The notes below the pieces were generated by a model that made no database searches, was not told the DNA's origin, and saw only the letters and a list, made by a program, of their open reading frames with translations. The translations under genes and the position numbers were made by a program. Positions 1 through 64,000 of a stretch of 64,000 nt of DNA are shown here, piece by piece. The stretch spans positions 5,544 through 69,543 of the forward strand of contig NZ_CAKRAS010000005.1 of the NCBI RefSeq assembly GCF_934295145.1. The letters run 5' to 3'. The DNA is from an uncultured Eubacterium sp. GTDB taxonomy: Bacteria; Bacillota; Clostridia; Lachnospirales; Lachnospiraceae. The number at the start of each line of letters is the position of its first letter. The stretch's first letter is position 1.

Positions 1-874
1 GATTGAAAAAGAAAAAATTTCGAGCAAAAGCAGAATACTATTTGTTAATGATGGAAGCAGAGATAAAACATGGGAAATTATAAAAAATCTGGCGGAAAAG
101 GATGAACATTATATTGGTATTTGCCAAAGCAGAAATCGAGGACATCAAAATGCTGTATTGGCAGGCTTAATGGAAGCAAAAAAATATGCGGATATTACAA
201 TTTCTATTGATTGCGATGGACAGGACGATATTACTGCTATGGAAGCTATGATAAATGAATATCATAATGGATGTGAAATTGTATATGGTGTCAGAAGTAA
301 ACGAGATACAGATACTTTTTTTAAAAGAGTAACAGCAGAAGGCTTTTACAAGTTGCTGAATACTATGGGAGCAGAAGTTGTTTATAATCATGCAGATTAT
401 CGATTAGTTTCCCAAAAAGTGTTGGAAGCATTTTCTGAGTTTAAAGAAGTGAATCTGTTTTTGAGAGGCATGTTTCCACTTGTGGGATTTAAAAGTACAT
501 CTGTTTATTACGAGCGGCAGGAACGTATGGCTGGTAAATCTCATTATCCACTCAGAAAAATGCTTGCTTTGGCATTTGATGGTATAACAAGTCTGTCGGT
601 TAAGCCTATCCAGATGATTACTAATTTCGGAATATTGGTGTCAATTATAGGATTTATAGGAGTTATATGGGCTGTTATTAGCTGGGCACTTGGAAATACG
701 GTTTCGGGCTGGGCAAGTATGATATGTGTGATATGTTTTATTGGCGGTGTTCAATTATTGTGTACAGGTGTGATTGGTCAGTACATTGGGAAAGTTTATA
801 TGGAAACAAAACATCGTCCACGTTATATCATAAGTGATCGAACATATGAAAAGCAAAATATGGATGACAAATAG
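1..874 (+). CDS. Family-2 glycosyltransferase, GtrB/DPM1-like polyprenyl-phosphate glycosyltransferase (5' end cut by window edge)
   Basis: Frame is open from base 2 (IEKEKISSKSRILFVNDGSRDKTWEII...), so the listed start at 158 is internal. It has a GT2 core with IDCDGQDD and two C-terminal hydrophobic helices, as in GtrB-type enzymes. Confidence 0.7.
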   Translation, partial: IEKEKISSKSRILFVNDGSRDKTWEIIKNLAEKDEHYIGICQSRNRGHQNAVLAGLMEAKKYADITISIDCDGQDDITAMEAMINEYHNGCEIVYGVRSKRDTDTFFKRVTAEGFYKLLNTMGAEVVYNHADYRLVSQKVLEAFSEFKEVNLFLRGMFPLVGFKSTSVYYERQERMAGKSHYPLRKMLALAFDGITSLSVKPIQMITNFGILVSIIGFIGVIWAVISWALGNTVSGWASMICVICFIGGVQLLCTGVIGQYIGKVYMETKHRPRYIISDRTYEKQNMDDK

Positions 875-901
875 TATAAGATTGATATGGCAATAAAAGT
901 A

Positions 902-934
902 GGACGGGAAGATAAAAGATAAGTCTTCCCGTCC
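902..934. terminator. Bidirectional hairpin between convergent genes
   Basis: Perfect 11-bp GC-rich stem, ggacgggaaga (902-912) with tcttcccgtcc (924-934), and an 11-nt loop. It sits between the stop at 874 (+) and the stop at 955 (-). Confidence 0.7.
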
Positions 935-954
935 GTATTTATTATCTGGAAATC

Positions 955-2526
955 TTAATAACTGAACTCCCGGTCTTCTCCAGCTCCAAATCGAATCAGA
1001 TTGATTTTCCGGCTTTCTGGTCGGATTACAACGACATCCCAGCAGTCCTCTGTATAAGTGTTCAGTTGACGAGTTGGTTTAGTTGCCCCCGCCGGCCACA
1101 GTTTGGGATCACCATTCTCATTTTCAAATCGCTGACAGTTTGTCATGATTGACAAATAAGGTGAGGTAAAGGCTGTGTCTACATGATTATGTCCGCTGAA
1201 CATGGCAATGATTTCTTTGCCGGAATTTTTATATTCAGCAAGAAGGGCCTGCACTTTATATCCGTTATAACAATACTTGTTATCGTAGTCATGGGAGGAT
1301 TCGGGATCCATATGTGTAAATACACAGATAGAATATCCGTCAGGAGTCTGAAGTGCTGTATTTTCCAACCAGTCTACGGTCTCATCGGAATATCCATATC
1401 TTCCCTCTACGTTTGCATTCAGCCAGATGAAACGTACTTTATAATCTGGCAGATCTTTATAGTAATTTGTACCGGACATAGATGAATCCATGACAACATC
1501 ATGTGTTAATTGCAAATAAGATTTTTCAATCTGATCCAGGTTGAATAATTTTTTATATCGGTTATCATCATGATTTCCGATACACGGATAATATGGAATA
1601 CCAATGCCCTGGAACAATTGCATGAGATAATTATTTCTGGATAAAGTCTCCTGTTGAGAAGTATCTCCATCAGTGTTATCTCCTAAATTAATGACTCCAA
1701 GACACGAAATTTCCCGGGTAAAATATCCGATATTCACAATTGCATCCTGAATCAATTCAGGAGCTTCTGTATTGGACATGTAATGGATATCTGTAATAAG
1801 TGGAAAAACAAGTGTAGGTTCTGTCTGCAGAGATTTTACAGTATCAATTGTTTTTTTCATTTCTTCCTGATAATAAGACTTAAGTTGGATTTTGGAACTG
1901 TCGTTTACTTCCAAAAGAACATTGCCCTTTGAAACCTGATAATATCTGCCGTTTACCTGACATAATCCGGTATAGTCGTAATTTACTTTCCCATTCTGAA
2001 TCAGCCAACGGCTGTTTTTTCCATCAGCAACAGTAGTTGCACTATAATCTACCTTTCCATTGCGGCAGTACCAGGTTCCATTTTTATTATCAGCTAAGCC
2101 GGTATAATTGAAATTAACCTTTCCATTTTGAATAAACCACCACCCATCGGAGTTTTTTGCTAATTTATTGGCAGAAAAATCGACAAAACCATTCGAAGAG
2201 ATGTACCACCACCCATTTGAATTTTGGGCAACAGTTTCTTGCTTTTGCAATTTCCCATTGTTTACAAGTCCCCAGGGAGCATAATTGTGATATGTTCCAT
2301 GCAAGATACCGTCAGCATGAAAGTCAACTTTTCCGTTGTGGCAATACCAGGTGCCATATTTGTTATCGGCAAAGCCGGTATAGTTAAAATTGACCTTGCC
2401 GTTTTGGATGACCCACCATCCATTTGAATTTTTAGCAACAGTGTCAGCAGAAAAATCAACAAATCCATTCGAAGAGATGTACCACCAACCGTTGGAATTT
2501 TGGGCAACAGTTTCCTGCTTTTGCAA
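955..2526 (-). CDS. Cell-wall-binding-repeat protein with C-terminal calcineurin-like metallophosphoesterase domain (N-terminus disrupted, see 2538-2627)
   Basis: About 200 aa of ~20-aa NGWW-type repeats, then DIH, GDNTDGD, GNHD, FTH and GHNH motifs in the canonical metallophosphoesterase order. The listed start (TTG at 2526) lies inside a repeat, and the frame stays open up to 2613. Confidence 0.65.
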   Translation of the reverse strand: MQKQETVAQNSNGWWYISSNGFVDFSADTVAKNSNGWWVIQNGKVNFNYTGFADNKYGTWYCHNGKVDFHADGILHGTYHNYAPWGLVNNGKLQKQETVAQNSNGWWYISSNGFVDFSANKLAKNSDGWWFIQNGKVNFNYTGLADNKNGTWYCRNGKVDYSATTVADGKNSRWLIQNGKVNYDYTGLCQVNGRYYQVSKGNVLLEVNDSSKIQLKSYYQEEMKKTIDTVKSLQTEPTLVFPLITDIHYMSNTEAPELIQDAIVNIGYFTREISCLGVINLGDNTDGDTSQQETLSRNNYLMQLFQGIGIPYYPCIGNHDDNRYKKLFNLDQIEKSYLQLTHDVVMDSSMSGTNYYKDLPDYKVRFIWLNANVEGRYGYSDETVDWLENTALQTPDGYSICVFTHMDPESSHDYDNKYCYNGYKVQALLAEYKNSGKEIIAMFSGHNHVDTAFTSPYLSIMTNCQRFENENGDPKLWPAGATKPTRQLNTYTEDCWDVVVIRPESRKINLIRFGAGEDREFSY

Positions 2527-2580
2527 TTTTCCATTGTTTACAAGTCCCCAGAGAGCATAATTGTGATATGTTCCATGCAG
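2029..2580 (-). repeat. Tandem duplication, 2 x 276 bp, inside the repeat region
   Basis: LHGTYHNYA(L/P)[35 protein letters not shown]... occurs twice in register. Copy starts are at 2580 and 2304 on the minus strand, with only scattered substitutions. Confidence 0.8.
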
Positions 2581-2627
2581 GACACCATTATCACCAGTAA
2601 TAGAGTGACTTTTTTAAAAAACTTCAT
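2538..2627 (-). pseudogene. Orphaned translation start: SD + ATG + signal-peptide-like 29-codon ORF, out of frame with the downstream repeat/phosphoesterase ORF
   Basis: Minus strand has GGAGG (2638-2634), a 6-nt spacer and ATG at 2627. It reads MKFFKKVTLLLVIMVSCMEHITIMLSGDL and stops at 2540-2538. The body of the gene is in another frame. Confidence 0.55.
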
Positions 2628-2836
2628 TTCTAACCTCCATCATTTATAAAATGTATTCTCGGAATCTTTCTAAATGAAAAATTCTGAGGCTACATATAAA
2701 TTAAATAATACATAGTGTGTTATGACTATTACACACCATGCAATAGTTTACAATAATTAATAAAATAATTCAAATTATGAAATTATGAAGAAAAGTTAAT
2801 AAAATTATGAAGAAACAGATGGAAGGGGATTGCAAA

Positions 2837-2866
2837 TTGACAGTTCCTGTTTGCATATGCTATATT
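2837..2866 (+). promoter_or_regulatory. Candidate sigma-A promoter for locus A
   Basis: TTGACA (2837-2842), an 18-nt spacer ending in tgc, then TATATT (2861-2866). It lies ~150 nt upstream of the first + strand gene. Confidence 0.5.
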
Positions 2867-3013
2867 TCATTACTGTATGTATAGTATTCTGATCAGAATT
2901 GGTGAGGGAATGATTATTTCTTGTAAAAATAACGAAAAAGTGATAAAGTGAAACATATTAAATACTTGCAGAATGTACGAAATTGTCTGTTGGTATTATA
3001 ATGGAGGAAATTT

Positions 3014-4453
3014 ATGAATTCAAAAAAAGATTATAAGAAAGTTCAGGACAGCAGAATTGTAAGCGTGACAGAATTGCTTTTGGAACTTTTTAGACGAATC
3101 AAGCTAATATTGTTGGCTGCAGTTGTCTTTGCTGTTGCATTGGGCGGATATAAGTACATAAAGGATAAAAAATCCGCAGATATTAGTCCTACGGCGGTGT
3201 CAGTAGAAGAGGCGGGAAAAAGCCTCACAGAGGAAGAACTGGAACAGGTAAGATTAGCAGAATATACACAGACATCTCTGGAAAAAAAACAGGAGTATGC
3301 AGAGAAATCTGTATTGATGCAGCTGGATCCGTATAATGTCAGTACAGCGTCCATTCAGTTCCTCATTGGAACAGATAATAATGAACAGCTGGCGGATCTT
3401 AAATATGCATATTATATGTATGTAAATGATGGACAGTTACTGGAAGATTTAGAAGCCAGCGGAGTAAAAGAAGAAACACAGTATCTGAATGAAATTATCA
3501 GTTATGAAGATGCTTCGGTAAATAATGGAAACAGTACGACTGGCAATATGGTAACAACGAATACCGGTAGTACTTTTGGAGTGAAGGTAAAGTATACAGA
3601 CAAGGAATCCTGTGAAAATCTTGCGGATAGTATTATTTCCTGTATTTCAGATTACGCAAAAACACTGAGTGGAAAAATGTATACTCATACAATAACAATG
3701 GTTAACTGTTCTTATTCTAATATGGTTGATTCTTCTGTTGCGCAGAAACAGTCAGATTGTATGACAGCGATCACTACGCTGAAAGATCAGACAAAACAGT
3801 TAACAGAACAGTTAAGCACGACACAGAAAATTGTTCTGGAAAAAGAGAGTCAGGAAGCATCTTCTGATGAAGATAAAGCAGCAGTTGTAACAAAAGTTTC
3901 TATTAGTAAAAAGTATATTGGACTTGGCGGAGCAATTGGAATTGTTCTTGCCGTTCTCTATATAATGATAGCATATTTGTTACGTGGAACAATCAACTCA
4001 AGTAACGATATTAAATATTTATATAATAGCAGAGTGTTAGCTGAAATCCCGGTATCCGGAAAAAATGTTCTTTACAGAAAAGTGAGAAAGATACTTTTAA
4101 AAGACAGTGCGTCAAATGACAGAGAATCTGCATTAAAGTTACTGGTGTCAAATGTAAAATACGAATGTGAGAAAAATGATATCCACGAAATGATTATGGC
4201 ATACGCATGCGAAGATAAATATATGCAGACATGGGTTGGAGAAGCGGAACAGCAGTTACAGGAAGCAGGAATTAAACTTTGTAAAGTATCAGGTGGATTG
4301 GAACAGGCGCAGGCGGTGGAAGAAATGAGCCGTTTGAAAAATATTGTTCTTGTAGAAAAGCTTTCAGGTGCCCGTTATGAAACCATAACCCGTGAAATGG
4401 AAATCTGCATGGAATATAATATGGATCTTATGGGGATTGTCGCATTAAATTAG
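3014..4453 (+). CDS. Wzz/CpsC-like polysaccharide co-polymerase fused to a degenerate CpsD-like (Walker-A-less) domain
   Basis: GGAGG lies 6 nt upstream. There are two TM segments (LILLAAVVFAVALGGY and IGLGGAIGIVLAVLYIMIAYLL) flanking a long external region. The C-terminus ends IVLVEKLSGARYETITREMEICMEYNMDLMGIVALN, like BY-kinase domains, but has no GxxxxGK[ST]. Confidence 0.6.
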   Translation: MNSKKDYKKVQDSRIVSVTELLLELFRRIKLILLAAVVFAVALGGYKYIKDKKSADISPTAVSVEEAGKSLTEEELEQVRLAEYTQTSLEKKQEYAEKSVLMQLDPYNVSTASIQFLIGTDNNEQLADLKYAYYMYVNDGQLLEDLEASGVKEETQYLNEIISYEDASVNNGNSTTGNMVTTNTGSTFGVKVKYTDKESCENLADSIISCISDYAKTLSGKMYTHTITMVNCSYSNMVDSSVAQKQSDCMTAITTLKDQTKQLTEQLSTTQKIVLEKESQEASSDEDKAAVVTKVSISKKYIGLGGAIGIVLAVLYIMIAYLLRGTINSSNDIKYLYNSRVLAEIPVSGKNVLYRKVRKILLKDSASNDRESALKLLVSNVKYECEKNDIHEMIMAYACEDKYMQTWVGEAEQQLQEAGIKLCKVSGGLEQAQAVEEMSRLKNIVLVEKLSGARYETITREMEICMEYNMDLMGIVALN

Positions 4454-4464
4454 AGGAGACGACA

Positions 4465-4956
4465 ATGACTGAAAGGAAGAGGGGGTACTCAATGAAAAAA
4501 GATAATATAAAAGTATGTTTGGTTGGATCTTCAGGAGGTCACCTGACTCATTTATATATGTTGAAGCCATTTTGGAGTACTAAGGAACGTTTTTGGGTTA
4601 CTTTTGATAAAGAAGATGCACGAAGCTTATTGAAAGATGAAAAAATGTATCCGTGCTATTTTCCGACAAACAGAAGTTTGAAAGCATTGATCAAAAATAC
4701 AAAAATTGCATGGAAAGTACTGAGAAAGGAACGGCCGGATCTGATTATTTCATCAGGAGCAGCAGTATCTGTTCCGTTCTTTTATCTGGGAAAACTGTTC
4801 GGTGCAAAGTTGATTTATGTGGAAGTGTTTGACAGAATCGATAAACCGACAATGTCAGGTAAAATGGTATACCCGATTGCAGATAAATTTATTGTGCAAT
4901 GGGAAGAACAGAAACAGGTATATAAGAAAGCAATCAATTTAGGAAGCATTTTTTAA
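4465..4956 (+). CDS. Alg14-like glycosyltransferase membrane-anchor subunit (Cps14F/PssD type)
   Basis: VCLVGSSGGHLTHLYMLKPFW and RPDLIISSGAAVSVPFFYLGKLFG are typical of Alg14-like proteins. It is immediately followed by its Alg13-like partner. The start could instead be the ATG at 4492. Confidence 0.7.
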   Translation: MTERKRGYSMKKDNIKVCLVGSSGGHLTHLYMLKPFWSTKERFWVTFDKEDARSLLKDEKMYPCYFPTNRSLKALIKNTKIAWKVLRKERPDLIISSGAAVSVPFFYLGKLFGAKLIYVEVFDRIDKPTMSGKMVYPIADKFIVQWEEQKQVYKKAINLGSIF

Positions 4957-4967
4957 AGGAAAAAACA

Positions 4968-5465
4968 ATGATATTTGTAACAGTAGGAACTCACGAACAG
5001 CCTTTTGACCGTCTGGTAAAGGCAATTGATGAGTTAAAAAGGGATCAGCTGATCACTGATGATATATTTATTCAGACGGGGTATAGCACATATTCTCCAA
5101 AATATTGTGAATGGAGTAAGTTTGTACCGTATGCGGATATGGAGAAAAAGATGGCAGAAGCCAGAATCGTTATTACGCATGGTGGGCCGGCAAGCTTTAT
5201 TATGCCTTTGCAGATGGGAAAGACACCTGTGGTAGTGCCAAGACAGGCAGAATATGGAGAACACGTAAACAATCATCAGGTGGAATTTGTTGAAAATGTT
5301 TCAAAGCGTATGGGAACAATTATTCCTGTGTATGATATCGCCGATCTGCAGAATGCCGTATGCAACTATGATACGATTATTTCGACAATGACACAGGGCG
5401 CAAAAAGTCATAATGAAGAATTTAACCGGGAATTTGAAAAAATTGTAGATAATCTATTTCAATAG
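4968..5465 (+). CDS. Alg13-like glycosyltransferase catalytic subunit (GT28 C-terminal domain, Cps14G/PssE type)
   Basis: MIFVTVGTHEQPFDRL... and ITHGGPASF motifs. It is paired with the Alg14-like gene upstream. Confidence 0.7.
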   Translation: MIFVTVGTHEQPFDRLVKAIDELKRDQLITDDIFIQTGYSTYSPKYCEWSKFVPYADMEKKMAEARIVITHGGPASFIMPLQMGKTPVVVPRQAEYGEHVNNHQVEFVENVSKRMGTIIPVYDIADLQNAVCNYDTIISTMTQGAKSHNEEFNREFEKIVDNLFQ

Positions 5466-5479
5466 GATGTAAAGCAACG

Positions 5480-6580
5480 ATGAAAACAAAAAAGAAAAAG
5501 GTATTGATAATCAGTACAGTTGGTTTAAAATATGAAGGAATTACCAGTGTGATCCTGGCAAATCTGGAGGCTATGAAGCGGGATGATCTTGAAATTTATC
5601 TGGCTGGAACGATAGAAGTGCATCCGGAAATTGAGGAGAAGATCACTGGACTTGGATGTGAGATCATTGATCTCCCAAACAGAAGAACAGATACCACAGC
5701 ATATTTTAAAGCACTGGTCAGAGTGATTCGAAGAAAGAAAATTGATGTAGTTCATGCACATGGTAACAGTGCAACTATGACAATTGAAATGGCGGCGGCT
5801 TTTTTTGGAGGATGCAGATGTCGAATCGCGCATTCACATAATACCTGTTGCGAACAGGTAAGGGCGGATAAGATGTTACGCCCTTTCTTTTATTTGTTGT
5901 GTAACAAAAATCTGGCATGTGGTGAAGCGGCAGGAGAATGGCTTTTTGGAAACCGTCCGTTTACGATTATTGCAAATGGCCGAAATATTGAAAAATATAA
6001 ATTTGATTCGGAGATACGCAGGTCGATAAGGGAAAAGTATCACTGGGAAAATAAGACGGTAATCGGACATGTCGGCGGTTTTTTACCGCAGAAAAATCAT
6101 GCATTTTTAATAGATATATTTCAGGCTGTTCATAAGAAACAGCCGGATACAGAGCTGGTTTTGTTTGGGGACGGACCATTGCGTGGAGAGACAGAACAGA
6201 AGGTTGAAAAGCTGGGATTAAAAGATTGTGTGAAATTTATGGGACTATCAGATCAGGTGAATTGTTTCCTGCAGGCGATGGATGGTATGCTTCTTCCGTC
6301 TGTGTTTGAGGGACTTCCGCTTGTTGCTGTTGAGTGGCAGATCGCAGCACTTCCGTGTGTATTGTCGAATGAAGTTACAACAGACTGTGCTTTTTCTGAT
6401 TTAGTGGAATTTTGCTCATTAGAAGAAAACCCGGATGTGTGGGCTGATATTTTGTTGAAGAAAATTAAAAATACAGACAGAAATGAAGAAGCTTTGAATG
6501 TGATAGCTGAGACAAAAAGATCTGGGTTTGATATACGGGATAATGCAGAGTTACTACATGACATATACTGCGGAAAATAA
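5480..6580 (+). CDS. GT4-family (GT-B) glycosyltransferase
   Basis: It has VHAHGNSA in the N-domain. The C-domain has GRL-type (IGHVGGF), LPSVFEGLPLVAVEWQ and E-x7-E-like motifs. Confidence 0.7.
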   Translation: MKTKKKKVLIISTVGLKYEGITSVILANLEAMKRDDLEIYLAGTIEVHPEIEEKITGLGCEIIDLPNRRTDTTAYFKALVRVIRRKKIDVVHAHGNSATMTIEMAAAFFGGCRCRIAHSHNTCCEQVRADKMLRPFFYLLCNKNLACGEAAGEWLFGNRPFTIIANGRNIEKYKFDSEIRRSIREKYHWENKTVIGHVGGFLPQKNHAFLIDIFQAVHKKQPDTELVLFGDGPLRGETEQKVEKLGLKDCVKFMGLSDQVNCFLQAMDGMLLPSVFEGLPLVAVEWQIAALPCVLSNEVTTDCAFSDLVEFCSLEENPDVWADILLKKIKNTDRNEEALNVIAETKRSGFDIRDNAELLHDIYCGK

Positions 6581-6615
6581 GCAGTATATGTTTGCAGTAA
6601 GGAAGGAAGAACAAT

Positions 6616-7146
6616 ATGAAAAAGGTAATCATAGGATGCAAGAGTGTATTTACCTATATGAAATATAAAATATTATACGGGAATCGTATACAAATGGCAA
6701 AAATCAATTCACTGAAAGGCAGGATTGAGATAGATCTGTTTTCAGATGCAAAATGCAGGATTGGTAATTTTTTGATGACGGCAGGACCTTTTTATATAAA
6801 GTGTACGGATAAGGCGGAGATTACAATAGGTGATAACTGCTTTTTTAATCATAATTGCAGTCTGACGGCAGCAGAGAATATTGTGATAGGCAATCAGTGC
6901 ATGTTTGCAAATAATTTTGTGGTGGTGGATCATGACCATGACAGAAAAGATGGAAAAATATTAAAAGAATTGGTGAGTGCACCTGTTAAAATCGGAAATA
7001 ATGTATGGTGTGGTGCAAATGTAACTGTATTAAAAGGGGTTACGATTGGCGATGGTGCGGTCATAGCTGCCGGCTCTGTTGTAAACAGAGATGTAGCTGC
7101 TTATTCCGTTGTTGCAGGAGTTCCGGCACGAAAAATTAGTAAGTAA
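6616..7146 (+). CDS. Hexapeptide-repeat (LbH) O-acetyltransferase
   Basis: It carries [35 protein letters not shown] hexapeptide repeats. An RBS (aaggaagg) lies upstream. Confidence 0.7.
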
Positions 7147-7160
7147 GGATTGATAATTGT

Positions 7161-8306
7161 ATGACTGCAAAGGTACGTGAGATTAATATACATAATATAA
7201 TCGGTTATTTTATCCTAATCCCATTTTTAAATCCAAGAGGATTTTATGATGTCGTTCCGCTTTATAAGCCATTCATGACGGCGTGGGTATATCTGGCGCT
7301 GCTCCTGATTATATTTGAGATGTGTTTACAATATAGAGGAAATTTAATTCATATGGAAAAAAAGGCGGAGATTGCTGTTTTTTCCTATTTTGCAGCTGTG
7401 ATTTTGATTACATTGACAGCACAGGGAGGTTTACATGAGGGGTTACAGAATATAATAGCAACTCCTTTTTTGTGTGTATATGCCATTTTATGTCTGCGCA
7501 ATGATCCAAAGCATTTTATAAAAATGATATCCAATATCCTGATCGTTTTATTTTTGTTGAACCTGACAATATTCAACCCATATATTATGCAATATAAGAT
7601 TGCAGAATATCATATTATTTTTCTGGGACATATTCAGGTGGCAGCGCAGTTTGGGGCATTGGGAATTTTGTGTGGAGCATTGGAATTCAGGAGTAGAAAG
7701 AAAACTGCATTGTTGCTGGAAATTCTTTCTGCCTTAACAATGTTGACCAGTAATGCTGCCAGTGCTATTTTAATTGTAGTGCTGCTTGTTGTGTTTATTG
7801 TTTTAGTAATCTTTAAAGTATATGGTATCTTTTGTAAAGGAATTCCAATTTATATCGTGCTATATACAATATTTAGTGCAATTCTGGTTATGGTGAATGT
7901 TCGTTTGCCAGGTTTTGTGATTTCAATGTTGAATTCGAGACAGAGTATTTGGGCAGTAGCACTTCAACATATAAAAGAAGCTCCAGTGATTGGCTATGGC
8001 GTTCAGGGAGTGACTTTGGAATTATACTGGGGTGGAAAGTTTAACTATGCACATAGTCAATTTGCACAAAATCTGCTGGATGGCGGAATTGTATTGTCGA
8101 TTCTGTTTTTTGTTATGTTTGTTGCAGTGGCATTTTGTGTCAGAAAGACAGAGAATAAGATTTTAAGAAGCATAGGAACTTTAACAATGATCGCATTTAT
8201 GTGTGTTGCATTGTTTGACAGTGTTTCTTTTTACCCGTATTTTATGCTTACATTAATGATATTGCTGTATTTACCGGATATTTCAAAAATACAGAGCAGA
8301 ACATGA
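7161..8306 (+). CDS. wzy: Wzy-type polymerase / O-antigen-ligase-family membrane protein
   Basis: Polytopic membrane protein containing RQSIWAVALQHIKEAPVIGYGVQG...YAHSQFAQNLLDGGIV, the Wzy_C-like loop motif. The gene is AT-rich. Confidence 0.65.
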   Translation: MTAKVREINIHNIIGYFILIPFLNPRGFYDVVPLYKPFMTAWVYLALLLIIFEMCLQYRGNLIHMEKKAEIAVFSYFAAVILITLTAQGGLHEGLQNIIATPFLCVYAILCLRNDPKHFIKMISNILIVLFLLNLTIFNPYIMQYKIAEYHIIFLGHIQVAAQFGALGILCGALEFRSRKKTALLLEILSALTMLTSNAASAILIVVLLVVFIVLVIFKVYGIFCKGIPIYIVLYTIFSAILVMVNVRLPGFVISMLNSRQSIWAVALQHIKEAPVIGYGVQGVTLELYWGGKFNYAHSQFAQNLLDGGIVLSILFFVMFVAVAFCVRKTENKILRSIGTLTMIAFMCVALFDSVSFYPYFMLTLMILLYLPDISKIQSRT

Positions 8307-8342
8307 TTTTGTATACAGGTTGTGAATGAGGAGAATTAACAT

Positions 8343-9467
8343 ATGGCTTATAAAGTTTTAAATTTGTTATCAGATGGCGGTGTTGGTGGCATCGAGAATT
8401 TATGTAAATGTATTTCTGATATACGAACAGAGGAAAATTGTTTTTGTTGTTTGTTTGAGGAAGGTGCAATTTATGAGGAAATGAAAAAAAATGGAGATGC
8501 TGTCTCTCTGGTTTCCTGTGGAAGTAAAAAAGTAACGAAAGAAAGAATTCGTGAGCTGCTTTCTCTTGCAAAAAAGTATGATATCATTGTAGTTCATCAT
8601 AGTGCTATCGTAATTCAGTTCTATTATTCGCTGCTCAAATTTCTGTTACCGGGAAAAAAATATGTGTTGGTGGCACATAGTTGCTTTTCACCGGAATTTT
8701 ATTATGATTACAGTTCAAACTTTAAGAATAAAGTTCGGGCATGGCTGCAAAAACATGTCTTGAACATTTCTGACAGGGTCGTATTTGTGTCAAAGGCCGG
8801 AGAAAAATCATACAGAGATTATTTTAAGATTCCGGATTCTAAGTGCAGAGTTGTATATAATGGTGTAGTCCCGCAGACAGAATACCGCAAACCAAAGCAG
8901 GGGGCGGTAGAGAAAAGTCATATATTTAAAATCGTTTTTATTGGAAGATTAGAAAAAATTAAAGGTGTACATTTGCTGATTGAGGCAATAGATGAACTGA
9001 GAAAAAAATATCCGGTACAGCTTGAAGTTGTCGGTTATGGCGGAGAACAGGAAAATTTGCAGATGATGTCTGAAAAGCTGGGCCTGAGAGAAATTGTACA
9101 TTTTGCGGGCATGCAGCGCGATATAGCAAAATATTTAAAAACAGCTGATATTTTTGTATATCCTTCTATTTGTGAAGAGGTATTTGGTATTTCGCTGGTT
9201 GAAGCAATGTCTTATGGAGTACCTTGTGTTGCAAATGAAGTAGGTGGAATTCCGGAAATTATTACAGAACATAAAAATGGTGTGCTGACCAGTGAAAAAA
9301 CAGGAAAAGCAGTTGCAGAGGCAATTGCATCTCTGATAGAAGCTTATTACGAAGGAAAAGCAGATGAGATGGCTGAAAATTGTTATGAGACAGCACAGTA
9401 TTTTTCTATTGACCATACCGTAGAAGGTTTGGAAAAATGTTACATGGAATTAGTAAACAGAAAATAA
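8343..9467 (+). CDS. GT4-family glycosyltransferase
   Basis: FIGRLEKIKGVHLLI and YPSICEEVFGISLVEAMSYGVPCVANEVGGIPEII are GT-B/GT4 signatures. Confidence 0.75.
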   Translation: MAYKVLNLLSDGGVGGIENLCKCISDIRTEENCFCCLFEEGAIYEEMKKNGDAVSLVSCGSKKVTKERIRELLSLAKKYDIIVVHHSAIVIQFYYSLLKFLLPGKKYVLVAHSCFSPEFYYDYSSNFKNKVRAWLQKHVLNISDRVVFVSKAGEKSYRDYFKIPDSKCRVVYNGVVPQTEYRKPKQGAVEKSHIFKIVFIGRLEKIKGVHLLIEAIDELRKKYPVQLEVVGYGGEQENLQMMSEKLGLREIVHFAGMQRDIAKYLKTADIFVYPSICEEVFGISLVEAMSYGVPCVANEVGGIPEIITEHKNGVLTSEKTGKAVAEAIASLIEAYYEGKADEMAENCYETAQYFSIDHTVEGLEKCYMELVNRK

Positions 9468-9468
9468 T

Positions 9469-10296
9469 ATGGAGTTTAAGATGACAGAGACACAAAAAAT
9501 ACAGAAATTGATTTTATATATTGCAAATGAAGTGATTCGTATTTGTGATAAAAATGATATACCGTATAACATTACGGCAGGTACTTTGCTTGGAGCTGTT
9601 CGTCATAAAGGTTTTATCCCGTGGGATGATGACTTTGATTTTGCCATGACAAGAAATGATTATGAACGTTTCCTCAAAGCCTGCAAGAAAGATTTGAATA
9701 CAGATATTTTTTTCCTGCAGACAGCAGAAACGGACAGGAATTTTGCTTATTCGATGGCGAAGGTACAGCTGATCGGAACAGAGATCATAGAGGATTTTTC
9801 CATTGGTGTAGACATTCATCATGGGATTTTTGTAGACATTTTTCCTTATGACAAGCTTCCAGATGGAGAAATGAAAAGAAAGTTTTTCTTGAAAAAAAAT
9901 CATTTGTTAAAGACAATGCTCTGGATCAAATGCGGGTACGGGGTTAAAGAACATTCCGGACGGACAGGATATAAAATCCTTCATTTCCTGGGAAGATTTG
10001 TAACAATTGAAAAATTAAAGAAAAAAATATATGCTCACATTACAAAATATAATAATACGAACTTCAATGATTGTTTTACCAGTGACTATCCGGATGAAAA
10101 AATGGAAGAAAAGTGGCTGGTGAACAGAAAAGAATATACGTTTGAAGGCTATAACTTTAAAGGATTCAGGGATTATGATGAATACCTGAGTTCTCTTTAT
10201 GGCGATTATATGACACTGCCGCCGGAAAATGAGCGTGAAACACATACAAATGCAAAAGTTGATTACGGTCAATACGATAAATGGTTCGAGGAGTAA
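9469..10296 (+). CDS. LicD-family phosphotransferase (phosphocholine or polyol-phosphate transferase)
   Basis: AGTLLGAVRHKGFIPWDDDFDFAM and DIFPYD motifs are characteristic of LicD/fukutin-type nucleotidyltransferase-fold enzymes. Confidence 0.8.
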   Translation: MEFKMTETQKIQKLILYIANEVIRICDKNDIPYNITAGTLLGAVRHKGFIPWDDDFDFAMTRNDYERFLKACKKDLNTDIFFLQTAETDRNFAYSMAKVQLIGTEIIEDFSIGVDIHHGIFVDIFPYDKLPDGEMKRKFFLKKNHLLKTMLWIKCGYGVKEHSGRTGYKILHFLGRFVTIEKLKKKIYAHITKYNNTNFNDCFTSDYPDEKMEEKWLVNRKEYTFEGYNFKGFRDYDEYLSSLYGDYMTLPPENERETHTNAKVDYGQYDKWFEE

Positions 10297-10297
10297 T

Positions 10298-10804
10298 ATG
10301 TCAAAAATAAGAGAAACCCTGAGCAGATGGGAAGGAAAATATTATAAGAAAAGAATTCAAAAGACAGCAAAATGCTGTGGTGAAAATCTGTATTGTGGCG
10401 GAAAATCTTTTGTTACGTCAAATACAGAGCTTGGAACGAATGTAAATTTTAATGGAATGTCTATATTTGGAAATGGTAAAATTGTGATTGGAGATAATTT
10501 CCATTCCGGTCCGGGCTGTCAGATCATTTCATCTTTCCACAATTATGATACAGATGATGCGATTCCGTATGGAAATCAGTATATCCATAAAGATGTTACG
10601 ATTGGTGATAATGTCTGGCTTGGAAATAATGTGATCATTCTGGGTGGAGTAGAAATCGGGGAAGGCGCAATTATCCAGGCTGGAAGTGTGGTCTGCAAGA
10701 ATATTCCGGCTTATGCGATTGCAGGAGGACATCCGGCAGTTCCGTTTAAAACACGTGATATAGAACACTATGAAAAGCTTAAAAAAGAAAAGAAGTTTCA
10801 TTAA
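10298..10804 (+). CDS. Hexapeptide-repeat (LbH) acetyltransferase
   Basis: ATG at 10298 follows aggag. It carries IGDNVWLGNNVIILGGVEIGEGAIIQAGSVV repeats. The listed longer ORF (10229) overlaps the LicD gene. Confidence 0.7.
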   Translation: MSKIRETLSRWEGKYYKKRIQKTAKCCGENLYCGGKSFVTSNTELGTNVNFNGMSIFGNGKIVIGDNFHSGPGCQIISSFHNYDTDDAIPYGNQYIHKDVTIGDNVWLGNNVIILGGVEIGEGAIIQAGSVVCKNIPAYAIAGGHPAVPFKTRDIEHYEKLKKEKKFH

Positions 10805-10835
10805 TTGATTAATAAAATAGAAATGGAAGTGTGAT

Positions 10836-12287
10836 ATGCGAATTTCAACATGGATTCAAAAATATAAAGATATGTCACAACCGGTAAAAGCTTCGTTCTG
10901 GTTTACGGTCTGTAACATTTTAAATAAAGGAATTGCGCTGATTTCCACACCTGTTTTTGTCAGAATTCTGACAACAGATGAGTACGGTGATTATTCGGTA
11001 TTCCAATCCTGGTACAGTATATTGGTTATTTTTGCAACATTAAATCTGTTTTCCGGTGAATATGGAAAAGGTTTGATAGAGTTTGACGATGATAAGGATC
11101 GTTTTACATCATCTGTATTAGGTCTGACGTCATTGATCACGTTGCTGGTGTTTGCGGTATTTGCGTGCAATCTGACGTTCTGGTCAGGAAAATTAAGCTT
11201 ATCACCGATATTGATCATTGCCTTGTTTGTGGAAATATTTACAATGTCTGCCTATGAGTTCTGGTCAACAAAACAGCGTTTTGAGTATAAATACAAAAAA
11301 GTTGTGCTGAGTACACTGGGAATGAGTGTGGGAAGTATTCTGCTTGGAATTATTTCCGTGCTTGCTACAGATAACTATAAGTTGGAAGCACGAGTATTTT
11401 CCGATGTATTTGTGAAAGCAGTTATTTCTCTGGTCGCATTTTTTGTGATTGTCAGAAATGGAAAGAAGCTGTTTGATAAGAAATACTGGAAATATGCGTT
11501 ATTATTTAACTTGCCTTTGATCCCTCATTTTCTTTCAACCATGGTGCTCAGTCAGTCAGACCGCATTATGATCAAAGATATGGTTGGAAGCTCGGCAGCA
11601 GCGGTATATAGTATTGCCTACACAATTGGTACGATGGTTCTGTTGATTACAAATGCAATTAACAACTCATTTACACCGTATACATATCAGGCGTTAAAAG
11701 ATAAAGAATATGACGGAATCAAAAAGAATGCGACCCTGCTTTGCGTGCTGGTCGCAGTGCTGGTTATCTTGTCCATGGCTTTTGCCCCGGAAATTATTTT
11801 AATTTTTGGTGGAAGAAAATATTACGAGGCAATCTGGGTTGTACCGCCGGTTGCAGTATCTATGTTTTTGATTTTCCTGTATTCTCTGTTCAGTAATATT
11901 GAATATTATTTTAAGAAGACAGGATTTATTGCCCTGGCATCCATCGTGTGTGCGGTTGCAAACTTAGGATTAAATAAAGTTTTTATCGAATTATTTGGAT
12001 ATTATGCAGCAGGTTATACAACATTAGTCTGTTATGGACTGTTAGCATTGATGCACTATTTTTTCTATCGAAAAGCGTTACATCAGGAAGGAGTTCGGGC
12101 ATCAGAAGTATATAATTTGAAACAATTGCTGCTTATTTTGGCAGCTGTTCTGTGCGTGATGTTTGTGATGACCTTTACATACAGGCATATTGTTATTCGT
12201 TATGCAATTGTTGCAGTTATTCTGGCTGTAATGTTTGTAAACAGAAAAAAAATCATAGGCTGGCTGAAGAATATCAGAAATTCCTGA
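10836..12287 (+). CDS. wzx: Wzx-type oligosaccharide flippase (MOP superfamily)
   Basis: A ~12-TM protein with an N-terminus (FWFTVCNILNKGIALISTPVFVRILTTDEYGDYSVF) typical of the Polysacc_synt family. Confidence 0.75.
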   Translation: MRISTWIQKYKDMSQPVKASFWFTVCNILNKGIALISTPVFVRILTTDEYGDYSVFQSWYSILVIFATLNLFSGEYGKGLIEFDDDKDRFTSSVLGLTSLITLLVFAVFACNLTFWSGKLSLSPILIIALFVEIFTMSAYEFWSTKQRFEYKYKKVVLSTLGMSVGSILLGIISVLATDNYKLEARVFSDVFVKAVISLVAFFVIVRNGKKLFDKKYWKYALLFNLPLIPHFLSTMVLSQSDRIMIKDMVGSSAAAVYSIAYTIGTMVLLITNAINNSFTPYTYQALKDKEYDGIKKNATLLCVLVAVLVILSMAFAPEIILIFGGRKYYEAIWVVPPVAVSMFLIFLYSLFSNIEYYFKKTGFIALASIVCAVANLGLNKVFIELFGYYAAGYTTLVCYGLLALMHYFFYRKALHQEGVRASEVYNLKQLLLILAAVLCVMFVMTFTYRHIVIRYAIVAVILAVMFVNRKKIIGWLKNIRNS

Positions 12288-12313
12288 TGAGCTGATAATA
12301 AAGGAGAAAAACG

Positions 12314-13513
12314 ATGAATGCCGTTAGTTATATTAAAAAGAATGGAATAAAAAGGGTTTTTGATGTCTTTTATCATTATAAGCTTGACCTGATCCTACAA
12401 AAAGGCTGTAATTTCTTTTTGAAACACAGACCGTTACAGAATATCATTATTATTGAAAGTCATAATGACTTTGATTCCAATGGCGGTGCTTTTTATGACT
12501 ACCTGATAAAAAATCATTATAATGATAAGTACAAAATTGTATGGCTGTTAAAAAATAAGGCTCCGGAATCTTTACCAGCAAATGTTGACTGGTGCTGGTT
12601 ATATAAACCGAGTCTGAAAAAAGCGTTGTATGTATGCAAGGCAAAAGTATTTACAGCTGACTGTGTGGTGACAAATAAAGTTCGTGCCGACCAGAAATCA
12701 TTTTATTTTACTCATGGAGCGGTTTGTCTGAAAAGTGTAATTGGGAAATGTAATCTGTCTGATTCGGTTGATTATATTCTGTCTCCGTCAGAAGCATATG
12801 GACCAATTCAGGCAAAGCAGGGAGGCTTACCATTCCCAAATAACAGATTTGTATATCTTGGATATCCAAGCTATGACCGGCTGTTTACACCATCAGAAAA
12901 TGAACTGGCGAAAGTGACGAAAGAGTCTTATCGCAAAGTGGTAATCTGGATGCCTACATTCCGGAAAGGCGGAGGTTATAAACGGAACGACAGTACGAAG
13001 GAGCAGCCATTGGGGATTCCAATCATTGAATCAGAGGAAGAATTAAAACAGCTAAATGATGCGCTTGTGAAAATGGATATGCTTCTGATCATAAAAATAC
13101 ATCCGATGCAGGATCCGGAGACCATAAAAGTACATGGCATGTCAAATGTCTGTGTGCTTACAGGAAGCACTGTGAAAAAACTAAATGTAGACAATTACAG
13201 ACTGTTAAAAGATTCGGATGCGTTATTAAGTGATTATTCCAGTATTGCATATGACTATTTGATGCTGAACAGACCAATCGGATATGATTTTTCTGATCTG
13301 GATTCTTACACGAATGGTCTTTGTGTGGACAATCCGGACGAATATATTGCAGGTCCTAAAATTTATTGCTATGATGAATTATTGGGATTCCTGAAAGATG
13401 TTTCAGAGGAAAAAGATTCTTATAAAAAGCAGAGAGAAGAACTTTGCGGAAGAATTTATAAATATACAGATGGAAACAGCAGCAAGAGAATTGCTGAATT
13501 TATGAAGTTATAA
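12314..13513 (+). CDS. TagB/TagF-family CDP-glycerol (polyol-phosphate) glycerophosphotransferase
   Basis: [21 protein letters not shown] and [19 protein letters not shown] match the Glyphos_transf signature blocks. Confidence 0.8.
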
Positions 13514-13526
13514 AGGAGTGACAAAA

Positions 13527-14600
13527 ATGCTTAATTTTACAGTAGGACCAGTAATGTCATGTGAAGAGGTTCGTACAATTGGAGCGGAGCAGGTACCGTA
13601 TTTTAGAACACCGGAATTTTCAAAAATTATGTTTGAAAATGAGAATCTCATGAAGAAATTTGCAAAAGCAGATGAAAATGCGCGTGTTGTATTTCTGACC
13701 GGATCAGGTACAGCTGCAATGGAAGCAGCAGTCATCAACGTTTTTGATACAAAGGATAAAGTACTTATCGTAAATGGCGGAAGTTTTGGACAGCGTTTTG
13801 TGAAAATCTGTCAGATTCATCAGATCCCATATACAGAGATCAAACTAGAAATCGGGAAAAAACTGACACAGGAAATGTTAGATCAGTATGATGGAAAAGA
13901 TTATACAGGATTTCTTGTAAATATTCATGAGACATCCACCGGTGTGCACTATGACCCGGTTATGATCAGTGAATTCTGTAAAAAGAACAATATGTTCCTT
14001 TTGGTGGATGCAATCAGTTCTTTCCTGGCAGATGAGTTTGACATGGAGAAACTTGGCGTAGACCTTATGCTGACAGGATCGCAGAAAGCACTTGCGTGCC
14101 CTCCGGGTATTTCTGTTATCGTTTTATCTGAACATGCAGTACAGCGTGTATATGAGAAAACACCACAGTGCCTGTATTTAGATCTGAAAGAAGCGTTAAA
14201 AAACGGAGAGCGCGGGCAGACTCCATTCACACCCGCCGTTGGTATCCTGAGACAGATTCATGCCCGCTTACAGGAAATTGAAAAAGCAGGCGGCGTAGAG
14301 GCTGAAACAGCAAAGATTGCTTCACTGGCAGCAGATTTCAGAGAAAAAATCAAAGACATGCCATTTGAAATCCCGTCTGAATCTATGTCAAATGCGGTAA
14401 CACCACTTCATCCATTGAATGTTTCTGCTTATAAAATATTTGAGACACTGAAAGATGAGTATCATATCTGGGTTTGCCCAAATGGTGGTGATCTGGCAGA
14501 AAAGATTTTCCGAGTTGGTCATATCGGTGCACTTACAACAGACGATAATACAACACTGGTGGAAGCTTTGAAAGATATGCAGAACAGAGGACTGTTATAA
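13527..14600 (+). CDS. Class-V PLP-dependent aminotransferase (serine-pyruvate/AGXT-like)
   Basis: AAGGAG lies 8 nt before the ATG at 13527. It has [21 protein letters not shown] and [13 protein letters not shown] (Schiff-base Lys context), typical of class V enzymes. Confidence 0.7.
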
Positions 14601-14633
14601 TCGTTAAACAGGGGAGAGAAAGGTAATTAAAAG

Positions 14634-15971
14634 ATGACAAAGGTAATAACATATGGAACATATGATCTGCTTCATTATGGACATATCCGATTGCTGGAGC
14701 GTGCGAAGGCACTGGGAGATTATCTGATCGTTGGTGTGACGGCAGATGATTTTGATAAAACCAGAGGAAAGATAAATGTGCAACAGTCTTTGATGGAACG
14801 TGTACTGGCGGTAAAAAAGACAGGACTTGCAGATGAAATTATCATCGAAGAATATGAAGGGCAGAAAATCGATGATATTTTGCGTTATAATGTCGATATT
14901 TTTACAGTTGGTTCAGACTGGAAGGGGAAATTTGATTATTTAAATGAGTACTGTAAGGTGGTATATCTGGACAGAACGCAGGGTGTTTCAAGTACAGAGT
15001 TACGTTCTCAGAAGCGGCTTGTAAAAATGGGACTTGTCGGAGATACAGGAATTTTTGAAAAATATCGGCAGGAAGCTGCATTTGCCAATGGCGTGGAAGT
15101 TGCAGCGGCTTATACAGAAGATGTTTCTTTAAAACAGAGAGATAATGATATTGTATTTACAAATGATTATGATAAATTGCTGGAAATCGTAGATGCAGTT
15201 TTTATTGTCTCACATCCATCCAAACACTATGAACAGATAAAGAAAGCGCTTCTGAGAGGAAAACATGTATTATGTGAATCCCCGATCGCATTGAAAAAAT
15301 CTGAGTGTCAGGAACTTTTTGAAATTGCAGAAAAGAATGATCTGATTCTCATGGATGCAATCAAAACAGCGTATGCAACTGCTTACCATAGATTACTGCT
15401 GCTGGCTAAATCGGGAAAAATTGGAAATATTGTTTCAGTAGATGCTACCTGTACAAGTACAAAAGAAATGGAAACGCAGACCAGTACCTACGAACGTAGG
15501 AACAGCATTTGTGCATGGGGACCAACAGCGCTGCTTCCGGTATTTCAACTGCTTGGAACTGATTATGAAAAAAAAGAAGCAAGTTCTTATTTTATGCCGG
15601 GAAATGATAACTTTGATCTGTTTACAAAAATTAATTTTAACTTTAAAAATGCAGTGGCTTCTGTAAAAGTTGGCAAAGGTGTAAAAGCTGAGGGAAATCT
15701 GATCATCGCTGGTACAAAAGGATATATTTATGTTCCGGCACCGTGGTGGAAGACAGATTATTTTGAAATCCGTTATGAAAATCAGGAAGAAAACAAACGC
15801 TATTTTTATCAGTTGGATGGAGAAGGAATCAGATACCAGATTGTTGCCTTTATCAGATCAATTGAAAGTAAGCAGTCGAATTCCTATATATCACAGGAAC
15901 TGTCAGAAAAGATTTGTTCTGTAATTGAAGAATGGAATGAAAAAAAGGATCTGCACACAATTACTGTATAA
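14634..15971 (+). CDS. Fusion: TagD-like glycerol-3-phosphate cytidylyltransferase (N) + Gfo/Idh/MocA-like oxidoreductase (C)
   Basis: N-terminus has VITYGTYDLLHYGHIRLLERAKALGDYL and RTQGVSSTELR (HxGH and RTxGISTT motifs). C-terminus has a Rossmann-like MGLVGDTG and HVLCESP in place of the family EKP motif. Confidence 0.75.
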   Translation: MTKVITYGTYDLLHYGHIRLLERAKALGDYLIVGVTADDFDKTRGKINVQQSLMERVLAVKKTGLADEIIIEEYEGQKIDDILRYNVDIFTVGSDWKGKFDYLNEYCKVVYLDRTQGVSSTELRSQKRLVKMGLVGDTGIFEKYRQEAAFANGVEVAAAYTEDVSLKQRDNDIVFTNDYDKLLEIVDAVFIVSHPSKHYEQIKKALLRGKHVLCESPIALKKSECQELFEIAEKNDLILMDAIKTAYATAYHRLLLLAKSGKIGNIVSVDATCTSTKEMETQTSTYERRNSICAWGPTALLPVFQLLGTDYEKKEASSYFMPGNDNFDLFTKINFNFKNAVASVKVGKGVKAEGNLIIAGTKGYIYVPAPWWKTDYFEIRYENQEENKRYFYQLDGEGIRYQIVAFIRSIESKQSNSYISQELSEKICSVIEEWNEKKDLHTITV

Positions 15972-16003
15972 AAACAGAAAATGAATAAAGAGGATTGAGT
16001 ACA

Positions 16004-16858
16004 ATGGGAGAGATAAAAGAATTATCACCGGAAGAGTTCAGACAGATGCAGCTGCTTCAGCTTGATATGTTAGTTGAGTTAGACCGTGTCTGCCGCGAAA
16101 ATAATATTAATTATACGATTTTTGGCGGAACACTTCTGGGAGCTGTCCGACATAAAGGATACATTCCGTGGGATGACGACGCAGATGTTGCAATGCTGCG
16201 GGAAGATTATGATAAATTTAAAAAAGTAACAGACAAGTTAAATTCAGAAATCTGTTATTTTCAGGATCATGATACGGATCCGGAATATCGCTGGGGTTAT
16301 GGAAAGTTAAGAAGAACAGGCACAACTTATGTGCGCGTAGGTCAGGAGCATTTAAAATGTAAAACCGGTGTTTTTATTGATGTTTTCCCTATGGATGACA
16401 TTCCGCATTCAACCATCGGTCAGATGCTGAATGATTTTTACTGTTTCTGTCTGCGAAAAATTCTGTGGTCTGAAGTTGGAAAATATAGTACTTCAGAGGA
16501 CGGAATTCACAGATTGTATTATAAGATTGTATCTCATATATCACCGTCATGGGTGTTTAAACGTGTGGAAAAAATTGCCCAAAAAAGCAGAAACAGCAGT
16601 ACAAACCGGGTTCGTACCCTATTATTCCCGGCGACAGGAAAGCTGTACCGGAAAAGAGAGAACAGTTTAAAGACAAGATATGGTATGCCAAAGGAATGGT
16701 TCTTAGATTTGCAGGAATATGAATTTGAAGGAAAGAAACTGATGGGTACCAGAGATTATGACACAATTTTAAAATATATTTATAATGATTATATGAAATT
16801 GCCGCCAGAAGATAAAAGAGATCCACATGCACCGGTTTCAAGTTACTTTTTTGGATAA
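16004..16858 (+). CDS. LicD-family phosphotransferase (second copy)
   Basis: GGTLLGAVRHKGYIPWDDDADVAM and DVFPMDD motifs. ATG at 16004 lies downstream of aaagagga. Confidence 0.8.
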   Translation: MGEIKELSPEEFRQMQLLQLDMLVELDRVCRENNINYTIFGGTLLGAVRHKGYIPWDDDADVAMLREDYDKFKKVTDKLNSEICYFQDHDTDPEYRWGYGKLRRTGTTYVRVGQEHLKCKTGVFIDVFPMDDIPHSTIGQMLNDFYCFCLRKILWSEVGKYSTSEDGIHRLYYKIVSHISPSWVFKRVEKIAQKSRNSSTNRVRTLLFPATGKLYRKRENSLKTRYGMPKEWFLDLQEYEFEGKKLMGTRDYDTILKYIYNDYMKLPPEDKRDPHAPVSSYFFG

Positions 16859-16870
16859 AGGAGAAGAACA

Positions 16871-17659
16871 TTGATAAGAAAATGCTGCGTGGAAGATATA
16901 GAATATCTGAAAGGTATAATTAAAAAAGATATATTTCAAAATGTGTACCTGTATATTGATACAAGCACATACGGATTTGAAAATCAGGATATTCAGACAT
17001 GGATTATTTCTGATCATGCGATGGATACGGTAATTGTATATAAATATTATAACAGTCTGCAGATTTTTGAAATATCAGATCCAAGCGATGAAAATATAAG
17101 AGAAATATGTTTTTTGATTGAAAAAAATGACAGTCAAATGTTGTCAGGATCAGTAGAACTGATACGAAAAATTTCCTGTCTGCTGCCGGAATGGAAAAAA
17201 ACGGAAGGCATTATTATGAAAGCCGGACAGGGAGCGGCAAAAGCGGATTCAGAAGTCTGTAAGGCAAATTCAGATGAGTGCTATGAAATCGCATCACTTA
17301 TTTGTGCAGATGAAGGAATCGGTGGACATTATTCTGTGGCACTGCTGGAAGAACAGCTGCAAGACAGAATGCAAAACTGGCATTGTCAGAATTTTGTTTT
17401 AAAAGAAAATGGAACGATTGTTGCACATATGGGAACATATGCAGATGTGGAAGGTATTGCAGTGTTAGGCGGACTGGTAACAACTCCGGCAGCACGGGGA
17501 CAGGGATACGGAAAGCGTGTACTGCAAAGCCTGACGGCACAGGTGATAAAGGAGCAGAAAGTTCCGGTATTATATTGTTATGAACAAAATGTAATGGACT
17601 GGTATAGACATCTTGGCTGGACACAGGTTTATAAATGTGCGAAGCTGGAACGTAAATGA
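16871..17659 (+). CDS. GNAT-family N-acetyltransferase with N-terminal extra domain
   Basis: C-terminal LVTTPAARGQGYGKRVLQSL is the acetyl-CoA-binding Q/RxxGxG motif. The start is a TTG, 7 nt after AAGGAG. Confidence 0.6.
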   Translation: MIRKCCVEDIEYLKGIIKKDIFQNVYLYIDTSTYGFENQDIQTWIISDHAMDTVIVYKYYNSLQIFEISDPSDENIREICFLIEKNDSQMLSGSVELIRKISCLLPEWKKTEGIIMKAGQGAAKADSEVCKANSDECYEIASLICADEGIGGHYSVALLEEQLQDRMQNWHCQNFVLKENGTIVAHMGTYADVEGIAVLGGLVTTPAARGQGYGKRVLQSLTAQVIKEQKVPVLYCYEQNVMDWYRHLGWTQVYKCAKLERK

Positions 17660-17673
17660 CAGGAGGAATACTG

Positions 17674-18837
17674 GTGCCAAATCTGATGGAAAAAAGCAGG
17701 ATGATAAAATCCAATAGCAGGGAAAGTGTTGCCACAAAACAGAAAGAATATAACTGGGGAATCGATTTTTTACGGATTGTTTCCATGTTTATGGTTGTAT
17801 GTCTTCATATGCTTGGAAGAGGTGGAATCCTGGATTATGCCCCTTTTTTATCCGGAAAATATGAAGTGGTGTGGCTGATTGAAATCGCTGCTTACTGTGC
17901 GGTAAACTGCTATGCATTAATTTCCGGATATGTGGGAATACATGGAAAATACCGGTATTCAAACTGGGTACTCCTGTGGCTGAGAGTATTATTTTATTCC
18001 GTTCTGATTACAGTTGTTTTCAAATTTGCTGCACCTTCTGTAGTGGGACGGTATGAGTGGACAAGTGCGATCTTCCCGACATCGAGAGAACAATACTGGT
18101 ATTTTACAGCGTATACAGGATTGTTTCTCCTGATCCCGGTACTTAATTTTTTTATATCGCATGCATCAAGAAAACAATTGAAACTGGTTGTTATGTTGGG
18201 GATTGTACTGTATTCTGTATTGCCGGAATTATTCAGACGGGATATTTTTGTTACGAAAGAGGGATACAGTCCAATCTGGATGATCGTTTTGTATATTATT
18301 GGCGGTTATCTTGGAAAATACCAGGGATGGAAGAAAAAATCAAAACGACACCTTGGTTTTATTTATATCGTATGCATAGCGGTAACCTGGTTAGGAAAAT
18401 TTGTGATTGAACATCATCGTTTTGGTGTGAGTGGAGATACGAATCAGACAACATTTCTGGTGAGTTACACATCACCGACCATACTATTGGCCGGAATTGC
18501 ACTGGTTATACTTTTTTCAAAGCTGAATGTAACTGAAAAATGGAAGAAGTTCATAAAACTATTTGCACCGGTCTCATTCAGTGTATATCTGATACATTTC
18601 CATCCATTGGTGAAAGCGTATATATTGCAGGATCGGTTAAAGGGACTATTAAATTATAATGTGGTGCTGATGCTGCTGGCATTTCTGGCAATTGTTGTAT
18701 CGGTATATTTTATATGTTCTTTTATTGATATGATCAGGGAATATATATTTAAAAAATTGAAAGTGAAAGATAGACTGATAAAACTGGAACATAAATATCT
18801 TGAAAATACCTGGGATAACATAGAAAGAAAGGGTTAA
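17674..18837 (+). CDS. Acyltransferase-3 family membrane O-acyltransferase
   Basis: YNWGIDFLRIVSMFMVVCLHMLGRGG and a polytopic profile. AGGAGG (17661-17666) is followed 7 nt later by an in-frame GTG at 17674. The listed start at 17656 is also possible. Confidence 0.65.
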   Translation: MPNLMEKSRMIKSNSRESVATKQKEYNWGIDFLRIVSMFMVVCLHMLGRGGILDYAPFLSGKYEVVWLIEIAAYCAVNCYALISGYVGIHGKYRYSNWVLLWLRVLFYSVLITVVFKFAAPSVVGRYEWTSAIFPTSREQYWYFTAYTGLFLLIPVLNFFISHASRKQLKLVVMLGIVLYSVLPELFRRDIFVTKEGYSPIWMIVLYIIGGYLGKYQGWKKKSKRHLGFIYIVCIAVTWLGKFVIEHHRFGVSGDTNQTTFLVSYTSPTILLAGIALVILFSKLNVTEKWKKFIKLFAPVSFSVYLIHFHPLVKAYILQDRLKGLLNYNVVLMLLAFLAIVVSVYFICSFIDMIREYIFKKLKVKDRLIKLEHKYLENTWDNIERKG

Positions 18838-18840
18838 GAA

Positions 18841-20163
18841 ATGGAATCAGTATCTATGAAAAAAATGTGGGACTCTATCTGGAAGCATAAAATAATCATA
18901 ATCATATTTGTGCTGCTCTGCTTTGTTGCAGGAGCCGGTCTGGGTGTAAAGAAAGCGAAATCTGCATCATCCGCATCTGAAGTACAGAAGATTGAAGATT
19001 ATAAGAGTGGCCTTGATAAGTATGCGGAGGTTATGAAGAATATTGAAGCAAATATTTCAACCACGCAGGATCAGATTGATGCTTTGCAGAAATATTGTGA
19101 TTCATCTATCTATATGAAGCTTGATGCATTAAATGTAAACGTGGCTTCTGTGCAGTACCGTATTACCGTGAATGGTACAGACAACACACAGGTTTCTTCA
19201 TCTGGTGTAAGTGAAAAAGTTACAGATATTATAAACGAGTTAACTGCATATGTGAAAAATGGTGAATGGAAAGCTGCGGTAGAAGAAAAATTGCCGGATG
19301 TGCCGGTAGAATATTTGCCGGAAGTGGTTGGCAGCAATTCAACCGGAAATATTTTTACTTTGACTGTTATGCATTATGATGCTGATCAGGCAGCAAAAAT
19401 CAGTAAGGTAATTGATGAGCAGATTCAGAAATATGCAGCTTCTACATTAAAAGAAAACGGTGATTTTTCATTTTCTGTTATTTCAAGTAATGTATCTGCC
19501 AAGGCAATACCAGAGGTACAGTCAGCACAAAACAGTTATCTTACTTCACTGAAAAACTATAAAGACAGCCTGTCTGATCTGCAAAAAGATCAGTTATCAC
19601 AGCAGATATCAGAGAAAGGTTATATAAAGGACTATAAACCAGACAGCATGGATGCACCAAGTGCAAAAAAAGTGCTGGTTCAATATGCCGCTCTGGGAAT
19701 CATTGCCGGACTGGTGATCAGTTGTGCTCTATTAGCGCTTTTATATGTGTTAAGTGATAAATTAAAAGGAACAGAAAATATAAAGGCGGCCGGAATTACT
19801 GTTCTTGGTAATTATTCCGCAAAAGAGGGGTATTATCCGGCACTGGAACGCGAAATGATAGATTTTGATCTGATCAGAAAAGAACATTCTGTTGAACAGG
19901 TATTTTTGGGAATGCTGAGTGATGCGGAAATTGTACAGAAAGCTGCGCAGGAATATCAGGCTGCAATGGAAAAGAAATCACTTGGTGTAGAAGTCGGAAG
20001 CAATATTGAGAATGATTCTGAGATGATGAAGCAATTCGTCGAAATTGGAAACTGTATTTTATTTGTTGAAGTCGGAAAAACCACATACACACAGATCAAA
20101 GCTTATTTGGAAATTTGCAAAAAATTTAATGTTTCTGTTTTAGGATGTGTTGTAGTTGAATAA
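18841..20163 (+). CDS. Second Wzz/CpsC-like co-polymerase fused to degenerate CpsD-like domain (paralog of 3014-4453)
   Basis: It has the same architecture. TM1 is IIIIIFVLLCFVAGAGLG and TM2 is LGIIAGLVISCALLALLYVL. The C-terminus is ILFVEVGKTTYTQIKAYLEICKKFNVSVLGCVVVE, with no Walker A at the expected position. Confidence 0.6.
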   Translation: MESVSMKKMWDSIWKHKIIIIIFVLLCFVAGAGLGVKKAKSASSASEVQKIEDYKSGLDKYAEVMKNIEANISTTQDQIDALQKYCDSSIYMKLDALNVNVASVQYRITVNGTDNTQVSSSGVSEKVTDIINELTAYVKNGEWKAAVEEKLPDVPVEYLPEVVGSNSTGNIFTLTVMHYDADQAAKISKVIDEQIQKYAASTLKENGDFSFSVISSNVSAKAIPEVQSAQNSYLTSLKNYKDSLSDLQKDQLSQQISEKGYIKDYKPDSMDAPSAKKVLVQYAALGIIAGLVISCALLALLYVLSDKLKGTENIKAAGITVLGNYSAKEGYYPALEREMIDFDLIRKEHSVEQVFLGMLSDAEIVQKAAQEYQAAMEKKSLGVEVGSNIENDSEMMKQFVEIGNCILFVEVGKTTYTQIKAYLEICKKFNVSVLGCVVVE

Positions 20164-20165
20164 TT

Positions 20166-21392
20166 ATGAAAATATTAAGTAAAACAAAACGGAAAATGTT
20201 GTCCGGAATAAGTAACCCGAGTGCAGGAGAACAATTGTACCTGTTGGCATTTTTTGTTTTTCTGATCAGTGAGACATTTTCGACAACCATGTTTCAGCTT
20301 CCGGGGAGTGCATATACACTTTGCAAAGCAGTGGCATGTTTATTGCTGATTATAAAAGTGTTTCGCTTTGATGAATTTTCGAGAAGAACATTTTTTATAT
20401 TTGTATTGTTAATACTGGAAGCTATTCTGGTATATGTTAATTCCGGATATATGGAAGTATTCTTTTGGGTACTTTTTGTGATGAGTGCAAAAAATGTTTC
20501 ATTTAAGAAAATACTGAAGGTATATCTGATCGTTACGATCAGCATTGTGCTTTTAGCTTTTTGCGCATCCATGTTGCAGGTGATAGAAAATCTGCAGTAT
20601 ACCAGAGGTGATGGAAAACGGGTCAGAAATTCATTTGGTGCAATTTATACAACGGATTTTGCATCACATATTTTTATGATCACGATGTCTGCGTTTTATT
20701 TGCTGAAGGACAAGCTGAAGACATGGCATTTTATTCTTGGAGCGGTTGTGGGAGTATTGGTTTACTGTTTTTGCAATACACGTCTGGATATGGGCTGTCT
20801 GTTTCTTATGCTGATCTGTTTTTATTGCATCAGCCAGGGATATGTTGCAAACGGTAGAAATATTTTCAGTACAGGAAAAGAAAAGAAGGCTTTACCTTAC
20901 AGCATGCCAATTGCAGCAGGATTTATGTTTGTCGCATCCTATTTTTATAGTTCTGGAAATTCTATTTTCCTGGCATTAGACAGTTTTATGTCAGCTAGAT
21001 TGAAATTGGGGCATAAGGGATTGATGAAATATGGAATGACGTTATTTGGACAGTCGATAAAAATGGTTGGAAATGGTGGGACTACAAAGATATCGGCTTC
21101 CCAATATTTCTTTATAGACTGTTCGTACCTGTATATTTTTCTGCGATATGGAGTGTTTTTTTTACTGATCACATTGGCGGTATACATGATGTGCTGCAAA
21201 AAGTATCAAAATGATCCATATTTTATAGCAGTTATCATTCTGATATCCATTAATTGTATGATCGCGCATCATATCATAGAATTAACGTACAATCCGTTTG
21301 CACTGGCATTATTTGCAGCGGCACCGCAATTGGAACAAAGAGACTGTAGGAGTAATAATAATAAATGGTCAAGATTAAATCTGTTAAAGTAA
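20166..21392 (+). CDS. Polytopic membrane protein, probable Wzy-type polymerase of locus B
   Basis: About 10 or more TM segments, with a loop motif SARLKLGHKGLMKYGMTLFGQSIKMVGNGG...FIDCSYLYIFLRYGVFF that resembles Gram-positive repeat-unit polymerases. Confidence 0.5.
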   Translation: MKILSKTKRKMLSGISNPSAGEQLYLLAFFVFLISETFSTTMFQLPGSAYTLCKAVACLLLIIKVFRFDEFSRRTFFIFVLLILEAILVYVNSGYMEVFFWVLFVMSAKNVSFKKILKVYLIVTISIVLLAFCASMLQVIENLQYTRGDGKRVRNSFGAIYTTDFASHIFMITMSAFYLLKDKLKTWHFILGAVVGVLVYCFCNTRLDMGCLFLMLICFYCISQGYVANGRNIFSTGKEKKALPYSMPIAAGFMFVASYFYSSGNSIFLALDSFMSARLKLGHKGLMKYGMTLFGQSIKMVGNGGTTKISASQYFFIDCSYLYIFLRYGVFFLLITLAVYMMCCKKYQNDPYFIAVIILISINCMIAHHIIELTYNPFALALFAAAPQLEQRDCRSNNNKWSRLNLLK

Positions 21393-22840
21393 ATTTTATA
21401 ATGAATATGATTCTTACGGCATCGACATTCATTTTTCCGTTGATCACATTGCCGTATATTACGCGTGTGCTTTCGGTAGAAGGTGTTGGTAAGGTAAACG
21501 TGGCTACTTCGATTGCTCAGTATTTTTCTATGGTAGCGATGCTTGGCGTGCCAACTTATGGTATTCGTGCATGTGCACAGGTAAGAGATGACAGAGAGAA
21601 GCTGACCAAAACAGTACAGGAGATTCTATTGCTGAATCTCCTTATTTCTGTTTTTGTGTATGCTGCTTATTTTGTGGCAGTATGGCAAGTGCCGAAGATG
21701 CACAATGATGCTGCTTTATACTGGATCATGAGTTCTACAATTATTTTTAATGTAATTGGTGTGGAATGGCTGTATAAAGGTTTGGAGCAGTATACTTATA
21801 TTACAGTGCGGTCGATTATCTTTAAAGCAATCGGTCTGGTGCTGATGTTCCTGTTTGTCAGACATCAGGGAGATTACGTTATCTATGGAGCAATCAGCAT
21901 TGTGGCTACGGTTGGATCTAATTTCCTGAATTTTATTAATCTGAGAAAGTATGTTAATCTGCGACCGGTAGGGCATTATGATTTAAAACACCATTTCAAA
22001 GAAGTAATGATTTTCTTTGCAATGGCAGCAGCAACGACAATTTATACGAATCTGGATAACGTTATGCTTGGTTTCCTGAAAAATGAAACGCAGGCAGGCT
22101 ATTATGGAACATCCATAAAAATTAAAGGATTACTGGTAAGTTTTGTTACAGCTTTGAGTACTGTATTGTTGCCAAGGGTTTCTTATTATATTGAGCGTGG
22201 AATGAAAGAGGAATTCAAACGGGTGAGCAGAAAAGCGTTACATTTTGTGGTACTGCTTGCGTTGCCGGTAACGGTATATTTTATTTTGTATTCCCGGGAG
22301 TCTATCTTTCTGCTGGCCTCCAAAACATATGAAAATTCTATTATACCAATGCAGATCATTATGCCGACAGTACTTCTGATCGGCCTGACAAATGTTTTAG
22401 GATTACAGATCATGGTGCCGATCGGAAAAGAAAAAATGGTATTTTATTCTGTACTTGCCGGAGGAATTGCAGATTTTGTTGCAAATATGATTTTTATTCC
22501 AACAATGTCGGCAGCTGGTGCTGCGCTTGGAACACTGATCGCAGAGACTGTTGTTCTGATTGTTCAGCTCATTGTATTGCGTGACTGGATCAGGGATTTG
22601 TTTTCAGAAGTACAATGGGTAAAAGCATGTGTATCTACCGCGGTAGCAGGAGTTGCCTGTTATGGAGTAAAAGCACTGAATTTATCAAATTTTATAGCCC
22701 TGGTAATATCGGTATGTGTTTTTGGAGCAGTATATGCGGTATTACTTTTGATTATGCGGGAACCGTTATTCCTTGAGGTATTACAGGATGTATTGCATGG
22801 GAAAGTGAAACGTGGAAAGGCAGAGAAAGATGGAGAATAA
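21365..22840 (+). CDS. wzx: Wzx-type flippase (MOP superfamily), second copy
   Basis: NMILTASTFIFPLITLPYITRVLSVEGVGKVNVATSIAQYF is Polysacc_synt-like, and the protein has ~14 TM segments. Confidence 0.75.
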   Translation: MVKIKSVKVNFIMNMILTASTFIFPLITLPYITRVLSVEGVGKVNVATSIAQYFSMVAMLGVPTYGIRACAQVRDDREKLTKTVQEILLLNLLISVFVYAAYFVAVWQVPKMHNDAALYWIMSSTIIFNVIGVEWLYKGLEQYTYITVRSIIFKAIGLVLMFLFVRHQGDYVIYGAISIVATVGSNFLNFINLRKYVNLRPVGHYDLKHHFKEVMIFFAMAAATTIYTNLDNVMLGFLKNETQAGYYGTSIKIKGLLVSFVTALSTVLLPRVSYYIERGMKEEFKRVSRKALHFVVLLALPVTVYFILYSRESIFLLASKTYENSIIPMQIIMPTVLLIGLTNVLGLQIMVPIGKEKMVFYSVLAGGIADFVANMIFIPTMSAAGAALGTLIAETVVLIVQLIVLRDWIRDLFSEVQWVKACVSTAVAGVACYGVKALNLSNFIALVISVCVFGAVYAVLLLIMREPLFLEVLQDVLHGKVKRGKAEKDGE

Positions 22841-23879
22841 CATTGTGATTTCTTTTATTATACCGGCACATAATTCAGAAAAGTTTCTGAAAAGATGTGT
22901 GGAAAGTGTAGTAAAAGAGGAAAAGCAGCCAAAAGATAACAACCTGGCTGAAGTCATAATTATAGAGAATGGTTCTTCCGATCATACAAAACAGATTGGA
23001 ACAGCTTTGGCTGAAAAGTATGAGAATGTTTTTCTGATCTGTTCTGAAAAAGGTGTTTCGAATGCAAGAAATGCTGGAGTAAAAGCTGCACATGGAGAAT
23101 GGATTTTTTTCTTGGATGCAGATGACTATCTTCCAGCAGGAACTTTGCAGAAATTATTGGATACGGTAAATAGCGGAAAAGCGGCAGATCTGTATATTTT
23201 CAGTTATGAAAAAGGAAATGCGATCGTAAATGTTGCAACTGGAGAAAATGCAGACGGTTATGAAGGAACCGGGGTACGGGAATGCCTTGCAGGAATGCTT
23301 AGGAACCCGACACGCTGCATGGCTGTCTGGGGGAAATTGTTCCGGCATAGTATTATTCAGCAATCTTCATTAGATTTTAATAAAAAATTAAGCCTGGCTG
23401 AAGACAGTGATTTTCTGATTCGGTATATAATGAAGTGTGGCAGGATCATTTTTTCACAGGAATCCTGTTATCATTATTCTACGGATGCAGGTTCTGCAAT
23501 GCGGACATATGACGGGAAGAAGACGGAAGGATATCTGTTATCTCTGCAGACAACACAGAATGCGATACCGGAGAATGACCAACAGTTATATCAGGCTTAT
23601 CAGGTGTATATTTTAATGCATCTGAATATAATGATGGTCAGAGAAGTATTTTCAGCGGGAAACAGAGTAGTTTTTTCAGAAAAGGTAAAGGCATTGAAGA
23701 AGCTTCTGCGGGAGGAAATATTTCAGAAAGCATTGCAGGCTGTACCGGCAGCTTCCTGTAGATCTGCGCGTATGATGCCAATATTGCTTTTGAAATTTCA
23801 GCAATATTATTTGTGTGGAAAAGTGTATGAACTGCGTGCAAAGCAGAATGAAAAAAGAGAAATGCGGACAGAGGATTAG
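22830..23879 (+). CDS. GT2-family glycosyltransferase
   Basis: ISFIIPAHNSEKFLKRCVESV, IIIENGSSDHT and FLDADDY (DXD) motifs. Confidence 0.8.
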   Translation: MENNIVISFIIPAHNSEKFLKRCVESVVKEEKQPKDNNLAEVIIIENGSSDHTKQIGTALAEKYENVFLICSEKGVSNARNAGVKAAHGEWIFFLDADDYLPAGTLQKLLDTVNSGKAADLYIFSYEKGNAIVNVATGENADGYEGTGVRECLAGMLRNPTRCMAVWGKLFRHSIIQQSSLDFNKKLSLAEDSDFLIRYIMKCGRIIFSQESCYHYSTDAGSAMRTYDGKKTEGYLLSLQTTQNAIPENDQQLYQAYQVYILMHLNIMMVREVFSAGNRVVFSEKVKALKKLLREEIFQKALQAVPAASCRSARMMPILLLKFQQYYLCGKVYELRAKQNEKREMRTED

Positions 23880-23883
23880 GTTG

Positions 23884-25539
23884 ATGGAAGAGAACTATGT
23901 GGATGTAAATATGCAAAGGAATGGTAAAGCGAAAGAGCAGATTCATGCGGCATCACCGAAAAATGCAATTATTCTTGCTGCCGGATATGGCATGCGAATG
24001 GTTCCAATCAATACAGAAGTGAGCAAAGGGCTTCTGGAGATTCACGGGGAACCACTAATCGAAAGGTTGATCCGGCAGCTTCATGAAGCGGAAATATACG
24101 AGATATATATCGTAGTTGGATTTATGAAAGAAAGATATGAATATCTGATTGATGAATATCGGGTGGAGTTGATCGTAAATCCGGAATATACAACGAAAAA
24201 TAACCTGTATTCACTGAAATGTGCAGAAAAATATATTTCAAATACGTATATAGTCCCATGTGATATCTGGTGTGAACATAACCTGTTCCGAAAGCAGGAA
24301 TTACACTCTTGGTACATGGTAAATAATTCTTTAAAACCAGACAGCTGTGTCTTAGTAAACCCAAATATGGAACTGAATCTGATATCAGAGACAGATGCCG
24401 GAAATGGTATGATTGGTATTTCTTATCTGACAGGAAAGGAAGCTCAGCTGGTAAAACAGCGGATAAAAGAGATGTGCAGTACATCCTGTTATACGAGTGC
24501 ATTCTGGGAAGAAACGCTTTATGAAAAAAGAAAAATGATCGTGCCGGCCAGAGTAGTAGATGAAGCGGATGTAGTAGAAATTAATACATTTGAACAATTA
24601 CGGGAGTTGGATAGCGGTTGTGATCAGTTAAAAACAGATGCGATTCAGATTATTGAAGCAGTGTTCCGGGTGTCGCAAAAGGATATAAAGAATATTACTG
24701 TTCTGAAAAAGGGAATGACCAACCGGTCATTTTTATTTGAATGCAAAGAGAAAAAGTATATTATGCGAATCCCCGGTGAGGGGACAGATAAACTGATCAA
24801 CAGGCGTGAGGAAGCAGAGGTTTATCAGAAGATAGCAGATTATCATATATGTGACCGGGTAATTTATATGAATCCGGAGAACGGATATAAAATTACAGAA
24901 TATATGAACTCTGTCAGAAACTGCGATGCAGAGCAGATGGAAGATGTGAAAAAGTGTATGAAAAAATTGCGCGAGTTTCATGAATTAAAACTGAAGGTCA
25001 ATCACGAATTTGATCTGTTTGAACATATTCAGTTTTTTGAACAGTTGTGGGAGGGAAGCCCCTCCGCTTTTAAAGATTATGCGGAGACGAAAAGGAAAGT
25101 ATTTTCGCTGAAATCGTATGTGGAACAGTATTGCGGGCAGAAAGTACTGACGCATATTGACGCTGTTCCGGATAATTTCCTGTTTTGGGAGAAAAATTCA
25201 GAAGAAACTGACATCAGGCTGATTGACTGGGAGTATGCAGCAATGCAGGATCCGCATGTAGATATTGCGATGTTCTGTATTTATGCTATGTATAACAGAA
25301 CACATATTGATCAGACAATCGATGCTTATTTTACAGAGGGGTGTGCAGAAAACATCCGTATAAAAATTTATGCATATATAGCGATATGTGGTTTATTGTG
25401 GAGTAACTGGTGTGAATATAAGCGAAGCCTTGGTGTTGAATTTGGAGAATATTCGCTACGGCAATACAGATATGCAAAAGAGTATTATACGATTGTAGAG
25501 ACTGAGAGAAGAAAAGTGGAGATACAGGAACATGAATAG
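23884..25539 (+). CDS. Bifunctional LicC-like nucleotidyltransferase / LicA-like choline kinase fusion
   Basis: N-terminus has IILAAGYGMRMVPINTEVSKGLL (NTP-transferase G-loop, Arg and Lys retained). C-terminus has the kinase motifs THIDAVPDNFLF (Brenner HxDxxxxN) and LIDWEYA. Confidence 0.75.
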   Translation: MEENYVDVNMQRNGKAKEQIHAASPKNAIILAAGYGMRMVPINTEVSKGLLEIHGEPLIERLIRQLHEAEIYEIYIVVGFMKERYEYLIDEYRVELIVNPEYTTKNNLYSLKCAEKYISNTYIVPCDIWCEHNLFRKQELHSWYMVNNSLKPDSCVLVNPNMELNLISETDAGNGMIGISYLTGKEAQLVKQRIKEMCSTSCYTSAFWEETLYEKRKMIVPARVVDEADVVEINTFEQLRELDSGCDQLKTDAIQIIEAVFRVSQKDIKNITVLKKGMTNRSFLFECKEKKYIMRIPGEGTDKLINRREEAEVYQKIADYHICDRVIYMNPENGYKITEYMNSVRNCDAEQMEDVKKCMKKLREFHELKLKVNHEFDLFEHIQFFEQLWEGSPSAFKDYAETKRKVFSLKSYVEQYCGQKVLTHIDAVPDNFLFWEKNSEETDIRLIDWEYAAMQDPHVDIAMFCIYAMYNRTHIDQTIDAYFTEGCAENIRIKIYAYIAICGLLWSNWCEYKRSLGVEFGEYSLRQYRYAKEYYTIVETERRKVEIQEHE

Positions 25540-26239
25540 AGTAGAAAGAGCAATCATTATGGCTGCGGGAAAAGGAACCCGAATGAGACCGGTAACGCTG
25601 CATACACCAAAGCCATTGGTAAAAGTAAATGGAAAGAGAATGATTGACAGTGTAATTGAAGCACTGCATAAAAATGGAATATCTGAAATTTATATTGTGG
25701 TTGGATATCTGAAAGATCAATTTGAGATATTGCCCAAAGAATATGAAAACGTGAAGCTCATTGAAAATCCATTTTATGACACCTGTAATAATATTTCATC
25801 ATTATATGTGGCAAGAGATTATATAGAAAATGCCATTATATTGGATGGAGACCAGATCATTTACAATGAGAAAATTCTGGCCCCGGAATTTGATAGATCC
25901 GGGTACAATGCAGTTTGGACAGATGACGAGACAGAGGAATGGCTGATGACGGTGGAAAAAGGGATAGTTACTTCATGTAGCAGAACCGGTGGAAAAGGCG
26001 GATGGCAGCTGTATTCCGTATCAAGATGGAACGAAGCAGATGGAAAGCGTCTGAAACATCACCTGGAACTGGAATTTAATGAGAAATATAACCGACAGAT
26101 TTACTGGGATGATGTTGTAATGTTTTGTCATGCGGACGAGTATGAACTGGGTATTTGTCCGATGAACGCAGATGATGTAATTGAAATCGATAATCTGGAG
26201 GAACTGATAGCATTAGATGGATCATATAAAGATATATGA
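25532..26239 (+). CDS. licC: LicC-like CTP:phosphocholine cytidylyltransferase (stand-alone)
   Basis: AIIMAAGKGTRMRPVTLHTPKPLVKVNGKRMID and YIVVGYLKDQFE closely follow the pneumococcal LicC pattern. It overlaps the upstream gene by 8 nt. Confidence 0.7.
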   Translation: MNRVERAIIMAAGKGTRMRPVTLHTPKPLVKVNGKRMIDSVIEALHKNGISEIYIVVGYLKDQFEILPKEYENVKLIENPFYDTCNNISSLYVARDYIENAIILDGDQIIYNEKILAPEFDRSGYNAVWTDDETEEWLMTVEKGIVTSCSRTGGKGGWQLYSVSRWNEADGKRLKHHLELEFNEKYNRQIYWDDVVMFCHADEYELGICPMNADDVIEIDNLEELIALDGSYKDI

Positions 26240-27774
26240 TGAAATGCAGGGGAGGAGAAATGAAGAAGAAAATAGACTGGATGGTCACGTTAGTGCCATT
26301 TATTATAATTGTTGGTATTGCAGTGATTTTGTTTATATGGCCGAGAGAATCCAATGATGTAATACATCAGATAAGATTTTTCCTTGGAGATACACTGGGC
26401 AGCTATTATTTGATTATTGGCTTAGGCGTTTTATTGATATCTGTTTACCTGGCGTTTTCAAAGTATGGAAATATCGTACTGGGCGAACCTGATGAAAAAC
26501 CGAAATATTCATTTTTTGTATGGGGAAGTATGATGTTCACCTGTGGACTGGCAGCGGATATATTATTTTATTCCTTTGCTGAATGGATCATGTATGCAAC
26601 AAATCCGCATATAGCAGACCTTGGACCAGTGCATGAATGGGCAGGGGTATTTCCTTTGTTCCACTGGAGTTTCATTCCATGGGCGTTTTATCTGGTGCTT
26701 GCGGTTGCATTTGGTTTTATGCTCCATGTAAGAAAGCGAAAGCGTCAGAGATATTCAGAGGCATGCCGCCCGGTTATCGGAAAACATGCGGATGGTCTGC
26801 TGGGACGTGTAATAGATATGTTTGCGCTGTTTGCCCTGCTGGCAGGAACAGCGACAACATTCAGCGTTGCAACTCCACTGCTGGCAGAAATTGCAATGCG
26901 GTTATTTCATATTCATGTCAGCCGAACGGTTGTGACGATTATCATTTTGCTGATCACATGTGCTGTCTATACTTATGCAGTGTTACATGGCTTTAAAGGA
27001 ATCAGCTTTCTGGCAAAATTATGTATTTATCTGTTTTTTGGATTACTGGTTGTTGTGCTTGTGTTTGGCGGTCAGGGACGTTTCATTATTGAAAACGGAA
27101 TTCAGTCTCTTGGAAAAATGGTACAGAACTTCATTGGATTAGCGACCTACACAGACCCTGTCAGGGCAAATCATTTTCCACAGGACTGGACCATTTATTA
27201 TTGGGCATACTGGATGGTATGGTGTGTTGCTGCTCCGTTTTTTATTGGCAATATTTCAAAGGGAAGAACGATAAAACAGACAATACTTGGAGGATACGTT
27301 TTTGGTGTTGGCTCAACCATTGTAAGCTTTATCGTGCTGGGCAATTATTCTCTGGGATTGCAGGTAGCAGGAAGAGAAGATTTTATAGCTCAGTTTAAAG
27401 CAAACGGAGATTTGTATGATTTGATCCTTAATATTATACAGACAATGCCTTGTGCACCATTTATTCTGATTCTTACTTTTGTATGTATGATTGCATTTTA
27501 TGCAACATCCTTTGATTCTATAGCGTACACCGCAGCATGCTATAGTTATAAAGAACTTGGAGAAAATGAACATCCGCACACGTTAATTACATTATTATGG
27601 TGCGTTCTGTTGATCGTGTTACCAATTGCGCTTGTTTTTTCAGAAAGTTCTATGGGAAATATTCAGTCAATCAGTATTATTTCGGCTTTTCCAATAGGAA
27701 TCATCATGATCCTGATGATATGGAGCTTTTTTAAAGATGCAAAAAAGTATATCAGCAAAAGTGATACAAAATAG
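26236..27774 (+). CDS. BCCT-family transporter (choline/betaine type)
   Basis: WTIYYWAYWMVWCVAAPFFIGNISKGRTIKQ is the BCCT signature, and the protein has ~12 TM segments. The start is uncertain (26236, 26239 or 26260). Confidence 0.8.
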   Translation: MMKCRGGEMKKKIDWMVTLVPFIIIVGIAVILFIWPRESNDVIHQIRFFLGDTLGSYYLIIGLGVLLISVYLAFSKYGNIVLGEPDEKPKYSFFVWGSMMFTCGLAADILFYSFAEWIMYATNPHIADLGPVHEWAGVFPLFHWSFIPWAFYLVLAVAFGFMLHVRKRKRQRYSEACRPVIGKHADGLLGRVIDMFALFALLAGTATTFSVATPLLAEIAMRLFHIHVSRTVVTIIILLITCAVYTYAVLHGFKGISFLAKLCIYLFFGLLVVVLVFGGQGRFIIENGIQSLGKMVQNFIGLATYTDPVRANHFPQDWTIYYWAYWMVWCVAAPFFIGNISKGRTIKQTILGGYVFGVGSTIVSFIVLGNYSLGLQVAGREDFIAQFKANGDLYDLILNIIQTMPCAPFILILTFVCMIAFYATSFDSIAYTAACYSYKELGENEHPHTLITLLWCVLLIVLPIALVFSESSMGNIQSISIISAFPIGIIMILMIWSFFKDAKKYISKSDTK

Positions 27775-27919
27775 TTACAGTGACTTAATAAAAAATTAAA
27801 AATAAAAAGGTACAGAAAAAGATGGTTTGAGTATATAATATACTTGTATAAAAATGGTCAAATCTATCATAATGATAAAAATAGGAAATGCAGACAGATT
27901 ATTTTAGGAGTAAAAGAAA

Positions 27920-29041
27920 ATGTACAGAGTTCTTGTATTTGGAATGACAGAAAATCCCGGTGGTGTGGAAAGTGTGATCATGAACTATTACCGGTGTATT
28001 GATAAAACAAAAATACAATTTGACTTTCTTTGTAATTTTCATGAGAATGCGGCGTATGAGGACGAATTGGTCGCCATGGGCGGTAACGTTTTTCATATTA
28101 CAGCCCGCAGTGAGAATTATGGAAAATATAAAAAAGAATTGGAAGCATTTTTTGAAACTTCACAGGGTGTTTATGATGCAATCTGGGTAAACGTCTGTAG
28201 TTTGGCCAATATTGATTATCTGATCATGGCAAAAAAATATGGTATACCGCGGAGAATCATTCACAGTCATAATTCGCAGAATATGGACAGTAAACTGCGT
28301 GGCATGCTGCACAAAAGAAATAGAAAACGCATTGATAAATTCGCAACGGATTTCTGGACATGCTCTGAGGATGCTGCAAAATGGTTTTATGAAAAACGTC
28401 TGCTTCCGAAAGTTGTGATGATCCGAAATTCTATCTCAGTGGAACGTATGGCTTTTGATGAGGAAAAGCGTAAAAAATATCGGAAACAGTTGCAGTGTAA
28501 TGACGATATATGGGTGATTGGAAATGTCGGCAGACTGCATTTTCAGAAAAATCAGAAGTTCTGTCTGGAGATTTTTCAGCAGTTTTTGAAAAAAGATTCG
28601 AATGCCTGTCTGGTTCTGATTGGACAGGGCGAGGATGAAGCAGAGCTGAAGGAGTTGACCAGGCGGTATGGAATCAGCAAAAAAGTGTACTTTGCGGGAA
28701 TGCAGACGGATATCCGTGGATGGCTGAGTGCGTTTGATACTTTTTTGTTTCCATCTAAATTCGAGGGACTGCCGATAGCAGCGTTGGAAGCACAGGCGAA
28801 TGGCGTGCCAATGGTGGCTTCTGCAAAAGTAATACCGCAGGAAGTAAAAATTAATTCGAACTTTGAATTTGTGAATCTGGATGAGGGGGCAGTCGTATGG
28901 AGTGAGCACCTGAATCATATTCGGCAGACGATGAAACGTCTTGATATTTCAGAAGTAAAACAGAATTTTACGGAAAAGGGATATAATATAGAGACGGAAA
29001 CAGTAAAATTAGAGAAGTTGTTTTTAAAGGAAGTAAAATGA
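27920..29041 (+). CDS. GT4-family glycosyltransferase
   Basis: IGNVGRLHFQKNQ and FPSKFEGLPIAALEAQANGVPMVAS motifs. Confidence 0.75.
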   Translation: MYRVLVFGMTENPGGVESVIMNYYRCIDKTKIQFDFLCNFHENAAYEDELVAMGGNVFHITARSENYGKYKKELEAFFETSQGVYDAIWVNVCSLANIDYLIMAKKYGIPRRIIHSHNSQNMDSKLRGMLHKRNRKRIDKFATDFWTCSEDAAKWFYEKRLLPKVVMIRNSISVERMAFDEEKRKKYRKQLQCNDDIWVIGNVGRLHFQKNQKFCLEIFQQFLKKDSNACLVLIGQGEDEAELKELTRRYGISKKVYFAGMQTDIRGWLSAFDTFLFPSKFEGLPIAALEAQANGVPMVASAKVIPQEVKINSNFEFVNLDEGAVVWSEHLNHIRQTMKRLDISEVKQNFTEKGYNIETETVKLEKLFLKEVK

Positions 29042-30093
29042 AGAAATATCAAATTGTAGAAATTTCTGAAAATCATAATCATGCGGGAACAAAGGCAACT
29101 CAGGATATTACAGAGATTGCAGATCAGCTTGGGTATGAGCGGGTCATGATTCGCATGAATACAACAAAAAAGACAAAGCTTGCAAAAGTACAGCGGCAGA
29201 TTGGATATCGGAAAGACTGGGCAGAATGTCTGAAAAAGGTAGAGGAGAATGCTGTTATTTTATTACAGCATCCGTTTCATTATCCTCAATTAACCAGAGA
29301 AAAAACACTCATGGAACTGAAAGAAAAAAAACATGTGAAATTCGTCAGCCTGATTCATGATGTAGAGGAATTGAGAGCTTTTCGGTATAACGATTATTAT
29401 AAGGGTGAATTTGATTTTATGCTGCGCATTGCAGATGTATGGATCGTACATAATGCGGTGATGAAGCAGTTTTTTATAGAGTGTGGTGTTCCGGAAGAGA
29501 AAATTGTGACACTTGGAATTTTTGATTATCTGCAAAGTGGAAGTGTGTATAGAAAACCACAGTTTGAAAGATCCATTACGGTAGCTGGAAACCTTGATAC
29601 TGAAAAATGTGGATATGTTGGTCAGCTTGGTCAATTGTCAAGTGTACAGGTGAAATTGTTTGGAATGAATTATGATAAAAAAATGGATCAATGTGAAAAT
29701 GTACGGTATTACGGAAGTTTTCCAACAGATGAGATCCCTGGAAAATTGACGGGTGGTTTTGGTCTGGTATGGGATGGAGCCGGTATTGACGGATGTATCG
29801 GACAGTCCGGACAATATTTACGCTACAATAATCCACACAAATTATCATTATATTTATCAAGTGGTCTGCCGGTCATTATCTGGAAAGAAGCTGCGGAAGC
29901 GGCTTTTGTAAAAACACAGGGAGTTGGCATCTGTGTGGAATCCCTTAAGGAATTATCGACAATATTTGAAATGTTGGACGAGAATACGTATAATGGATAT
30001 GCAGAAGCTGCACAAGTGCTTTCAGAAAAATTAAGGACAGGACAGTTTGGCAGAAAGGCAATACGGACAGCAGAGGATATATTAGGATTATGA
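29038..30093 (+). CDS. Putative sugar transferase (WbbI-like / galactofuranosyltransferase-like family)
   Basis: GLVWDG...YLRYNNPHKLSLYLSSGLPVIIW resembles proteins usually annotated as beta-1,6-galactofuranosyltransferase in Gram-positive EPS loci. This is from memory and unverified. Confidence 0.4.
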   Translation: MKKYQIVEISENHNHAGTKATQDITEIADQLGYERVMIRMNTTKKTKLAKVQRQIGYRKDWAECLKKVEENAVILLQHPFHYPQLTREKTLMELKEKKHVKFVSLIHDVEELRAFRYNDYYKGEFDFMLRIADVWIVHNAVMKQFFIECGVPEEKIVTLGIFDYLQSGSVYRKPQFERSITVAGNLDTEKCGYVGQLGQLSSVQVKLFGMNYDKKMDQCENVRYYGSFPTDEIPGKLTGGFGLVWDGAGIDGCIGQSGQYLRYNNPHKLSLYLSSGLPVIIWKEAAEAAFVKTQGVGICVESLKELSTIFEMLDENTYNGYAEAAQVLSEKLRTGQFGRKAIRTAEDILGL

Positions 30094-30890
30094 GTAAGAA
30101 GAATATAAAAATAATAGTTGCTGCGCATAAGAGATATTGGATGCCGTCGGATGAAATGTATCTGCCGATACATGTAGGTCATGCAATCGCAAAGGAAGAT
30201 ATTGGATATCAGGGTGACGATACCGGCGAAAATATATCTGAGAAAAATGCAAACTATTGCGAATTGACAGGTATTTACTGGGCATGGAAGAATCTTGATG
30301 CAGATTATATTGGCCTGGTACATTACAGACGTTATCTGTCAAACAGGAACAGCGGTTTTCCTGTCTGGTTTAAGGATAAAAAAGAATCTGTTTTAACCTG
30401 GAAAAAGGCGAATCACATTTTGGAACATTATGATGTGATTGTTCCGAAAAAAAGAAATTATTATATAGAGACATTGTATAAGCATTATGAACATACACAT
30501 GATCACAAACATCTGGATATCACAGGAGAAATCATACAGTCTCTTTATCCGGCGTATGAGGAGACTTTTACGAGAATGCTTCAGCGTAAAAGCGGTCATA
30601 TGTTTAATATGTTTATTATGAAAAAAGAACTGTATCATGCGTATTGTGAATGGCTGTTCCCTGTTTTGCAGCAAGTGGAAAAGAAAATTGATACTAGCAA
30701 AATGACGCCGTATGAGGCCCGGTTTATGGGACGAATTAGTGAATTATTACTGGATGTGTGGTTGGAGCATAATCATATTGTATATAAGGAACTGCCCTGG
30801 GTTCAGCTCGGAAAAGAAAACTGGCCAAAGAAAATCAGATATTTCCTTGCGGCAAAATTTAAAAATAGAAAGTATGGACAGAGCTTTTAA
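30090..30890 (+). CDS. DUF4422-type putative glycosyltransferase
   Basis: IKIIVAAHKRY...LPIHVG...NANYCELTGIYWAWKN is the typical DUF4422 N-terminal signature seen in EPS loci. Confidence 0.6.
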   Translation: MSKKNIKIIVAAHKRYWMPSDEMYLPIHVGHAIAKEDIGYQGDDTGENISEKNANYCELTGIYWAWKNLDADYIGLVHYRRYLSNRNSGFPVWFKDKKESVLTWKKANHILEHYDVIVPKKRNYYIETLYKHYEHTHDHKHLDITGEIIQSLYPAYEETFTRMLQRKSGHMFNMFIMKKELYHAYCEWLFPVLQQVEKKIDTSKMTPYEARFMGRISELLLDVWLEHNHIVYKELPWVQLGKENWPKKIRYFLAAKFKNRKYGQSF

Positions 30891-30897
30891 ACCAGTG

Positions 30898-30925
30898 TTG
30901 ACATTTATAAAAAAGAGAGTAAGAT
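30898..30925 (+). promoter_or_regulatory. Candidate promoter for the L,D-transpeptidase gene
   Basis: TTGACA (30898-30903), a 16-nt spacer, then TAAGAT (30920-30925). Confidence 0.35.
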
Positions 30926-30997
30926 TTAGACTTAGAGTTATTTATTGTAAAGAATGGGTGTAAATGTTACAAACATTTTTTGCAGAAAGGTGGGTTT

Positions 30998-32965
30998 ATG
31001 AAATTAAACAAGGCAATCATGGTGCTGGCAACAGCTGCCCTGCTCACGGGTATGTGTTCTGTGCCTGCGTTGGCAAAAGATGCTTCTGCCACTGTACCTG
31101 TGACAGGGACGCAGGAAGAAAAAACGGATGCGGAACAGCAGGAAATGTGGATTCGACACAATGGACATATAGATGATGTCAAAGAGTATGAAGTAGTGAA
31201 AAGTGAGGATACAGACTCTGTTTATCAGAAGATAAAGTATACCTGTACAGAAACGGGAAAGGAATATACCGCTACAGTACATACGGATGAAGCAAAGCAT
31301 ATCTGGAGTGACAAGTACACCATCGATCAACCTGCTACACCGGATCAGAAAGGGACAGAAAGCAAACATTGTACCGATGAAAAATGTGAGGCAGTGAGTG
31401 ATGTAAAAGAAGATGTAGACTGGGTTCCGGTGGCATCTATCTCATTTGGTGTAAAGGAAGTACATGTAACAGATGCCACACCATTTGAACTGGATACAGT
31501 TGTTTCACCGGAAAATGCATCAAACCAGGATCTGATCTGGGAATCTTCTGATCCGGGTGTTATTGCGGTAGATGCACAGACAGGTACCATTACACCGATG
31601 AAAAATGGTACCGCTACGATTACGGCATGGGATTCAGAGAAAAAGGTATCAGCATCCGTTAATGTAACAGCTGACATGGTCAATGGCATTATCAAAAACC
31701 AGGAAGATGGCAATTGGTACTACTATCACAATGGCTTGATTGACCGTACCTATACCAATGTCGCAAAAAATGCAAACGGCTGGTGGTATGTAAAAGATGG
31801 TCAGGTAGATTTTTCTTATACTGGTGTAAAAAGTAATGAAAATGGTTCCTGGCGAATCGTCAACGGAAAAGTAGATTTCAGCTGTAATGATATCGTAAAG
31901 AGTGAAGATGGCTGGTGGTATGTCCGTGGCGGAAAAGTAGATGATAGTCATACTGGTGTAGATAAAAATGCATATGGTTGGTGGCGTGTTGCTAACGGAA
32001 AAGTAGATTTTGACTGCAATAGTGTAGAAAAGAATTCTAATGGCTGGTGGAAAATCACAAATGGAGCTGTAGATTTTTCCTATACCGGAGTAGCAAAAAA
32101 TAGTCTTGGCTGGTGGCGAATTGTCAAAGGTAAAGTAGATTTTGGCTGCAATAGTGTAGAGAAGAATGAGCTTGGCTGGTGGTATATCCGCGGAGGTAAA
32201 GTAGATTTCAGTTATACAGGAGTAGCAAAGAACAGTCTTGGCTGGTGGCGAATCGTCAACGGAAAAGTAGATTTTAATTGTAATAGTGTAGAAAAAAATA
32301 ATCTTGGCTGGTGGTACATCCGCGGAGGTAAAGTAGATTTCAGTTATACAGGAGTAGCAAAGAACAACCTTGGCTGGTGGCGTGTTGCTAACGGAAAAGT
32401 AGACTTTGGCTATAATGGTATTGCGGTAAATAGTTATGGAGCTTGGTATATTCAAGGCGGAAAAGTGGATTTTGGTTACAATGGAAATATGAAGTGGAAT
32501 GGCACTGATTGTTATATTTCAAACGGAAGAGTGACAATGCAGGGCGTGAGCCCACAGATTGCTGCCAGGGCAGCTACCGCATCCAGTGATACAAGTTGGT
32601 TAATTGTTACAGATACGTCTGCTTGCAAGGTAGCTGTTTTTGCAGGGGCACAGGGAAACTGGTCAACTGTTAAATATATTTCCTGTAGTCCGGGTAAACC
32701 TTCTACACCGACAGTAAAAGGAGAATTTAAAGTAACAGGTCGAGGCTTATCCTTTGGAAAGCCAACCTATGATTGCTGGTATTATACACAGTTCTATGGA
32801 GATTATTTATTCCATTCAGTTATTTACAACAAAGGAAGTAAAACAAGTATTCAGGACGGACGTCTTGGTATGCAGTTATCTCATGGATGTGTAAGACTTG
32901 CTTTAAGTGAAGCAAAATGGATCCATGACAATATTCCAAACGGAACAAAAGTAATTGTATTCTAA
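30998..32965 (+). CDS. Secreted L,D-transpeptidase (YkuD) with Big_2 domain and ~13 cell-wall-binding repeats
   Basis: RBS AAAGGTGGG precedes ATG at 30998. Signal peptide is MKLNKAIMVLATAALLTGMCSVPALA. A Big_2-like VSPENASNQDLIWESSDPGVIAVD segment is followed by the repeats. The C-terminus has FHSV...QLSHGCVRL, the YkuD catalytic motif. Confidence 0.8.
   Translation: MKLNKAIMVLATAALLTGMCSVPALAKDASATVPVTGTQEEKTDAEQQEMWIRHNGHIDDVKEYEVVKSEDTDSVYQKIKYTCTETGKEYTATVHTDEAKHIWSDKYTIDQPATPDQKGTESKHCTDEKCEAVSDVKEDVDWVPVASISFGVKEVHVTDATPFELDTVVSPENASNQDLIWESSDPGVIAVDAQTGTITPMKNGTATITAWDSEKKVSASVNVTADMVNGIIKNQEDGNWYYYHNGLIDRTYTNVAKNANGWWYVKDGQVDFSYTGVKSNENGSWRIVNGKVDFSCNDIVKSEDGWWYVRGGKVDDSHTGVDKNAYGWWRVANGKVDFDCNSVEKNSNGWWKITNGAVDFSYTGVAKNSLGWWRIVKGKVDFGCNSVEKNELGWWYIRGGKVDFSYTGVAKNSLGWWRIVNGKVDFNCNSVEKNNLGWWYIRGGKVDFSYTGVAKNNLGWWRVANGKVDFGYNGIAVNSYGAWYIQGGKVDFGYNGNMKWNGTDCYISNGRVTMQGVSPQIAARAATASSDTSWLIVTDTSACKVAVFAGAQGNWSTVKYISCSPGKPSTPTVKGEFKVTGRGLSFGKPTYDCWYYTQFYGDYLFHSVIYNKGSKTSIQDGRLGMQLSHGCVRLALSEAKWIHDNIPNGTKVIVF
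31697..32540 (+). repeat. Coding array of ~20-aa NGWW repeats, 2-unit (A/B) superperiod
   Basis: Units alternate between GWWYIRGGKVDFSYTGVAKN and GWWRIVNGKVDF(G/N/S)CNSVEKN. Neighbouring copies are highly similar at DNA level. Confidence 0.85.
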
Positions 32966-32981
32966 AAAATGTAAGAAGAAA

Positions 32982-33024
32982 ATGTGGATTTTAGATATAG
33001 AAAATCTAAAATCCATATTTTTTG
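32982..33024 (+). terminator. Rho-independent terminator
   Basis: 15-bp stem, atgtggattttagat with atctaaaatccatat (one G-U pair), followed by a T-run. Confidence 0.8.
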
Positions 33025-33029
33025 TGCTC

Positions 33030-33058
33030 TTGAATATTAAAAAAATGTGGGTTATAAT
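33030..33058 (+). promoter_or_regulatory. Candidate sigma-A promoter for the esterase / muramidase / glucosaminidase genes
   Basis: TTGAAT (33030-33035), a 17-nt spacer, then TATAAT (33053-33058). Confidence 0.5.
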
Positions 33059-33115
33059 ATAAAATTAGTTTAGAGTTAATACAATAGATGAATAGGAAAG
33101 GCAAGAAGTGAAGAA

Positions 33116-35608
33116 ATGAAAAATTGGAAAAGACGAATTTCTGCATTACTCTGCGGTCTTATGATTTTGACATTGACAACAGGAACAGTATATGCAGCAG
33201 ATGCTTCTGATGAAACATCAAATGTGACACTGGAGACACAGACCGAAAGCGCAGAGCAGACGGAAGTTGATGAGAGTGAAATTTCAGAACAGTTATTGGA
33301 GCCAAATATAAAAATTCAGGAAAATCAAATAACGCTGCGTTATGATGACAGATATTCCATTTATTCTGATCAGGATCATGAAGAATATAATGACTATAAA
33401 ATTGATCATGTAACAAATTTAGAGAGCAAATCACATCCAGTGAAAACGGGAGAAGTACAGAAGCAGGAATCAGATGAAGTACTTACTCAGACAGATGACA
33501 GTAATGTGAGAGCAAGTGGCGTTGGTACAGCACTTCTGGTTTTGGTTCCAAAGGAAGAAAACAGTGAGGCATTATACGATAAAATTTATGTTCATGTGAC
33601 TGTGGAAGCAGCACCACTGACGATCATGTATCTAATGGGACAGAGTAATATGGAAGGTATGTGTTCTGCTAATACGGGCTATCAACTGAATAAGTCAGTG
33701 GCCTGTGAGCCGGGAACTGTATATTCAACATATGCGCCAACTGTCTGGAACTGGGCAAGAAATATTACAGGAATTAATTTTTCTAAAGTATGTAATGCAG
33801 GAAATGCGGAGGATTTTGTGACTGGTTCAATGAATGGTGACAGTTCTTTATCAGGAAAAACACTGGAATATCCATTAAATACTCTGTCTTCAGAGGGTGA
33901 AGGAAAAACAGGTCCGGATAGCGCACTGGCTTATGAATGGAACCACTTAACAGGCGAAAAAGTCTGGACAGTAAATGTGGCTTGGAGTGATACAGCAATT
34001 GCAAGCTGGCTTCCGGGACAGAGTGTATATGAGAGAGCAATTACGCTCAGCAAACTAGCGCAGAAAGTATACGAAGCAGAAATTACATCCGGACATTACA
34101 CGGAAGGACATCGCCTGATGTATTGGCTCCAGGGAGAAACTGCAGACAGAACGCGAAGTGCATCTGATTATTATAATGATTTCTATACGATGTACAGCAA
34201 TATCACAAAGCAGTTAACCATTGAAAAGTGTGGCATTATTATGCTTCGCTCTTCTGTCGGATCGAAAGAGACCGAGGATGAGCTGGTTATGACTGGACCG
34301 AGAGCAGCGCAGTATGGAATTGGTGGAAGTACATCGTCAAAATTAAATAACGTATATGTAGTGACAAATGATAACGAAGCATGGGTAAGTGACGCCGGTG
34401 TAGGTCAGTATTTTTCAAAATATAATGGTACATTTGATTATCCGATTCGCGATGGATTCAGTAAAGTTCCGACAAGGATCACCGATGTTCATTATGATAT
34501 TCACTATTCTCAGATTGGGCATAATGAAAATGGAATTATGGCTGCAGATGGTATGTATCAGATGATGCAAAAGCATGGCCAGGGAGATGTAACAGTTGAC
34601 TGGCGAGATGCAAATGGAAAAAGTGTAACACAGGTTTATGTGAGACAAAATCATACAACAACTCTGGTAGGAGTGACAACTCCGGTATATGGTGCAAAAA
34701 ATGTAACCTATCGTACAAACGGAAATATTTCCTATGATTCGGAAACCGGTACATTGAAAGGACTGCAGAAAGGCACCGTTGCAACTGTCAGTGCGATTGT
34801 TGGGGGGAAGACGATTCCTCTTTCTGTAACTGTTTTGGATGAATGGGACTATTCAGCAGAATTAGGAGCTTCTTATACGGGATTGTATAAAGATAATGAT
34901 CAGTGGATTTATGTACAAAATGGAAAAGCAGATTTTTCTTATACCGGTTTTGTGCAGAATGAAGATAATTGGTGGTATGTCGAAAATGGCAGAGTGTCTT
35001 TTCTGAAAAAGGATGTTATCAAAGGTGTTGTAAATGGAGAAGAAGGCTGGTGGTTTGTAAAAGACAGTCAGATTCAGTTTGTAGATTCTATTGAGAAAAA
35101 CAGCAACGGCTGGTGGCGGATTGCCAATGGAAAAGTAGACTTCAACTGCAACAGTGTAGAAAAGAATGAACTTGGCTGGTGGTATATCCGAGATGGAAAA
35201 GTAGACTTTGGTTATACAGGAGTAGCTAAAAATAGCAATGGCTGGTGGCGAATTGTCAATGGAAAAGTAGACTTTGGCTGCAACAGTGTAGAAAAGAATG
35301 CCCTTGGCTGGTGGTACATCCAGGGAGGAAAAGTAGACTTTACATATACAGGAGTGGCGAAAAACAGCAATGGCTGGTGGCGAATCGTCAATGGAAAAGT
35401 AGACTTTAGCTGCAACAGTGTAGAGAAAAATGAACTTGGCTGGTGGTATATCCGAGATGGAAAAGTAAATTTTGGATATTATGGAATTGCAAAAAACAGT
35501 AATGGCTGGTGGTATATCCGAGGAGGAAAAGTAGATTTCGGATATAATGGAAATGTATGGTATCATGGTCATAATTACTGGGTTTCAAACGGTTGGGTAA
35601 GAATGTAA
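33116..35608 (+). CDS. Secreted SASA/SGNH-type carbohydrate O-acetylesterase with Ig-like region and ~11 cell-wall-binding repeats
   Basis: Signal peptide is MKNWKRRISALLCGLMILTLTTGTVYA. YLMGQSNMEGM (Ser nucleophile block), YWLQGETAD and DIHYSQIGH are typical of the sialate-O-acetylesterase-like (DUF303) family. The C-terminus carries NGWW repeats. Confidence 0.7.
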   Translation: MKNWKRRISALLCGLMILTLTTGTVYAADASDETSNVTLETQTESAEQTEVDESEISEQLLEPNIKIQENQITLRYDDRYSIYSDQDHEEYNDYKIDHVTNLESKSHPVKTGEVQKQESDEVLTQTDDSNVRASGVGTALLVLVPKEENSEALYDKIYVHVTVEAAPLTIMYLMGQSNMEGMCSANTGYQLNKSVACEPGTVYSTYAPTVWNWARNITGINFSKVCNAGNAEDFVTGSMNGDSSLSGKTLEYPLNTLSSEGEGKTGPDSALAYEWNHLTGEKVWTVNVAWSDTAIASWLPGQSVYERAITLSKLAQKVYEAEITSGHYTEGHRLMYWLQGETADRTRSASDYYNDFYTMYSNITKQLTIEKCGIIMLRSSVGSKETEDELVMTGPRAAQYGIGGSTSSKLNNVYVVTNDNEAWVSDAGVGQYFSKYNGTFDYPIRDGFSKVPTRITDVHYDIHYSQIGHNENGIMAADGMYQMMQKHGQGDVTVDWRDANGKSVTQVYVRQNHTTTLVGVTTPVYGAKNVTYRTNGNISYDSETGTLKGLQKGTVATVSAIVGGKTIPLSVTVLDEWDYSAELGASYTGLYKDNDQWIYVQNGKADFSYTGFVQNEDNWWYVENGRVSFLKKDVIKGVVNGEEGWWFVKDSQIQFVDSIEKNSNGWWRIANGKVDFNCNSVEKNELGWWYIRDGKVDFGYTGVAKNSNGWWRIVNGKVDFGCNSVEKNALGWWYIQGGKVDFTYTGVAKNSNGWWRIVNGKVDFSCNSVEKNELGWWYIRDGKVNFGYYGIAKNSNGWWYIRGGKVDFGYNGNVWYHGHNYWVSNGWVRM
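34873..35605 (+). repeat. Coding array of NGWW repeats (A/B superperiod, same class as 31697-32540)
   Basis: [43 protein letters not shown] recurs, with near-identical DNA copies around 35150 and 35405. Confidence 0.85.
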
Positions 35609-35712
35609 CAGTGAAGGAATGTGGATTATCCAGAGCCCAATATGCTGATTTTAAAGTAATATGCAAAGTGAAAAATGCTCCAGCTACAGAAATGATAGTT
35701 GGAGTATTTTTT

Positions 35713-36759
35713 ATGGAAAGGTTAAGTATGAGTACAGGTGAGCTGATTAGCACTGAACGGTTGCAATATAATAACATTGACTTGATAAAATTCATTATGG
35801 CTTTTGCTGTAGTTGCAATACATACGAATCCGTTGGTTAATTGTAAAAATGACATAGTTCAAATTGTATATAATAATATTGTTAACATGGCAGTACCATT
35901 TTTCTTTTTGACAACCGGTTTTTTACTTTCAGGGAGAATGTCATTTTCGAACAAAACATCAGATATATCTATATTAGGACATTATATAGGAAAAATACTG
36001 AAAATGTATTTTATTTGGATGGTATTATATACCCCGTTAACAATTTATCATGTTTTTGATAAGAACATTTCTCTTAAAAAAGCTATGTCAACATATTTAC
36101 AAGGGATATTTTTTACTGGAGAACAATATAATGCTTGGCCGTTATGGTATTTGCTATCAACCGTATATACATTGTGCATAGTAATATTATTGTTAAAATT
36201 GAATGCTTCAAAAAATAGTTTCTTGATAGTGAGTATAATTTTTTCTGTTATTTCAATTGGAATAAGCTGGATTGCAGGAATTGAAAGCAGTAAATATAGT
36301 GTTGAAATAGTGCAAAATATAATTGCACATACAGTTTATAACGGGCGTATATTCAGAGGAATGATATTTATTCCTATAGGTATGTGCTTCAATTTCCAAA
36401 AAATATCCTATAATATGAATATTTTAATTATGATAAGTAGTTTTTTTCTAAATTGCATTTTAAAGAATTATTTTTTGAGATCATATTTATTGATTTTGAC
36501 AACAGTAAGTTTTTTTGGAATAATTTTAAATTGGAAATTAATGGATCATCCTGTATATCATAAATTAAGAAAGATGAGTACGATTATGTATTTGATTCAT
36601 ATGTATATATGGAGTATCTACTATAAAGTTCTTTATGGAGAAAAAACATACGGATTAGATAGTTTTATTATTACTTCGCTTTGTGGATGTGTTGTGGCAT
36701 TACTTTATTTAAAAGTTATTAATAAATTCAAGATGCGAGCTTTTCACAAGAGAAAATGA
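35713..36759 (+). CDS. Acyltransferase-3 family membrane protein (AT-rich, likely insertion)
   Basis: GGAG lies 8 nt before ATG at 35713. It has YNNIDLIKFIMAFAVVAIHTNPL and a polytopic profile. Composition is visibly more AT-rich than both neighbours. Confidence 0.6.
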   Translation: MERLSMSTGELISTERLQYNNIDLIKFIMAFAVVAIHTNPLVNCKNDIVQIVYNNIVNMAVPFFFLTTGFLLSGRMSFSNKTSDISILGHYIGKILKMYFIWMVLYTPLTIYHVFDKNISLKKAMSTYLQGIFFTGEQYNAWPLWYLLSTVYTLCIVILLLKLNASKNSFLIVSIIFSVISIGISWIAGIESSKYSVEIVQNIIAHTVYNGRIFRGMIFIPIGMCFNFQKISYNMNILIMISSFFLNCILKNYFLRSYLLILTTVSFFGIILNWKLMDHPVYHKLRKMSTIMYLIHMYIWSIYYKVLYGEKTYGLDSFIITSLCGCVVALLYLKVINKFKMRAFHKRK

Positions 36760-36838
36760 TATGTTTAGCTTGTTCCAGTTTATGTATTGAGTTATACTAA
36801 AAAGTATATAGTTGTTTTTAGAAAGATGAGGTTTACAA

Positions 36839-39235
36839 ATGAAAAGAATTGCAGTAATGTGTCTGATTGCTTCTTTGACAATGTCAGTAAGTGGAGTTCC
36901 TGCGTATGCGCGGTCTGTGGTTACTACGGGAAATACAGTTAGCACAGTGGAAAAAACGGCAGCAACACAGGATGAGGAAGAACAGTCAGCCAAGACTGTA
37001 AGTACAGATAAATATCCGGATGACTGGGATGCGGATGATCCGGGAAATGCAAGAGCATACATGCAGCAGCATGGAGATGCAGATAATACAGAAGAATCTA
37101 CTGTGGATGACAGTAATATTGCATTATTCTCTTTGGATAATGTAAATTTAGCTAGAAGCAGCAGTGGTGTGACGACAACGTGGGAAAATTATACGTTAGA
37201 TAATAATGGGAATATCACAGGCTCAAAGACGAATACTTATACACATAATCCGGCAAATACCAATGGAAAAAGTATTGTAGCAGGAATTGATGTGTCTTAT
37301 CATAATGGAAATATCGACTGGAATAAAGTAAAAGCATCTGGTGTGGATTATGCCATGATCAGGGTCGGATACAGAGGATTTTCCGGTGGAACAATTGCAA
37401 CTAGAGGAGACAATAAGTTTAAAACTTATATTGAAGGCGCAAAAGCTGCAGGAATAAAAGTTGGTGTTTATTTCTTTTCACAGGCAATTAATGTGCAGGA
37501 AGCAGAAGAAGAAGCTGAGTGGACATTAAATCATATCAAAGATTATCAGATTGATCTTCCAGTAGTAATAGATTATGAGTATGCCGGAAATACGGATAAG
37601 AATGGAAACTCCCTGGAACGTCTGAATAATGCAAATCTGTCAAAAGCGCAGAAAACTGAAAATGTAACGGCATTTTGTAATAAGGTGACAGCAGCAGGAT
37701 ATCAGGCCATGGTATATTCCAGTTCAAGCTGGCTGGAACATGATCTGGATACCGATGCACTCGGACAGAAGTATGGAGTGTGGATGGCACGTTTTAATAC
37801 CCATTCTTACACAGATTCAGAAAAAGGAAAATTCTATGGTGGAAAAATAGATATCTGGCAGTGTAGCAGCAGAGCCAAAATAGGTGGTATCAGCACTTGT
37901 GTGGATCTTGATTATTTATATGAAGAAAATAACAATAATAAGACGGATATTGTGGAAGATTCGGAGACTGGAGACTGGTATTACACAGTAAATGGAGAGA
38001 GAGACGAGACATACACAGGTGTAGCGAAAACAAGTAAAGGCTGGATCCGGATTGAGAATGGAAAGGCAAATTTTGATTTCCAGGGAATAGCAAGTAATCA
38101 GAATGGAACCTGGTATCTGAAAGATGGAAAGGTAGATTTCGACTATACAGGCTTCGCTCATGTGGGGGGAGACTGGTGGTATGTAGAAAGTGGTCAATTA
38201 AAATACGATAGAACAGATGTCATTGAAGGAACTGTCAATGGGGAATCCGGCTGGTGGTACGTCGTTGGCGGAAAAGTGACCAGAGATACAACCGTAGCAA
38301 AAAACAGCCTTGGATGGTGGCGCATTGAAAACGGAAAAGTAAACTTTAACTTTAATGGAATCGCCAGCAATGAAAACGGAACCTGGTATCTATCCGGAGG
38401 AAAAGTTGACTTTAATTATACCGGTTTTGGCAGTGACGGAACGGACTGGTGGTACGTAGAAAAAGGCCAGGTAAACTACAATAAGACGGATGTCATGAAG
38501 ACGACCATTAACGGCGAGACTGCATGGTGGCATGTAGTCGGAAGTAAAGTGACAAAGGATACAACGGTAGCGAAAAACAGCAATGGCTGGTGGTATATCA
38601 AAGACGGAAAAGTAGACTTTGGATACAATGGATTTGCGCAGAACAGCAATGGTTGGTGGTATTTGGAAAATGGCAAAGTAACATTTCAGAAAAATGATGT
38701 CATTAAGGGTACGGTCAATGAGACGAATGGCTGGTGGCATGTAATCGGAAGTAAAGTGATCTTTGATACAACCGTGGCAAAGAATGGAAATGGCTGGTGG
38801 TATATCAAAAACGGAATGGTTGATTTCACACACAGTGGCGTTGAGAAGAATGAAAACGGCTGGTGGCGCATCGAAAATGGAAAAGTAAACTTTGGATTTT
38901 ATGGCTTTGCAGAAAACAGCAATGGCTGGTGGTATCTGGAAGGCGGCAAAGTAACATTCCGTAAAAATGATGTTATTAAGGGCACAATTGGTGGTGTCAA
39001 TGGCTGGTGGCATGTAGTTGGAAGCAAAGTGACCAAAGATACAACAGTGGCAAAAAACAGCAATGGCTGGTGGTACATCAAGGATGGAATGGTTGATTTT
39101 ACTTATAATGGTATCGCACAGAACCAGAATGGCTGGTGGTATCTGGAAGGCGGCAAAGTAAACTTTGGTTACAATGGAACTGTGACAGCAGACGAAAAAA
39201 ACTATACTGTAAAAAATGGCAAAGTTAATAAATAA
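36839..39235 (+). CDS. Secreted GH25 muramidase (lysozyme) with ~19 cell-wall-binding repeats
   Basis: Signal peptide is [56 protein letters not shown] and VVIDYEY are GH25 blocks. Long NGWW repeats follow. Confidence 0.8.
37961..39232 (+). repeat. Coding array of NGWW repeats, 3-unit superperiod
   Basis: A ~63-66-aa superunit: [69 protein letters not shown]. Confidence 0.85.
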
Positions 39236-39261
39236 TAAAGCGCAGTAAAAGAGGGATACTT

Positions 39262-41997
39262 ATGAGAAAAAAGAATAAGGTAACAGCGGTTATTCTTTCA
39301 TTGTTTCTGAGTGTTGTGATGTTTGCGACACCTTGTCTGGCAGCACAGGCAGATAACGGAAGTATGGTGCTGACTGAGGATGGTCAGGAAGTAAGTCAGC
39401 CGGAAAACAATACAGATGTAACTGAAACAGATCAGAATAACGGTACAAAGGTTGAAGCAGATTCCTCAGATGTAGAAGATGTTTCTAAGTCTGAGGTGGA
39501 AAATCCGGATGTCAGCAGTACGGAAGATGTTGTTGTGGATGATGAGAAGCCGGATGTTTCGGATGTAGAGACAGCGGGAAATCCATCAACAGACAAGTCT
39601 GAAACAGATACACAGGATATCGCAACACAGGAAAATCAGGATGCCGAGGTTGCCGTGCAGGATCTGGAAGTGGAAGAGAAAAGTTTGTCTGGTCAGTATC
39701 TGATTAACTTTAATAAATCCAATAGTTCTTCTACCTATGTATCTTATACAGAATACAATACAGGAAAAAGCGGATATATTAATGGTTTTTATGGTGCGGA
39801 TGCGGCATACCTTGGAACCACAGGAAATTATTATATCTTTATGATGTCCGGTGTGATTGGAAAGGTCAGCAGCAGTGCGGTAACCCTGATTCCGTTCGAA
39901 AATGCAAAGAGTCACAGTTATTATTATGTGGAAAAGGGCAATCTGTATCATAGAATTACGAGAAACTTATCTGGAGCAAGTTATGTTTCAAAACTGAATA
40001 ATGGAAAGGCCCCTTCGTATTTGTCAGCGGGAACGAATTATCTCAGTTACGATGGACATTATTTTTACACGAATTATGCGACAATGGTTTCTGATTATAC
40101 CAGTGACAGTAGAGCACATTCTGTAAATCCGAATATGCCATATTACAATTATTATCAGTTTCTTCCGTTGCGCAGTACAACCTGCTATACCGCAGATGAA
40201 TTAAATACAACCATTAATGCTAAGATTACATCGACATCCAAGATGAAGGATCTGGGCAGTGATTTTGTAAATGATCAGAATACATATGGTGTGAATGCGT
40301 TATTGATGGCTGCAATTGCGGCAAATGAAAGCAGCTGGGGAGACAGCAGTATTGCAAAAAACAAAAATAACCTGTTTGGACTAAATGCAGTGGATGCATC
40401 TCCGTCACAGAGCGCAAATCAGTATGCAAATGTATCGACATGTATTAAAGATTTTGCAGAAACCTATATGTCAAAAAAATATCTGAACCCAAATAATTTC
40501 AGTAAAGGAAATTATCGTGGTGCTTATCTTGGAAATAAGGCAAGTGGTATCAATGTGCAGTATGCGTCAGATCCATACTGGGGAGAAAAGGCGGCAAACT
40601 ATGCTTACTATCTGGGGCAGAAATTGTCATCCAAAGACGAATATCGTTATACGATCGGTATCAAAGATCCGATCAGCTGTGTGAATAAGACACCGTCCAT
40701 GAATCTGAATGTGCGGAATGGAAATACGACTTCTTCTGCGAGACTGTATTATGCAGCAAATTTATATGGTGTAGCGTTCTTATTGAAAGATGGAACAAAT
40801 GTATCGAATGGTTTTTATAAGGTTCAGAGCGATGGCGTATTAAACAGTGGACGAACAGCTATTAACAACAGTACTGGTGTTTATGATTTCAGTGATATGT
40901 ATGCATATACAAGTGCATCTTACATAACGGTTGTAAATTATGGAGATGGAAGCAATAACAATGATGTCATTGACAAGAGCCTGAATGGTGTGATCAAAGC
41001 TGCAGACGGAAACTGGTACTATTATGTAAATGGTGTGATCGACTATACCCATACCGGTGTAGACAAAAATGCCAACGGCTGGTGGCGTGTGGAGAACGGT
41101 AAAGTAAACTTTAACTATGAAGGTGTTGCCAAGAACCAGAATGGCTGGTGGTATCTGAAAGATGGACAAGTTGATTTTACCTATAATGGATTTGCAAGTA
41201 ATGAAAACGGCTGGTGGTATGTAGAAAACGGAAAAGTTACATTTGCAAAAAATGATATCATTAAGGGAATTGTTAAAGGAACAAATGGCTGGTGGCATGT
41301 GGTTGAAAGTCAGGTGACTTTCGATACAACAGTAGCAAAAAACAGTCTTGGCTGGTGGTTTGTCAACAACGGAATGGTCGATTTTTCTCATAATGGTGTA
41401 GAGAAAAACAGCAATGGATGGTGGTACATCAAAGATGGAAAAGTTGACTTCTCCTATCAGGGCTTTGCGCAGAACAGTAATGGCTGGTGGTACCTGGAAG
41501 GCGGAAAAGTTCTATTTTCAAAGAGTGATGTAATGAAAGCAACCATTGGTGGTGTTAATGCATGGTGGTATGTGGTTGGAGGTAAGGTGACTTCTGATAC
41601 GACTGTGGCAAAAAACAGCAATGGCTGGTGGTATATCAAAGATGGAAAAGTAGATTTCTCCTATCAGGGCTTTGCACAGAACAGCAATGGCTGGTGGTAT
41701 CTGGAAGGTGGAAAGGTAACGTTCCAGAAAAATGATGTTGTCAAAGGAGCAGTAGATGATGAGACTGCATGGTGGCATGTCGTTGGAAGCAAAGTGACCT
41801 ACGATAATACAGTAGCAAAAAACAGCAATGGCTGGTGGAAAATTACAAATGGAAAGGTTGATTTCAACTTTACGGGAATTGCATCAAACCAGAATGGCTG
41901 GTGGTATCTGAAGGATGGAAAAGTTGATTTTTCTCATAATGCAACAATTACATCCAACGGAAAAACGTATCAGATCGTTAACGGTCAGGTAAAATAA
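39262..41997 (+). CDS. Secreted GH73 N-acetylglucosaminidase with acidic linker, SH3-like region and ~15 cell-wall-binding repeats
   Basis: Signal peptide is MRKKNKVTAVILSLFLSVVMFATPCLA, followed by a D/E/S/T-rich low-complexity segment. NALLMAAIAANESSWGDSSIAKNKNNLFGL is the GH73 catalytic block. NGWW repeats run to the C-terminus. Confidence 0.75.
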   Translation: MRKKNKVTAVILSLFLSVVMFATPCLAAQADNGSMVLTEDGQEVSQPENNTDVTETDQNNGTKVEADSSDVEDVSKSEVENPDVSSTEDVVVDDEKPDVSDVETAGNPSTDKSETDTQDIATQENQDAEVAVQDLEVEEKSLSGQYLINFNKSNSSSTYVSYTEYNTGKSGYINGFYGADAAYLGTTGNYYIFMMSGVIGKVSSSAVTLIPFENAKSHSYYYVEKGNLYHRITRNLSGASYVSKLNNGKAPSYLSAGTNYLSYDGHYFYTNYATMVSDYTSDSRAHSVNPNMPYYNYYQFLPLRSTTCYTADELNTTINAKITSTSKMKDLGSDFVNDQNTYGVNALLMAAIAANESSWGDSSIAKNKNNLFGLNAVDASPSQSANQYANVSTCIKDFAETYMSKKYLNPNNFSKGNYRGAYLGNKASGINVQYASDPYWGEKAANYAYYLGQKLSSKDEYRYTIGIKDPISCVNKTPSMNLNVRNGNTTSSARLYYAANLYGVAFLLKDGTNVSNGFYKVQSDGVLNSGRTAINNSTGVYDFSDMYAYTSASYITVVNYGDGSNNNDVIDKSLNGVIKAADGNWYYYVNGVIDYTHTGVDKNANGWWRVENGKVNFNYEGVAKNQNGWWYLKDGQVDFTYNGFASNENGWWYVENGKVTFAKNDIIKGIVKGTNGWWHVVESQVTFDTTVAKNSLGWWFVNNGMVDFSHNGVEKNSNGWWYIKDGKVDFSYQGFAQNSNGWWYLEGGKVLFSKSDVMKATIGGVNAWWYVVGGKVTSDTTVAKNSNGWWYIKDGKVDFSYQGFAQNSNGWWYLEGGKVTFQKNDVVKGAVDDETAWWHVVGSKVTYDNTVAKNSNGWWKITNGKVDFNFTGIASNQNGWWYLKDGKVDFSHNATITSNGKTYQIVNGQVK
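41000..41994 (+). repeat. Coding array of NGWW repeats, 3-unit superperiod (same class as 37961-39232)
   Basis: DNA segments ~41398-41520 and ~41604-41725 are close copies ([36 protein letters not shown]). Confidence 0.85.
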
Positions 41998-42011
41998 TTG
42001 AATATAAGCGA

Positions 42012-42048
42012 AAAATGCACTTATATGAATAATAAGTGCATTTTGCTT
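42012..42048 (+). terminator. Rho-independent terminator
   Basis: Perfect 13-bp stem, aaaatgcacttat with ataagtgcatttt, and a 7-nt loop. The 3' arm ends in a T-run. Confidence 0.7.
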
Positions 42049-42129
42049 TACTAACCAGCAAAAAAATGTTACAATTTTGTTAATTAGAGGAAAAAACAGG
42101 TAAAGCTTTTCAGGAAGGAAAATAGAAAT

Positions 42130-43029
42130 ATGAATACTACATTAGTGATTATGGCCGCAGGAATTGGATCCAGATTTGGTGGTGGAGTAAAACAGCTTAC
42201 TCCGGTAGGTCCAAATGGTGAGATTATTATAGATTACTCTATTCATGATGCACTGGAGGCTGGTTTTAATAAAATCGTTTTTATCATTCGTAAAGATATC
42301 GAGGCAGATTTCAAAGAAGTCATTGGTGATCGTATCGAGAAGATCTGTGATGTGGAATATGTATTCCAGTCACTGGATGATCTGCCGGAAGGCTTTGAAA
42401 AGCCGGCAGACCGTACAAAACCATGGGGAACCGGACAGGCAGTAAGATGCTGCAAAGGTATCGTTAATGAGCCGTTTGCTGTCATTAATGCAGATGATTA
42501 CTATGGAAAAGAAGCATTTGTGAAAGTGCATGATTATCTGGTAAATTGTGGCGATACAAAATATCAGTATTGCATGGCCGGCTTTATCCTTGATAATACA
42601 CTTAGCGATAACGGAACGGTTACCAGAGGTGTGTGCAAAGTAGATGACCAGGAAATGCTTGAAAAAATCGTAGAGACAAGTGGAATTGCCCGCGGCGCAG
42701 ACGGAATTGTCCGTGATGAGAATGGAAATGAGATTCCATCCGGAACACATGTATCCATGAATATGTGGGGTGTGACACCGGAGTTCTTGGATGTGCTGGA
42801 TAAAGGCTTTGCAGAATTTCTTGCAAAGGTTGAGCCGGGCAATATCAAAGCAGAGTATCTGCTTCCAACTATTATTGGCGATATGCTTGCAAATGGCGAA
42901 GTGTCTGTAAAAGTACTTGAGACACAGGATAAATGGTTTGGTGTAACCTATCAGGAAGACCGTCAGACGGTAGTAGACGCATTTGCAGAACTGATCGCAA
43001 ACGGAGTATACAAGACACCGTTATTTTAA
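42130..43029 (+). CDS. Sugar-phosphate nucleotidyltransferase (NTP_transferase superfamily, substrate unknown)
   Basis: LVIMAAGIGSRFGGGVKQL G-loop, KPWGTGQAV and VINADDYYG blocks. Confidence 0.6.
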   Translation: MNTTLVIMAAGIGSRFGGGVKQLTPVGPNGEIIIDYSIHDALEAGFNKIVFIIRKDIEADFKEVIGDRIEKICDVEYVFQSLDDLPEGFEKPADRTKPWGTGQAVRCCKGIVNEPFAVINADDYYGKEAFVKVHDYLVNCGDTKYQYCMAGFILDNTLSDNGTVTRGVCKVDDQEMLEKIVETSGIARGADGIVRDENGNEIPSGTHVSMNMWGVTPEFLDVLDKGFAEFLAKVEPGNIKAEYLLPTIIGDMLANGEVSVKVLETQDKWFGVTYQEDRQTVVDAFAELIANGVYKTPLF

Positions 43030-43117
43030 CCAGATTAAGCAAGTAGCGTAAGAGGATTGTGAATATCTGTCAGAAGTTCAGAAGCAAAATCATAATAAAA
43101 TATTTATCAAATTAGAA

Positions 43118-43158
43118 ACACTTCATGCTGTAGAAATTACAGTGTGGGGTGTTTTTTT
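43118..43158 (+). terminator. Candidate terminator (imperfect hairpin + T7)
   Basis: acac...ctgta gaaat tacag...ggtgt, followed by ttttttt. Confidence 0.4.
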
Positions 43159-43276
43159 GATAGGAAATTACGTTGAATTGAAAAGTGAATTCTATCTGGT
43201 AGTATAAAGATCCTCTTTTTGTTAAATACTGTAACAAATAATCTAAGTAAAACATTATGATAAGGAGACGGAAATT

Positions 43277-44308
43277 ATGGCAACACAAATCGGACGCCAA
43301 AGCATCATGTTTGAAAATCCACCCTGGATCATCAGCAGTGGCTGCGTGGCGGGAACAAAGGAAGCAGAGGGACCTATCGGACATGAGATCGACTTAGTAG
43401 GCGAAGATGATAATTTTGGGTGTGATATCTGGGAAGAAGCGGAGAGTACATTGCAAAAAGAAGCGTTGACCATCGCATTGGGAAAAGCAGGATTAAAAGC
43501 AGAAGATCTGCGGTATCTGTTCGCCGGGGATTTGCTTGGACAGTCTATGGCAACATCCTTCGGCCTGCAGCAGTTCAACATTCCATTATTTGGATTATAC
43601 GGTGCCTGCTCAACGGCAGGAGAGTCATTGGCGCTTGCCGCAATGACAGTGGCCGCGGGCTACGCAGATCTGGCAGGAGCGGTGACTTCCAGCCATTTTG
43701 CCAGTGCGGAGAAGCAGTTTCGCTTTCCCCTGGAATATGCCAGTCAAAGGCCCTTATGTACTACCTGGACGGTTACCGGTTCCGGAGCCTTTGTACTTGG
43801 CAGAGACAGATCAGAACATGAGTATGATGTCTGCATCACTGGAATCACACCGGGCAAAATCGTGGATTATGGCGTCCGGGATTCCATGAACATGGGAGCA
43901 GCTATGGCCCCGGCGACGGCTGCCTGCATTGCGGCGCATCTGGAGGATTTCTCAAGAAGTCCATCCTACTATGACAAGATCATTACCGGTGATCTGGGAG
44001 CGGTAGGGCGGGAAATTCTCATTGATCTGTTGCGGCAGAAAAATATTGAGATCGGAAGCTTTCATACCGACTGTGGATTGGAAATCTTTGATAATGAGCG
44101 CCAAGGTACAGGGAGTGGTGGAAGTGGCTGTGGCTGTGCCGCAGTGACGCTAAGCGCACATTTTCTGCCGATGCTGTGGCGCGGAGAACTGAAGCGGGTA
44201 CTATTTGTACCGACAGGCGCATTACTGTCTAAAATCAGCTTTAATGAGGGCGAGAACGTGCCTGGAATTGCTCATGCGGTGGTGTTAGAAGCGGTAGAAA
44301 GGAAGTGA
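43277..44308 (+). CDS. spoVAD: Stage V sporulation protein AD
   Basis: The N-terminus FENPPWIISSGCVAGTKEAEGPIG and a thiolase-like fold pattern (GACSTAGESL, GSGGSGCGCAAV) are typical of SpoVAD. Confidence 0.8.
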   Translation: MATQIGRQSIMFENPPWIISSGCVAGTKEAEGPIGHEIDLVGEDDNFGCDIWEEAESTLQKEALTIALGKAGLKAEDLRYLFAGDLLGQSMATSFGLQQFNIPLFGLYGACSTAGESLALAAMTVAAGYADLAGAVTSSHFASAEKQFRFPLEYASQRPLCTTWTVTGSGAFVLGRDRSEHEYDVCITGITPGKIVDYGVRDSMNMGAAMAPATAACIAAHLEDFSRSPSYYDKIITGDLGAVGREILIDLLRQKNIEIGSFHTDCGLEIFDNERQGTGSGGSGCGCAAVTLSAHFLPMLWRGELKRVLFVPTGALLSKISFNEGENVPGIAHAVVLEAVERK

Positions 44309-44312
44309 AACT

Positions 44313-44669
44313 ATGGACTATATAAATGCATTCTGGGTCGGTGGACTGATCTGCGCACTTGTGCAGATTTTACTGGAAAAAACAAAACTGCTTCCGGGGC
44401 GTGTCATGGTACTTCTTGTATGTTCTGGAGCCGTGCTCGGTGCAGTTGGCATCTATGAACCCTTTTCAAAATTTGCGGGAGCAGGAGCAAATGTGCCGCT
44501 GCTTGGATTTGGAAACACATTGTGGAAAGGAATGAAAACAGCCATTGATGAAAGCGGATTTCTTGGGCTTTTTACCGGCGGATTTACAGCCTGCGCCGTC
44601 GGTGTATCGGCAGCACTGATCTTTGGATATCTGGCGTCACTGATTTTCAATTCTAAAATGAGAAAATAA
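44313..44669 (+). CDS. spoVAE: Stage V sporulation protein AE (SpoVAEB-type small membrane protein)
   Basis: A 118-aa protein with 3-4 TM segments (VGGLICALVQILL..., GANVPLLGFGNTL), immediately downstream of spoVAD. Confidence 0.65.
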   Translation: MDYINAFWVGGLICALVQILLEKTKLLPGRVMVLLVCSGAVLGAVGIYEPFSKFAGAGANVPLLGFGNTLWKGMKTAIDESGFLGLFTGGFTACAVGVSAALIFGYLASLIFNSKMRK

Positions 44670-44819
44670 TAATATTGTTAATGCATAAAATTTGAAAAAA
44701 AGTATCATATTAACAATACAAAACACAGCTTTTCATCCGTACTTTTATGGCGAAATATAAGACAGTCATGTTGAATGAAAAGACTGAATGAAAAACAGTG
44801 AAAAAGGAGAGATACCGAC

Positions 44820-45200
44820 ATGAAAAAAATGAAACAGATTGCGTTTATTCTTGTGCTGGCATTAAGTTTAACTACCTTTGCTGCATGTGGAAAAAACAAT
44901 AAGGATATGAACAATGGAGCCAACACCAATTCCGTGACAGAAAACGGTACAGATGCCAACGACACCATCAAAGACGAAAGTCGCACCGACACGAATACCG
45001 GCAGCAATACTACAACGAATCATGACGCAAACAACGATCTGGATCGAAACGACGGCGGTATTACCGGCGAGAACATGGATAAAGCCAGAGAAAACGCAAA
45101 AGACGCAGCAGAAGATACCAAAGACGCGATTCGTGACACAGGAGAGGCAATCAAAAATGGTATCACAGGTGATGACACAACAAATACCAATAACAATTAA
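44820..45200 (+). CDS. Small lipoprotein with N/D/T-rich low-complexity mature region
   Basis: MKKMKQIAFILVLALSLTTFAAC-G is a signal peptide with a lipobox-like FAAC. The remainder is polar low complexity. Confidence 0.55.
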   Translation: MKKMKQIAFILVLALSLTTFAACGKNNKDMNNGANTNSVTENGTDANDTIKDESRTDTNTGSNTTTNHDANNDLDRNDGGITGENMDKARENAKDAAEDTKDAIRDTGEAIKNGITGDDTTNTNNN

Positions 45201-45215
45201 AGAAGTAACGTAAAT

Positions 45216-45284
45216 GAGGAGGAGAACTCAGATTAGTGATGCAGGGCGTCTTAGCCCAAAGCACTCATCTGAGTTCTTCTCCTC
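45216..45284. terminator. Long imperfect hairpin between convergent genes (bidirectional terminator candidate)
   Basis: gaggaggagaactcagat (45216-45233) pairs with atctgagttcttctcctc (45267-45284), with one mismatch. The interior also pairs (agtg/cact, gggc/gccc). Confidence 0.6.
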
Positions 45285-45331
45285 TTTAAAACATAAAAAT
45301 TAAACTATAAAATTTACGTCATGAAACCCCA

Positions 45332-46792
<1,461 letters not shown>

Positions 46793-47116
46793 TTATCCTC
46801 CCTCGTGTGTTTTGTGAGCAAAAAAAGAAAAACACTGCTGTTTTTCTGATTTCTATAAATACATAAATTAATTTTGAAAATATTATAGTAATTTAAAATT
46901 GTAATGTCAATGACTTTTCGACAAAGGTTTCTTTTTTTTGCAGTTTGTGATATTTTAAGTGTATACTTTGCAAAATGTTAGAAGAAACAACCAAAGTAGA
47001 GATAAGTAGAAGTAATAAATATAATAAGGTAACTTCTCACACAGCCTTTTTGTGAGAGAGAGATTGTTATCTGCAATCAAAAGACAAGTTGACTGAGACA
47101 AAAAAAGGAGAGTTGT

Positions 47117-47899
47117 ATGGAATTTCGGCCATGTATTGATATTCATAACGGAAAGGTAAAACAAATCGTAGGAGGAACGCTGAAGGACCAGGGTGATCAG
47201 GCGGCAGAAAATTTCGTGTCGGAGCAGAATGCCCCATTTTATGCAAAACTGTATCAGTCCTGCGGAATCCGGGGAGGACATATTATCTTATTAAATGCGA
47301 AAGATTCTCCCTATTATGAGGCAACAAAATCACAGGCACTGGCAGCGCTGGAGGTTTATCCAGGCGGATTACAGGTGGGCGGCGGCATTACGGCAGAAAA
47401 TGCCCATGAATTTCTACGGGCGGGAGCCAGTCATGTCATTGTAACTTCCTATGTATTCCGGGACGGAAAGGTAGATTATGACCGGCTGGAGAAACTGGTG
47501 CAGACCGTTGGAAAAGAACATTTGGTGCTGGATTTAAGCTGTCGGAAAAAAGCTGGTTCTTACTATATTGTAACGGATCGCTGGCAAAAATTTACGGATG
47601 AGTGTGTGACGGAAGAATTGCTGGATCGTCTGGCGGGTTATGCAGATGAATTCCTGATCCATGCAGTGGATGTGGAAGGAAAAGCTTCTGGCATCGAAGG
47701 AGAACTTACCGAACTGCTTGGCAAATGGAACAAGATCCCGGTAACTTACGCCGGTGGAATCGGAAGTTTTGTGGACCTGGAAGAACTGGCGGAGAAAGGG
47801 CAGTGTCATTTAAATTATACCATTGGAAGTGCCCTGGATCTCTTTGGCGGAAATATGAAGTTTGAAGAAGTCTTGAAATTTAGTGAAAAATTATTATAA
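47117..47899 (+). CDS. hisA: ProFAR isomerase, His6/eukaryote-type HisA subfamily
   Basis: CIDIHNGKVKQIVGGTL, FVSEQNAPFYAKLYQ, LQVGGGI, VLDLSCRKK and FLIHAVDVEG closely parallel yeast His6 as I remember it. Confidence 0.65.
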   Translation: MEFRPCIDIHNGKVKQIVGGTLKDQGDQAAENFVSEQNAPFYAKLYQSCGIRGGHIILLNAKDSPYYEATKSQALAALEVYPGGLQVGGGITAENAHEFLRAGASHVIVTSYVFRDGKVDYDRLEKLVQTVGKEHLVLDLSCRKKAGSYYIVTDRWQKFTDECVTEELLDRLAGYADEFLIHAVDVEGKASGIEGELTELLGKWNKIPVTYAGGIGSFVDLEELAEKGQCHLNYTIGSALDLFGGNMKFEEVLKFSEKLL

Positions 47900-47929
47900 T
47901 AAAATAAAAATTACAGGAGGAAAACTGCC

Positions 47930-49255
47930 ATGTATACAAAAAATGATATTATGCAGATGGTGGAAGAGGAAGATGTAGAATTTATCCGTCTGCAGTTTAC
48001 GGATATTTTCGGCAATATGAAAAATGTTGCCATCACAAGCAGCCAGCTGGAAAAAGCGTTGGACAACCGCTGTATGTTTGATGGTTCATCCATCGAAGGA
48101 TTTGTGAGAATCGAGGAGTCTGATATGTACCTGCATCCGGATCTGGATTCTTTTACTATTTTCCCATGGAGACCGCAGCAGGGCAAGGTAGCACGTATTA
48201 TCTGTGATGTTTACCGCCCGGATGGTACACCGTTTGAAGGTGATCCGCGAAACATTTTATGGCAGGTGATCAAAGAAGCTGAGGATATGGGCTATGTGTT
48301 TGATGTTGGACCGGAATGTGAGTTTTTCCTGTTCAACACCGATGACAATGGGTGTGCTACCACAGAAACCACGGAAAAAGCAGGCTATTTTGAGATGGGA
48401 CCAAACGATCACGGTGAAAATGCAAGACGTGACATGGTTCTGACACTGGAAGATATGGGATTTGAGATTGAAGCATCCCATCATGAAGCTTCTCCGGGAC
48501 AGCATGAGATTGATTTCAGATACGAGCCGGCAATGCATGCGGCAGACAATATCATGACTTTTAAACTTGCGGTAAAGACGATCGCAAAACGTCACGGCAT
48601 GCATGCAACGTTTATGCCGAAGCCAAAGAGCGGTGTCAGCGGTTCCGGTATGCACATCAATATGTCACTGTGCAAGGATGGCAAAAATATTTTTGCAGAT
48701 GAAAATGATAAATTTGGACTGAGCCAGGATGCATATTATTTTATTGGTGGTCTGATGAAACATGTTTACGGCATGACAGCCATCACAAACCCGCTGGTAA
48801 ATTCTTACAAGCGTCTGGTTTCCGGATTTGAGGCACCGCTTCATATTACCTGGTCTGTGGCAAACAGAAGCCCGCTGATCCGTATTCCGTCTGCCATCGG
48901 TGGAGGAACCCGTATCGAACTTCGAAGTCCGGACTGCGCGGCAAATCCGTATCTGACCATTGCGCTGTGTCTGGCAGCAGGATTAGACGGTATCAAAAAT
49001 AAGATCACACCGCCGGAAAATATTCAGAGAAATATTTTCAATATGACTGAGGAAGAGAAAGCAGAGCTGAATATCAAATCTCTTCCGACAAACCTTGGCG
49101 ATGCGGTGGAGGCCATGGAACAGGATTCCTTTATCCGTGAGGTTTTGGGTGACCACATCAGCAATGTGTATATTAATTCCAAAAAAGATGAGTGGGAACG
49201 TTACTGCAGAGCAGTGACAGAATGGGAAGTTGAAGAGTATCTTGACAAATTTTAA
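47930..49255 (+). CDS. glnA: Glutamine synthetase, type I
   Basis: FDGSSIEGF, GPECEFFLF, HHEASPGQHEIDF, KPKSGVSGSGMHINMSL and NSYKRLV blocks. Confidence 0.9.
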   Translation: MYTKNDIMQMVEEEDVEFIRLQFTDIFGNMKNVAITSSQLEKALDNRCMFDGSSIEGFVRIEESDMYLHPDLDSFTIFPWRPQQGKVARIICDVYRPDGTPFEGDPRNILWQVIKEAEDMGYVFDVGPECEFFLFNTDDNGCATTETTEKAGYFEMGPNDHGENARRDMVLTLEDMGFEIEASHHEASPGQHEIDFRYEPAMHAADNIMTFKLAVKTIAKRHGMHATFMPKPKSGVSGSGMHINMSLCKDGKNIFADENDKFGLSQDAYYFIGGLMKHVYGMTAITNPLVNSYKRLVSGFEAPLHITWSVANRSPLIRIPSAIGGGTRIELRSPDCAANPYLTIALCLAAGLDGIKNKITPPENIQRNIFNMTEEEKAELNIKSLPTNLGDAVEAMEQDSFIREVLGDHISNVYINSKKDEWERYCRAVTEWEVEEYLDKF

Positions 49256-49258
49256 AAG

Positions 49259-49822
49259 GTGGATGGTTGCGTTTTGACAAGGATTATTGTTGCATTCCCG
49301 AAACTTGAAAACGGGAAAAATATAAAAAATGTACTCGTCAGAAACGGCTATCAGGTGGTCTGCGTCTGTACCAACGGTGCGCAGGTCATACAGGAGGCGA
49401 ACGGTCTGCAGGATGGCATTGTCGTCTGTACGTATAAGCTTTCGGATATGATTTATCAGGAACTTATAGACTGTCTGCCGCCGGGATTTGAACTTGTTGT
49501 GATCTCAACGAAAGATCAGTGGGTGGAAAACGGTACACCGGGAATTGTAGGACTTTCTGTGCCGTTAAAAATCCATGAACTGCTTTCTACGGTGGAGATG
49601 GTGGCGTATAATCTGGAGCGGAAACGCCGGAAGCGCCGTCAGGCTCCCCGAAAGAGAACAAAAGAAGAACAGGAACTGGTGGATCGCGCAAAAGCCATTC
49701 TGATGGAACGAAATCAGATGACGGAGGAAGAAGCACATCGTTATCTGCAGAAGACGAGTATGGACAATGGAACCAGTTTTACAGAAACTGCTCAGATGAT
49801 TCTTGGTATGCTGGATCAGTAG
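49259..49822 (+). CDS. ANTAR-domain RNA-binding antiterminator with pseudo-receiver N-domain
   Basis: The C-terminus ELVDRAKAILMERNQMTEEEAHRYLQKTSMDNGTSFTETAQMIL is an ANTAR motif. The N-domain is receiver-like but lacks the acidic DD pocket (RIIVAFPKLEN). The start is uncertain (GTG 49259 or TTG 49274). Confidence 0.7.
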   Translation: MDGCVLTRIIVAFPKLENGKNIKNVLVRNGYQVVCVCTNGAQVIQEANGLQDGIVVCTYKLSDMIYQELIDCLPPGFELVVISTKDQWVENGTPGIVGLSVPLKIHELLSTVEMVAYNLERKRRKRRQAPRKRTKEEQELVDRAKAILMERNQMTEEEAHRYLQKTSMDNGTSFTETAQMILGMLDQ

Positions 49823-49958
49823 CAGTTCAGATGACGTAAAAAAGTGAATATACATACAGAGACAAAGAGGAACCATTTTCGCGGAAATACATATAGTTGA
49901 GAGAAAGAGTCTGCATGACAGTTGAAAACATGCAGGCGTGTATTCCGGGAGTGGGTCT

Positions 49959-50786
49959 ATGAAATTTGTAAAAATGCATGGTCTGGGCAATGATTTTATC
50001 ATGATTGACTGTCTGTGTGATGCGGACAGCATAGAGAAAAGAGTAAGCGGCACAGAAGATAGATTGCATCGGGAGACGGTGCAGCGGATCTGTGACAGAC
50101 ATTATGGAATCGGCGCGGATGGCGTGATTTGCATTTTACCATCTGCCCGTGCGGACTTTCGGATGAAACTGTACAATGCAGACGGAAGTACGGCACAGAT
50201 GTGTGGGAATGGCATCCGGTGTCTGGGAAAATATGTGTACGACCATGGCAGAACAGAAAAATTAAATCTTCAGATTGAGACAGACGCAGGTGTGCGTCAG
50301 TTGATACTATATAAAGGAACGGACAGGATCAGCACAGTCCGGGTGGATATGGGTACACCCGACTTTGTGCCAGAGCACATACCTGCCCGTTTTTCTTATA
50401 CCTGTGTGTCTGTTGGAAATCCTCATTGTGTAATTTTTCTAAGAGATAAAGAGGAACTGGAGCAGTTTGCGTTGGAAAAATATGGACCGGAATTGGAACA
50501 TCATCCTTCATTCCCGGAAGGAATAAATGTTGAGATCGCATGGATTCAGGCACCGGACCGCATTTATCTGCGTGTCTGGGAGCGGGGCTGCGGGGAGACG
50601 AAAGCCTGTGGAACCGGCGCCTGTGCCGTGGCAGCAGCGGCTATGCGGATGCGAAAATGCGGACCGTCGGTAAACATGCAGCTTCCGGGAGGACAACTGC
50701 GGGTAGACTACGGAATCCGTAGTCGGAATCTGTATCTGACCGGGCCAGCGGAAGAAATATATTCCGGTGAAATAGCAATGGGATAA
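49959..50786 (+). CDS. dapF: Diaminopimelate epimerase
   Basis: MKFVKMHGLGNDFIMID, SVGNPHCV and ERGCGETKACGTGACA (both catalytic Cys contexts). ATG at 49959 follows gggagtggg. Confidence 0.85.
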   Translation: MKFVKMHGLGNDFIMIDCLCDADSIEKRVSGTEDRLHRETVQRICDRHYGIGADGVICILPSARADFRMKLYNADGSTAQMCGNGIRCLGKYVYDHGRTEKLNLQIETDAGVRQLILYKGTDRISTVRVDMGTPDFVPEHIPARFSYTCVSVGNPHCVIFLRDKEELEQFALEKYGPELEHHPSFPEGINVEIAWIQAPDRIYLRVWERGCGETKACGTGACAVAAAAMRMRKCGPSVNMQLPGGQLRVDYGIRSRNLYLTGPAEEIYSGEIAMG

Positions 50787-51056
50787 TAATCTATTTATAA
50801 AAGGATTTTCATCCAGAGACCTGTGTGAGTTTTGTGGATATATACCAGTTGTGGTTATAATGCTGTAATAATTTACTACAGAAAAGCGTCAGACGGTTGA
50901 TTTTTTCGTGTTAGTTATGTTATACTAGGAGCGATTTTACAGGTAAAACAAGATTCTTTCTCACATTTATACTACATTGATACGGTAATGAGAAGCTCGG
51001 CATATGCTGAGTGGAATCTTGTAACACGAGATACATTTTAGTGAGGAGTTGTAAAT

Positions 51057-52271
51057 ATGTTTAAAGTAAACGACAATTATCAGAAACTTCCGGGCAGCTA
51101 TCTGTTCAGTACGATCGCAAAAAAAGTAAGTGCATTTCAGGCTGCAAACCCGGAGAAAACACTGATCCGTCTTGGTATCGGTGATGTAACACAGCCGCTG
51201 GCACCAGCTATTATTGATGCAATGCATGGAGCTGTAACAGAGATGGGAAATGCTGAGACATTTCACGGTTATGCACCGGATCTCGGATATGAGTTCCTGC
51301 GCACAGCCATTGCAGACAACGATTATAAAGCAAGAGGATGCGACATCAGCGCAGATGAGATTTTCGTATCCGACGGCGCAAAGAGCGATTCCGGAAACAT
51401 CCAGGAGATCTTTTCTGTAGATAACCGTATCGCTGTATGTGACCCGGTTTACCCGGTTTATGTGGATTCCAACGTAATGGCTGGCAGAACCGGTGTATAT
51501 GATCCAAATACAGAGATGTGGAGCAATGTCATCTACATGCCGTGTACAAAAGAGAATAATTTTGTACCGGAGTTCCCGAAGGAGAATCCGGACATTATTT
51601 ATCTGTGTCTGCCGAACAACCCGACAGGAACGACCATCACAAAAGATCAGTTGCAGGAGTGGGTTGATTATGCAAACAGAATCGGTGCAGTCATCATTTA
51701 CGATGGTGCATACGAGGCATATATTTCCGAGGACAACGTAGCACATACCATTTTTGAGTGCGAAGGCGCAAGAACCTGTGCCATCGAGTTAAAGAGTTTC
51801 TCAAAGAACGCAGGATTTACCGGTGTTCGTCTGGGATACGCAGTTGTTCCGAAAGACCTGAAGTGCGGGGACGTATCCTTGCATCAGATGTGGGCAAGAC
51901 GTCACGGAACAAAATTCAACGGTGCTCCGTACATTGTACAGCGTGCCGGTGAAGCAGTTTACAGCGAAGCTGGTAAAGCACAGTTAAAAGAGCAGGTTGC
52001 TTATTACATGAAAAATGCAGCAGCCATCAAAGGCGGACTGCAGGATGCGGGATTTGAAGTATTCGGCGGCGTAAACGCACCGTATATCTGGTTAAAGACA
52101 CCGGATCAGATGACATCATGGGAGTTCTTCGATTACCTGCTTGAGAAAGCGAACGTCGTAGGTACACCGGGATCAGGATTTGGTCCGAGCGGAGAAGGAT
52201 ACTTCAGACTGACAGCATTTGGAACATATGAAAATACACTTGCTGCGTTAGAGCGTATTAAATCATTATAA
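51057..52271 (+). CDS. dapL: LL-diaminopimelate aminotransferase
   Basis: The N-terminus MFKVNDNYQKLPGSYLFSTIAKKV, LGIGDVTQPL and SFSKNAGFTGVRLGY (PLP Lys) are typical of DapL. Confidence 0.85.
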   Translation: MFKVNDNYQKLPGSYLFSTIAKKVSAFQAANPEKTLIRLGIGDVTQPLAPAIIDAMHGAVTEMGNAETFHGYAPDLGYEFLRTAIADNDYKARGCDISADEIFVSDGAKSDSGNIQEIFSVDNRIAVCDPVYPVYVDSNVMAGRTGVYDPNTEMWSNVIYMPCTKENNFVPEFPKENPDIIYLCLPNNPTGTTITKDQLQEWVDYANRIGAVIIYDGAYEAYISEDNVAHTIFECEGARTCAIELKSFSKNAGFTGVRLGYAVVPKDLKCGDVSLHQMWARRHGTKFNGAPYIVQRAGEAVYSEAGKAQLKEQVAYYMKNAAAIKGGLQDAGFEVFGGVNAPYIWLKTPDQMTSWEFFDYLLEKANVVGTPGSGFGPSGEGYFRLTAFGTYENTLAALERIKSL

Positions 52272-52283
52272 TCAAATGATATG

Positions 52284-52330
52284 CAAAAAAACATCCGGCA
52301 AGCCGTCTTAGGCTGTCGGATGTTTTTTTG
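52284..52330. terminator. Bidirectional rho-independent terminator
   Basis: An A7 run, the hairpin acatccggcaagcc / ggctgtcggatgt, then a T7 run. It lies between convergent dapL and typA. Confidence 0.8.
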
Positions 52331-52361
52331 CTCTTTTTTTTTCATTACTTACCGTAAAATT

Positions 52362-54191
52362 CTATTTTTTGAAAGACGCACGTTTTCTTAAAGTCGGATC
52401 CAGAATCTTCTTACGGATTCTCAGACTCTCCGGAGTTACCTCCAGCAGCTCATCTGTATCGATGAAATCCAGCGCCTGCTCCAGGCTGAGGATTCTCGGT
52501 GGTGTCAGTGTCAGCGCCTCATCAGCAGAAGAGGAACGTGTATTGGTCAGATGTTTCTTTTTGCAGACATTTAACTCAATATCTTCTGCACGGGAGCACT
52601 GTCCGATCACCATTCCGGAATATACTTTCTCGCCAGGTCCGATAAACAGAGAACCACGCTCCTGTGCGGAGAACAGTCCGTAGGCTACGGATTCTCCGGA
52701 CTCGAATGCGATCAGGGAACCAAGTTTACGATACTGGATATCTCCACGGTACGGTTCATAACCACAGAAGATGGTATTGATGATACCGTTACCTTTTGTA
52801 TCTGTCATAAAGTCGCCACGGTAACCAATCAGTCCACGGGACGGGATCTTGAACTCGAGACGGGTATAACCGCCGCTGATGCTTCCCATGTTCTGCAGCT
52901 CACCTTTACGCTGGCTCAGTTTTTCAATAACAACACCGGTAAATTCATCTGGTACATCAACATAAGCCATTTCCATCGGCTCTGTCTTTTTGCCATTCTC
53001 ATCTGTATGGTACAGAACCTCTGCTTTACTTACTGCAAATTCGTAACCTTCACGACGCATGTTCTCAATCAGGACGGACAGATGCAGCTCACCACGACCG
53101 GATACTTTGAAGCTGTCGGCACTGTCTGTCTCCTCTACACGGAGGGAAACGTCTGTGTTCAGCTCTTTGAAGAGACGGTCACGGATATGACGGGAAGTAA
53201 CGTATTTTCCTTCCTGACCTGCCAACGGGCTGTCGTTTACGATGAAGTTCATGGAGATCGTCGGCTCGGAGATCTTCTGGAACGGGATCGCTACCGGATT
53301 TTCCGGATCACAGATCGTATCACCGATATGGATATCAGCAATACCGGAGATTGCTACGATGGAACCGATCTTTGCTTCTTTTACTTCTACTTTATTTAAT
53401 CCGTCAAACTCGTACAGTTTGCTGATGCGGACTTTTTTCTGTTTCTCAGGATCGTGTGCGTTCAGCATGATGGCATCCTGGTTGACACGCAGGCATCCGT
53501 TATCGACTTTGCCGACACCGATACGTCCAACGTACTCATTGTAGTCGATGGTACTGATCAGAACCTGTGTGTTTGCATCCGGGTCACCTTCCGGAGCCGG
53601 AATGTAGTTTAAGATGGTTTCGAACAGCGGCATCATGTCTTTTGGCTCGTCGTTCAGATCTAAAGTTGCATAACCGTTCTTTGCAGATGCGTAAACGAAC
53701 GGGCAGTCAAGCTGCTCATCGGAAGCATCCAGATCCATGAACAGTTCCAGAACTTCGTCGATGACTTCGTCAGGTCTTGCTTCCGGACGGTCGATCTTGT
53801 TGATGCAGACGATAACCGGAAGATTCAGCTCCAATGCTTTCATCAGAACGAATTTTGTCTGCGGCATAGCGCCCTCAAAAGCATCAACCACGAGGATAAC
53901 GCCGTTTACCATTTTCAGTACACGCTCAACCTCGCCGCCGAAATCGGCATGGCCTGGTGTGTCGATAATGTTAATTTTTGTATCTTTGTAAAATACTGCA
54001 GTATTTTTTGACAGAATCGTGATTCCTCTTTCACGCTCGATGTCATTGGAATCCATGACACGTTCCTGCACTTCCTGATTCTGACGGAAGACGCCGGACT
54101 GTTTCAGCAGCTCATCTACCAGTGTTGTTTTACCGTGGTCTACGTGAGCGATGATAGCAATATTTCTAATGTCCTCTCTCTTTGTTTTCAT
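52362..54191 (-). CDS. typA: Translational GTPase TypA/BipA
   Basis: IRNIAIIAHVDHGKTTLVD, DTPGHADFGGEVER and NKIDR G-motifs. A 609-aa EF-G-like architecture. Confidence 0.92.
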   Translation of the reverse strand: MKTKREDIRNIAIIAHVDHGKTTLVDELLKQSGVFRQNQEVQERVMDSNDIERERGITILSKNTAVFYKDTKINIIDTPGHADFGGEVERVLKMVNGVILVVDAFEGAMPQTKFVLMKALELNLPVIVCINKIDRPEARPDEVIDEVLELFMDLDASDEQLDCPFVYASAKNGYATLDLNDEPKDMMPLFETILNYIPAPEGDPDANTQVLISTIDYNEYVGRIGVGKVDNGCLRVNQDAIMLNAHDPEKQKKVRISKLYEFDGLNKVEVKEAKIGSIVAISGIADIHIGDTICDPENPVAIPFQKISEPTISMNFIVNDSPLAGQEGKYVTSRHIRDRLFKELNTDVSLRVEETDSADSFKVSGRGELHLSVLIENMRREGYEFAVSKAEVLYHTDENGKKTEPMEMAYVDVPDEFTGVVIEKLSQRKGELQNMGSISGGYTRLEFKIPSRGLIGYRGDFMTDTKGNGIINTIFCGYEPYRGDIQYRKLGSLIAFESGESVAYGLFSAQERGSLFIGPGEKVYSGMVIGQCSRAEDIELNVCKKKHLTNTRSSSADEALTLTPPRILSLEQALDFIDTDELLEVTPESLRIRKKILDPTLRKRASFKK

Positions 54192-54477
54192 TACATGTAT
54201 CCTTCCTTCTGAATTAATCAGTTGTTAAGTGTTTCCTATCTAAATGATAGAAAATATATAGTATTCATTAGTGCAACCAATTTATTTTATCACAAAATTC
54301 AGATTTGACAAGGGGTAATAGGAAAAAGGTTATCGACAAAATAAACGAAATTATTCGTCTGATGCATGATACATTATGGGAGCCGGCAGAAAAAAAGTGA
54401 AAAGTGTTCTAAGAAACGAAAAAGCAGAATAGATTGAAAACACAAAGAAGTACATGTGAAGAAGGGAGCTTACAAAA

Positions 54478-55110
54478 ATGACAGATAAATTGTTTGAGAA
54501 CAACCAGGTAACGATGATGGGAGAAATTGTTTCAGAATTTCAATTCAGTCATGAGGTGTTTGGGGAAGGATTTTATATGGTAGAACTTGCGGTGAATCGT
54601 CTGAGTAATTACTCAGATTATATTCCGTTGATGATCTCGGAACGTCTGATCGACACCGAGCAGGATTATACCGGGCAGCTGATCCGTGTCACCGGTCAGT
54701 TCCGTTCCTACAACCGCCATGAGGAGAAGAAAAACCGTCTGGTGTTGTCAGTGTTTGTCAGAGAACTTGAGTTTTTGGATGAGATAGATGAAAATGAGAA
54801 AACAAATCAGATTTTTCTGGATGGATATATCTGTAAAGAACCGATTTACCGGAAGACACCGCTGGGGCGGGAGATTGCAGACGTACTGCTTGCTGTAAAC
54901 CGCTCCTATGGAAAATCAGACTACATACCATGTATCTGCTGGGGCAGAAATGCCCGTTTCGCCTCCGGATTTACCGTGGGAAGCCATATTCAGATCGTCG
55001 GCCGGGTACAGAGCAGGGAGTATGTGAAACGTATCAGTGAAGAGGAAGTGGAGCACCGGATTGCCTACGAGATTTCCGTCAGCAAAGTGGATCTGCTGGA
55101 GCAGGATTAG
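54478..55110 (+). CDS. Tandem OB-fold, SSB-like protein
   Basis: Two internally related halves share NQ..., LAVNR and SDYIP. The second half, ICWGRNARFASGFTVGSHIQIVGRVQSREY, resembles SSB OB folds. Confidence 0.35.
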   Translation: MTDKLFENNQVTMMGEIVSEFQFSHEVFGEGFYMVELAVNRLSNYSDYIPLMISERLIDTEQDYTGQLIRVTGQFRSYNRHEEKKNRLVLSVFVRELEFLDEIDENEKTNQIFLDGYICKEPIYRKTPLGREIADVLLAVNRSYGKSDYIPCICWGRNARFASGFTVGSHIQIVGRVQSREYVKRISEEEVEHRIAYEISVSKVDLLEQD

Positions 55111-55255
55111 CGCATCGGTTGCATTTTTCTAATAAATGTGCTATCTTAGATTTCGATTCGATATTATGGTGGAAAACAAAATGAGACACATGCGGAGTTG
55201 AATAATGGTAAGTTTATACGCATTTTGAGCGTGTTTGACTTCAAAGGAGGAGACC

Positions 55256-55747
55256 ATGAGTACAGGAAAAATACAGGTATATTACGGAGAGGGCAAGGGA
55301 AAGACTTCCGCAGCTCTGGGATATGCCATTCATGAGGCAAGTAAGGGAGAATCCGTTATTGTTATCCAGTTTTTAAAAAGAAAAGATGAGGATGAAATCA
55401 GTTTCCTTGGACGCCTTGAACCGGAAATCCGTCTGTTCCGTTTTCAGAAATCAGAGAAATATTATCATGAATTGTCGGAAGAAGAGCAGCTGGAAGAACA
55501 GATGAACATGAAAAACGGTATTAATTATGCAAGAAAGGTATTACAGACAGGTGAGTGCAATATTCTGATCCTGGATGAAGTGTTGGGACTTCTGGATGAG
55601 CATATTGTGACGGAGGAGGAGATTCTTCACCTGATGGAACTGAAATCAGATGACCTGCATATGATCATGACCGGACAGGTGATCAGTGATGGAATCCTGG
55701 CGCAGGCAGATGATGTGTATGAAATCTGCATAAAAAAAGAGTCATAA
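55256..55747 (+). CDS. CobA/CobO/BtuR-family ATP:cob(I)alamin adenosyltransferase-like P-loop protein
   Basis: AGGAGG precedes ATG at 55256. IQVYYGEGKGKTSAALGYAIHEASKGESVIVIQFLK matches the family N-terminal block. Confidence 0.65.
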   Translation: MSTGKIQVYYGEGKGKTSAALGYAIHEASKGESVIVIQFLKRKDEDEISFLGRLEPEIRLFRFQKSEKYYHELSEEEQLEEQMNMKNGINYARKVLQTGECNILILDEVLGLLDEHIVTEEEILHLMELKSDDLHMIMTGQVISDGILAQADDVYEICIKKES

Positions 55748-55750
55748 AGG

Positions 55751-55779
55751 TTGACATTTCTCGGTTAAAGTGATATATT
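55751..55779 (+). promoter_or_regulatory. Sigma-A promoter of the dapA-dapB leader
   Basis: TTGACA (55751-55756), a 17-nt spacer, then TATATT (55774-55779). Confidence 0.6.
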
Positions 55780-55799
55780 GAGCACCAATAAGACAATAT

Positions 55800-56049
55800 A
55801 AGATAGAGGTTGCGTGAATTAAAAGTAATCTGTCGGATGTACCGGATCGCAGAAGATGGCAGAGGAAAGGAAGACACGCCGAAAGGATATACAGGAGCGG
55901 ATGTATATTGCTTGGGTACAATGTTAAGAGCATTGTAACTGTCATCGGAAACGATGGTGCGCTATCACTGGAATAGAAATGATTTACTCTTATTCATATT
56001 GATAAGGATTATTTTTGATGAACCAGCGCACAGCTGGTTCATTTTTTTC
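55800..56049 (+). promoter_or_regulatory. Lysine (L-box) riboswitch with intrinsic terminator
   Basis: It has AGAGGTTGCG...CCGAAAGG...TTGGG...AACTGTCA...TGGTGCGCTATC conserved blocks, with gatag/ctatc closing P1. A 9-bp terminator stem, tgaaccagc with gctggttca (56019-56041), is followed by T7. Confidence 0.8.
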
Positions 56050-56118
56050 GGAGACTATTCAGAGAAAAGCAGGTATTCGTTTCGTTTGTTGAAGTATTTT
56101 AAATAGGAGGATTATGAA

Positions 56119-57006
56119 ATGCCAATTTTCAGAGGAGCAGGTGTAGCAATTGTAACACCAATGAAGGAGAACTTAGAAGTAGATTTCGATCTGCTGGAGA
56201 GAAACATTAATTATCAGATCGATAACGGTACAGATGCCATCGTTATTGCAGGTACTACAGGTGAGAGTGCAACGTTATCAGAGGAAGAACATAAAAAAGT
56301 TGTAAAAGCAGCAGTAGAGTTTACAAAACACCGCATTCCGGTTATCGCTGGAACTGGTTCTAACAGTACACAGACAGCCATTGAGCTTTCCCAGGAAGCT
56401 GACAAAGACGGTGTAGATGCTGTCCTGATCGTAACCCCTTATTACAACAAAGCGACACAGAAAGGCCTCATCACACATTATACCCGTGTGGCTGAGTCCA
56501 TCAAAGTACCGGTGATCATGTACAATGTACCGTCCAGAACAGGATGTGGGCTGAATCCGGAGACCATTGCACATCTGGTTAAAAATGTGGATAATATTGT
56601 AGGCCTGAAAGATGCAACCGGTGATCTGTCCCATGCAGTAAAGACAATGAACCTGTGTGATGGCAACCTGGAGCTGTATTCCGGAAATGATGATCAGGTC
56701 GTTCCGCTGTTATCTATTGGCGGACTCGGCGTTATCTCTGTATTATCCAATATTGCACCGCGCCAGACGCATGACATTGTAATGGAGTTCCTCGAGGGCG
56801 ATTACAAAAAAGCAGCAAAACTGCAGTTAGATGCTATCCCGCTGATCAATGCGTTATTCAGTGAAGTAAATCCGATTCCTGTAAAAGCTGCAATGAATAT
56901 GCTTGGATGGGAAGCGGGTCCGCTGAGAGGACCGCTGTGTGAGATGGAAGATGCACACAAAGAAATCCTGCGTCAGGAAATGGTAAAATACGGTTTATTA
57001 AAATAA
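56119..57006 (+). CDS. dapA: 4-hydroxy-tetrahydrodipicolinate synthase
   Basis: GAGVAIVTPM, AGTTGESATLS, IAGTGSNST, YYNK and GLKDATGD blocks. Confidence 0.9.
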   Translation: MPIFRGAGVAIVTPMKENLEVDFDLLERNINYQIDNGTDAIVIAGTTGESATLSEEEHKKVVKAAVEFTKHRIPVIAGTGSNSTQTAIELSQEADKDGVDAVLIVTPYYNKATQKGLITHYTRVAESIKVPVIMYNVPSRTGCGLNPETIAHLVKNVDNIVGLKDATGDLSHAVKTMNLCDGNLELYSGNDDQVVPLLSIGGLGVISVLSNIAPRQTHDIVMEFLEGDYKKAAKLQLDAIPLINALFSEVNPIPVKAAMNMLGWEAGPLRGPLCEMEDAHKEILRQEMVKYGLLK

Positions 57007-57023
57007 ATACAATAAAATGTCTT

Positions 57024-57046
57024 GCCCCCGCATGATGTGCGGGGGT
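57024..57046 (+). terminator. GC-rich hairpin between dapA and dapB (weak terminator or processing signal)
   Basis: cccccgca / tgcggggg stem with a 5-nt loop and a poor U-tract. Confidence 0.4.
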
Positions 57047-57106
57047 ATTATAGTTAAATAGTAAGTTCAGAGAGTAAGTGTTGAAATTTACGGAGGAAGT
57101 TAGAAT

Positions 57107-57871
57107 ATGACAAAAGTAATTATGAATGGATGCAATGGACATATGGGACATGTGATCAGTGCTCTGTGTGAGAAAGATCCGGAGATCGAGATTGTAGCAG
57201 GTATTGATATCAATACAGAGCAGCGCTACGGTTATCCGGTATTTGCAAATATTACAGATTGTGACGTTAAGGCAGATGCTATCATCGATTTTTCCCATGT
57301 CAGCTGCATTGACGCACTAATGGCATACAGCGTGGAGCGTCAGATCCCGGTGGTTGTATGTACTACAGGACTTTCCACAGAGCAGGATGCATTATTAAAA
57401 ACATCCAGTGAGAAAGTGGCTGTATTAAAATCAGCAAACATGTCTCTTGGTGTAAATACCTTAATGGAGCTTCTTCAGACTGCAGCAAAAGTACTGGCAC
57501 CGGCCGGATTTGATATGGAGATCGTGGAGAAACATCACAATCAGAAACTGGATGCACCGAGTGGAACAGCCATTGCACTGGCGGATTCCATGAACGAGGC
57601 ATTAGATGAGGCATATTCTTACAAATATGACCGTTCCCAGGAGCGTAAAAAACGTGATAAATACGAGATTGGCATTCAGGCCGTTCGCGGTGGAAATATC
57701 GTTGGTGAGCATGAGGTGATCTTTGCGGGAACAGATGAAGTCATAACATTCAAACACACTGCATATTCCAAAGCCATCTTTGGCAAGGGGGCCATTGAGG
57801 CTGCAAAATACCTGGCAGGAAAACCGGCCGGATTTTACGGAATGGCAGATGTGATCAAAAGTGCATCATAA
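57107..57871 (+). CDS. dapB: 4-hydroxy-tetrahydrodipicolinate reductase
   Basis: VIMNGCNGHMG, DFSHV, VVCTTG and EKHHNQKLDAPSGTA (E-x-HH-x-K-DAPSGTA signature). Confidence 0.88.
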   Translation: MTKVIMNGCNGHMGHVISALCEKDPEIEIVAGIDINTEQRYGYPVFANITDCDVKADAIIDFSHVSCIDALMAYSVERQIPVVVCTTGLSTEQDALLKTSSEKVAVLKSANMSLGVNTLMELLQTAAKVLAPAGFDMEIVEKHHNQKLDAPSGTAIALADSMNEALDEAYSYKYDRSQERKKRDKYEIGIQAVRGGNIVGEHEVIFAGTDEVITFKHTAYSKAIFGKGAIEAAKYLAGKPAGFYGMADVIKSAS

Positions 57872-57940
57872 AGCAAAAGCGAATTGCGAATGTCCGCTTT
57901 GCATTATGTGGTTAGAATAATATAAGGGGGATTACCAGAC

Positions 57941-59911
57941 ATGAAAAATGCAGATATTAAGTATCTGAAAGTACTGGCAACACAATATCCAAACATTGCG
58001 GCAGCGGCAACAGAAATCGTCAATCTGAAGGCAATCTTGAGTCTGCCAAAGGCAACTGAGCATTTCATCACGGACGTTCATGGGGAGTATGAGCAGTTCC
58101 GCCATGTCATGTGTAACGGTTCCGGTGCCGTACAGCGAAAAATTGAAGATGAGTTTGGAAGTTCTCTGGGCATTCCGGAGAAGCGTACACTGGCAACACT
58201 GATCTATTATCCGGAGCTGAAGATCAAGCAGATCGAGGGTAAGCTGACGATGAGAGAAAATCTGGAAGACTGGTATAAAGTGACGATTTTCCGTCTGATC
58301 CGTGTATGTAAAAATGCGTCATCAAAATATACACGTTCCAAAGTGCGCAAATCATTACCGAAGGATTTTGCGTATATTATCGAAGAACTGATGACGGGAA
58401 GACCGGACGTAGCAGATCAGGAAGCTTATTATAATGAAATTATCAATTCTGTTATCCATACCGGCAGAGCGGCTCAGCTGATTGCGGATTTCTGCTATCT
58501 GATCCGCAGATTTACGGTGGATCATCTGCATGTAGTCGGCGATATTTTTGACAGAGGACCGTATCCGCATCTGATCATGGACGATCTGATGAAACACCAT
58601 TCTGTGGACATTCAGTGGGGAAATCATGATATTCTCTGGATGGGAGCAGCGGCCGGATCTGTGGCCTGTATGTGTAATATGCTGCGTATTTCCGCACGAT
58701 ATGGAAACCTGTCTATTCTGGAAGATGCTTATGGAATCAATATGATCCCGTTAATGCGTCTGGCCATGGACTGTTATCAGGGACATACGAGCAAGACATT
58801 TAATGTCCATGTGCGGGATGATGACAAGGAATACGACCGCGATTATGCAGAGATGGATGCCTTGATGCACAAAGCCATCACGATTATTCAGTTCAAGGCA
58901 GAGGGACAGCTGATCAAAGAGCATCCGGAATGGAATATGAAAGAACGTCTGCTTCTGGATAAGATTGATTACGAAAACGGAACGATCAAATTGAATGGAA
59001 AAGAGTATCCGCTGAATGATACATATTTTCCGACCATTGATCCGAAAGATCCGTATAAATTTTCTCAGCAGGAAGAAGATGTGGTAGAACGTCTGAAAAA
59101 CAGTTTCCTTGGCAGTGAACGTCTGCAGCGACACATTCGTTTCCTGTATACAAAGGGCAGTCTTTACAAAGTATATAATGGAAATCTGCTGTATCATGGC
59201 TGTGTGCCGATGAATGATGACGGCAGTTTTATGAAAGTCAATATTTATGGCAAGACTTACAGTGGAAAAGCCCTGTATGATATTTTGGAGCATTATGCCA
59301 GAAAAGGGTACTATTCCATTGAACCGGCGGAGAAGAAACGCGGCGAAGATATTCTCTGGTTTATATGGAAAAACAAACATTCACCGGTATTCGGAAAAGA
59401 GCGTATGGCAACCTTTGAGCGTTACTTTATTGACGACAAGGAAACTCATGAGGAGCCGAAAAATGCTTATTACCGTCTGTTTGAGAAGGAAGAAATCGTG
59501 GATAAGATCCTAAAAGAATTCGGACTTCCGGTGCAGGGAGCGCATATCATCAACGGTCATATTCCGGTTATTGTGAAAAAAGGCGAATCACCGGTAAAAT
59601 GTGGTGGAAAACTGCTGATCATTGATGGCGGATTTTCCAAGGCTTACCAGCAGAAGACTGGAATTGCGGGATACACCCTGATCTACAACTCTTATGGACT
59701 GGTGCTGGCTGCGCATGAACCATTTACTTCCATGGAAGATACGGTTCTGAATGAAACCTGTATCCATTCTCATATTGTTATGGAACAGAATGTGGTAAAA
59801 CGGAAAACCGTTAATGATACCGATACCGGTAAAGTGCTGCGGGAAAATATCGCAGAACTGGAAGAACTGCTGCAGGCTTATCGAAGCGGTATGCTGGTAG
59901 AGAAGTTCTGA
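57941..59911 (+). CDS. fbp: Fructose-1,6-bisphosphatase, class 3
   Basis: KYLKVLATQYPNIAAAATEIVNLKAILSLPKATEHFITDVHGEYEQF and VVGDIFDRGP blocks, ~650 aa, typical Firmicute class 3 FBPase. Confidence 0.88.
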   Translation: MKNADIKYLKVLATQYPNIAAAATEIVNLKAILSLPKATEHFITDVHGEYEQFRHVMCNGSGAVQRKIEDEFGSSLGIPEKRTLATLIYYPELKIKQIEGKLTMRENLEDWYKVTIFRLIRVCKNASSKYTRSKVRKSLPKDFAYIIEELMTGRPDVADQEAYYNEIINSVIHTGRAAQLIADFCYLIRRFTVDHLHVVGDIFDRGPYPHLIMDDLMKHHSVDIQWGNHDILWMGAAAGSVACMCNMLRISARYGNLSILEDAYGINMIPLMRLAMDCYQGHTSKTFNVHVRDDDKEYDRDYAEMDALMHKAITIIQFKAEGQLIKEHPEWNMKERLLLDKIDYENGTIKLNGKEYPLNDTYFPTIDPKDPYKFSQQEEDVVERLKNSFLGSERLQRHIRFLYTKGSLYKVYNGNLLYHGCVPMNDDGSFMKVNIYGKTYSGKALYDILEHYARKGYYSIEPAEKKRGEDILWFIWKNKHSPVFGKERMATFERYFIDDKETHEEPKNAYYRLFEKEEIVDKILKEFGLPVQGAHIINGHIPVIVKKGESPVKCGGKLLIIDGGFSKAYQQKTGIAGYTLIYNSYGLVLAAHEPFTSMEDTVLNETCIHSHIVMEQNVVKRKTVNDTDTGKVLRENIAELEELLQAYRSGMLVEKF

Positions 59912-60047
59912 GTATAGCATGTAGTGATTCTGAGAAAAAATATACAAAAGAGGAACAGTTGATTTTTTTAATTATGAAAATGGGACGTGTAAACGTCACT
60001 ATTTTATAATTATTTAAGAATTGATTGTTCCTTTTTTATTGACAAGA

Positions 60048-60101
60048 TTACTTAACAGTGTTAACCTTTAACAACAGTTAATGATTAACACTGTTAAGTA
60101 A
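60048..60101. promoter_or_regulatory. Perfect 17-bp inverted repeat, candidate MarR operator overlapping a promoter
   Basis: ttacttaacagtgttaa (60048-60064) and ttaacactgttaagtaa (60085-60101). TTGACA at 60039-60044 lies immediately upstream. Confidence 0.6.
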
Positions 60102-60206
60102 TTGGGTAAGAAGAACACAAGAACAGTTGCGTTCAATATCGCACAACTGGGACAGGGTATTTCTTTTATAAGTTGATACTTGGAAAGGAGGTTTTTTTCG
60201 GGAGTT

Positions 60207-60797
60207 ATGAAAGCGAAAGAAAACAAAGAACAGAAAAATAAAAAAGAGCATTCTGATTTTTCAGATTGCAGGAATCATTTTAAATGCATGGGACAGATGG
60301 ATCACATGGAACAGAACGTGTGGGAAGCATTGCATATGTTTCGAAAGCTGAATATCGGCAGCATTCTGCCGCATCTGAACAAAGGCGAGTTTGTACTGAT
60401 GAATGGTATTTATCATGTGCAGAAGAAGATCGGTTCGGAGCACGGGGTGAAGATGTCAGAACTTGCTGAATATACCCATGCGCTGCCACCGGCGGTGTCC
60501 CGTACCATCAAGGCATTGGAAGAAAAAGGATATGTCAGACGATTTGTGGATCAGAAGGACCGCAGAAATACGCTGGTGGAGATTACAGAAGCCGGACAGG
60601 AAGCTTTAAAGGAATCGAATGACATTATGAATGAATTCATCCGTCGTGTATTTGAAAAAACGGATAAAGAAGAGATGGCGCGTCTGGTAACTTATATTTA
60701 TCAACAGTATGATCTGGCCAAAGAAGAACTGGAGAAGATTCGAGAGGGGCAAAAAAAGAGGAAGAGAGGAAATCACGGAAATGAAGAAAATATTTAA
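60207..60797 (+). CDS. MarR-family transcriptional regulator
   Basis: A winged-helix segment: MSELAEYTHALPPAVSRTIKALEEKGYVRRFVDQKDRRNTLVEITEAG. The start is uncertain (60180, 60207 or 60288). Confidence 0.7.
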   Translation: MKAKENKEQKNKKEHSDFSDCRNHFKCMGQMDHMEQNVWEALHMFRKLNIGSILPHLNKGEFVLMNGIYHVQKKIGSEHGVKMSELAEYTHALPPAVSRTIKALEEKGYVRRFVDQKDRRNTLVEITEAGQEALKESNDIMNEFIRRVFEKTDKEEMARLVTYIYQQYDLAKEELEKIREGQKKRKRGNHGNEENI

Positions 60798-63108
60798 AAA
60801 TATGATTCCGTACTGGAAATCGATCCTTGTGATCGTGGCTGTGCTTGTAATCCAGGCCTATTGTGATCTGGCACTGCCGACCTATACTGCTGACATCATT
60901 GATGTGGGTATTCAGAATAAAGGAATCGAACATATCCTTCCGCAGGAAATGACATCGGAGGAATATGAAAATTCGCAGCTTTTTATGACGAAAGAGGAAA
61001 AGGAACAGTGGGCTTCCGCTTACGAGGCAACACAACATGATACGTATGGATGTTCTGTAACAGACAAAGATACCCTGGCTGAACTGGATTCCGAATTTGC
61101 GATTCCGTTGATCCTGAATTACCAGATGTCTCAGATGGAAGAAGAACAGTTCAAAGAAATGCTGGCAGAGCAGACCGGTCAGGATGTATCCGTATACGAG
61201 CAGATGAGCCTGGAGCAGATCGGGCAGATGCTTGGTGTGGAACTGAAAGTATCGGAAAAAGAAGTTGAACAGGATGATGGAAGTACTCAAACTGTCAACT
61301 GCGTGGATGTTCGCCCAATTTTTGAAGCGATGGTTGCCTCCGGACAGATGGACGAAGGTACGGTGCTTTCCATGCGGGAGTCTATGCAGGATATGGTGGA
61401 TACTATGGGAGAATCGATGATCACTTCCACCGGATCGGCGTATGCAGCTGCCTGTGATGAGGACGCAGGACTGGATCTGGCAAAAATCCAGACGGCATAC
61501 CTGTGGAAAAAGGGATTGCAGATGGCAGGTCTTGCAGCTGCGATGATGGCCTGTGCTATTTTTGTGTCTTATCTGGCTTCCAGAGTCGGTGCAGGCGTTG
61601 GACGCTCCCTGCGTGGCAGACTGTACGAGAAGGTTATGCGATTTTCCAATGCGGAAATGGAGCATTTTTCCACGGCATCCCTGATTACCAGAAGTACAAA
61701 TGATGTGCAGCAGATTCAGATGGTAACAGCCATATTCTTACGAATGCTTGCATATGCACCGATCATCGGTATCGGTGGTATCATCAAAGTCGTGCAGACA
61801 AAAGCAGGAATGGGCTGGCTGATCGTAGTGGCTGTCATTGTGATTTTGGCATTTGTCATGAGCCTGATGAGTGTGGCAATGCCGAAATTTAAACAGATGC
61901 AGGAAAAGGTGGATGATGTCAACCTTGTTTCCAGAGAGATTCTGACAGGATTGCCGGTCATTCGTGCTTTCCGCCGGGAGGACAAAGAGGAAGAACGGTT
62001 TGACGGTGTGAACCGTGAACTGACAAAGACCATGCTTTTTACAAACCGTGTCATGACGCTGATGATGCCCGGTATGATGCTGATCATGTATGCACTGACA
62101 GTAGCTATTGTCTGGGTGGCAGCTAAAAAAATAGATCTTGGAGTGATGCAGGTTGGTTCCATGACTGCATTTATCACGTATGCGATGCTGATTGTTATGG
62201 CATTCCTGATGCTGACAATGATGTCTGTTATGCTTCCGCGTGCCGGTGTGGCAGCAGAACGTATTGACGAAGTGCTGAATATGGATATTTCCATCAAAGA
62301 AACAGAAAAACCGAAACATATTGAAAATGCTTCCGGTATTCTGAAATTTAATCATGTTGACTTCACTTATCCGGGCAGTAAAGAACCGGCAATCTGCGAT
62401 ATTGACTTTACGGCAAATCCGGGTCAGACCACCGCGATCATTGGAAGTACCGGTTGTGGTAAATCGACCATTGTAAACCTGATTCCGCGTCTGTACGATG
62501 TGACAGCTGGAAGTATTATACTGGATGGCACTGATATCCGGGAACTTTCCATGAAAGACCTGCGTCAGCAGATTGGATTTGTACCACAGAAAGGTGTGCT
62601 GTTCTCCGGAACCATCGCATCCAACCTGCGTTTTGGTAATAAAGATGCCAGCGATGCAGATGTACGTCAGGCCGCACAGATCGCGCAGGCAGAAGAGTTT
62701 ATTGAAGAAAAATCCGAAAAATACGATGCACCGATCGCACAGGGCGGAACGAACGTTTCCGGCGGACAGAAACAGCGTCTTGCCATTGCCCGGGCCATTG
62801 CAAAACATCCGAAGATTTTTGTGTTTGATGACAGTTTTTCCGCACTGGATCTGAAAACCGATGCAAAATTGAGAAAAGCACTGTCAGATACCGTTCAGGA
62901 CAGCACTGTGATCATCGTAGCGCAGCGTATCAGTACGATTTTGCATGCGGATCAGATCCTGGTTCTGGATGAAGGCCGCATTGTAGGAAAAGGCACCCAC
63001 GAGGAACTAATGAAAAACTGTACGGTATATCAGGAAATCGCAAAATCCCAGATGTCCGCAAAAGAACTTGGATTAACAGACGGAGAGGAGGCAGAAAAAC
63101 ATGAGTAA
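60781..63108 (+). CDS. ABC exporter, fused permease-ATPase, with large TM1-TM2 extracytoplasmic insertion
   Basis: Walker A GSTGCGKST, signature VSGGQKQRLAIARA and Walker B IFVFDDSFSALD. About 200 acidic residues lie between IIDVGIQNKG and the next TM. Confidence 0.85.
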   Translation: MKKIFKNMIPYWKSILVIVAVLVIQAYCDLALPTYTADIIDVGIQNKGIEHILPQEMTSEEYENSQLFMTKEEKEQWASAYEATQHDTYGCSVTDKDTLAELDSEFAIPLILNYQMSQMEEEQFKEMLAEQTGQDVSVYEQMSLEQIGQMLGVELKVSEKEVEQDDGSTQTVNCVDVRPIFEAMVASGQMDEGTVLSMRESMQDMVDTMGESMITSTGSAYAAACDEDAGLDLAKIQTAYLWKKGLQMAGLAAAMMACAIFVSYLASRVGAGVGRSLRGRLYEKVMRFSNAEMEHFSTASLITRSTNDVQQIQMVTAIFLRMLAYAPIIGIGGIIKVVQTKAGMGWLIVVAVIVILAFVMSLMSVAMPKFKQMQEKVDDVNLVSREILTGLPVIRAFRREDKEEERFDGVNRELTKTMLFTNRVMTLMMPGMMLIMYALTVAIVWVAAKKIDLGVMQVGSMTAFITYAMLIVMAFLMLTMMSVMLPRAGVAAERIDEVLNMDISIKETEKPKHIENASGILKFNHVDFTYPGSKEPAICDIDFTANPGQTTAIIGSTGCGKSTIVNLIPRLYDVTAGSIILDGTDIRELSMKDLRQQIGFVPQKGVLFSGTIASNLRFGNKDASDADVRQAAQIAQAEEFIEEKSEKYDAPIAQGGTNVSGGQKQRLAIARAIAKHPKIFVFDDSFSALDLKTDAKLRKALSDTVQDSTVIIVAQRISTILHADQILVLDEGRIVGKGTHEELMKNCTVYQEIAKSQMSAKELGLTDGEEAEKHE

Positions 63109-64000
63109 TGAAAGAAATATGAATTCCGCTTCCAGACCAAAACGTGGTATGGGAGGACCGATGGGACATGGCCGTGGCATGGCACCGGGCGAGAAAGCCA
63201 AAGATTTTAAAGGTTCTATCGGAAAAATGCTCCGTTATATGGGAAAATATAAGATTGCAGTTGTGTTTGTCATGATCATTGCTGCCTGCTCTACCGTATT
63301 CAGTGTCGCAGGACCGAAAGTACTTGGCAAAGCAACGACTGCACTGGCCAGTGGACTGATGGCAAAAGTTGCCGGAACCGGTGGAATTGATTTTCCCTAC
63401 ATTGGAAAAATCCTGCTGTTTGTACTTGGTTTATACCTGCTTAGCTCTGTCCTGAGTTTTATTCAGGGATGGATCATGACCGGCATCACACAGAAAATCT
63501 GTTACCGGATGCGAAAAGAAATTACAGAAAAAATCAACCGTATGCCGATGAAATATTTTGAGAGCCGTACTTACGGTGAAGTGTTATCCAGAATCACGAA
63601 TGATGTGGATACCCTTGGTATGGGCTTAAACCAGAGTGTGACGCAGATCATTACATCCACAGCAACGATCATCGGTGTCCTTGTTATGATGCTCAGCATT
63701 TCTCCGCTGATGACCCTGATCGCGCTGGTTGTGCTTCCGGTCTCCGGAATCTGTGTTTCCCTTGTTGTCAAAAAATCACAGAAGCATTTTATCACGCAGC
63801 AGGAATACCTTGGGCATATCAATGGTCAGGTTGAGGAAAGCTACGGCGGTCATCTGGTCATCAAAGCATATAACAAAGAAGATGAGATGATTTCCCAGTT
63901 TAATCAGACCAATGACGTACTGTATGCTTCAGCATGGAAATCCCAGTTCCTTTCCGGAATCATGATGCCGATCATGCAGTTTATCGGAAACCTCGGTTAC
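63101..64000 (+). CDS. ABC exporter permease-ATPase, partner subunit (3' end beyond window)
   Basis: ATG at 63101 overlaps the upstream stop by 8 nt. The frame is open to the window end (MSNERNMNSASRPKRG...YKIAVVFVMIIAACSTVFSVAGPKVLG...). It is not in the supplied track because it has no stop. Confidence 0.8.
   Translation, partial: MSNERNMNSASRPKRGMGGPMGHGRGMAPGEKAKDFKGSIGKMLRYMGKYKIAVVFVMIIAACSTVFSVAGPKVLGKATTALASGLMAKVAGTGGIDFPYIGKILLFVLGLYLLSSVLSFIQGWIMTGITQKICYRMRKEITEKINRMPMKYFESRTYGEVLSRITNDVDTLGMGLNQSVTQIITSTATIIGVLVMMLSISPLMTLIALVVLPVSGICVSLVVKKSQKHFITQQEYLGHINGQVEESYGGHLVIKAYNKEDEMISQFNQTNDVLYASAWKSQFLSGIMMPIMQFIGNLGY

Follow-up and report, generated by a model that had tools for sequence, protein, structure and literature searches.

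A predicted cassette for choline acquisition and activation at the 3' end of a glycopolymer operon in a Eubacterium ramulus-like gut Firmicute

We analyzed a 64,000-nucleotide stretch of DNA (the window) from an E. ramulus-like gut Firmicute and found three + strand open reading frames within 23884..27774 that very probably constitute a choline acquisition and activation cassette, located where a long glycopolymer operon reaches its 3' end. The predicted end of this cassette is the placement of phosphocholine on the cell surface, as in pneumococcus. The first-pass annotation had described three overlapping or adjacent genes, and the open reading frames were confirmed at the same coordinates. 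They encode a nucleotidyltransferase domain (NT1) fused to a kinase (23884..25539, 551 aa), a stand-alone LicC (25532..26239, 235 aa), and a BCCT-family transporter (26260..27774, 504 aa). The fusion and LicC genes share 8 nt, and LicC is separated by 20 nt from the transporter gene, which has its own ribosome-binding site; the three genes are translationally linked. Chance was ruled out as the source of the Pfam and PDB matches described below because of their E-values. Identity of the DNA was 97% with a gut Eubacterium MAG and ~92% with E. ramulus strain 21. By this measure the host, which had been called a Clostridium, is E. ramulus-like and a member of the class Clostridia outside the genus Clostridium.

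Pfam, PDB, and AF2/Foldseek comparisons agreed with the description of the first protein as a LicC-like nucleotidyltransferase fused to a LicA-type kinase. The fusion contained NTP_transf_3 (3e-14) and Choline_kinase (PF01633, 1.5e-19) domains, and its top PDB sequence matches were pneumococcal LicA (4r77, 6e-31) and LicC (1jyk, 3e-25). An identical gene call was present on an identical metagenome contig. In Foldseek searches with the AF2 model (pLDDT 85), the kinase half matched LicA 4r7b/4r77 with a TM of 0.83-0.85; ethanolamine kinases were also among the fold matches. Within the LicA-type choline kinase domain, the C-terminal half of the fusion (24679..25539, + strand), we located the P-loop GMTN (24712-24723), the Brenner motif HIDAVPDN (25153-25176), IDWEY (25222-25236), and WSNWCEY (25399-25419). 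When compared with the catalytic and choline-pocket residues of LicA defined in PMC4364537, the kinase was found to keep T29, D176, V178, N181, D194, E196, Y197, W251, W254, and Y268. Across 81 relatives, 12 of 13 scored LicA positions were 100% constant, and V178 was present in 78. Across the whole fusion-kinase family, Tyr replaced E213, the LicA residue that pairs by charge with the quaternary amine.

The N-terminal half, NT1 (23884..24678, + strand; Pfam NTP_transf_3/NTP_transferase), carried an AAGYGMR motif (23977-23997), and its model matched LicC 1jyk with a TM of 0.86 and an rmsd of 2.3 Å (Foldseek). Among 81 sequences, the core residues were kept (LicC numbering: K28 in 81, E216 in 78, and G14, G16, R18, and D107 in 80 each), and W191 was also retained. 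The pocket was changed, with P105 and E192 in 80, F190 and N218 in 79, and no W136 in all 81. In LicC, the residues lost (W136, D105, D192, and D218) line the site for choline and metal; E192 matches AEP-specific PntC, and the pocket, without W136, is acidic and smaller-looking. From these alignments NT1 is best described as a conserved, divergent LicC paralog with an intact nucleotide/metal core and a remodelled substrate pocket. The label "LicC-like" was thus right as to fold but needs correction as to the pocket, which marks a distinct paralog. Most relatives of the fusion bear an N-terminal HTH (wHTH) that has been lost from the window protein. NT1 may act as a further cytidylyltransferase, or it may sense a ligand on behalf of the HTH in these relatives.

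Because the altered pocket sets fused NT1 apart as a distinct paralog, the stand-alone LicC, a canonical CTP:phosphocholine cytidylyltransferase by sequence, is the likely CDP-choline synthase. Its top PDB match was 1jyk (1.5e-33, 32% identity). Using the LicC pocket residues from Rice et al. 2019, we found every one of those of the pneumococcal enzyme in the stand-alone protein (D105, D107, W136, Y190, W191, D192, E216, and D218), in keeping with an annotation that had placed it close to the pneumococcal pattern. In two ~825-aa relatives, P0009 and P0047, the LicC ortholog is joined to the C-terminus of the kinase (Rosetta-stone fusions).

The third gene encodes a predicted choline importer of the BCCT family (PF02028, 1.5e-123), most likely starting at 26260 instead of 26236, as judged by a strong GGAGG ribosome-binding site. 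It had been proposed to stand in place of the LicB permease, and indeed Pfam and profile scans of the window found no LicB/EamA permease, while the BCCT motifs were located at 26545-26559 (TM3, GLAAD), 27187-27222 (TM8, WTIYYWAYWMVW), and 27262-27273 (GRTI). The best PDB matches were DddT, CaiT, BetP, and BetT. In the alignment the transporter shares its TM3 Asp with E. coli BetT; the residue at that position is Ala in CaiT and Gly in BetP, and a BetP-G153D mutant is choline-specific. When 74 BCCT copies were searched for the TM3 motif, at least 59 had this Asp, the 15 others lying outside the search pattern. The residue is not fully discriminating, since the closest solved relative, the DMSP transporter DddT, carries it as well. 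Against the NCBIfam equivalogs every score was below cutoff, with the betaine_BCCT and CaiT models scoring above the BetT model.

We surveyed 80 genomes of gut Firmicutes and Treponema, in which 73 loci were informative. The order NT1-kinase, LicC, BCCT was conserved on the same strand, and all three genes were present in 64 of the 73, in Lachnospiraceae, Oscillospiraceae, Erysipelotrichaceae, Granulicatella MAGs, and Treponema. LicC lay beside the fusion in 67 loci, and BCCT followed LicC in 69, in several families and whatever the neighbours. Conservation of this order across many genomes ties the transporter to the pathway. Five loci had only NT1-kinase and BCCT, with no stand-alone LicC in the flanks examined; two LicDs lay directly upstream in one of the five. 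In most genomes the triad was not adjacent to glycan genes. A LicD directly adjoined it in 9 loci and lay within 10 kb in 22 of 80, and cell-wall-repeat proteins adjoined it in several.

In the window, the cassette shares a ~40-kb glycopolymer locus with two LicDs and five repeat proteins. Pfam scans and a gap table identified upstream a co-directional, tightly packed run of + strand genes with gaps of 36 nt or less (3014..23879), encoding Alg14/Alg13-like proteins, GT4 and GT2 glycosyltransferases, hexapeptide and GNAT acyltransferases, Wzy-like polymerases, and two Wzx-type flippases. Downstream, across an AT-rich gap of 145 nt, lie + strand glycosyltransferases (27920..30890; GT4, Gtf3/beta-1,6-galactofuranosyltransferase-like, and DUF4422). 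These Wzx/Wzy-type genes and the overlapping or tight packing bear out the view that the cassette is embedded in a glycopolymer locus. Both of the LicD genes reported earlier were recovered as PF04991 matches on the + strand: LicD#1 (9469..10296, about 1e-40 to 9e-40), a candidate phosphocholine transferase that most of the triad-adjacent LicDs of other genomes resemble more closely, and LicD#2 (15995..16858, about 1e-43 to 1e-42), a LicD-family phosphotransferase. LicD-family enzymes also transfer other phospho-alcohols. The neighbours of LicD#2 (12314-15971) encode TagF-like, class V aminotransferase, and TagD-like cytidylyltransferase-oxidoreductase fusion proteins, a second CDP-alcohol pathway, and LicD#2 may act on either phosphocholine or the product of these genes. 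The sole NCBIfam match of both LicDs was the Mf1 diacylglycerol cholinephosphotransferase model, at 65-73 bits versus a cutoff of 225.

The count of five choline-binding-type repeat proteins also stood, all matching Pfam Choline_bind_4 (PF21540); the choline-binding label is that of Pfam, and comparison of the repeat module with solved choline-binding domains gave no significant structural match, nor did the module match any PDB sequence. Four form a + strand block (30980..41997, 4e-48 to 2e-69): an L,D-transpeptidase (30980..32965), a SASA esterase (33116..35608), a LytC-like GH25 muramidase (36839..39235), and a LytB-like glucosaminidase (39262..41997) whose catalytic domain best matched PDB 4q2w/7pj3 (2e-27). 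An acyltransferase-3 gene (35593..36759, +) lies among them. The fifth protein, on the - strand (955..2526; PF21540 2.9e-31, phmmer with the repeat region 2.8e-44), had no recognised catalytic domain. The LytB-like and LytC-like members are predicted peptidoglycan hydrolases.

All sequence-testable elements of an uptake, phosphorylation, cytidylylation, and LicD-transfer pathway were found, together with substrate-defining residues, in support of the pathway that had been proposed from the letters alone. Choline would be imported by the BCCT transporter, probably coupled to protons in a BetT-like manner. Conserved pocket and catalytic residues suggest the next two steps, phosphorylation of choline by the kinase half of the fusion protein and conversion of phosphocholine and CTP to CDP-choline by the stand-alone LicC. 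Judging from the gene context, phosphocholine would then be placed by a LicD-family transferase (LicD#1 is the more likely of the two) on a surface polymer assembled by the Wzx/Wzy route, perhaps teichoic-acid-like or perhaps capsular/EPS. By analogy with pneumococcus, the five repeat-bearing proteins may dock on it.

It is possible, if doubtful, that NT1 is itself the phosphocholine cytidylyltransferase, as in a true T. denticola-like LicCA, and that the stand-alone LicC is redundant or serves another phospho-alcohol. Fusion of a nucleotidyltransferase to a kinase suggests coupling of consecutive steps, NT1 has the full LicC fold with its catalytic core in at least 78 of 81 sequences, and the five loci lacking a nearby LicC, including the one with the LicD pair, fit as well. 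However, the four choline- and metal-site residues gone from NT1 are all kept in the stand-alone protein, and redundancy is argued against because LicC is so regularly retained beside the fusion and is even fused to the kinase in some relatives. A BCCT that imports glycine betaine as an osmoprotectant and merely sits beside the lic genes is highly improbable: the betaine_BCCT and CaiT models do outscore BetT, all below cutoff, but the gene follows LicC at a short distance here, with its own ribosome-binding site, and consistently elsewhere, its residue at the position of BetP G153 is the BetT-type Asp, and the locus holds no other choline importer.

Even if the cassette makes CDP-choline, the acceptor might still be a lipid or glycolipid instead of a wall or capsular polysaccharide, the product being phosphatidylcholine (LicCA and CPT in Treponema denticola) or a choline-phosphoglycolipid or LTA anchor (Mf1 in Mycoplasma fermentans). 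The Mf1 matches, the scarcity of LicD and glycan genes near the triad in other genomes, and phosphatidylcholine synthesis through a LicCA fusion in T. denticola point this way. We consider it unlikely, as the Mf1 scores fall far under the cutoff, domain scans found no CDP-alcohol phosphotransferase (CPT) in the window, the cassette has overlapping genes inside a Wzx/Wzy glycan operon flanked by wall-binding hydrolases, and the C. immunis precedent is an EPS. A substrate other than choline, such as ethanolamine, N-methylated ethanolamines, or another onium alcohol, would mean a decoration other than phosphocholine. This would accord with the DMSP transporter as best structural BCCT relative, the change of LicA E213 to Tyr, the PntC-like NT1 pocket, and the promiscuity of the choline/ethanolamine kinase family, ethanolamine kinases included among the fold matches. 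It is nonetheless improbable, given the complete LicA aromatic box (Y197, W251, W254, Y268, with V178), the conserved LicC box (W136, Y190, and W191 with D105 and D192), and top sequence and structure matches to the two pneumococcal choline enzymes. BCCT transporters, moreover, carry quaternary ammonium or sulfonium compounds and not ethanolamine.

The predicted phosphocholine pathway most resembles the Lic pathway of S. pneumoniae (LicA, LicB, LicC, LicD1/D2), in which choline is converted to P-Cho and CDP-Cho, and P-Cho is then attached to a Wzx/Wzy-type polymer. The pneumococcal enzymes are the nearest sequence and structure relatives of the window kinase and LicC, with conserved pockets, LicD genes occur in both, and the hydrolase-repeat fusions recall LytB and LytC among the pneumococcal choline-binding proteins (LytA/B/C, Pce, and others). 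The differences are a BCCT in place of the DMT/EamA-type LicB, the extra divergent LicC-fold domain on the kinase, Choline_bind_4 (by Pfam label) instead of classical CW_binding_1 repeats, and an obligate anaerobic gut commensal as host; no TarIJ-type CDP-ribitol module was seen in the window. NadR comprises an HTH, an NMN adenylyltransferase, and a ribosylnicotinamide kinase. Relatives of the fusion share this domain order as an architectural analogy only, since the folds and families are unrelated and no HTH is present in the window protein; any regulatory function based on this analogy is purely hypothetical. E. coli BetT, a choline:H+ symporter, shares the BCCT family, the TM3 Asp (GIGID versus GLAAD), and the TM8 aromatic motif, but is only 26% identical to the window transporter, has a long C-terminal osmosensing extension, and feeds betaine synthesis rather than phosphorylation.

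T. denticola LicCA, an N-terminal nucleotidyltransferase with a C-terminal choline kinase, has the same fusion order and acts in a CDP-choline pathway to phosphatidylcholine. That fusion carries out the two steps itself and supplies a cholinephosphotransferase that acts in lipid synthesis, whereas the window-type fusion has a remodelled pocket, is usually accompanied by a separate canonical LicC, and has no CPT in the window. Phosphocholine display had been called poorly studied in commensal Clostridia, which now holds only in part, as phosphocholine-bearing polymers are already documented in clostridia. C. saccharoperbutylacetonicum N1-4 and C. beijerinckii carry choline on their teichoic acid and encode choline-binding proteins in large families, lytic enzymes among them; these are likewise anaerobic Clostridia, but soil/industrial Clostridium sensu stricto with classical choline-binding repeats. 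In C. immunis, licABC is necessary and sufficient for phosphocholine modification of exopolysaccharide, as determined by knockout, transfer, NMR, and anti-ChoP blot, and its authors report that many gut commensals carry homologous loci, for which they propose horizontal transfer (preprint, bioRxiv 10.1101/2024.06.12.598703). Compared by description, C. immunis is also a gut member of the Clostridia with a three-gene operon (kinase, choline transporter, licC), but mobile elements flank that operon, whereas the window cassette lies within a glycan operon together with LicD and repeat proteins.

The first-pass annotation had placed three overlapping or adjacent genes in the choline cassette, and this was borne out by the ORF list and by the gene calls of an identical contig. 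All three genes lie on the + strand: the first ORF ends at 25539 with possible starts at 23815 and 23884, the second spans 25532..26239, and the third ends at 27774 with possible starts at 26236 and 26260. Because a metagenome contig with 100% identity over 20.7 kb (L001) has the genes called at 551, 235 and 504 aa, the starts were fixed at 23884, 25532 and 26260, the last of which has a strong GGAGG ribosome-binding site. The fusion gene overlaps the stand-alone licC-type gene by 8 nt, and the BCCT gene begins 20 nt past the latter. Pfam assigned NTP_transf_3/NTP_transferase (aa 51-157 of the long ORF) and Choline_kinase (PF01633) to the fusion, NTP_transferase to the stand-alone LicC, and a full-length BCCT domain (1.5e-123) to the third gene. 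The motifs named earlier, HIDAVPDN, IDWEY and WTIYYWAYWMVW...GRTI, were all found. A promoter and terminator scan returned promoter-like sites no more often than the shuffled background.

The kinase half of the fusion contains THIDAVPDN and LIDWEY, scored 70.9 bits against PF01633 (cutoff 29), and had pneumococcal LicA (4r77, 6e-31) as its closest solved structure in a PDB sequence search. We built an AF2 model of the fusion on a 48-sequence alignment (pLDDT 85.4), and Foldseek matched its kinase half to LicA 4r7b/4r77 with an E value of 2.6e-20 and TM scores of 0.83-0.85, which points to a LicA-like fold. After LicA and LicC, the Foldseek list for this model gave choline and ethanolamine kinases and PntC. 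The choline pocket of LicA is formed by T29, D176, V178, Y197, E213, W251, W254 and Y268, with N181, D194 and E196 as catalytic residues (PMC4364537). Seven of the eight pocket residues are identical in the window kinase, the exception being Tyr at position 213, and all three catalytic residues are identical. Across 81 relatives, six of the seven retained pocket residues and Tyr213 were constant; V178, present in 78/81, was the one of 13 scored kinase positions that was not 100% constant. K45 of LicA is replaced by Arg, equivalent to Arg146 of human choline kinase alpha-2, a residue that touches the ADP alpha-phosphate (PMC4364537).

Both nucleotidyltransferase sequences were closest to pneumococcal LicC (1jyk) in the PDB sequence search, the fused domain NT1 (23884..24678) at 3e-25 and the stand-alone protein at 1.5e-33. 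In LicC, D105 and D192 lie beside the amine, an aromatic box lines the pocket, and E216 belongs to the metal sphere (Rice et al. 2019). With the residue-numbering offset taken from HMMER alignments, the stand-alone protein conserves the GxGxR...K nucleotide motif, the metal ligands D107, E216 and D218, and the pocket residues D105, W136, Y190, W191 and D192, and its earlier description as close to the pneumococcal pattern holds. Triple fusions in the order HTH-NT1-kinase-LicC, about 825-830 aa long, occur in two relatives (P0009 and P0047); their C-terminal nucleotidyltransferase is an ortholog of the window stand-alone LicC, a Rosetta-stone link.

The earlier claim of a LicC-like nucleotidyltransferase fused to a LicA-type kinase stood for the fold and the fusion, but NT1 does not have the full set of LicC pocket residues. 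In the AF2 model NT1 superposes on LicC with a TM score of 0.86 and an rmsd of 2.3 Å (Foldseek), and its sequence retains the core for nucleotide and metal (G14, G16, R18, K28, D107, W191 and E216). It differs from LicC by Met17, Val20, Pro105, Phe190, Glu192 and Asn218, and W136 is removed by a small deletion. Because of these changes, we did not class NT1 as LicC, though its fold is LicC-like and the core is kept. The altered pattern recurs in 69-81 of 81 sequences depending on position (Val20 in 69, Met17 in 74, others in 79-81), with the replacement of D105 by Pro, Y190 by Phe, D192 by Glu and D218 by Asn and the loss of W136 each found in at least 79 of the 81 scored. Its conservation among relatives therefore argues, at the level of sequence, that NT1 is a LicC paralog kept by selection with a changed pocket, as opposed to a LicC in decay. 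AmgK/MurU-type sugar kinase/nucleotidyltransferase pairs and PntC (AEP) were also considered for the nucleotidyltransferase domains; both were rejected, since LicA and LicC are far better sequence and structure matches and there is no ppm gene.

A BCCT transporter in place of the LicB permease had also been proposed. The third gene matches profile positions 1-484 of PF02028 at 413 bits, covering the whole 12-TM BCCT domain, and has the tryptophan motif of TM8, WTIYYWAYWMVW; no EamA-type gene or LicB permease was found anywhere in the window. Its score on TIGR00842 was 407.2 against a cutoff of 407.55, and on the BetT equivalog NF007399 (NCBIfam) 191.6 bits against a cutoff of 695; judged by the latter, the window BCCT is not a BetT ortholog. 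Among solved structures, a PDB sequence search ranked DddT (6e-88) ahead of CaiT, BetP and a BetT structure. The TM3 Asp (GLAAD) aligns with the Asp of E. coli BetT (GIGID), at the position of BetP G153, which is Gly in BetP, Ala in CaiT and Asp also in DddT. [quoted passage not shown] BCCT is mentioned in none of the 25 best-ranked of 56 lic/phosphocholine papers, and Clostridia, Firmicutes and BetT are all absent from a 2023 survey of ChoP genes (PMC10434233).

The cassette stands at the end of a long array in which, from 3014 to 27774, every gene is on the + strand and no gap exceeds 36 nt. The array opens with Alg14/Alg13-like genes, a GT4, an acetyltransferase, a Wzy-like gene and another GT4, followed by LicD#1 (9469..10296), an acetyltransferase and a flippase. 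A TagF-like gene, a class V aminotransferase gene and a gene for a TagD-like cytidylyltransferase fused to a Gfo/Idh/MocA oxidoreductase then precede LicD#2 (15995..16858), beyond which lie GNAT, acyltransferase-3, two membrane or chain-length-like proteins with no assignment, a flippase, a GT2 and the cassette itself. Past it, after a 145-nt AT-rich gap, are a GT4, a galactofuranosyltransferase-like Gtf3 and DUF4422. The Gtf3-type gene (29038-30890, with DUF4422 next to it) scored 381.5 bits on the beta-1,6-galactofuranosyltransferase model NF007326 (cutoff 420), which by sequence suggests galactofuranose in the polymer. Four ORFs in or beside the glycan locus (3014-4453, 18841-20163, 20166-21392 and 158-874) had no Pfam or NCBIfam match; the ORF at 18841 resembles a chain-length regulator and that at 20166 a multi-TM polymerase or ligase. 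Housekeeping genes (SpoVAD, IMPDH, GlnA, DapA/B/F, BipA and FBPase) fill the remainder of the window, from 43 to 64 kb.

The first-pass annotation had further pointed to LicD genes and to five proteins with choline-binding-type repeats, and both sets were recovered. The two LicD-domain genes matched PF04991 at 137.5 and 147.1 bits. The LicD family also transfers phospho-alcohols other than phosphocholine. Within 12314-16858, the TagF-like glycerophosphotransferase, the aminotransferase, which is PhnW-like (PDB 3f0h, 2e-155), the TagD-like/oxidoreductase fusion and LicD#2 look like a second CDP-activated alcohol branch, CDP-glycerol-derived or possibly of an amino-alcohol or 2-glycerol type, and LicD#2 may in fact take its donor from this branch. 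No CDP-alcohol phosphotransferase (CPT) was found anywhere in the window.

Tandem aromatic repeats of about 20 aa place the five repeat proteins in PF21540 (Choline_bind_4; E values 3e-31 to 2e-69). Four are large and lie downstream of the cassette (an L,D-transpeptidase, a SASA esterase, a GH25 muramidase and a glucosaminidase), and the fifth lies at 955..2526 on the - strand. The best PDB matches of the glucosaminidase domain were 4q2w/7pj3 (2e-27), the catalytic module of pneumococcal LytB, and GH25 with repeats is the LytC/Cpl-1 layout. A single-sequence AF2 model of the repeat module (pLDDT 80) folded as a beta-hairpin solenoid; Foldseek matched it to generic beta-solenoids only (E at least 0.006, TM at most 0.36) and to no choline-binding domain, and the repeats had no match when compared by sequence with the PDB. 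Because there is no significant structural neighbour in the PDB, the choline-binding label comes from PF21540 and the LytB/LytC-like architectures. The repeat arrays cross-match between repeat-protein genes at 80-87% DNA identity (31950-32407 and 35093-35550 in the window, and the related locus L006), and recombination or changes in array length probably act on them.

What the analysis shows is homology, fold and synteny, together with the conservation of residues in active sites and pockets; in the following pathway, which is the best-supported model, all the activities, the polymer acceptor and the repeat ligand are inferred. Choline would be imported by the BCCT transporter, phosphorylated by the LicA domain and converted to CDP-choline by the stand-alone LicC. 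A LicD, more likely LicD#1, would then move phosphocholine onto a surface polymer made by Wzx/Wzy, and the repeat proteins would dock on this phosphocholine. The phosphocholine-decorated wall polymer proposed earlier is thus supported as a prediction.

To place the cassette among its relatives, we compared 80 genome loci from Lachnospiraceae, Oscillospiraceae, Acutalibacteraceae, Erysipelotrichaceae, Granulicatella MAGs and Treponema. The order NT1-kinase, LicC, BCCT on one strand was nearly universal. In the 73 loci whose downstream flank reached 2.5 kb or more, LicC was present in 67, BCCT filled the transporter position in 69, and both occurred in 64. No other gene was conserved around the three in the 80 loci; the cassette is therefore self-contained, and it is probably mobile. 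A mosaic relative of the fusion (P0005), about 98-100% identical to 23884-25539 in the kinase half and 45-75% in the NT1 half, with an HTH present, suggests from its sequence that recombination occurs inside the cassette. In three loci (L035, L052 and L080, about 12.4 kb) a second choline-kinase-like ORF occupies the BCCT position after LicC. A LicD lay within 10 kb of the cassette in 22 of the 80 loci and directly adjoined it in 9; the adjoining LicDs were mostly closer to LicD#1, an indirect hint of CDP-choline as the donor for the window LicD. By raw count with no background control, cell-wall-repeat proteins were in the flanks of 10 loci and directly adjoined the cassette in four. Large proteins with classical GW...G.WYY cell-wall-binding repeats sit right beside it in L021, L043, L058 and L080, in L043 between the kinase fusion and LicC, and a functional link to the cassette is possible from this adjacency, itself without background control.

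The fusion family comprises >8000 clusters at 90% identity. Most members share 63-65% identity with the window protein, have a length of about 590 aa and begin with a winged HTH (PF13412). This HTH was found in most homologs (P0005-P0120; L008-L085), about 200 nt upstream of NT1, in an HTH-nucleotidyltransferase-kinase order that recalls NadR. The window protein, L006 and L007 are without it, and we looked for an HTH remnant upstream of 23884 and found none. In the E. ramulus lineage the cassette has entered a glycan operon at its end and does not bring the HTH with it. A different HTH-NT-kinase paralog (motif AAGMSSRF, V178 to Tyr, Y268 to Trp) occurs in Candidatus Treponema caballi (L072:6195-8036), 3.5 kb upstream of an NT1-kinase and BCCT pair, and several families therefore have this architecture.

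Two roles are conceivable for NT1: it may act as a further cytidylyltransferase, with the same head group or a different one, or it may bind an effector on behalf of the HTH. Five loci (L012, L013, L020, L027 and L047) pass from NT1-kinase directly to BCCT, with no stand-alone LicC in the flanks examined, and these bear on whether NT1 alone could make CDP-choline; L013 also has two LicDs immediately upstream of NT1-kinase. A broader reading, which we regard as rather unlikely, is that (HTH-)NT1-LicA kinase/LicC/BCCT is a distinct, horizontally mobile cassette of gut bacteria in which NT1 is not a phosphocholine cytidylyltransferase but a sensor or an enzyme for another head group. As a sensor, NT1 could bind CTP, CDP-choline or P-Cho and control the N-terminal HTH, by analogy a NadR- or BirA-like enzyme-repressor that would autoregulate choline capture; alternatively, it could be a second cytidylyltransferase with a different head group. 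On this broader reading, the E. ramulus lineage would have dropped the HTH when the cassette joined a constitutive glycan operon, and an undescribed mechanism would govern how a large part of the gut Firmicutes regulates its use of choline, from host or diet, and puts it into surface phosphocholine.

The host had been called a gut-type Clostridium. Gut origin and the class Clostridia stood and the genus did not: the window is 97.3% identical over 19 kb to a Hadza-gut "uncultured Eubacterium sp." MAG and 91.6% identical over 7.5 kb to E. ramulus strain 21, and the 90% cluster of the BCCT includes proteins named Eubacterium ramulus and Roseburia sp. The host is a gut member of the class Clostridia, not of the genus Clostridium. 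E. ramulus is placed in Eubacteriaceae by NCBI taxonomy and in Lachnospiraceae by current genome taxonomies.

A compact choline-import and activation cassette with a BCCT transporter is thus conserved in many gut genomes, those of Lachnospiraceae, Oscillospiraceae, Erysipelotrichaceae and Treponema among them. It stands, in an E. ramulus-like commensal, alongside LicD transferases and autolysin-type repeat proteins, a concrete and testable gene set that bears on which gut commensals display phosphocholine, on commensal competition for choline alongside TMA-forming bacteria, and on whether anaerobes have a choline-dependent wall physiology like that of the pneumococcus. Surface phosphocholine is a ligand for CRP, natural anti-PC antibodies and the PAF receptor. 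A second LicC-fold domain, under strict conservation and in most cases coupled to an HTH, also stands out.

Teichoic-acid choline and large families of choline-binding proteins have been known since 1988 in C. acetobutylicum N1-4, now C. saccharoperbutylacetonicum. A 2024-2026 preprint on C. immunis shows that phosphocholine is placed by a three-gene licABC operon on an EPS that affects host metabolism; its evidence comes from a deletion, NMR, anti-ChoP blots and transfer of the operon to C. symbiosum. The phosphocholine-bearing exopolysaccharide of this one gut Clostridium was tied to host adiposity, and homologous licABC loci were reported in many gut commensals (bioRxiv 10.1101/2024.06.12.598703). 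The primer sequences of that preprint had no match in the retrieved loci or metagenome contigs. The T. denticola LicCA fusion performs both steps, for phosphatidylcholine synthesis; the window additionally keeps a canonical LicC. LicB is described as the conserved importer of the Lic pathway (PMC8890701), and the window locus differs from the Lic1-type operon (licA-licB-licC) in having no LicB. The chemistry predicted for it is the same as in the Lic pathway of pneumococcus and Haemophilus, but unlike those systems it has a BCCT for LicB, an extra LicC-fold domain fused to LicA, and type-4 repeats. The window system is a variant of a known pathway, not categorically new, in a group where the idea is newly under test; what goes beyond the literature reviewed is the conserved NT1(-HTH) module and the consistent replacement of LicB by BCCT.

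Follow-up and report, generated by a model that had tools for sequence, protein, structure and literature searches.

PF21540 repeat arrays as predicted wall anchors of secreted enzymes in an uncultured Eubacterium, with phosphocholine as a candidate ligand

Arrays of an approximately 22-residue repeat are carried by four secreted enzymes and by the product of a fifth gene (955-2613, minus strand) in a 64-kb stretch of DNA from an uncultured Eubacterium sp. of the Lachnospiraceae, here called the window. These arrays very probably anchor their enzymes to the cell wall. The fuller explanation, towards which we lean, is that they are CWB1 beta-solenoid anchors (family PF21540) holding the enzymes on the wall of the organism that makes them, with phosphocholine supplying the attachment; the identification of phosphocholine as the ligand, taken by itself, is an even bet or slightly better.

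The four enzymes are encoded on the plus strand, and all have signal-peptide-like N-termini and recognizable catalytic motifs in their translations. The L,D-transpeptidase (30998-32965; YkuD 4.4e-12, Big_2 1e-6; motif SHGCVR) comprises its signal-peptide-like N-terminus, a Big_2 domain, a central repeat array (31697-32485) and a C-terminal YkuD domain. In the other three enzymes the array is C-terminal: a SASA/SGNH-type carbohydrate esterase (33116-35608; SASA 3.9e-11; GQSNMEG; array at about 34886-35551), a GH25 muramidase (36839-39235; Glyco_hydro_25 2.2e-32; DVS...DYE; array at about 38024-39178) and a GH73 N-acetylglucosaminidase (39262-41997; Glucosaminidase 7.3e-15; ANESSWG; array at about 41002-41940). 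Pfam confirms the enzyme identities proposed in the initial annotation, which had also described the four genes as consecutive. Secreted and repeat-bearing they are, but consecutive they are not: a repeat-free membrane acyltransferase (Acyl_transf_3, PF01757 9.1e-15; 35593-36759, plus strand), 97-98% identical in contigs L001 and L003, lies between the esterase and the muramidase, and is probably the O-acetylation partner of the esterase. A scan for promoters and terminators across 30700-43300 gave the same counts as shuffled sequence.

The fifth gene is less tidy. Its array (1966-2505, minus strand) precedes a C-terminal GpdQ-like metallophosphodiesterase domain, which matches the phosphohydrolase of PDB entries 2DXL/2ZO9 (E 4e-5). 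The initial annotation placed a repeat-bearing phosphoesterase at 955-2627; the repeats are indeed there, but, as read from the sequence, the signal-peptide-like ATG near 2626 and the repeat ORF are in different frames, so that the assembled gene carries a frameshift or lacks its 5' end.

The repeat has the consensus AKNxNGWWYIxxGKVDFxxxGx, or more fully AKNxNGWWYIxxGKVDFxYxG(V/I/F), in agreement with the motif TG(V/F)AKNSNGWW...GKVDF that had been picked out by eye. The unit was then put at 20-21 residues; the measured period is 22, or 66 nt in the DNA. An HMM trained on the units in the window matches only these five ORFs of the 64 kb and counts about 12, 10, 18, 14 and 7 units in the transpeptidase, the esterase, the muramidase, the glucosaminidase and the 955-2613 gene, respectively (in finer tally 11 plus one degenerate, 10, 17-18, 13 plus one degenerate, and about 7). 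The earlier manual estimate was 9-19 copies; the four enzymes have 10-18. There is higher-order structure as well. The transpeptidase array keeps a strict 22-residue period, with 66/132-nt periodicity in the DNA, and it and the esterase array consist of a 44-residue alternation of two unit types; the GH25 and GH73 arrays are instead built from a 91-residue super-repeat (22-22-26-21) of four unit types, every fourth unit being a 26-residue long unit that the transpeptidase and esterase lack.

Profile scores show the repeat to be one already catalogued, Pfam family PF21540 (Choline_bind_4), of which the window proteins are plain members, with a unit length of 21-22 residues in both. The E-values range from 1e-31 to 1e-75 (among them 4.9e-55 for the transpeptidase, 4.4e-48 for the esterase, 1.7e-69 for GH25, 2.7e-63 for GH73 and 2.9e-31 for 955-2526 on the minus strand), and against a gathering threshold of 27 bits the five proteins score 106.5-227.4 bits at full length, and the isolated repeat regions up to 246 bits. 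The thought that this might be an unrecognized family was dropped because Pfam already curates it, as about 2,900 clusters at 50% identity; none of the NCBIfam models covers the repeat proteins. These E-values, together with the confidently folded model described below, lead us to reject chance or low complexity as the source of the repeats. Scoring with PF01473, the classical choline-binding profile, had been proposed at the outset; in the three repeat regions tested, neither it nor its multi-repeat siblings PF19085 and PF19127 gave a match at E <= 10. The choline-binding lysin Cpl-1, as positive control, scores 89.6 bits with PF01473 and has no match to PF21540.

Kinship with the choline-binding repeat is nonetheless supported by structure prediction. 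The AlphaFold model of the GH73 repeat region (window 40984-41994; pLDDT 97.3) is a solenoid of beta-hairpins throughout, and a Foldseek search with it recovers pneumococcal choline-binding proteins (LytB at 3.7e-11, Pce at 3e-10, also CbpJ, LytC and LytA) with a probability of 1.00. The model thus supports a shared beta-hairpin solenoid fold and, together with the curation of PF21540 as a sibling family, bears out the suggestion that the repeats are divergent relatives of the choline-binding repeat. The best matches (E 8e-13 to 1e-8) are in fact to the CROPs of clostridial toxins (TcdA, TcdB, TcsL, TcsH), and the glucan-binding domains of glucansucrases also match. Since CROPs, pneumococcal modules and glucan-binding modules are all recovered, the fold alone leaves the ligand unfixed. 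The CROPs, 10-15% identical to the window repeats, alternate short and long units in a manner that can be likened to the 22-22-26-21 pattern, but in the toxins they bind host glycans, whereas the window repeats are partnered with peptidoglycan enzymes. The glucan-binding domains of GH70 enzymes (GtfD, alternansucrase, DSR-E/M) belong to the same solenoid superfamily, have alpha-glucan as ligand and show no sequence-level match to the window repeats. Searching the PDB by sequence, with phmmer and the repeat region or with a 52-unit profile, yielded chance matches only (a nanobody, an SH3 domain), and literature and PDB sequence searches found neither experimental ligand data nor a solved structure for PF21540 members.

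What has become of the choline-binding site can be followed residue by residue. Alignment with the Cpl-1 repeats by hhalign places WW(Y/R/H) over WYY and an aliphatic residue or Phe over the strand-1 Trp, which is the register, with its replaced Trp and its WW pair, that the initial annotation had proposed. In the classical cage a strand-1 Trp and a strand-2 Trp are joined by a Tyr from the following hairpin, with Met or Leu in addition. In PF21540 the strand-1 position is V, I, L or F in all units and is never Trp family-wide; the strand-2 Trp is kept as W7 in 93% of units; and where the second cage Tyr would fall, 57% of units have Tyr and about 20% have Arg or Lys. In sequence, the classical cage is thus not conserved, which counts against phosphocholine as ligand. 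Compared with the 20-residue PF01473 units of the pneumococcal proteins and Cpl-1, the 22-residue window units lack the strand-1 Trp, have WW for WY, and have acquired a near-invariant F17 and K14. W7, W8 and F17 each occur in 93% of units or more, Y9 and Y19 are common, and the unit is still so strongly aromatic that a differently built cation-pi site is plausible, W8, F17 and Y19 being candidates for rebuilding a cage.

The case for phosphocholine rests on the neighbouring genes. By homology, genes for choline uptake and activation appear to be present, all on the plus strand: a LicC-LicA fusion joining a phosphocholine cytidylyltransferase-like domain and a choline kinase (23815-25539; Pfam Choline_kinase and NTP_transf_3; PDB matches LicA 4R77 at 6e-31 and LicC 1JYK at 3e-25), a stand-alone LicC-like CTP:phosphocholine cytidylyltransferase (25532-26239; 1JYK at 1.5e-33 over its full length) and a betaine/carnitine/choline (BCCT) transporter, the presumed choline importer (26236-27774; Pfam BCCT 1.5e-123). 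Two putative LicD-family phospho-alcohol transferases (9469-10296, Pfam LicD 9.3e-40; 15995-16858, 1.1e-42; both plus strand) are encoded among Wzx, Wzy and glycosyltransferase genes of the wall-polymer locus. LicA, LicC, both LicD genes and the BCCT gene share one co-directional block with the four enzymes, as had been surmised, within a run of 32 co-directional surface genes from 3014 to 43029. This gene set makes phosphocholine the likeliest candidate ligand. LicD enzymes are able to transfer other phospho-alcohols, and the locus encodes a second phospho-alcohol pathway, along with a TagF-like transferase, a TagD-like cytidylyltransferase-oxidoreductase fusion, a class V aminotransferase, a GNAT protein and a galactofuranosyltransferase-like protein. 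Literature searches turned up nothing on the walls of the E. ramulus group and nothing specific on choline binding or phosphorylcholine in Lachnospiraceae or Clostridia; a survey of phosphorylcholine genes leaves Clostridia unmentioned.

The scheme would run as follows. Choline would be imported by the BCCT transporter, phosphorylated by the LicA domain and converted by the LicC domains to CDP-choline, from which one or both of the LicD enzymes encoded upstream would move phosphocholine to the polysaccharide. The four enzymes would be exported by Sec, and the array of 10-18 beta-hairpins on each would form an elongated solenoid binding non-covalently and multivalently to the determinant recurring along a secondary wall polymer; the transpeptidase, O-acetyl esterase, muramidase and glucosaminidase would thereby be kept on the organism's own peptidoglycan. 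By analogy, the locus would be the Lachnospiraceae counterpart of the pneumococcal lic/choline-binding-protein system, in which similar repeat arrays are attached to amidase, muramidase, glucosaminidase or phosphoesterase. Homologues of the pneumococcal LicA, LicC and LicD are all in the window block, but a BCCT protein stands in for the pneumococcal transporter LicB, and LicC is joined to LicA in a fusion protein. The repeat-bearing phosphodiesterase at 955-2613 recalls Pce in concept, but its fold is of the calcineurin/GpdQ type; that of Pce is metallo-beta-lactamase.

The anchoring part of the argument draws on the wider family. In over 1,400 homologues, the domains joined to the repeat are almost exclusively wall-active ones (YkuD, GH25, NlpC/P60, Amidase_2/3, CHAP, M23, deacetylase, SGNH, sortase). 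GH73 orthologues in Coprococcus, Dorea, Hespellia and other genera carry at the C-terminal position not PF21540 but ChW repeats (PF07538), an unrelated sequence family with units of about 35-50 residues, as against 22 here, and likewise a presumed wall anchor. ChW repeats occur mostly in endolysins and are thought to mediate interaction with the cell wall (PMC5817068). Substitution of one repeat for the other at the same position is as expected for an exchangeable anchor. Surveys of gut phage lysins include the PF21540-type repeat itself (a full-text search finds Choline_bind_4 there, and nothing under PF21540); a tblastn search of 50,697 genomes of cultured phages gave no match. That the arrays might chiefly be adhesins or lectins directed at other cells or at glycans of host or dietary origin, and not anchors to the producer's wall, is suggested by their likeness to toxin CROPs and glucan-binding domains, but it is very unlikely: the great majority of fusion partners are peptidoglycan enzymes, which must work on the producer's wall, phage endolysins use the repeat, and orthologues exchange it for ChW.

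A reading with a smaller but real claim on attention accepts wall anchoring and disputes the ligand: the arrays would recognize something other than choline, the 'choline-binding' of the Pfam name being a homology-derived misnomer, and the target would be the glycan backbone of the locus polysaccharide (a galactofuranose-containing chain, for example) or the second phospho-alcohol decoration. The carbohydrate-binding character of the best Foldseek matches, the CROP-like alternation of short and long units in GH25 and GH73, the lack of conservation in two of the three aromatic residues of the classical cage, the reciprocal exclusiveness of PF01473 and PF21540 and the TagF-like and other further genes of the locus all speak for it; the occurrence of a LicD gene near a ChW-type GH73 in Dorea also counts against the phosphocholine link. 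We nevertheless consider it doubtful, for the block holds a complete gene set for choline uptake, activation and transfer, and the unit's aromaticity makes an altered cation-pi site plausible. A related and equally tentative proposition is that PF21540 constitutes a functionally distinct branch of the solenoids, reading a non-choline determinant or else phosphocholine through a new cage geometry. Its site may be formed by the WW pair, F17 and K14/D16, and its ligand may be another phospho-alcohol or a glycan epitope of Lachnospiraceae wall polysaccharide; if true, this would define a new pairing of anchor and ligand, used by abundant gut Firmicutes and by the lysins of their phages.

There is also the question of whether the adjacency of lic/polysaccharide genes and repeat enzymes means anything. 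Synteny of the enzyme battery extends to an uncultured Eubacterium and to E. ramulus. The LicCA-LicC-BCCT cassette, however, occurs in three other Clostridia contigs, L021 and L022 among them, with no PF21540 gene within 10 kb, and in two of the three neighbourhoods viewed PF21540 genes adjoin ribosomal or metabolic genes. Linkage of lic and PF21540 genes is not general in this sample, which covers 10 kb to either side of three PF21540 proteins and three LicCA homologues and says nothing of genome-wide co-occurrence. The self-contained system of ~42 kb that had been envisaged is, then, not a conserved unit. Coincidence, surface genes tending to cluster without forming one functional system, falls somewhat short of an even chance. 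Pneumococcal choline-binding protein genes are themselves scattered, which accords with it; the long co-directional run of surface genes in the window does not, nor does an unrelated contig (L015) in which a GH25-PF21540 gene and an Acyl_transf_3 gene adjoin a polysaccharide locus. Coincidence would touch genome organization only, and is compatible with phosphocholine-dependent anchoring.

The arrangement is a new example of a known anchor-plus-lic pattern, the pneumococcal paradigm repeated and not a new one. Lachnospiraceae are dominant human gut commensals whose display of surface enzymes is poorly studied, and the locus is a compact case in which a predicted pathway for phosphocholine decoration stands beside four (perhaps five) enzymes carrying a single repeat family. 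Identifying the ligand would confirm or set right a Pfam annotation that has spread to thousands of proteins, would show those who engineer lysins which binding module is directed at these bacteria, and would bear on whether gut commensals display phosphocholine, an epitope of natural antibodies and C-reactive protein, at their surface.

Surface-biogenesis genes fill one long co-directional block of the window (40% G+C), from about 3 kb to 43 kb, after which come housekeeping genes (IMPDH, glutamine synthetase, DAP epimerase, DHDPS, BipA and FBPase). Within it, 30998-41997 holds five plus-strand genes, four of which encode repeat-bearing enzymes: an L,D-transpeptidase (30998-32965; Big_2, repeats and a C-terminal YkuD domain), a SASA-type esterase (33116-35608), a GH25 muramidase (36839-39235) and a GH73 glucosaminidase (39262-41997), the last three with the catalytic domain preceding the repeats. 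The remaining gene (35593-36759) encodes an Acyl_transf_3 membrane protein without repeats. The translations of all four enzymes have signal-peptide-like N-termini, and the catalytic motifs of their families (SHGCVR, GQSNMEG, DVS...DYE and ANESSWG) are intact.

An HMM made from the window's own units and searched against its ORFs finds the repeat in exactly five of them, the four enzymes and a gene at 955-2613 on the minus strand. The arrays of choline-binding-type repeats described in the initial annotation thus stand, with small corrections of detail: units recur every 22 aa (66 nt) with the consensus AKNxNGWWYIxxGKVDFxxxGx, and there are 11 units plus 1 degenerate unit in the transpeptidase, 10 in the esterase, 17-18 in GH25, 13 + 1 in GH73 and about 7 in the fifth protein. 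Two unit types alternate in the transpeptidase and esterase arrays, generating a 44-aa super-repeat; in the GH25 and GH73 arrays four unit types cycle with a spacing of 22-22-26-21. Pairwise kinship at the DNA level reaches 80% for transpeptidase/esterase and is about 75% for GH25/GH73. Every second unit of the transpeptidase and esterase arrays has a cysteine (DFxCNSV), making 4 and 3 regularly spaced residues (31800-32400 and 35090-35420, respectively); the GH25 and GH73 arrays have none, and 8% of units family-wide have cysteine at that position. Minus-strand, 'PPA'-rich ORFs of 183-268 aa within the arrays (31649-32455, 34862-35572, 38390-39013 and 40840-41391) are artefacts of the codon periodicity (TGGTGG in reverse) and are rejected as genes.

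Each of the five proteins matches Pfam PF21540 ('Choline_bind_4, choline-binding repeat'), with E-values between 1e-31 and 1e-69 when whole proteins are scored; repeat regions scored by themselves reach 2e-75. Scored with the classical PF01473 model, as the initial annotation had proposed, and with the multi-repeat siblings PF19085 and PF19127, three of the window's repeat regions give no match even at E <= 10; the repeat is divergent from the classical model. Cpl-1, a phage Cp-1 lysin whose choline binding is established by experiment, served as positive control; it matches PF01473, PF19127 and PF19085 and not PF21540, so that at the HMM level PF01473 and PF21540 are reciprocally exclusive. 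When the repeat is compared directly to the Cpl-1 module, the similarity is marginal (BLASTP E 0.003; hhalign E 3e-4, probability 39%). The register originally proposed is recovered in this marginal alignment: WW(Y/R/H) falls on WYY, and the classical GW tryptophan is matched by the strand-1 residue of the window's unit. Among 740 units from 120 homologues, N3, G6, W7, W8, G13, K14, V15 and F17 are near-invariant, the strand-1 position is V, I, F or L and never W, and at the place of the second cage tyrosine 57% of units have Tyr and about 20% have Arg or Lys. Since the strand-1 tryptophan is absent and the second cage tyrosine is present in only that fraction, it is a fair inference from these alignments that the aromatic cage is rearranged.

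AlphaFold2 models the GH73 array (337 aa, alignment of 40 sequences, mean pLDDT 97.3) as beta-hairpins throughout, the strands being longer in the 26-aa units. A Foldseek search of the PDB returns three groups: CROPs (TcdB, TcsH, TcsL and TcdA; E 8e-13 to 1e-8), choline-binding modules (LytB, 3.7e-11; Pce, 3e-10; CbpJ, LytC and LytA) and the glucan-binding domains of glucansucrases. The modelled array is thereby placed in the cell-wall-binding-repeat solenoid superfamily, some of whose members bind choline and others glycans, so that the fold leaves the PF21540 ligand undecided. Searches of the PDB by sequence (phmmer; a 52-unit profile) found no related entry, and a literature search found no report of a binding assay for the subfamily. 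In the full-text library searched, 'PF21540' was found in no paper and 'Choline_bind_4' in endolysin surveys only, one of which describes a gut-phage lysin with GH25, then thirteen Choline_bind_4 units, then YkuD.

What speaks for phosphocholine is the upstream block, which encodes a LicC-like cytidylyltransferase fused to a LicA-like choline kinase (PDB LicC 1JYK, 3e-25; LicA 4R77, 6e-31), a second, stand-alone LicC (1JYK, 1.5e-33), a BCCT transporter (1.5e-123) and two LicD transferases, with Wzx flippases, a Wzy-like polymerase, glycosyltransferases and acyltransferases as neighbours. Judged by homology only, the predicted route is complete from external choline to phosphocholine-decorated polymer, and the odds that phosphocholine is the ligand of the solenoids are even or slightly better. 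The main rival, a ligand other than choline (a glycan or other decoration), is tentative and distinctly the less probable. The initial annotation had allowed for 'the other decoration', and that caveat is justified by a second phospho-alcohol route at 12314-17659, where the genes encode a TagF-like glycerophosphotransferase, a class V aminotransferase that matches PDB 3F0H at E 2e-155, a fusion of a TagD-like cytidylyltransferase with a Gfo/Idh/MocA oxidoreductase, a GNAT protein and a second LicD. Its product is unlikely to be aminoethylphosphonate, because no PEP mutase accompanies these genes.

The LicCA-LicC-BCCT trio (window 23815-27774) is a conserved three-gene Clostridia cassette, found also in the Clostridia contigs L021 (10001-14024) and L022 (10001-14038); in L022 it adjoins gyrA and is not within a polysaccharide locus. 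It is widespread, with more than 8,000 homologues, many of which have an additional N-terminal HTH_24 domain that is missing from the window protein. The proposal that ligand-synthesis genes and anchored enzymes form a self-contained system holds only loosely. Elsewhere, one GH25-PF21540 gene together with an Acyl_transf_3 gene does border on a polysaccharide locus, but in three other contigs no PF21540 gene lies within 10 kb of the lic cassette, and two PF21540 enzymes elsewhere adjoin ribosomal or metabolic genes. As in pneumococcus, genes for anchored proteins can lie apart from those that make the ligand.

A search with the GH73 catalytic part finds, at 92% identity, an uncultured Eubacterium sp. 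MAG with full synteny from a galactofuranosyltransferase-like gene to IMPDH, the latter 100% identical. Eubacterium ramulus strain 21 has the order esterase, acyltransferase, GH25, GH73, nucleotidyltransferase, SpoVAD, IMPDH; identity is 68% for GH25 and 66% for GH73, as against 97% for the acyltransferase and 96% for IMPDH. For the catalytic part of the esterase, identity is 87.15% with both comparison loci, L001 and L003. This mosaic over 33116-41997 suggests recombination or diversifying selection on exposed enzymes. Within the E. ramulus group, the nucleotidyltransferase gene that adjoins GH73 downstream (42130-43029) is 94-99% conserved; for Coprococcus and Dorea the figure is about 60%, and there too the gene is near that for GH73. 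In eight of nine loci scanned, 5-12 ChW repeats (PF07538) replace PF21540 in the GH73 orthologue (hosts, among loci L004, L005-L012 and L014: Coprococcus comes, Dorea, Hespellia and other Lachnospiraceae); the L005 orthologue has the glucosaminidase domain only. By these comparisons the wall-anchor module of GH73 is exchanged between Lachnospiraceae lineages, as would be expected of an exchangeable, lineage-tuned anchor. One contig binned as Parabacteroides distasonis (L012) encodes a Lachnospiraceae-type GH73-ChW protein and is probably mis-binned or contaminating.

The fifth repeat gene is apparently broken. A signal-peptide-like start (MKFFKKVTLLLVIMVSC...) from an ATG near 2626 on the minus strand meets a stop after 29 codons, and the repeat/phosphodiesterase ORF (958-2613, minus) lies in another frame, with no signal peptide; the frame break at 2560-2630 would be accounted for by a frameshift, by a deletion at the 5' end or by an indel introduced in assembly near a T6A6 run. 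The C-terminal domain (958-1950) has calcineurin-type metallophosphoesterase motifs but no match in a Pfam search; in the PDB it matches best a 'Phosphohydrolase' (2DXL/2ZO9, E 4e-5), the glycerophosphodiesterase GpdQ. By analogy with Pce, from which it differs in fold, this putative phosphodiesterase could trim phospho-alcohol decorations.

PF21540 is already curated, and its combination with enzymes is common in gut Clostridia. A word-indexed search yields more than 1,400 proteins, almost all joining PF21540 to a wall-active domain (YkuD, GH25, NlpC/P60, Amidase_2/3, CHAP, M23, polysaccharide deacetylase, SGNH, CAP, transglutaminase-like or sortase); exhaustive phmmer against 1.84 billion cluster representatives gives 2,891 at E <= 1e-3, of which 886 reach E <= 1e-30. 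Named sources are Eubacterium sp., Lachnospiraceae bacterium and Clostridiales bacterium, and Lachnospiraceae have already been named in a review as one of the principal groups with CWB1-type repeats (PMC5817068). In the proposed mechanism, peptidoglycan-remodelling enzymes would be exported by Sec and, very probably, held on the wall by multivalent PF21540 solenoids, which would probably bind phosphocholine put in place by the products of the adjacent lic genes. As a concept, this is the pneumococcal paradigm again; the point of real value would be to establish the ligand of PF21540, here a prediction.
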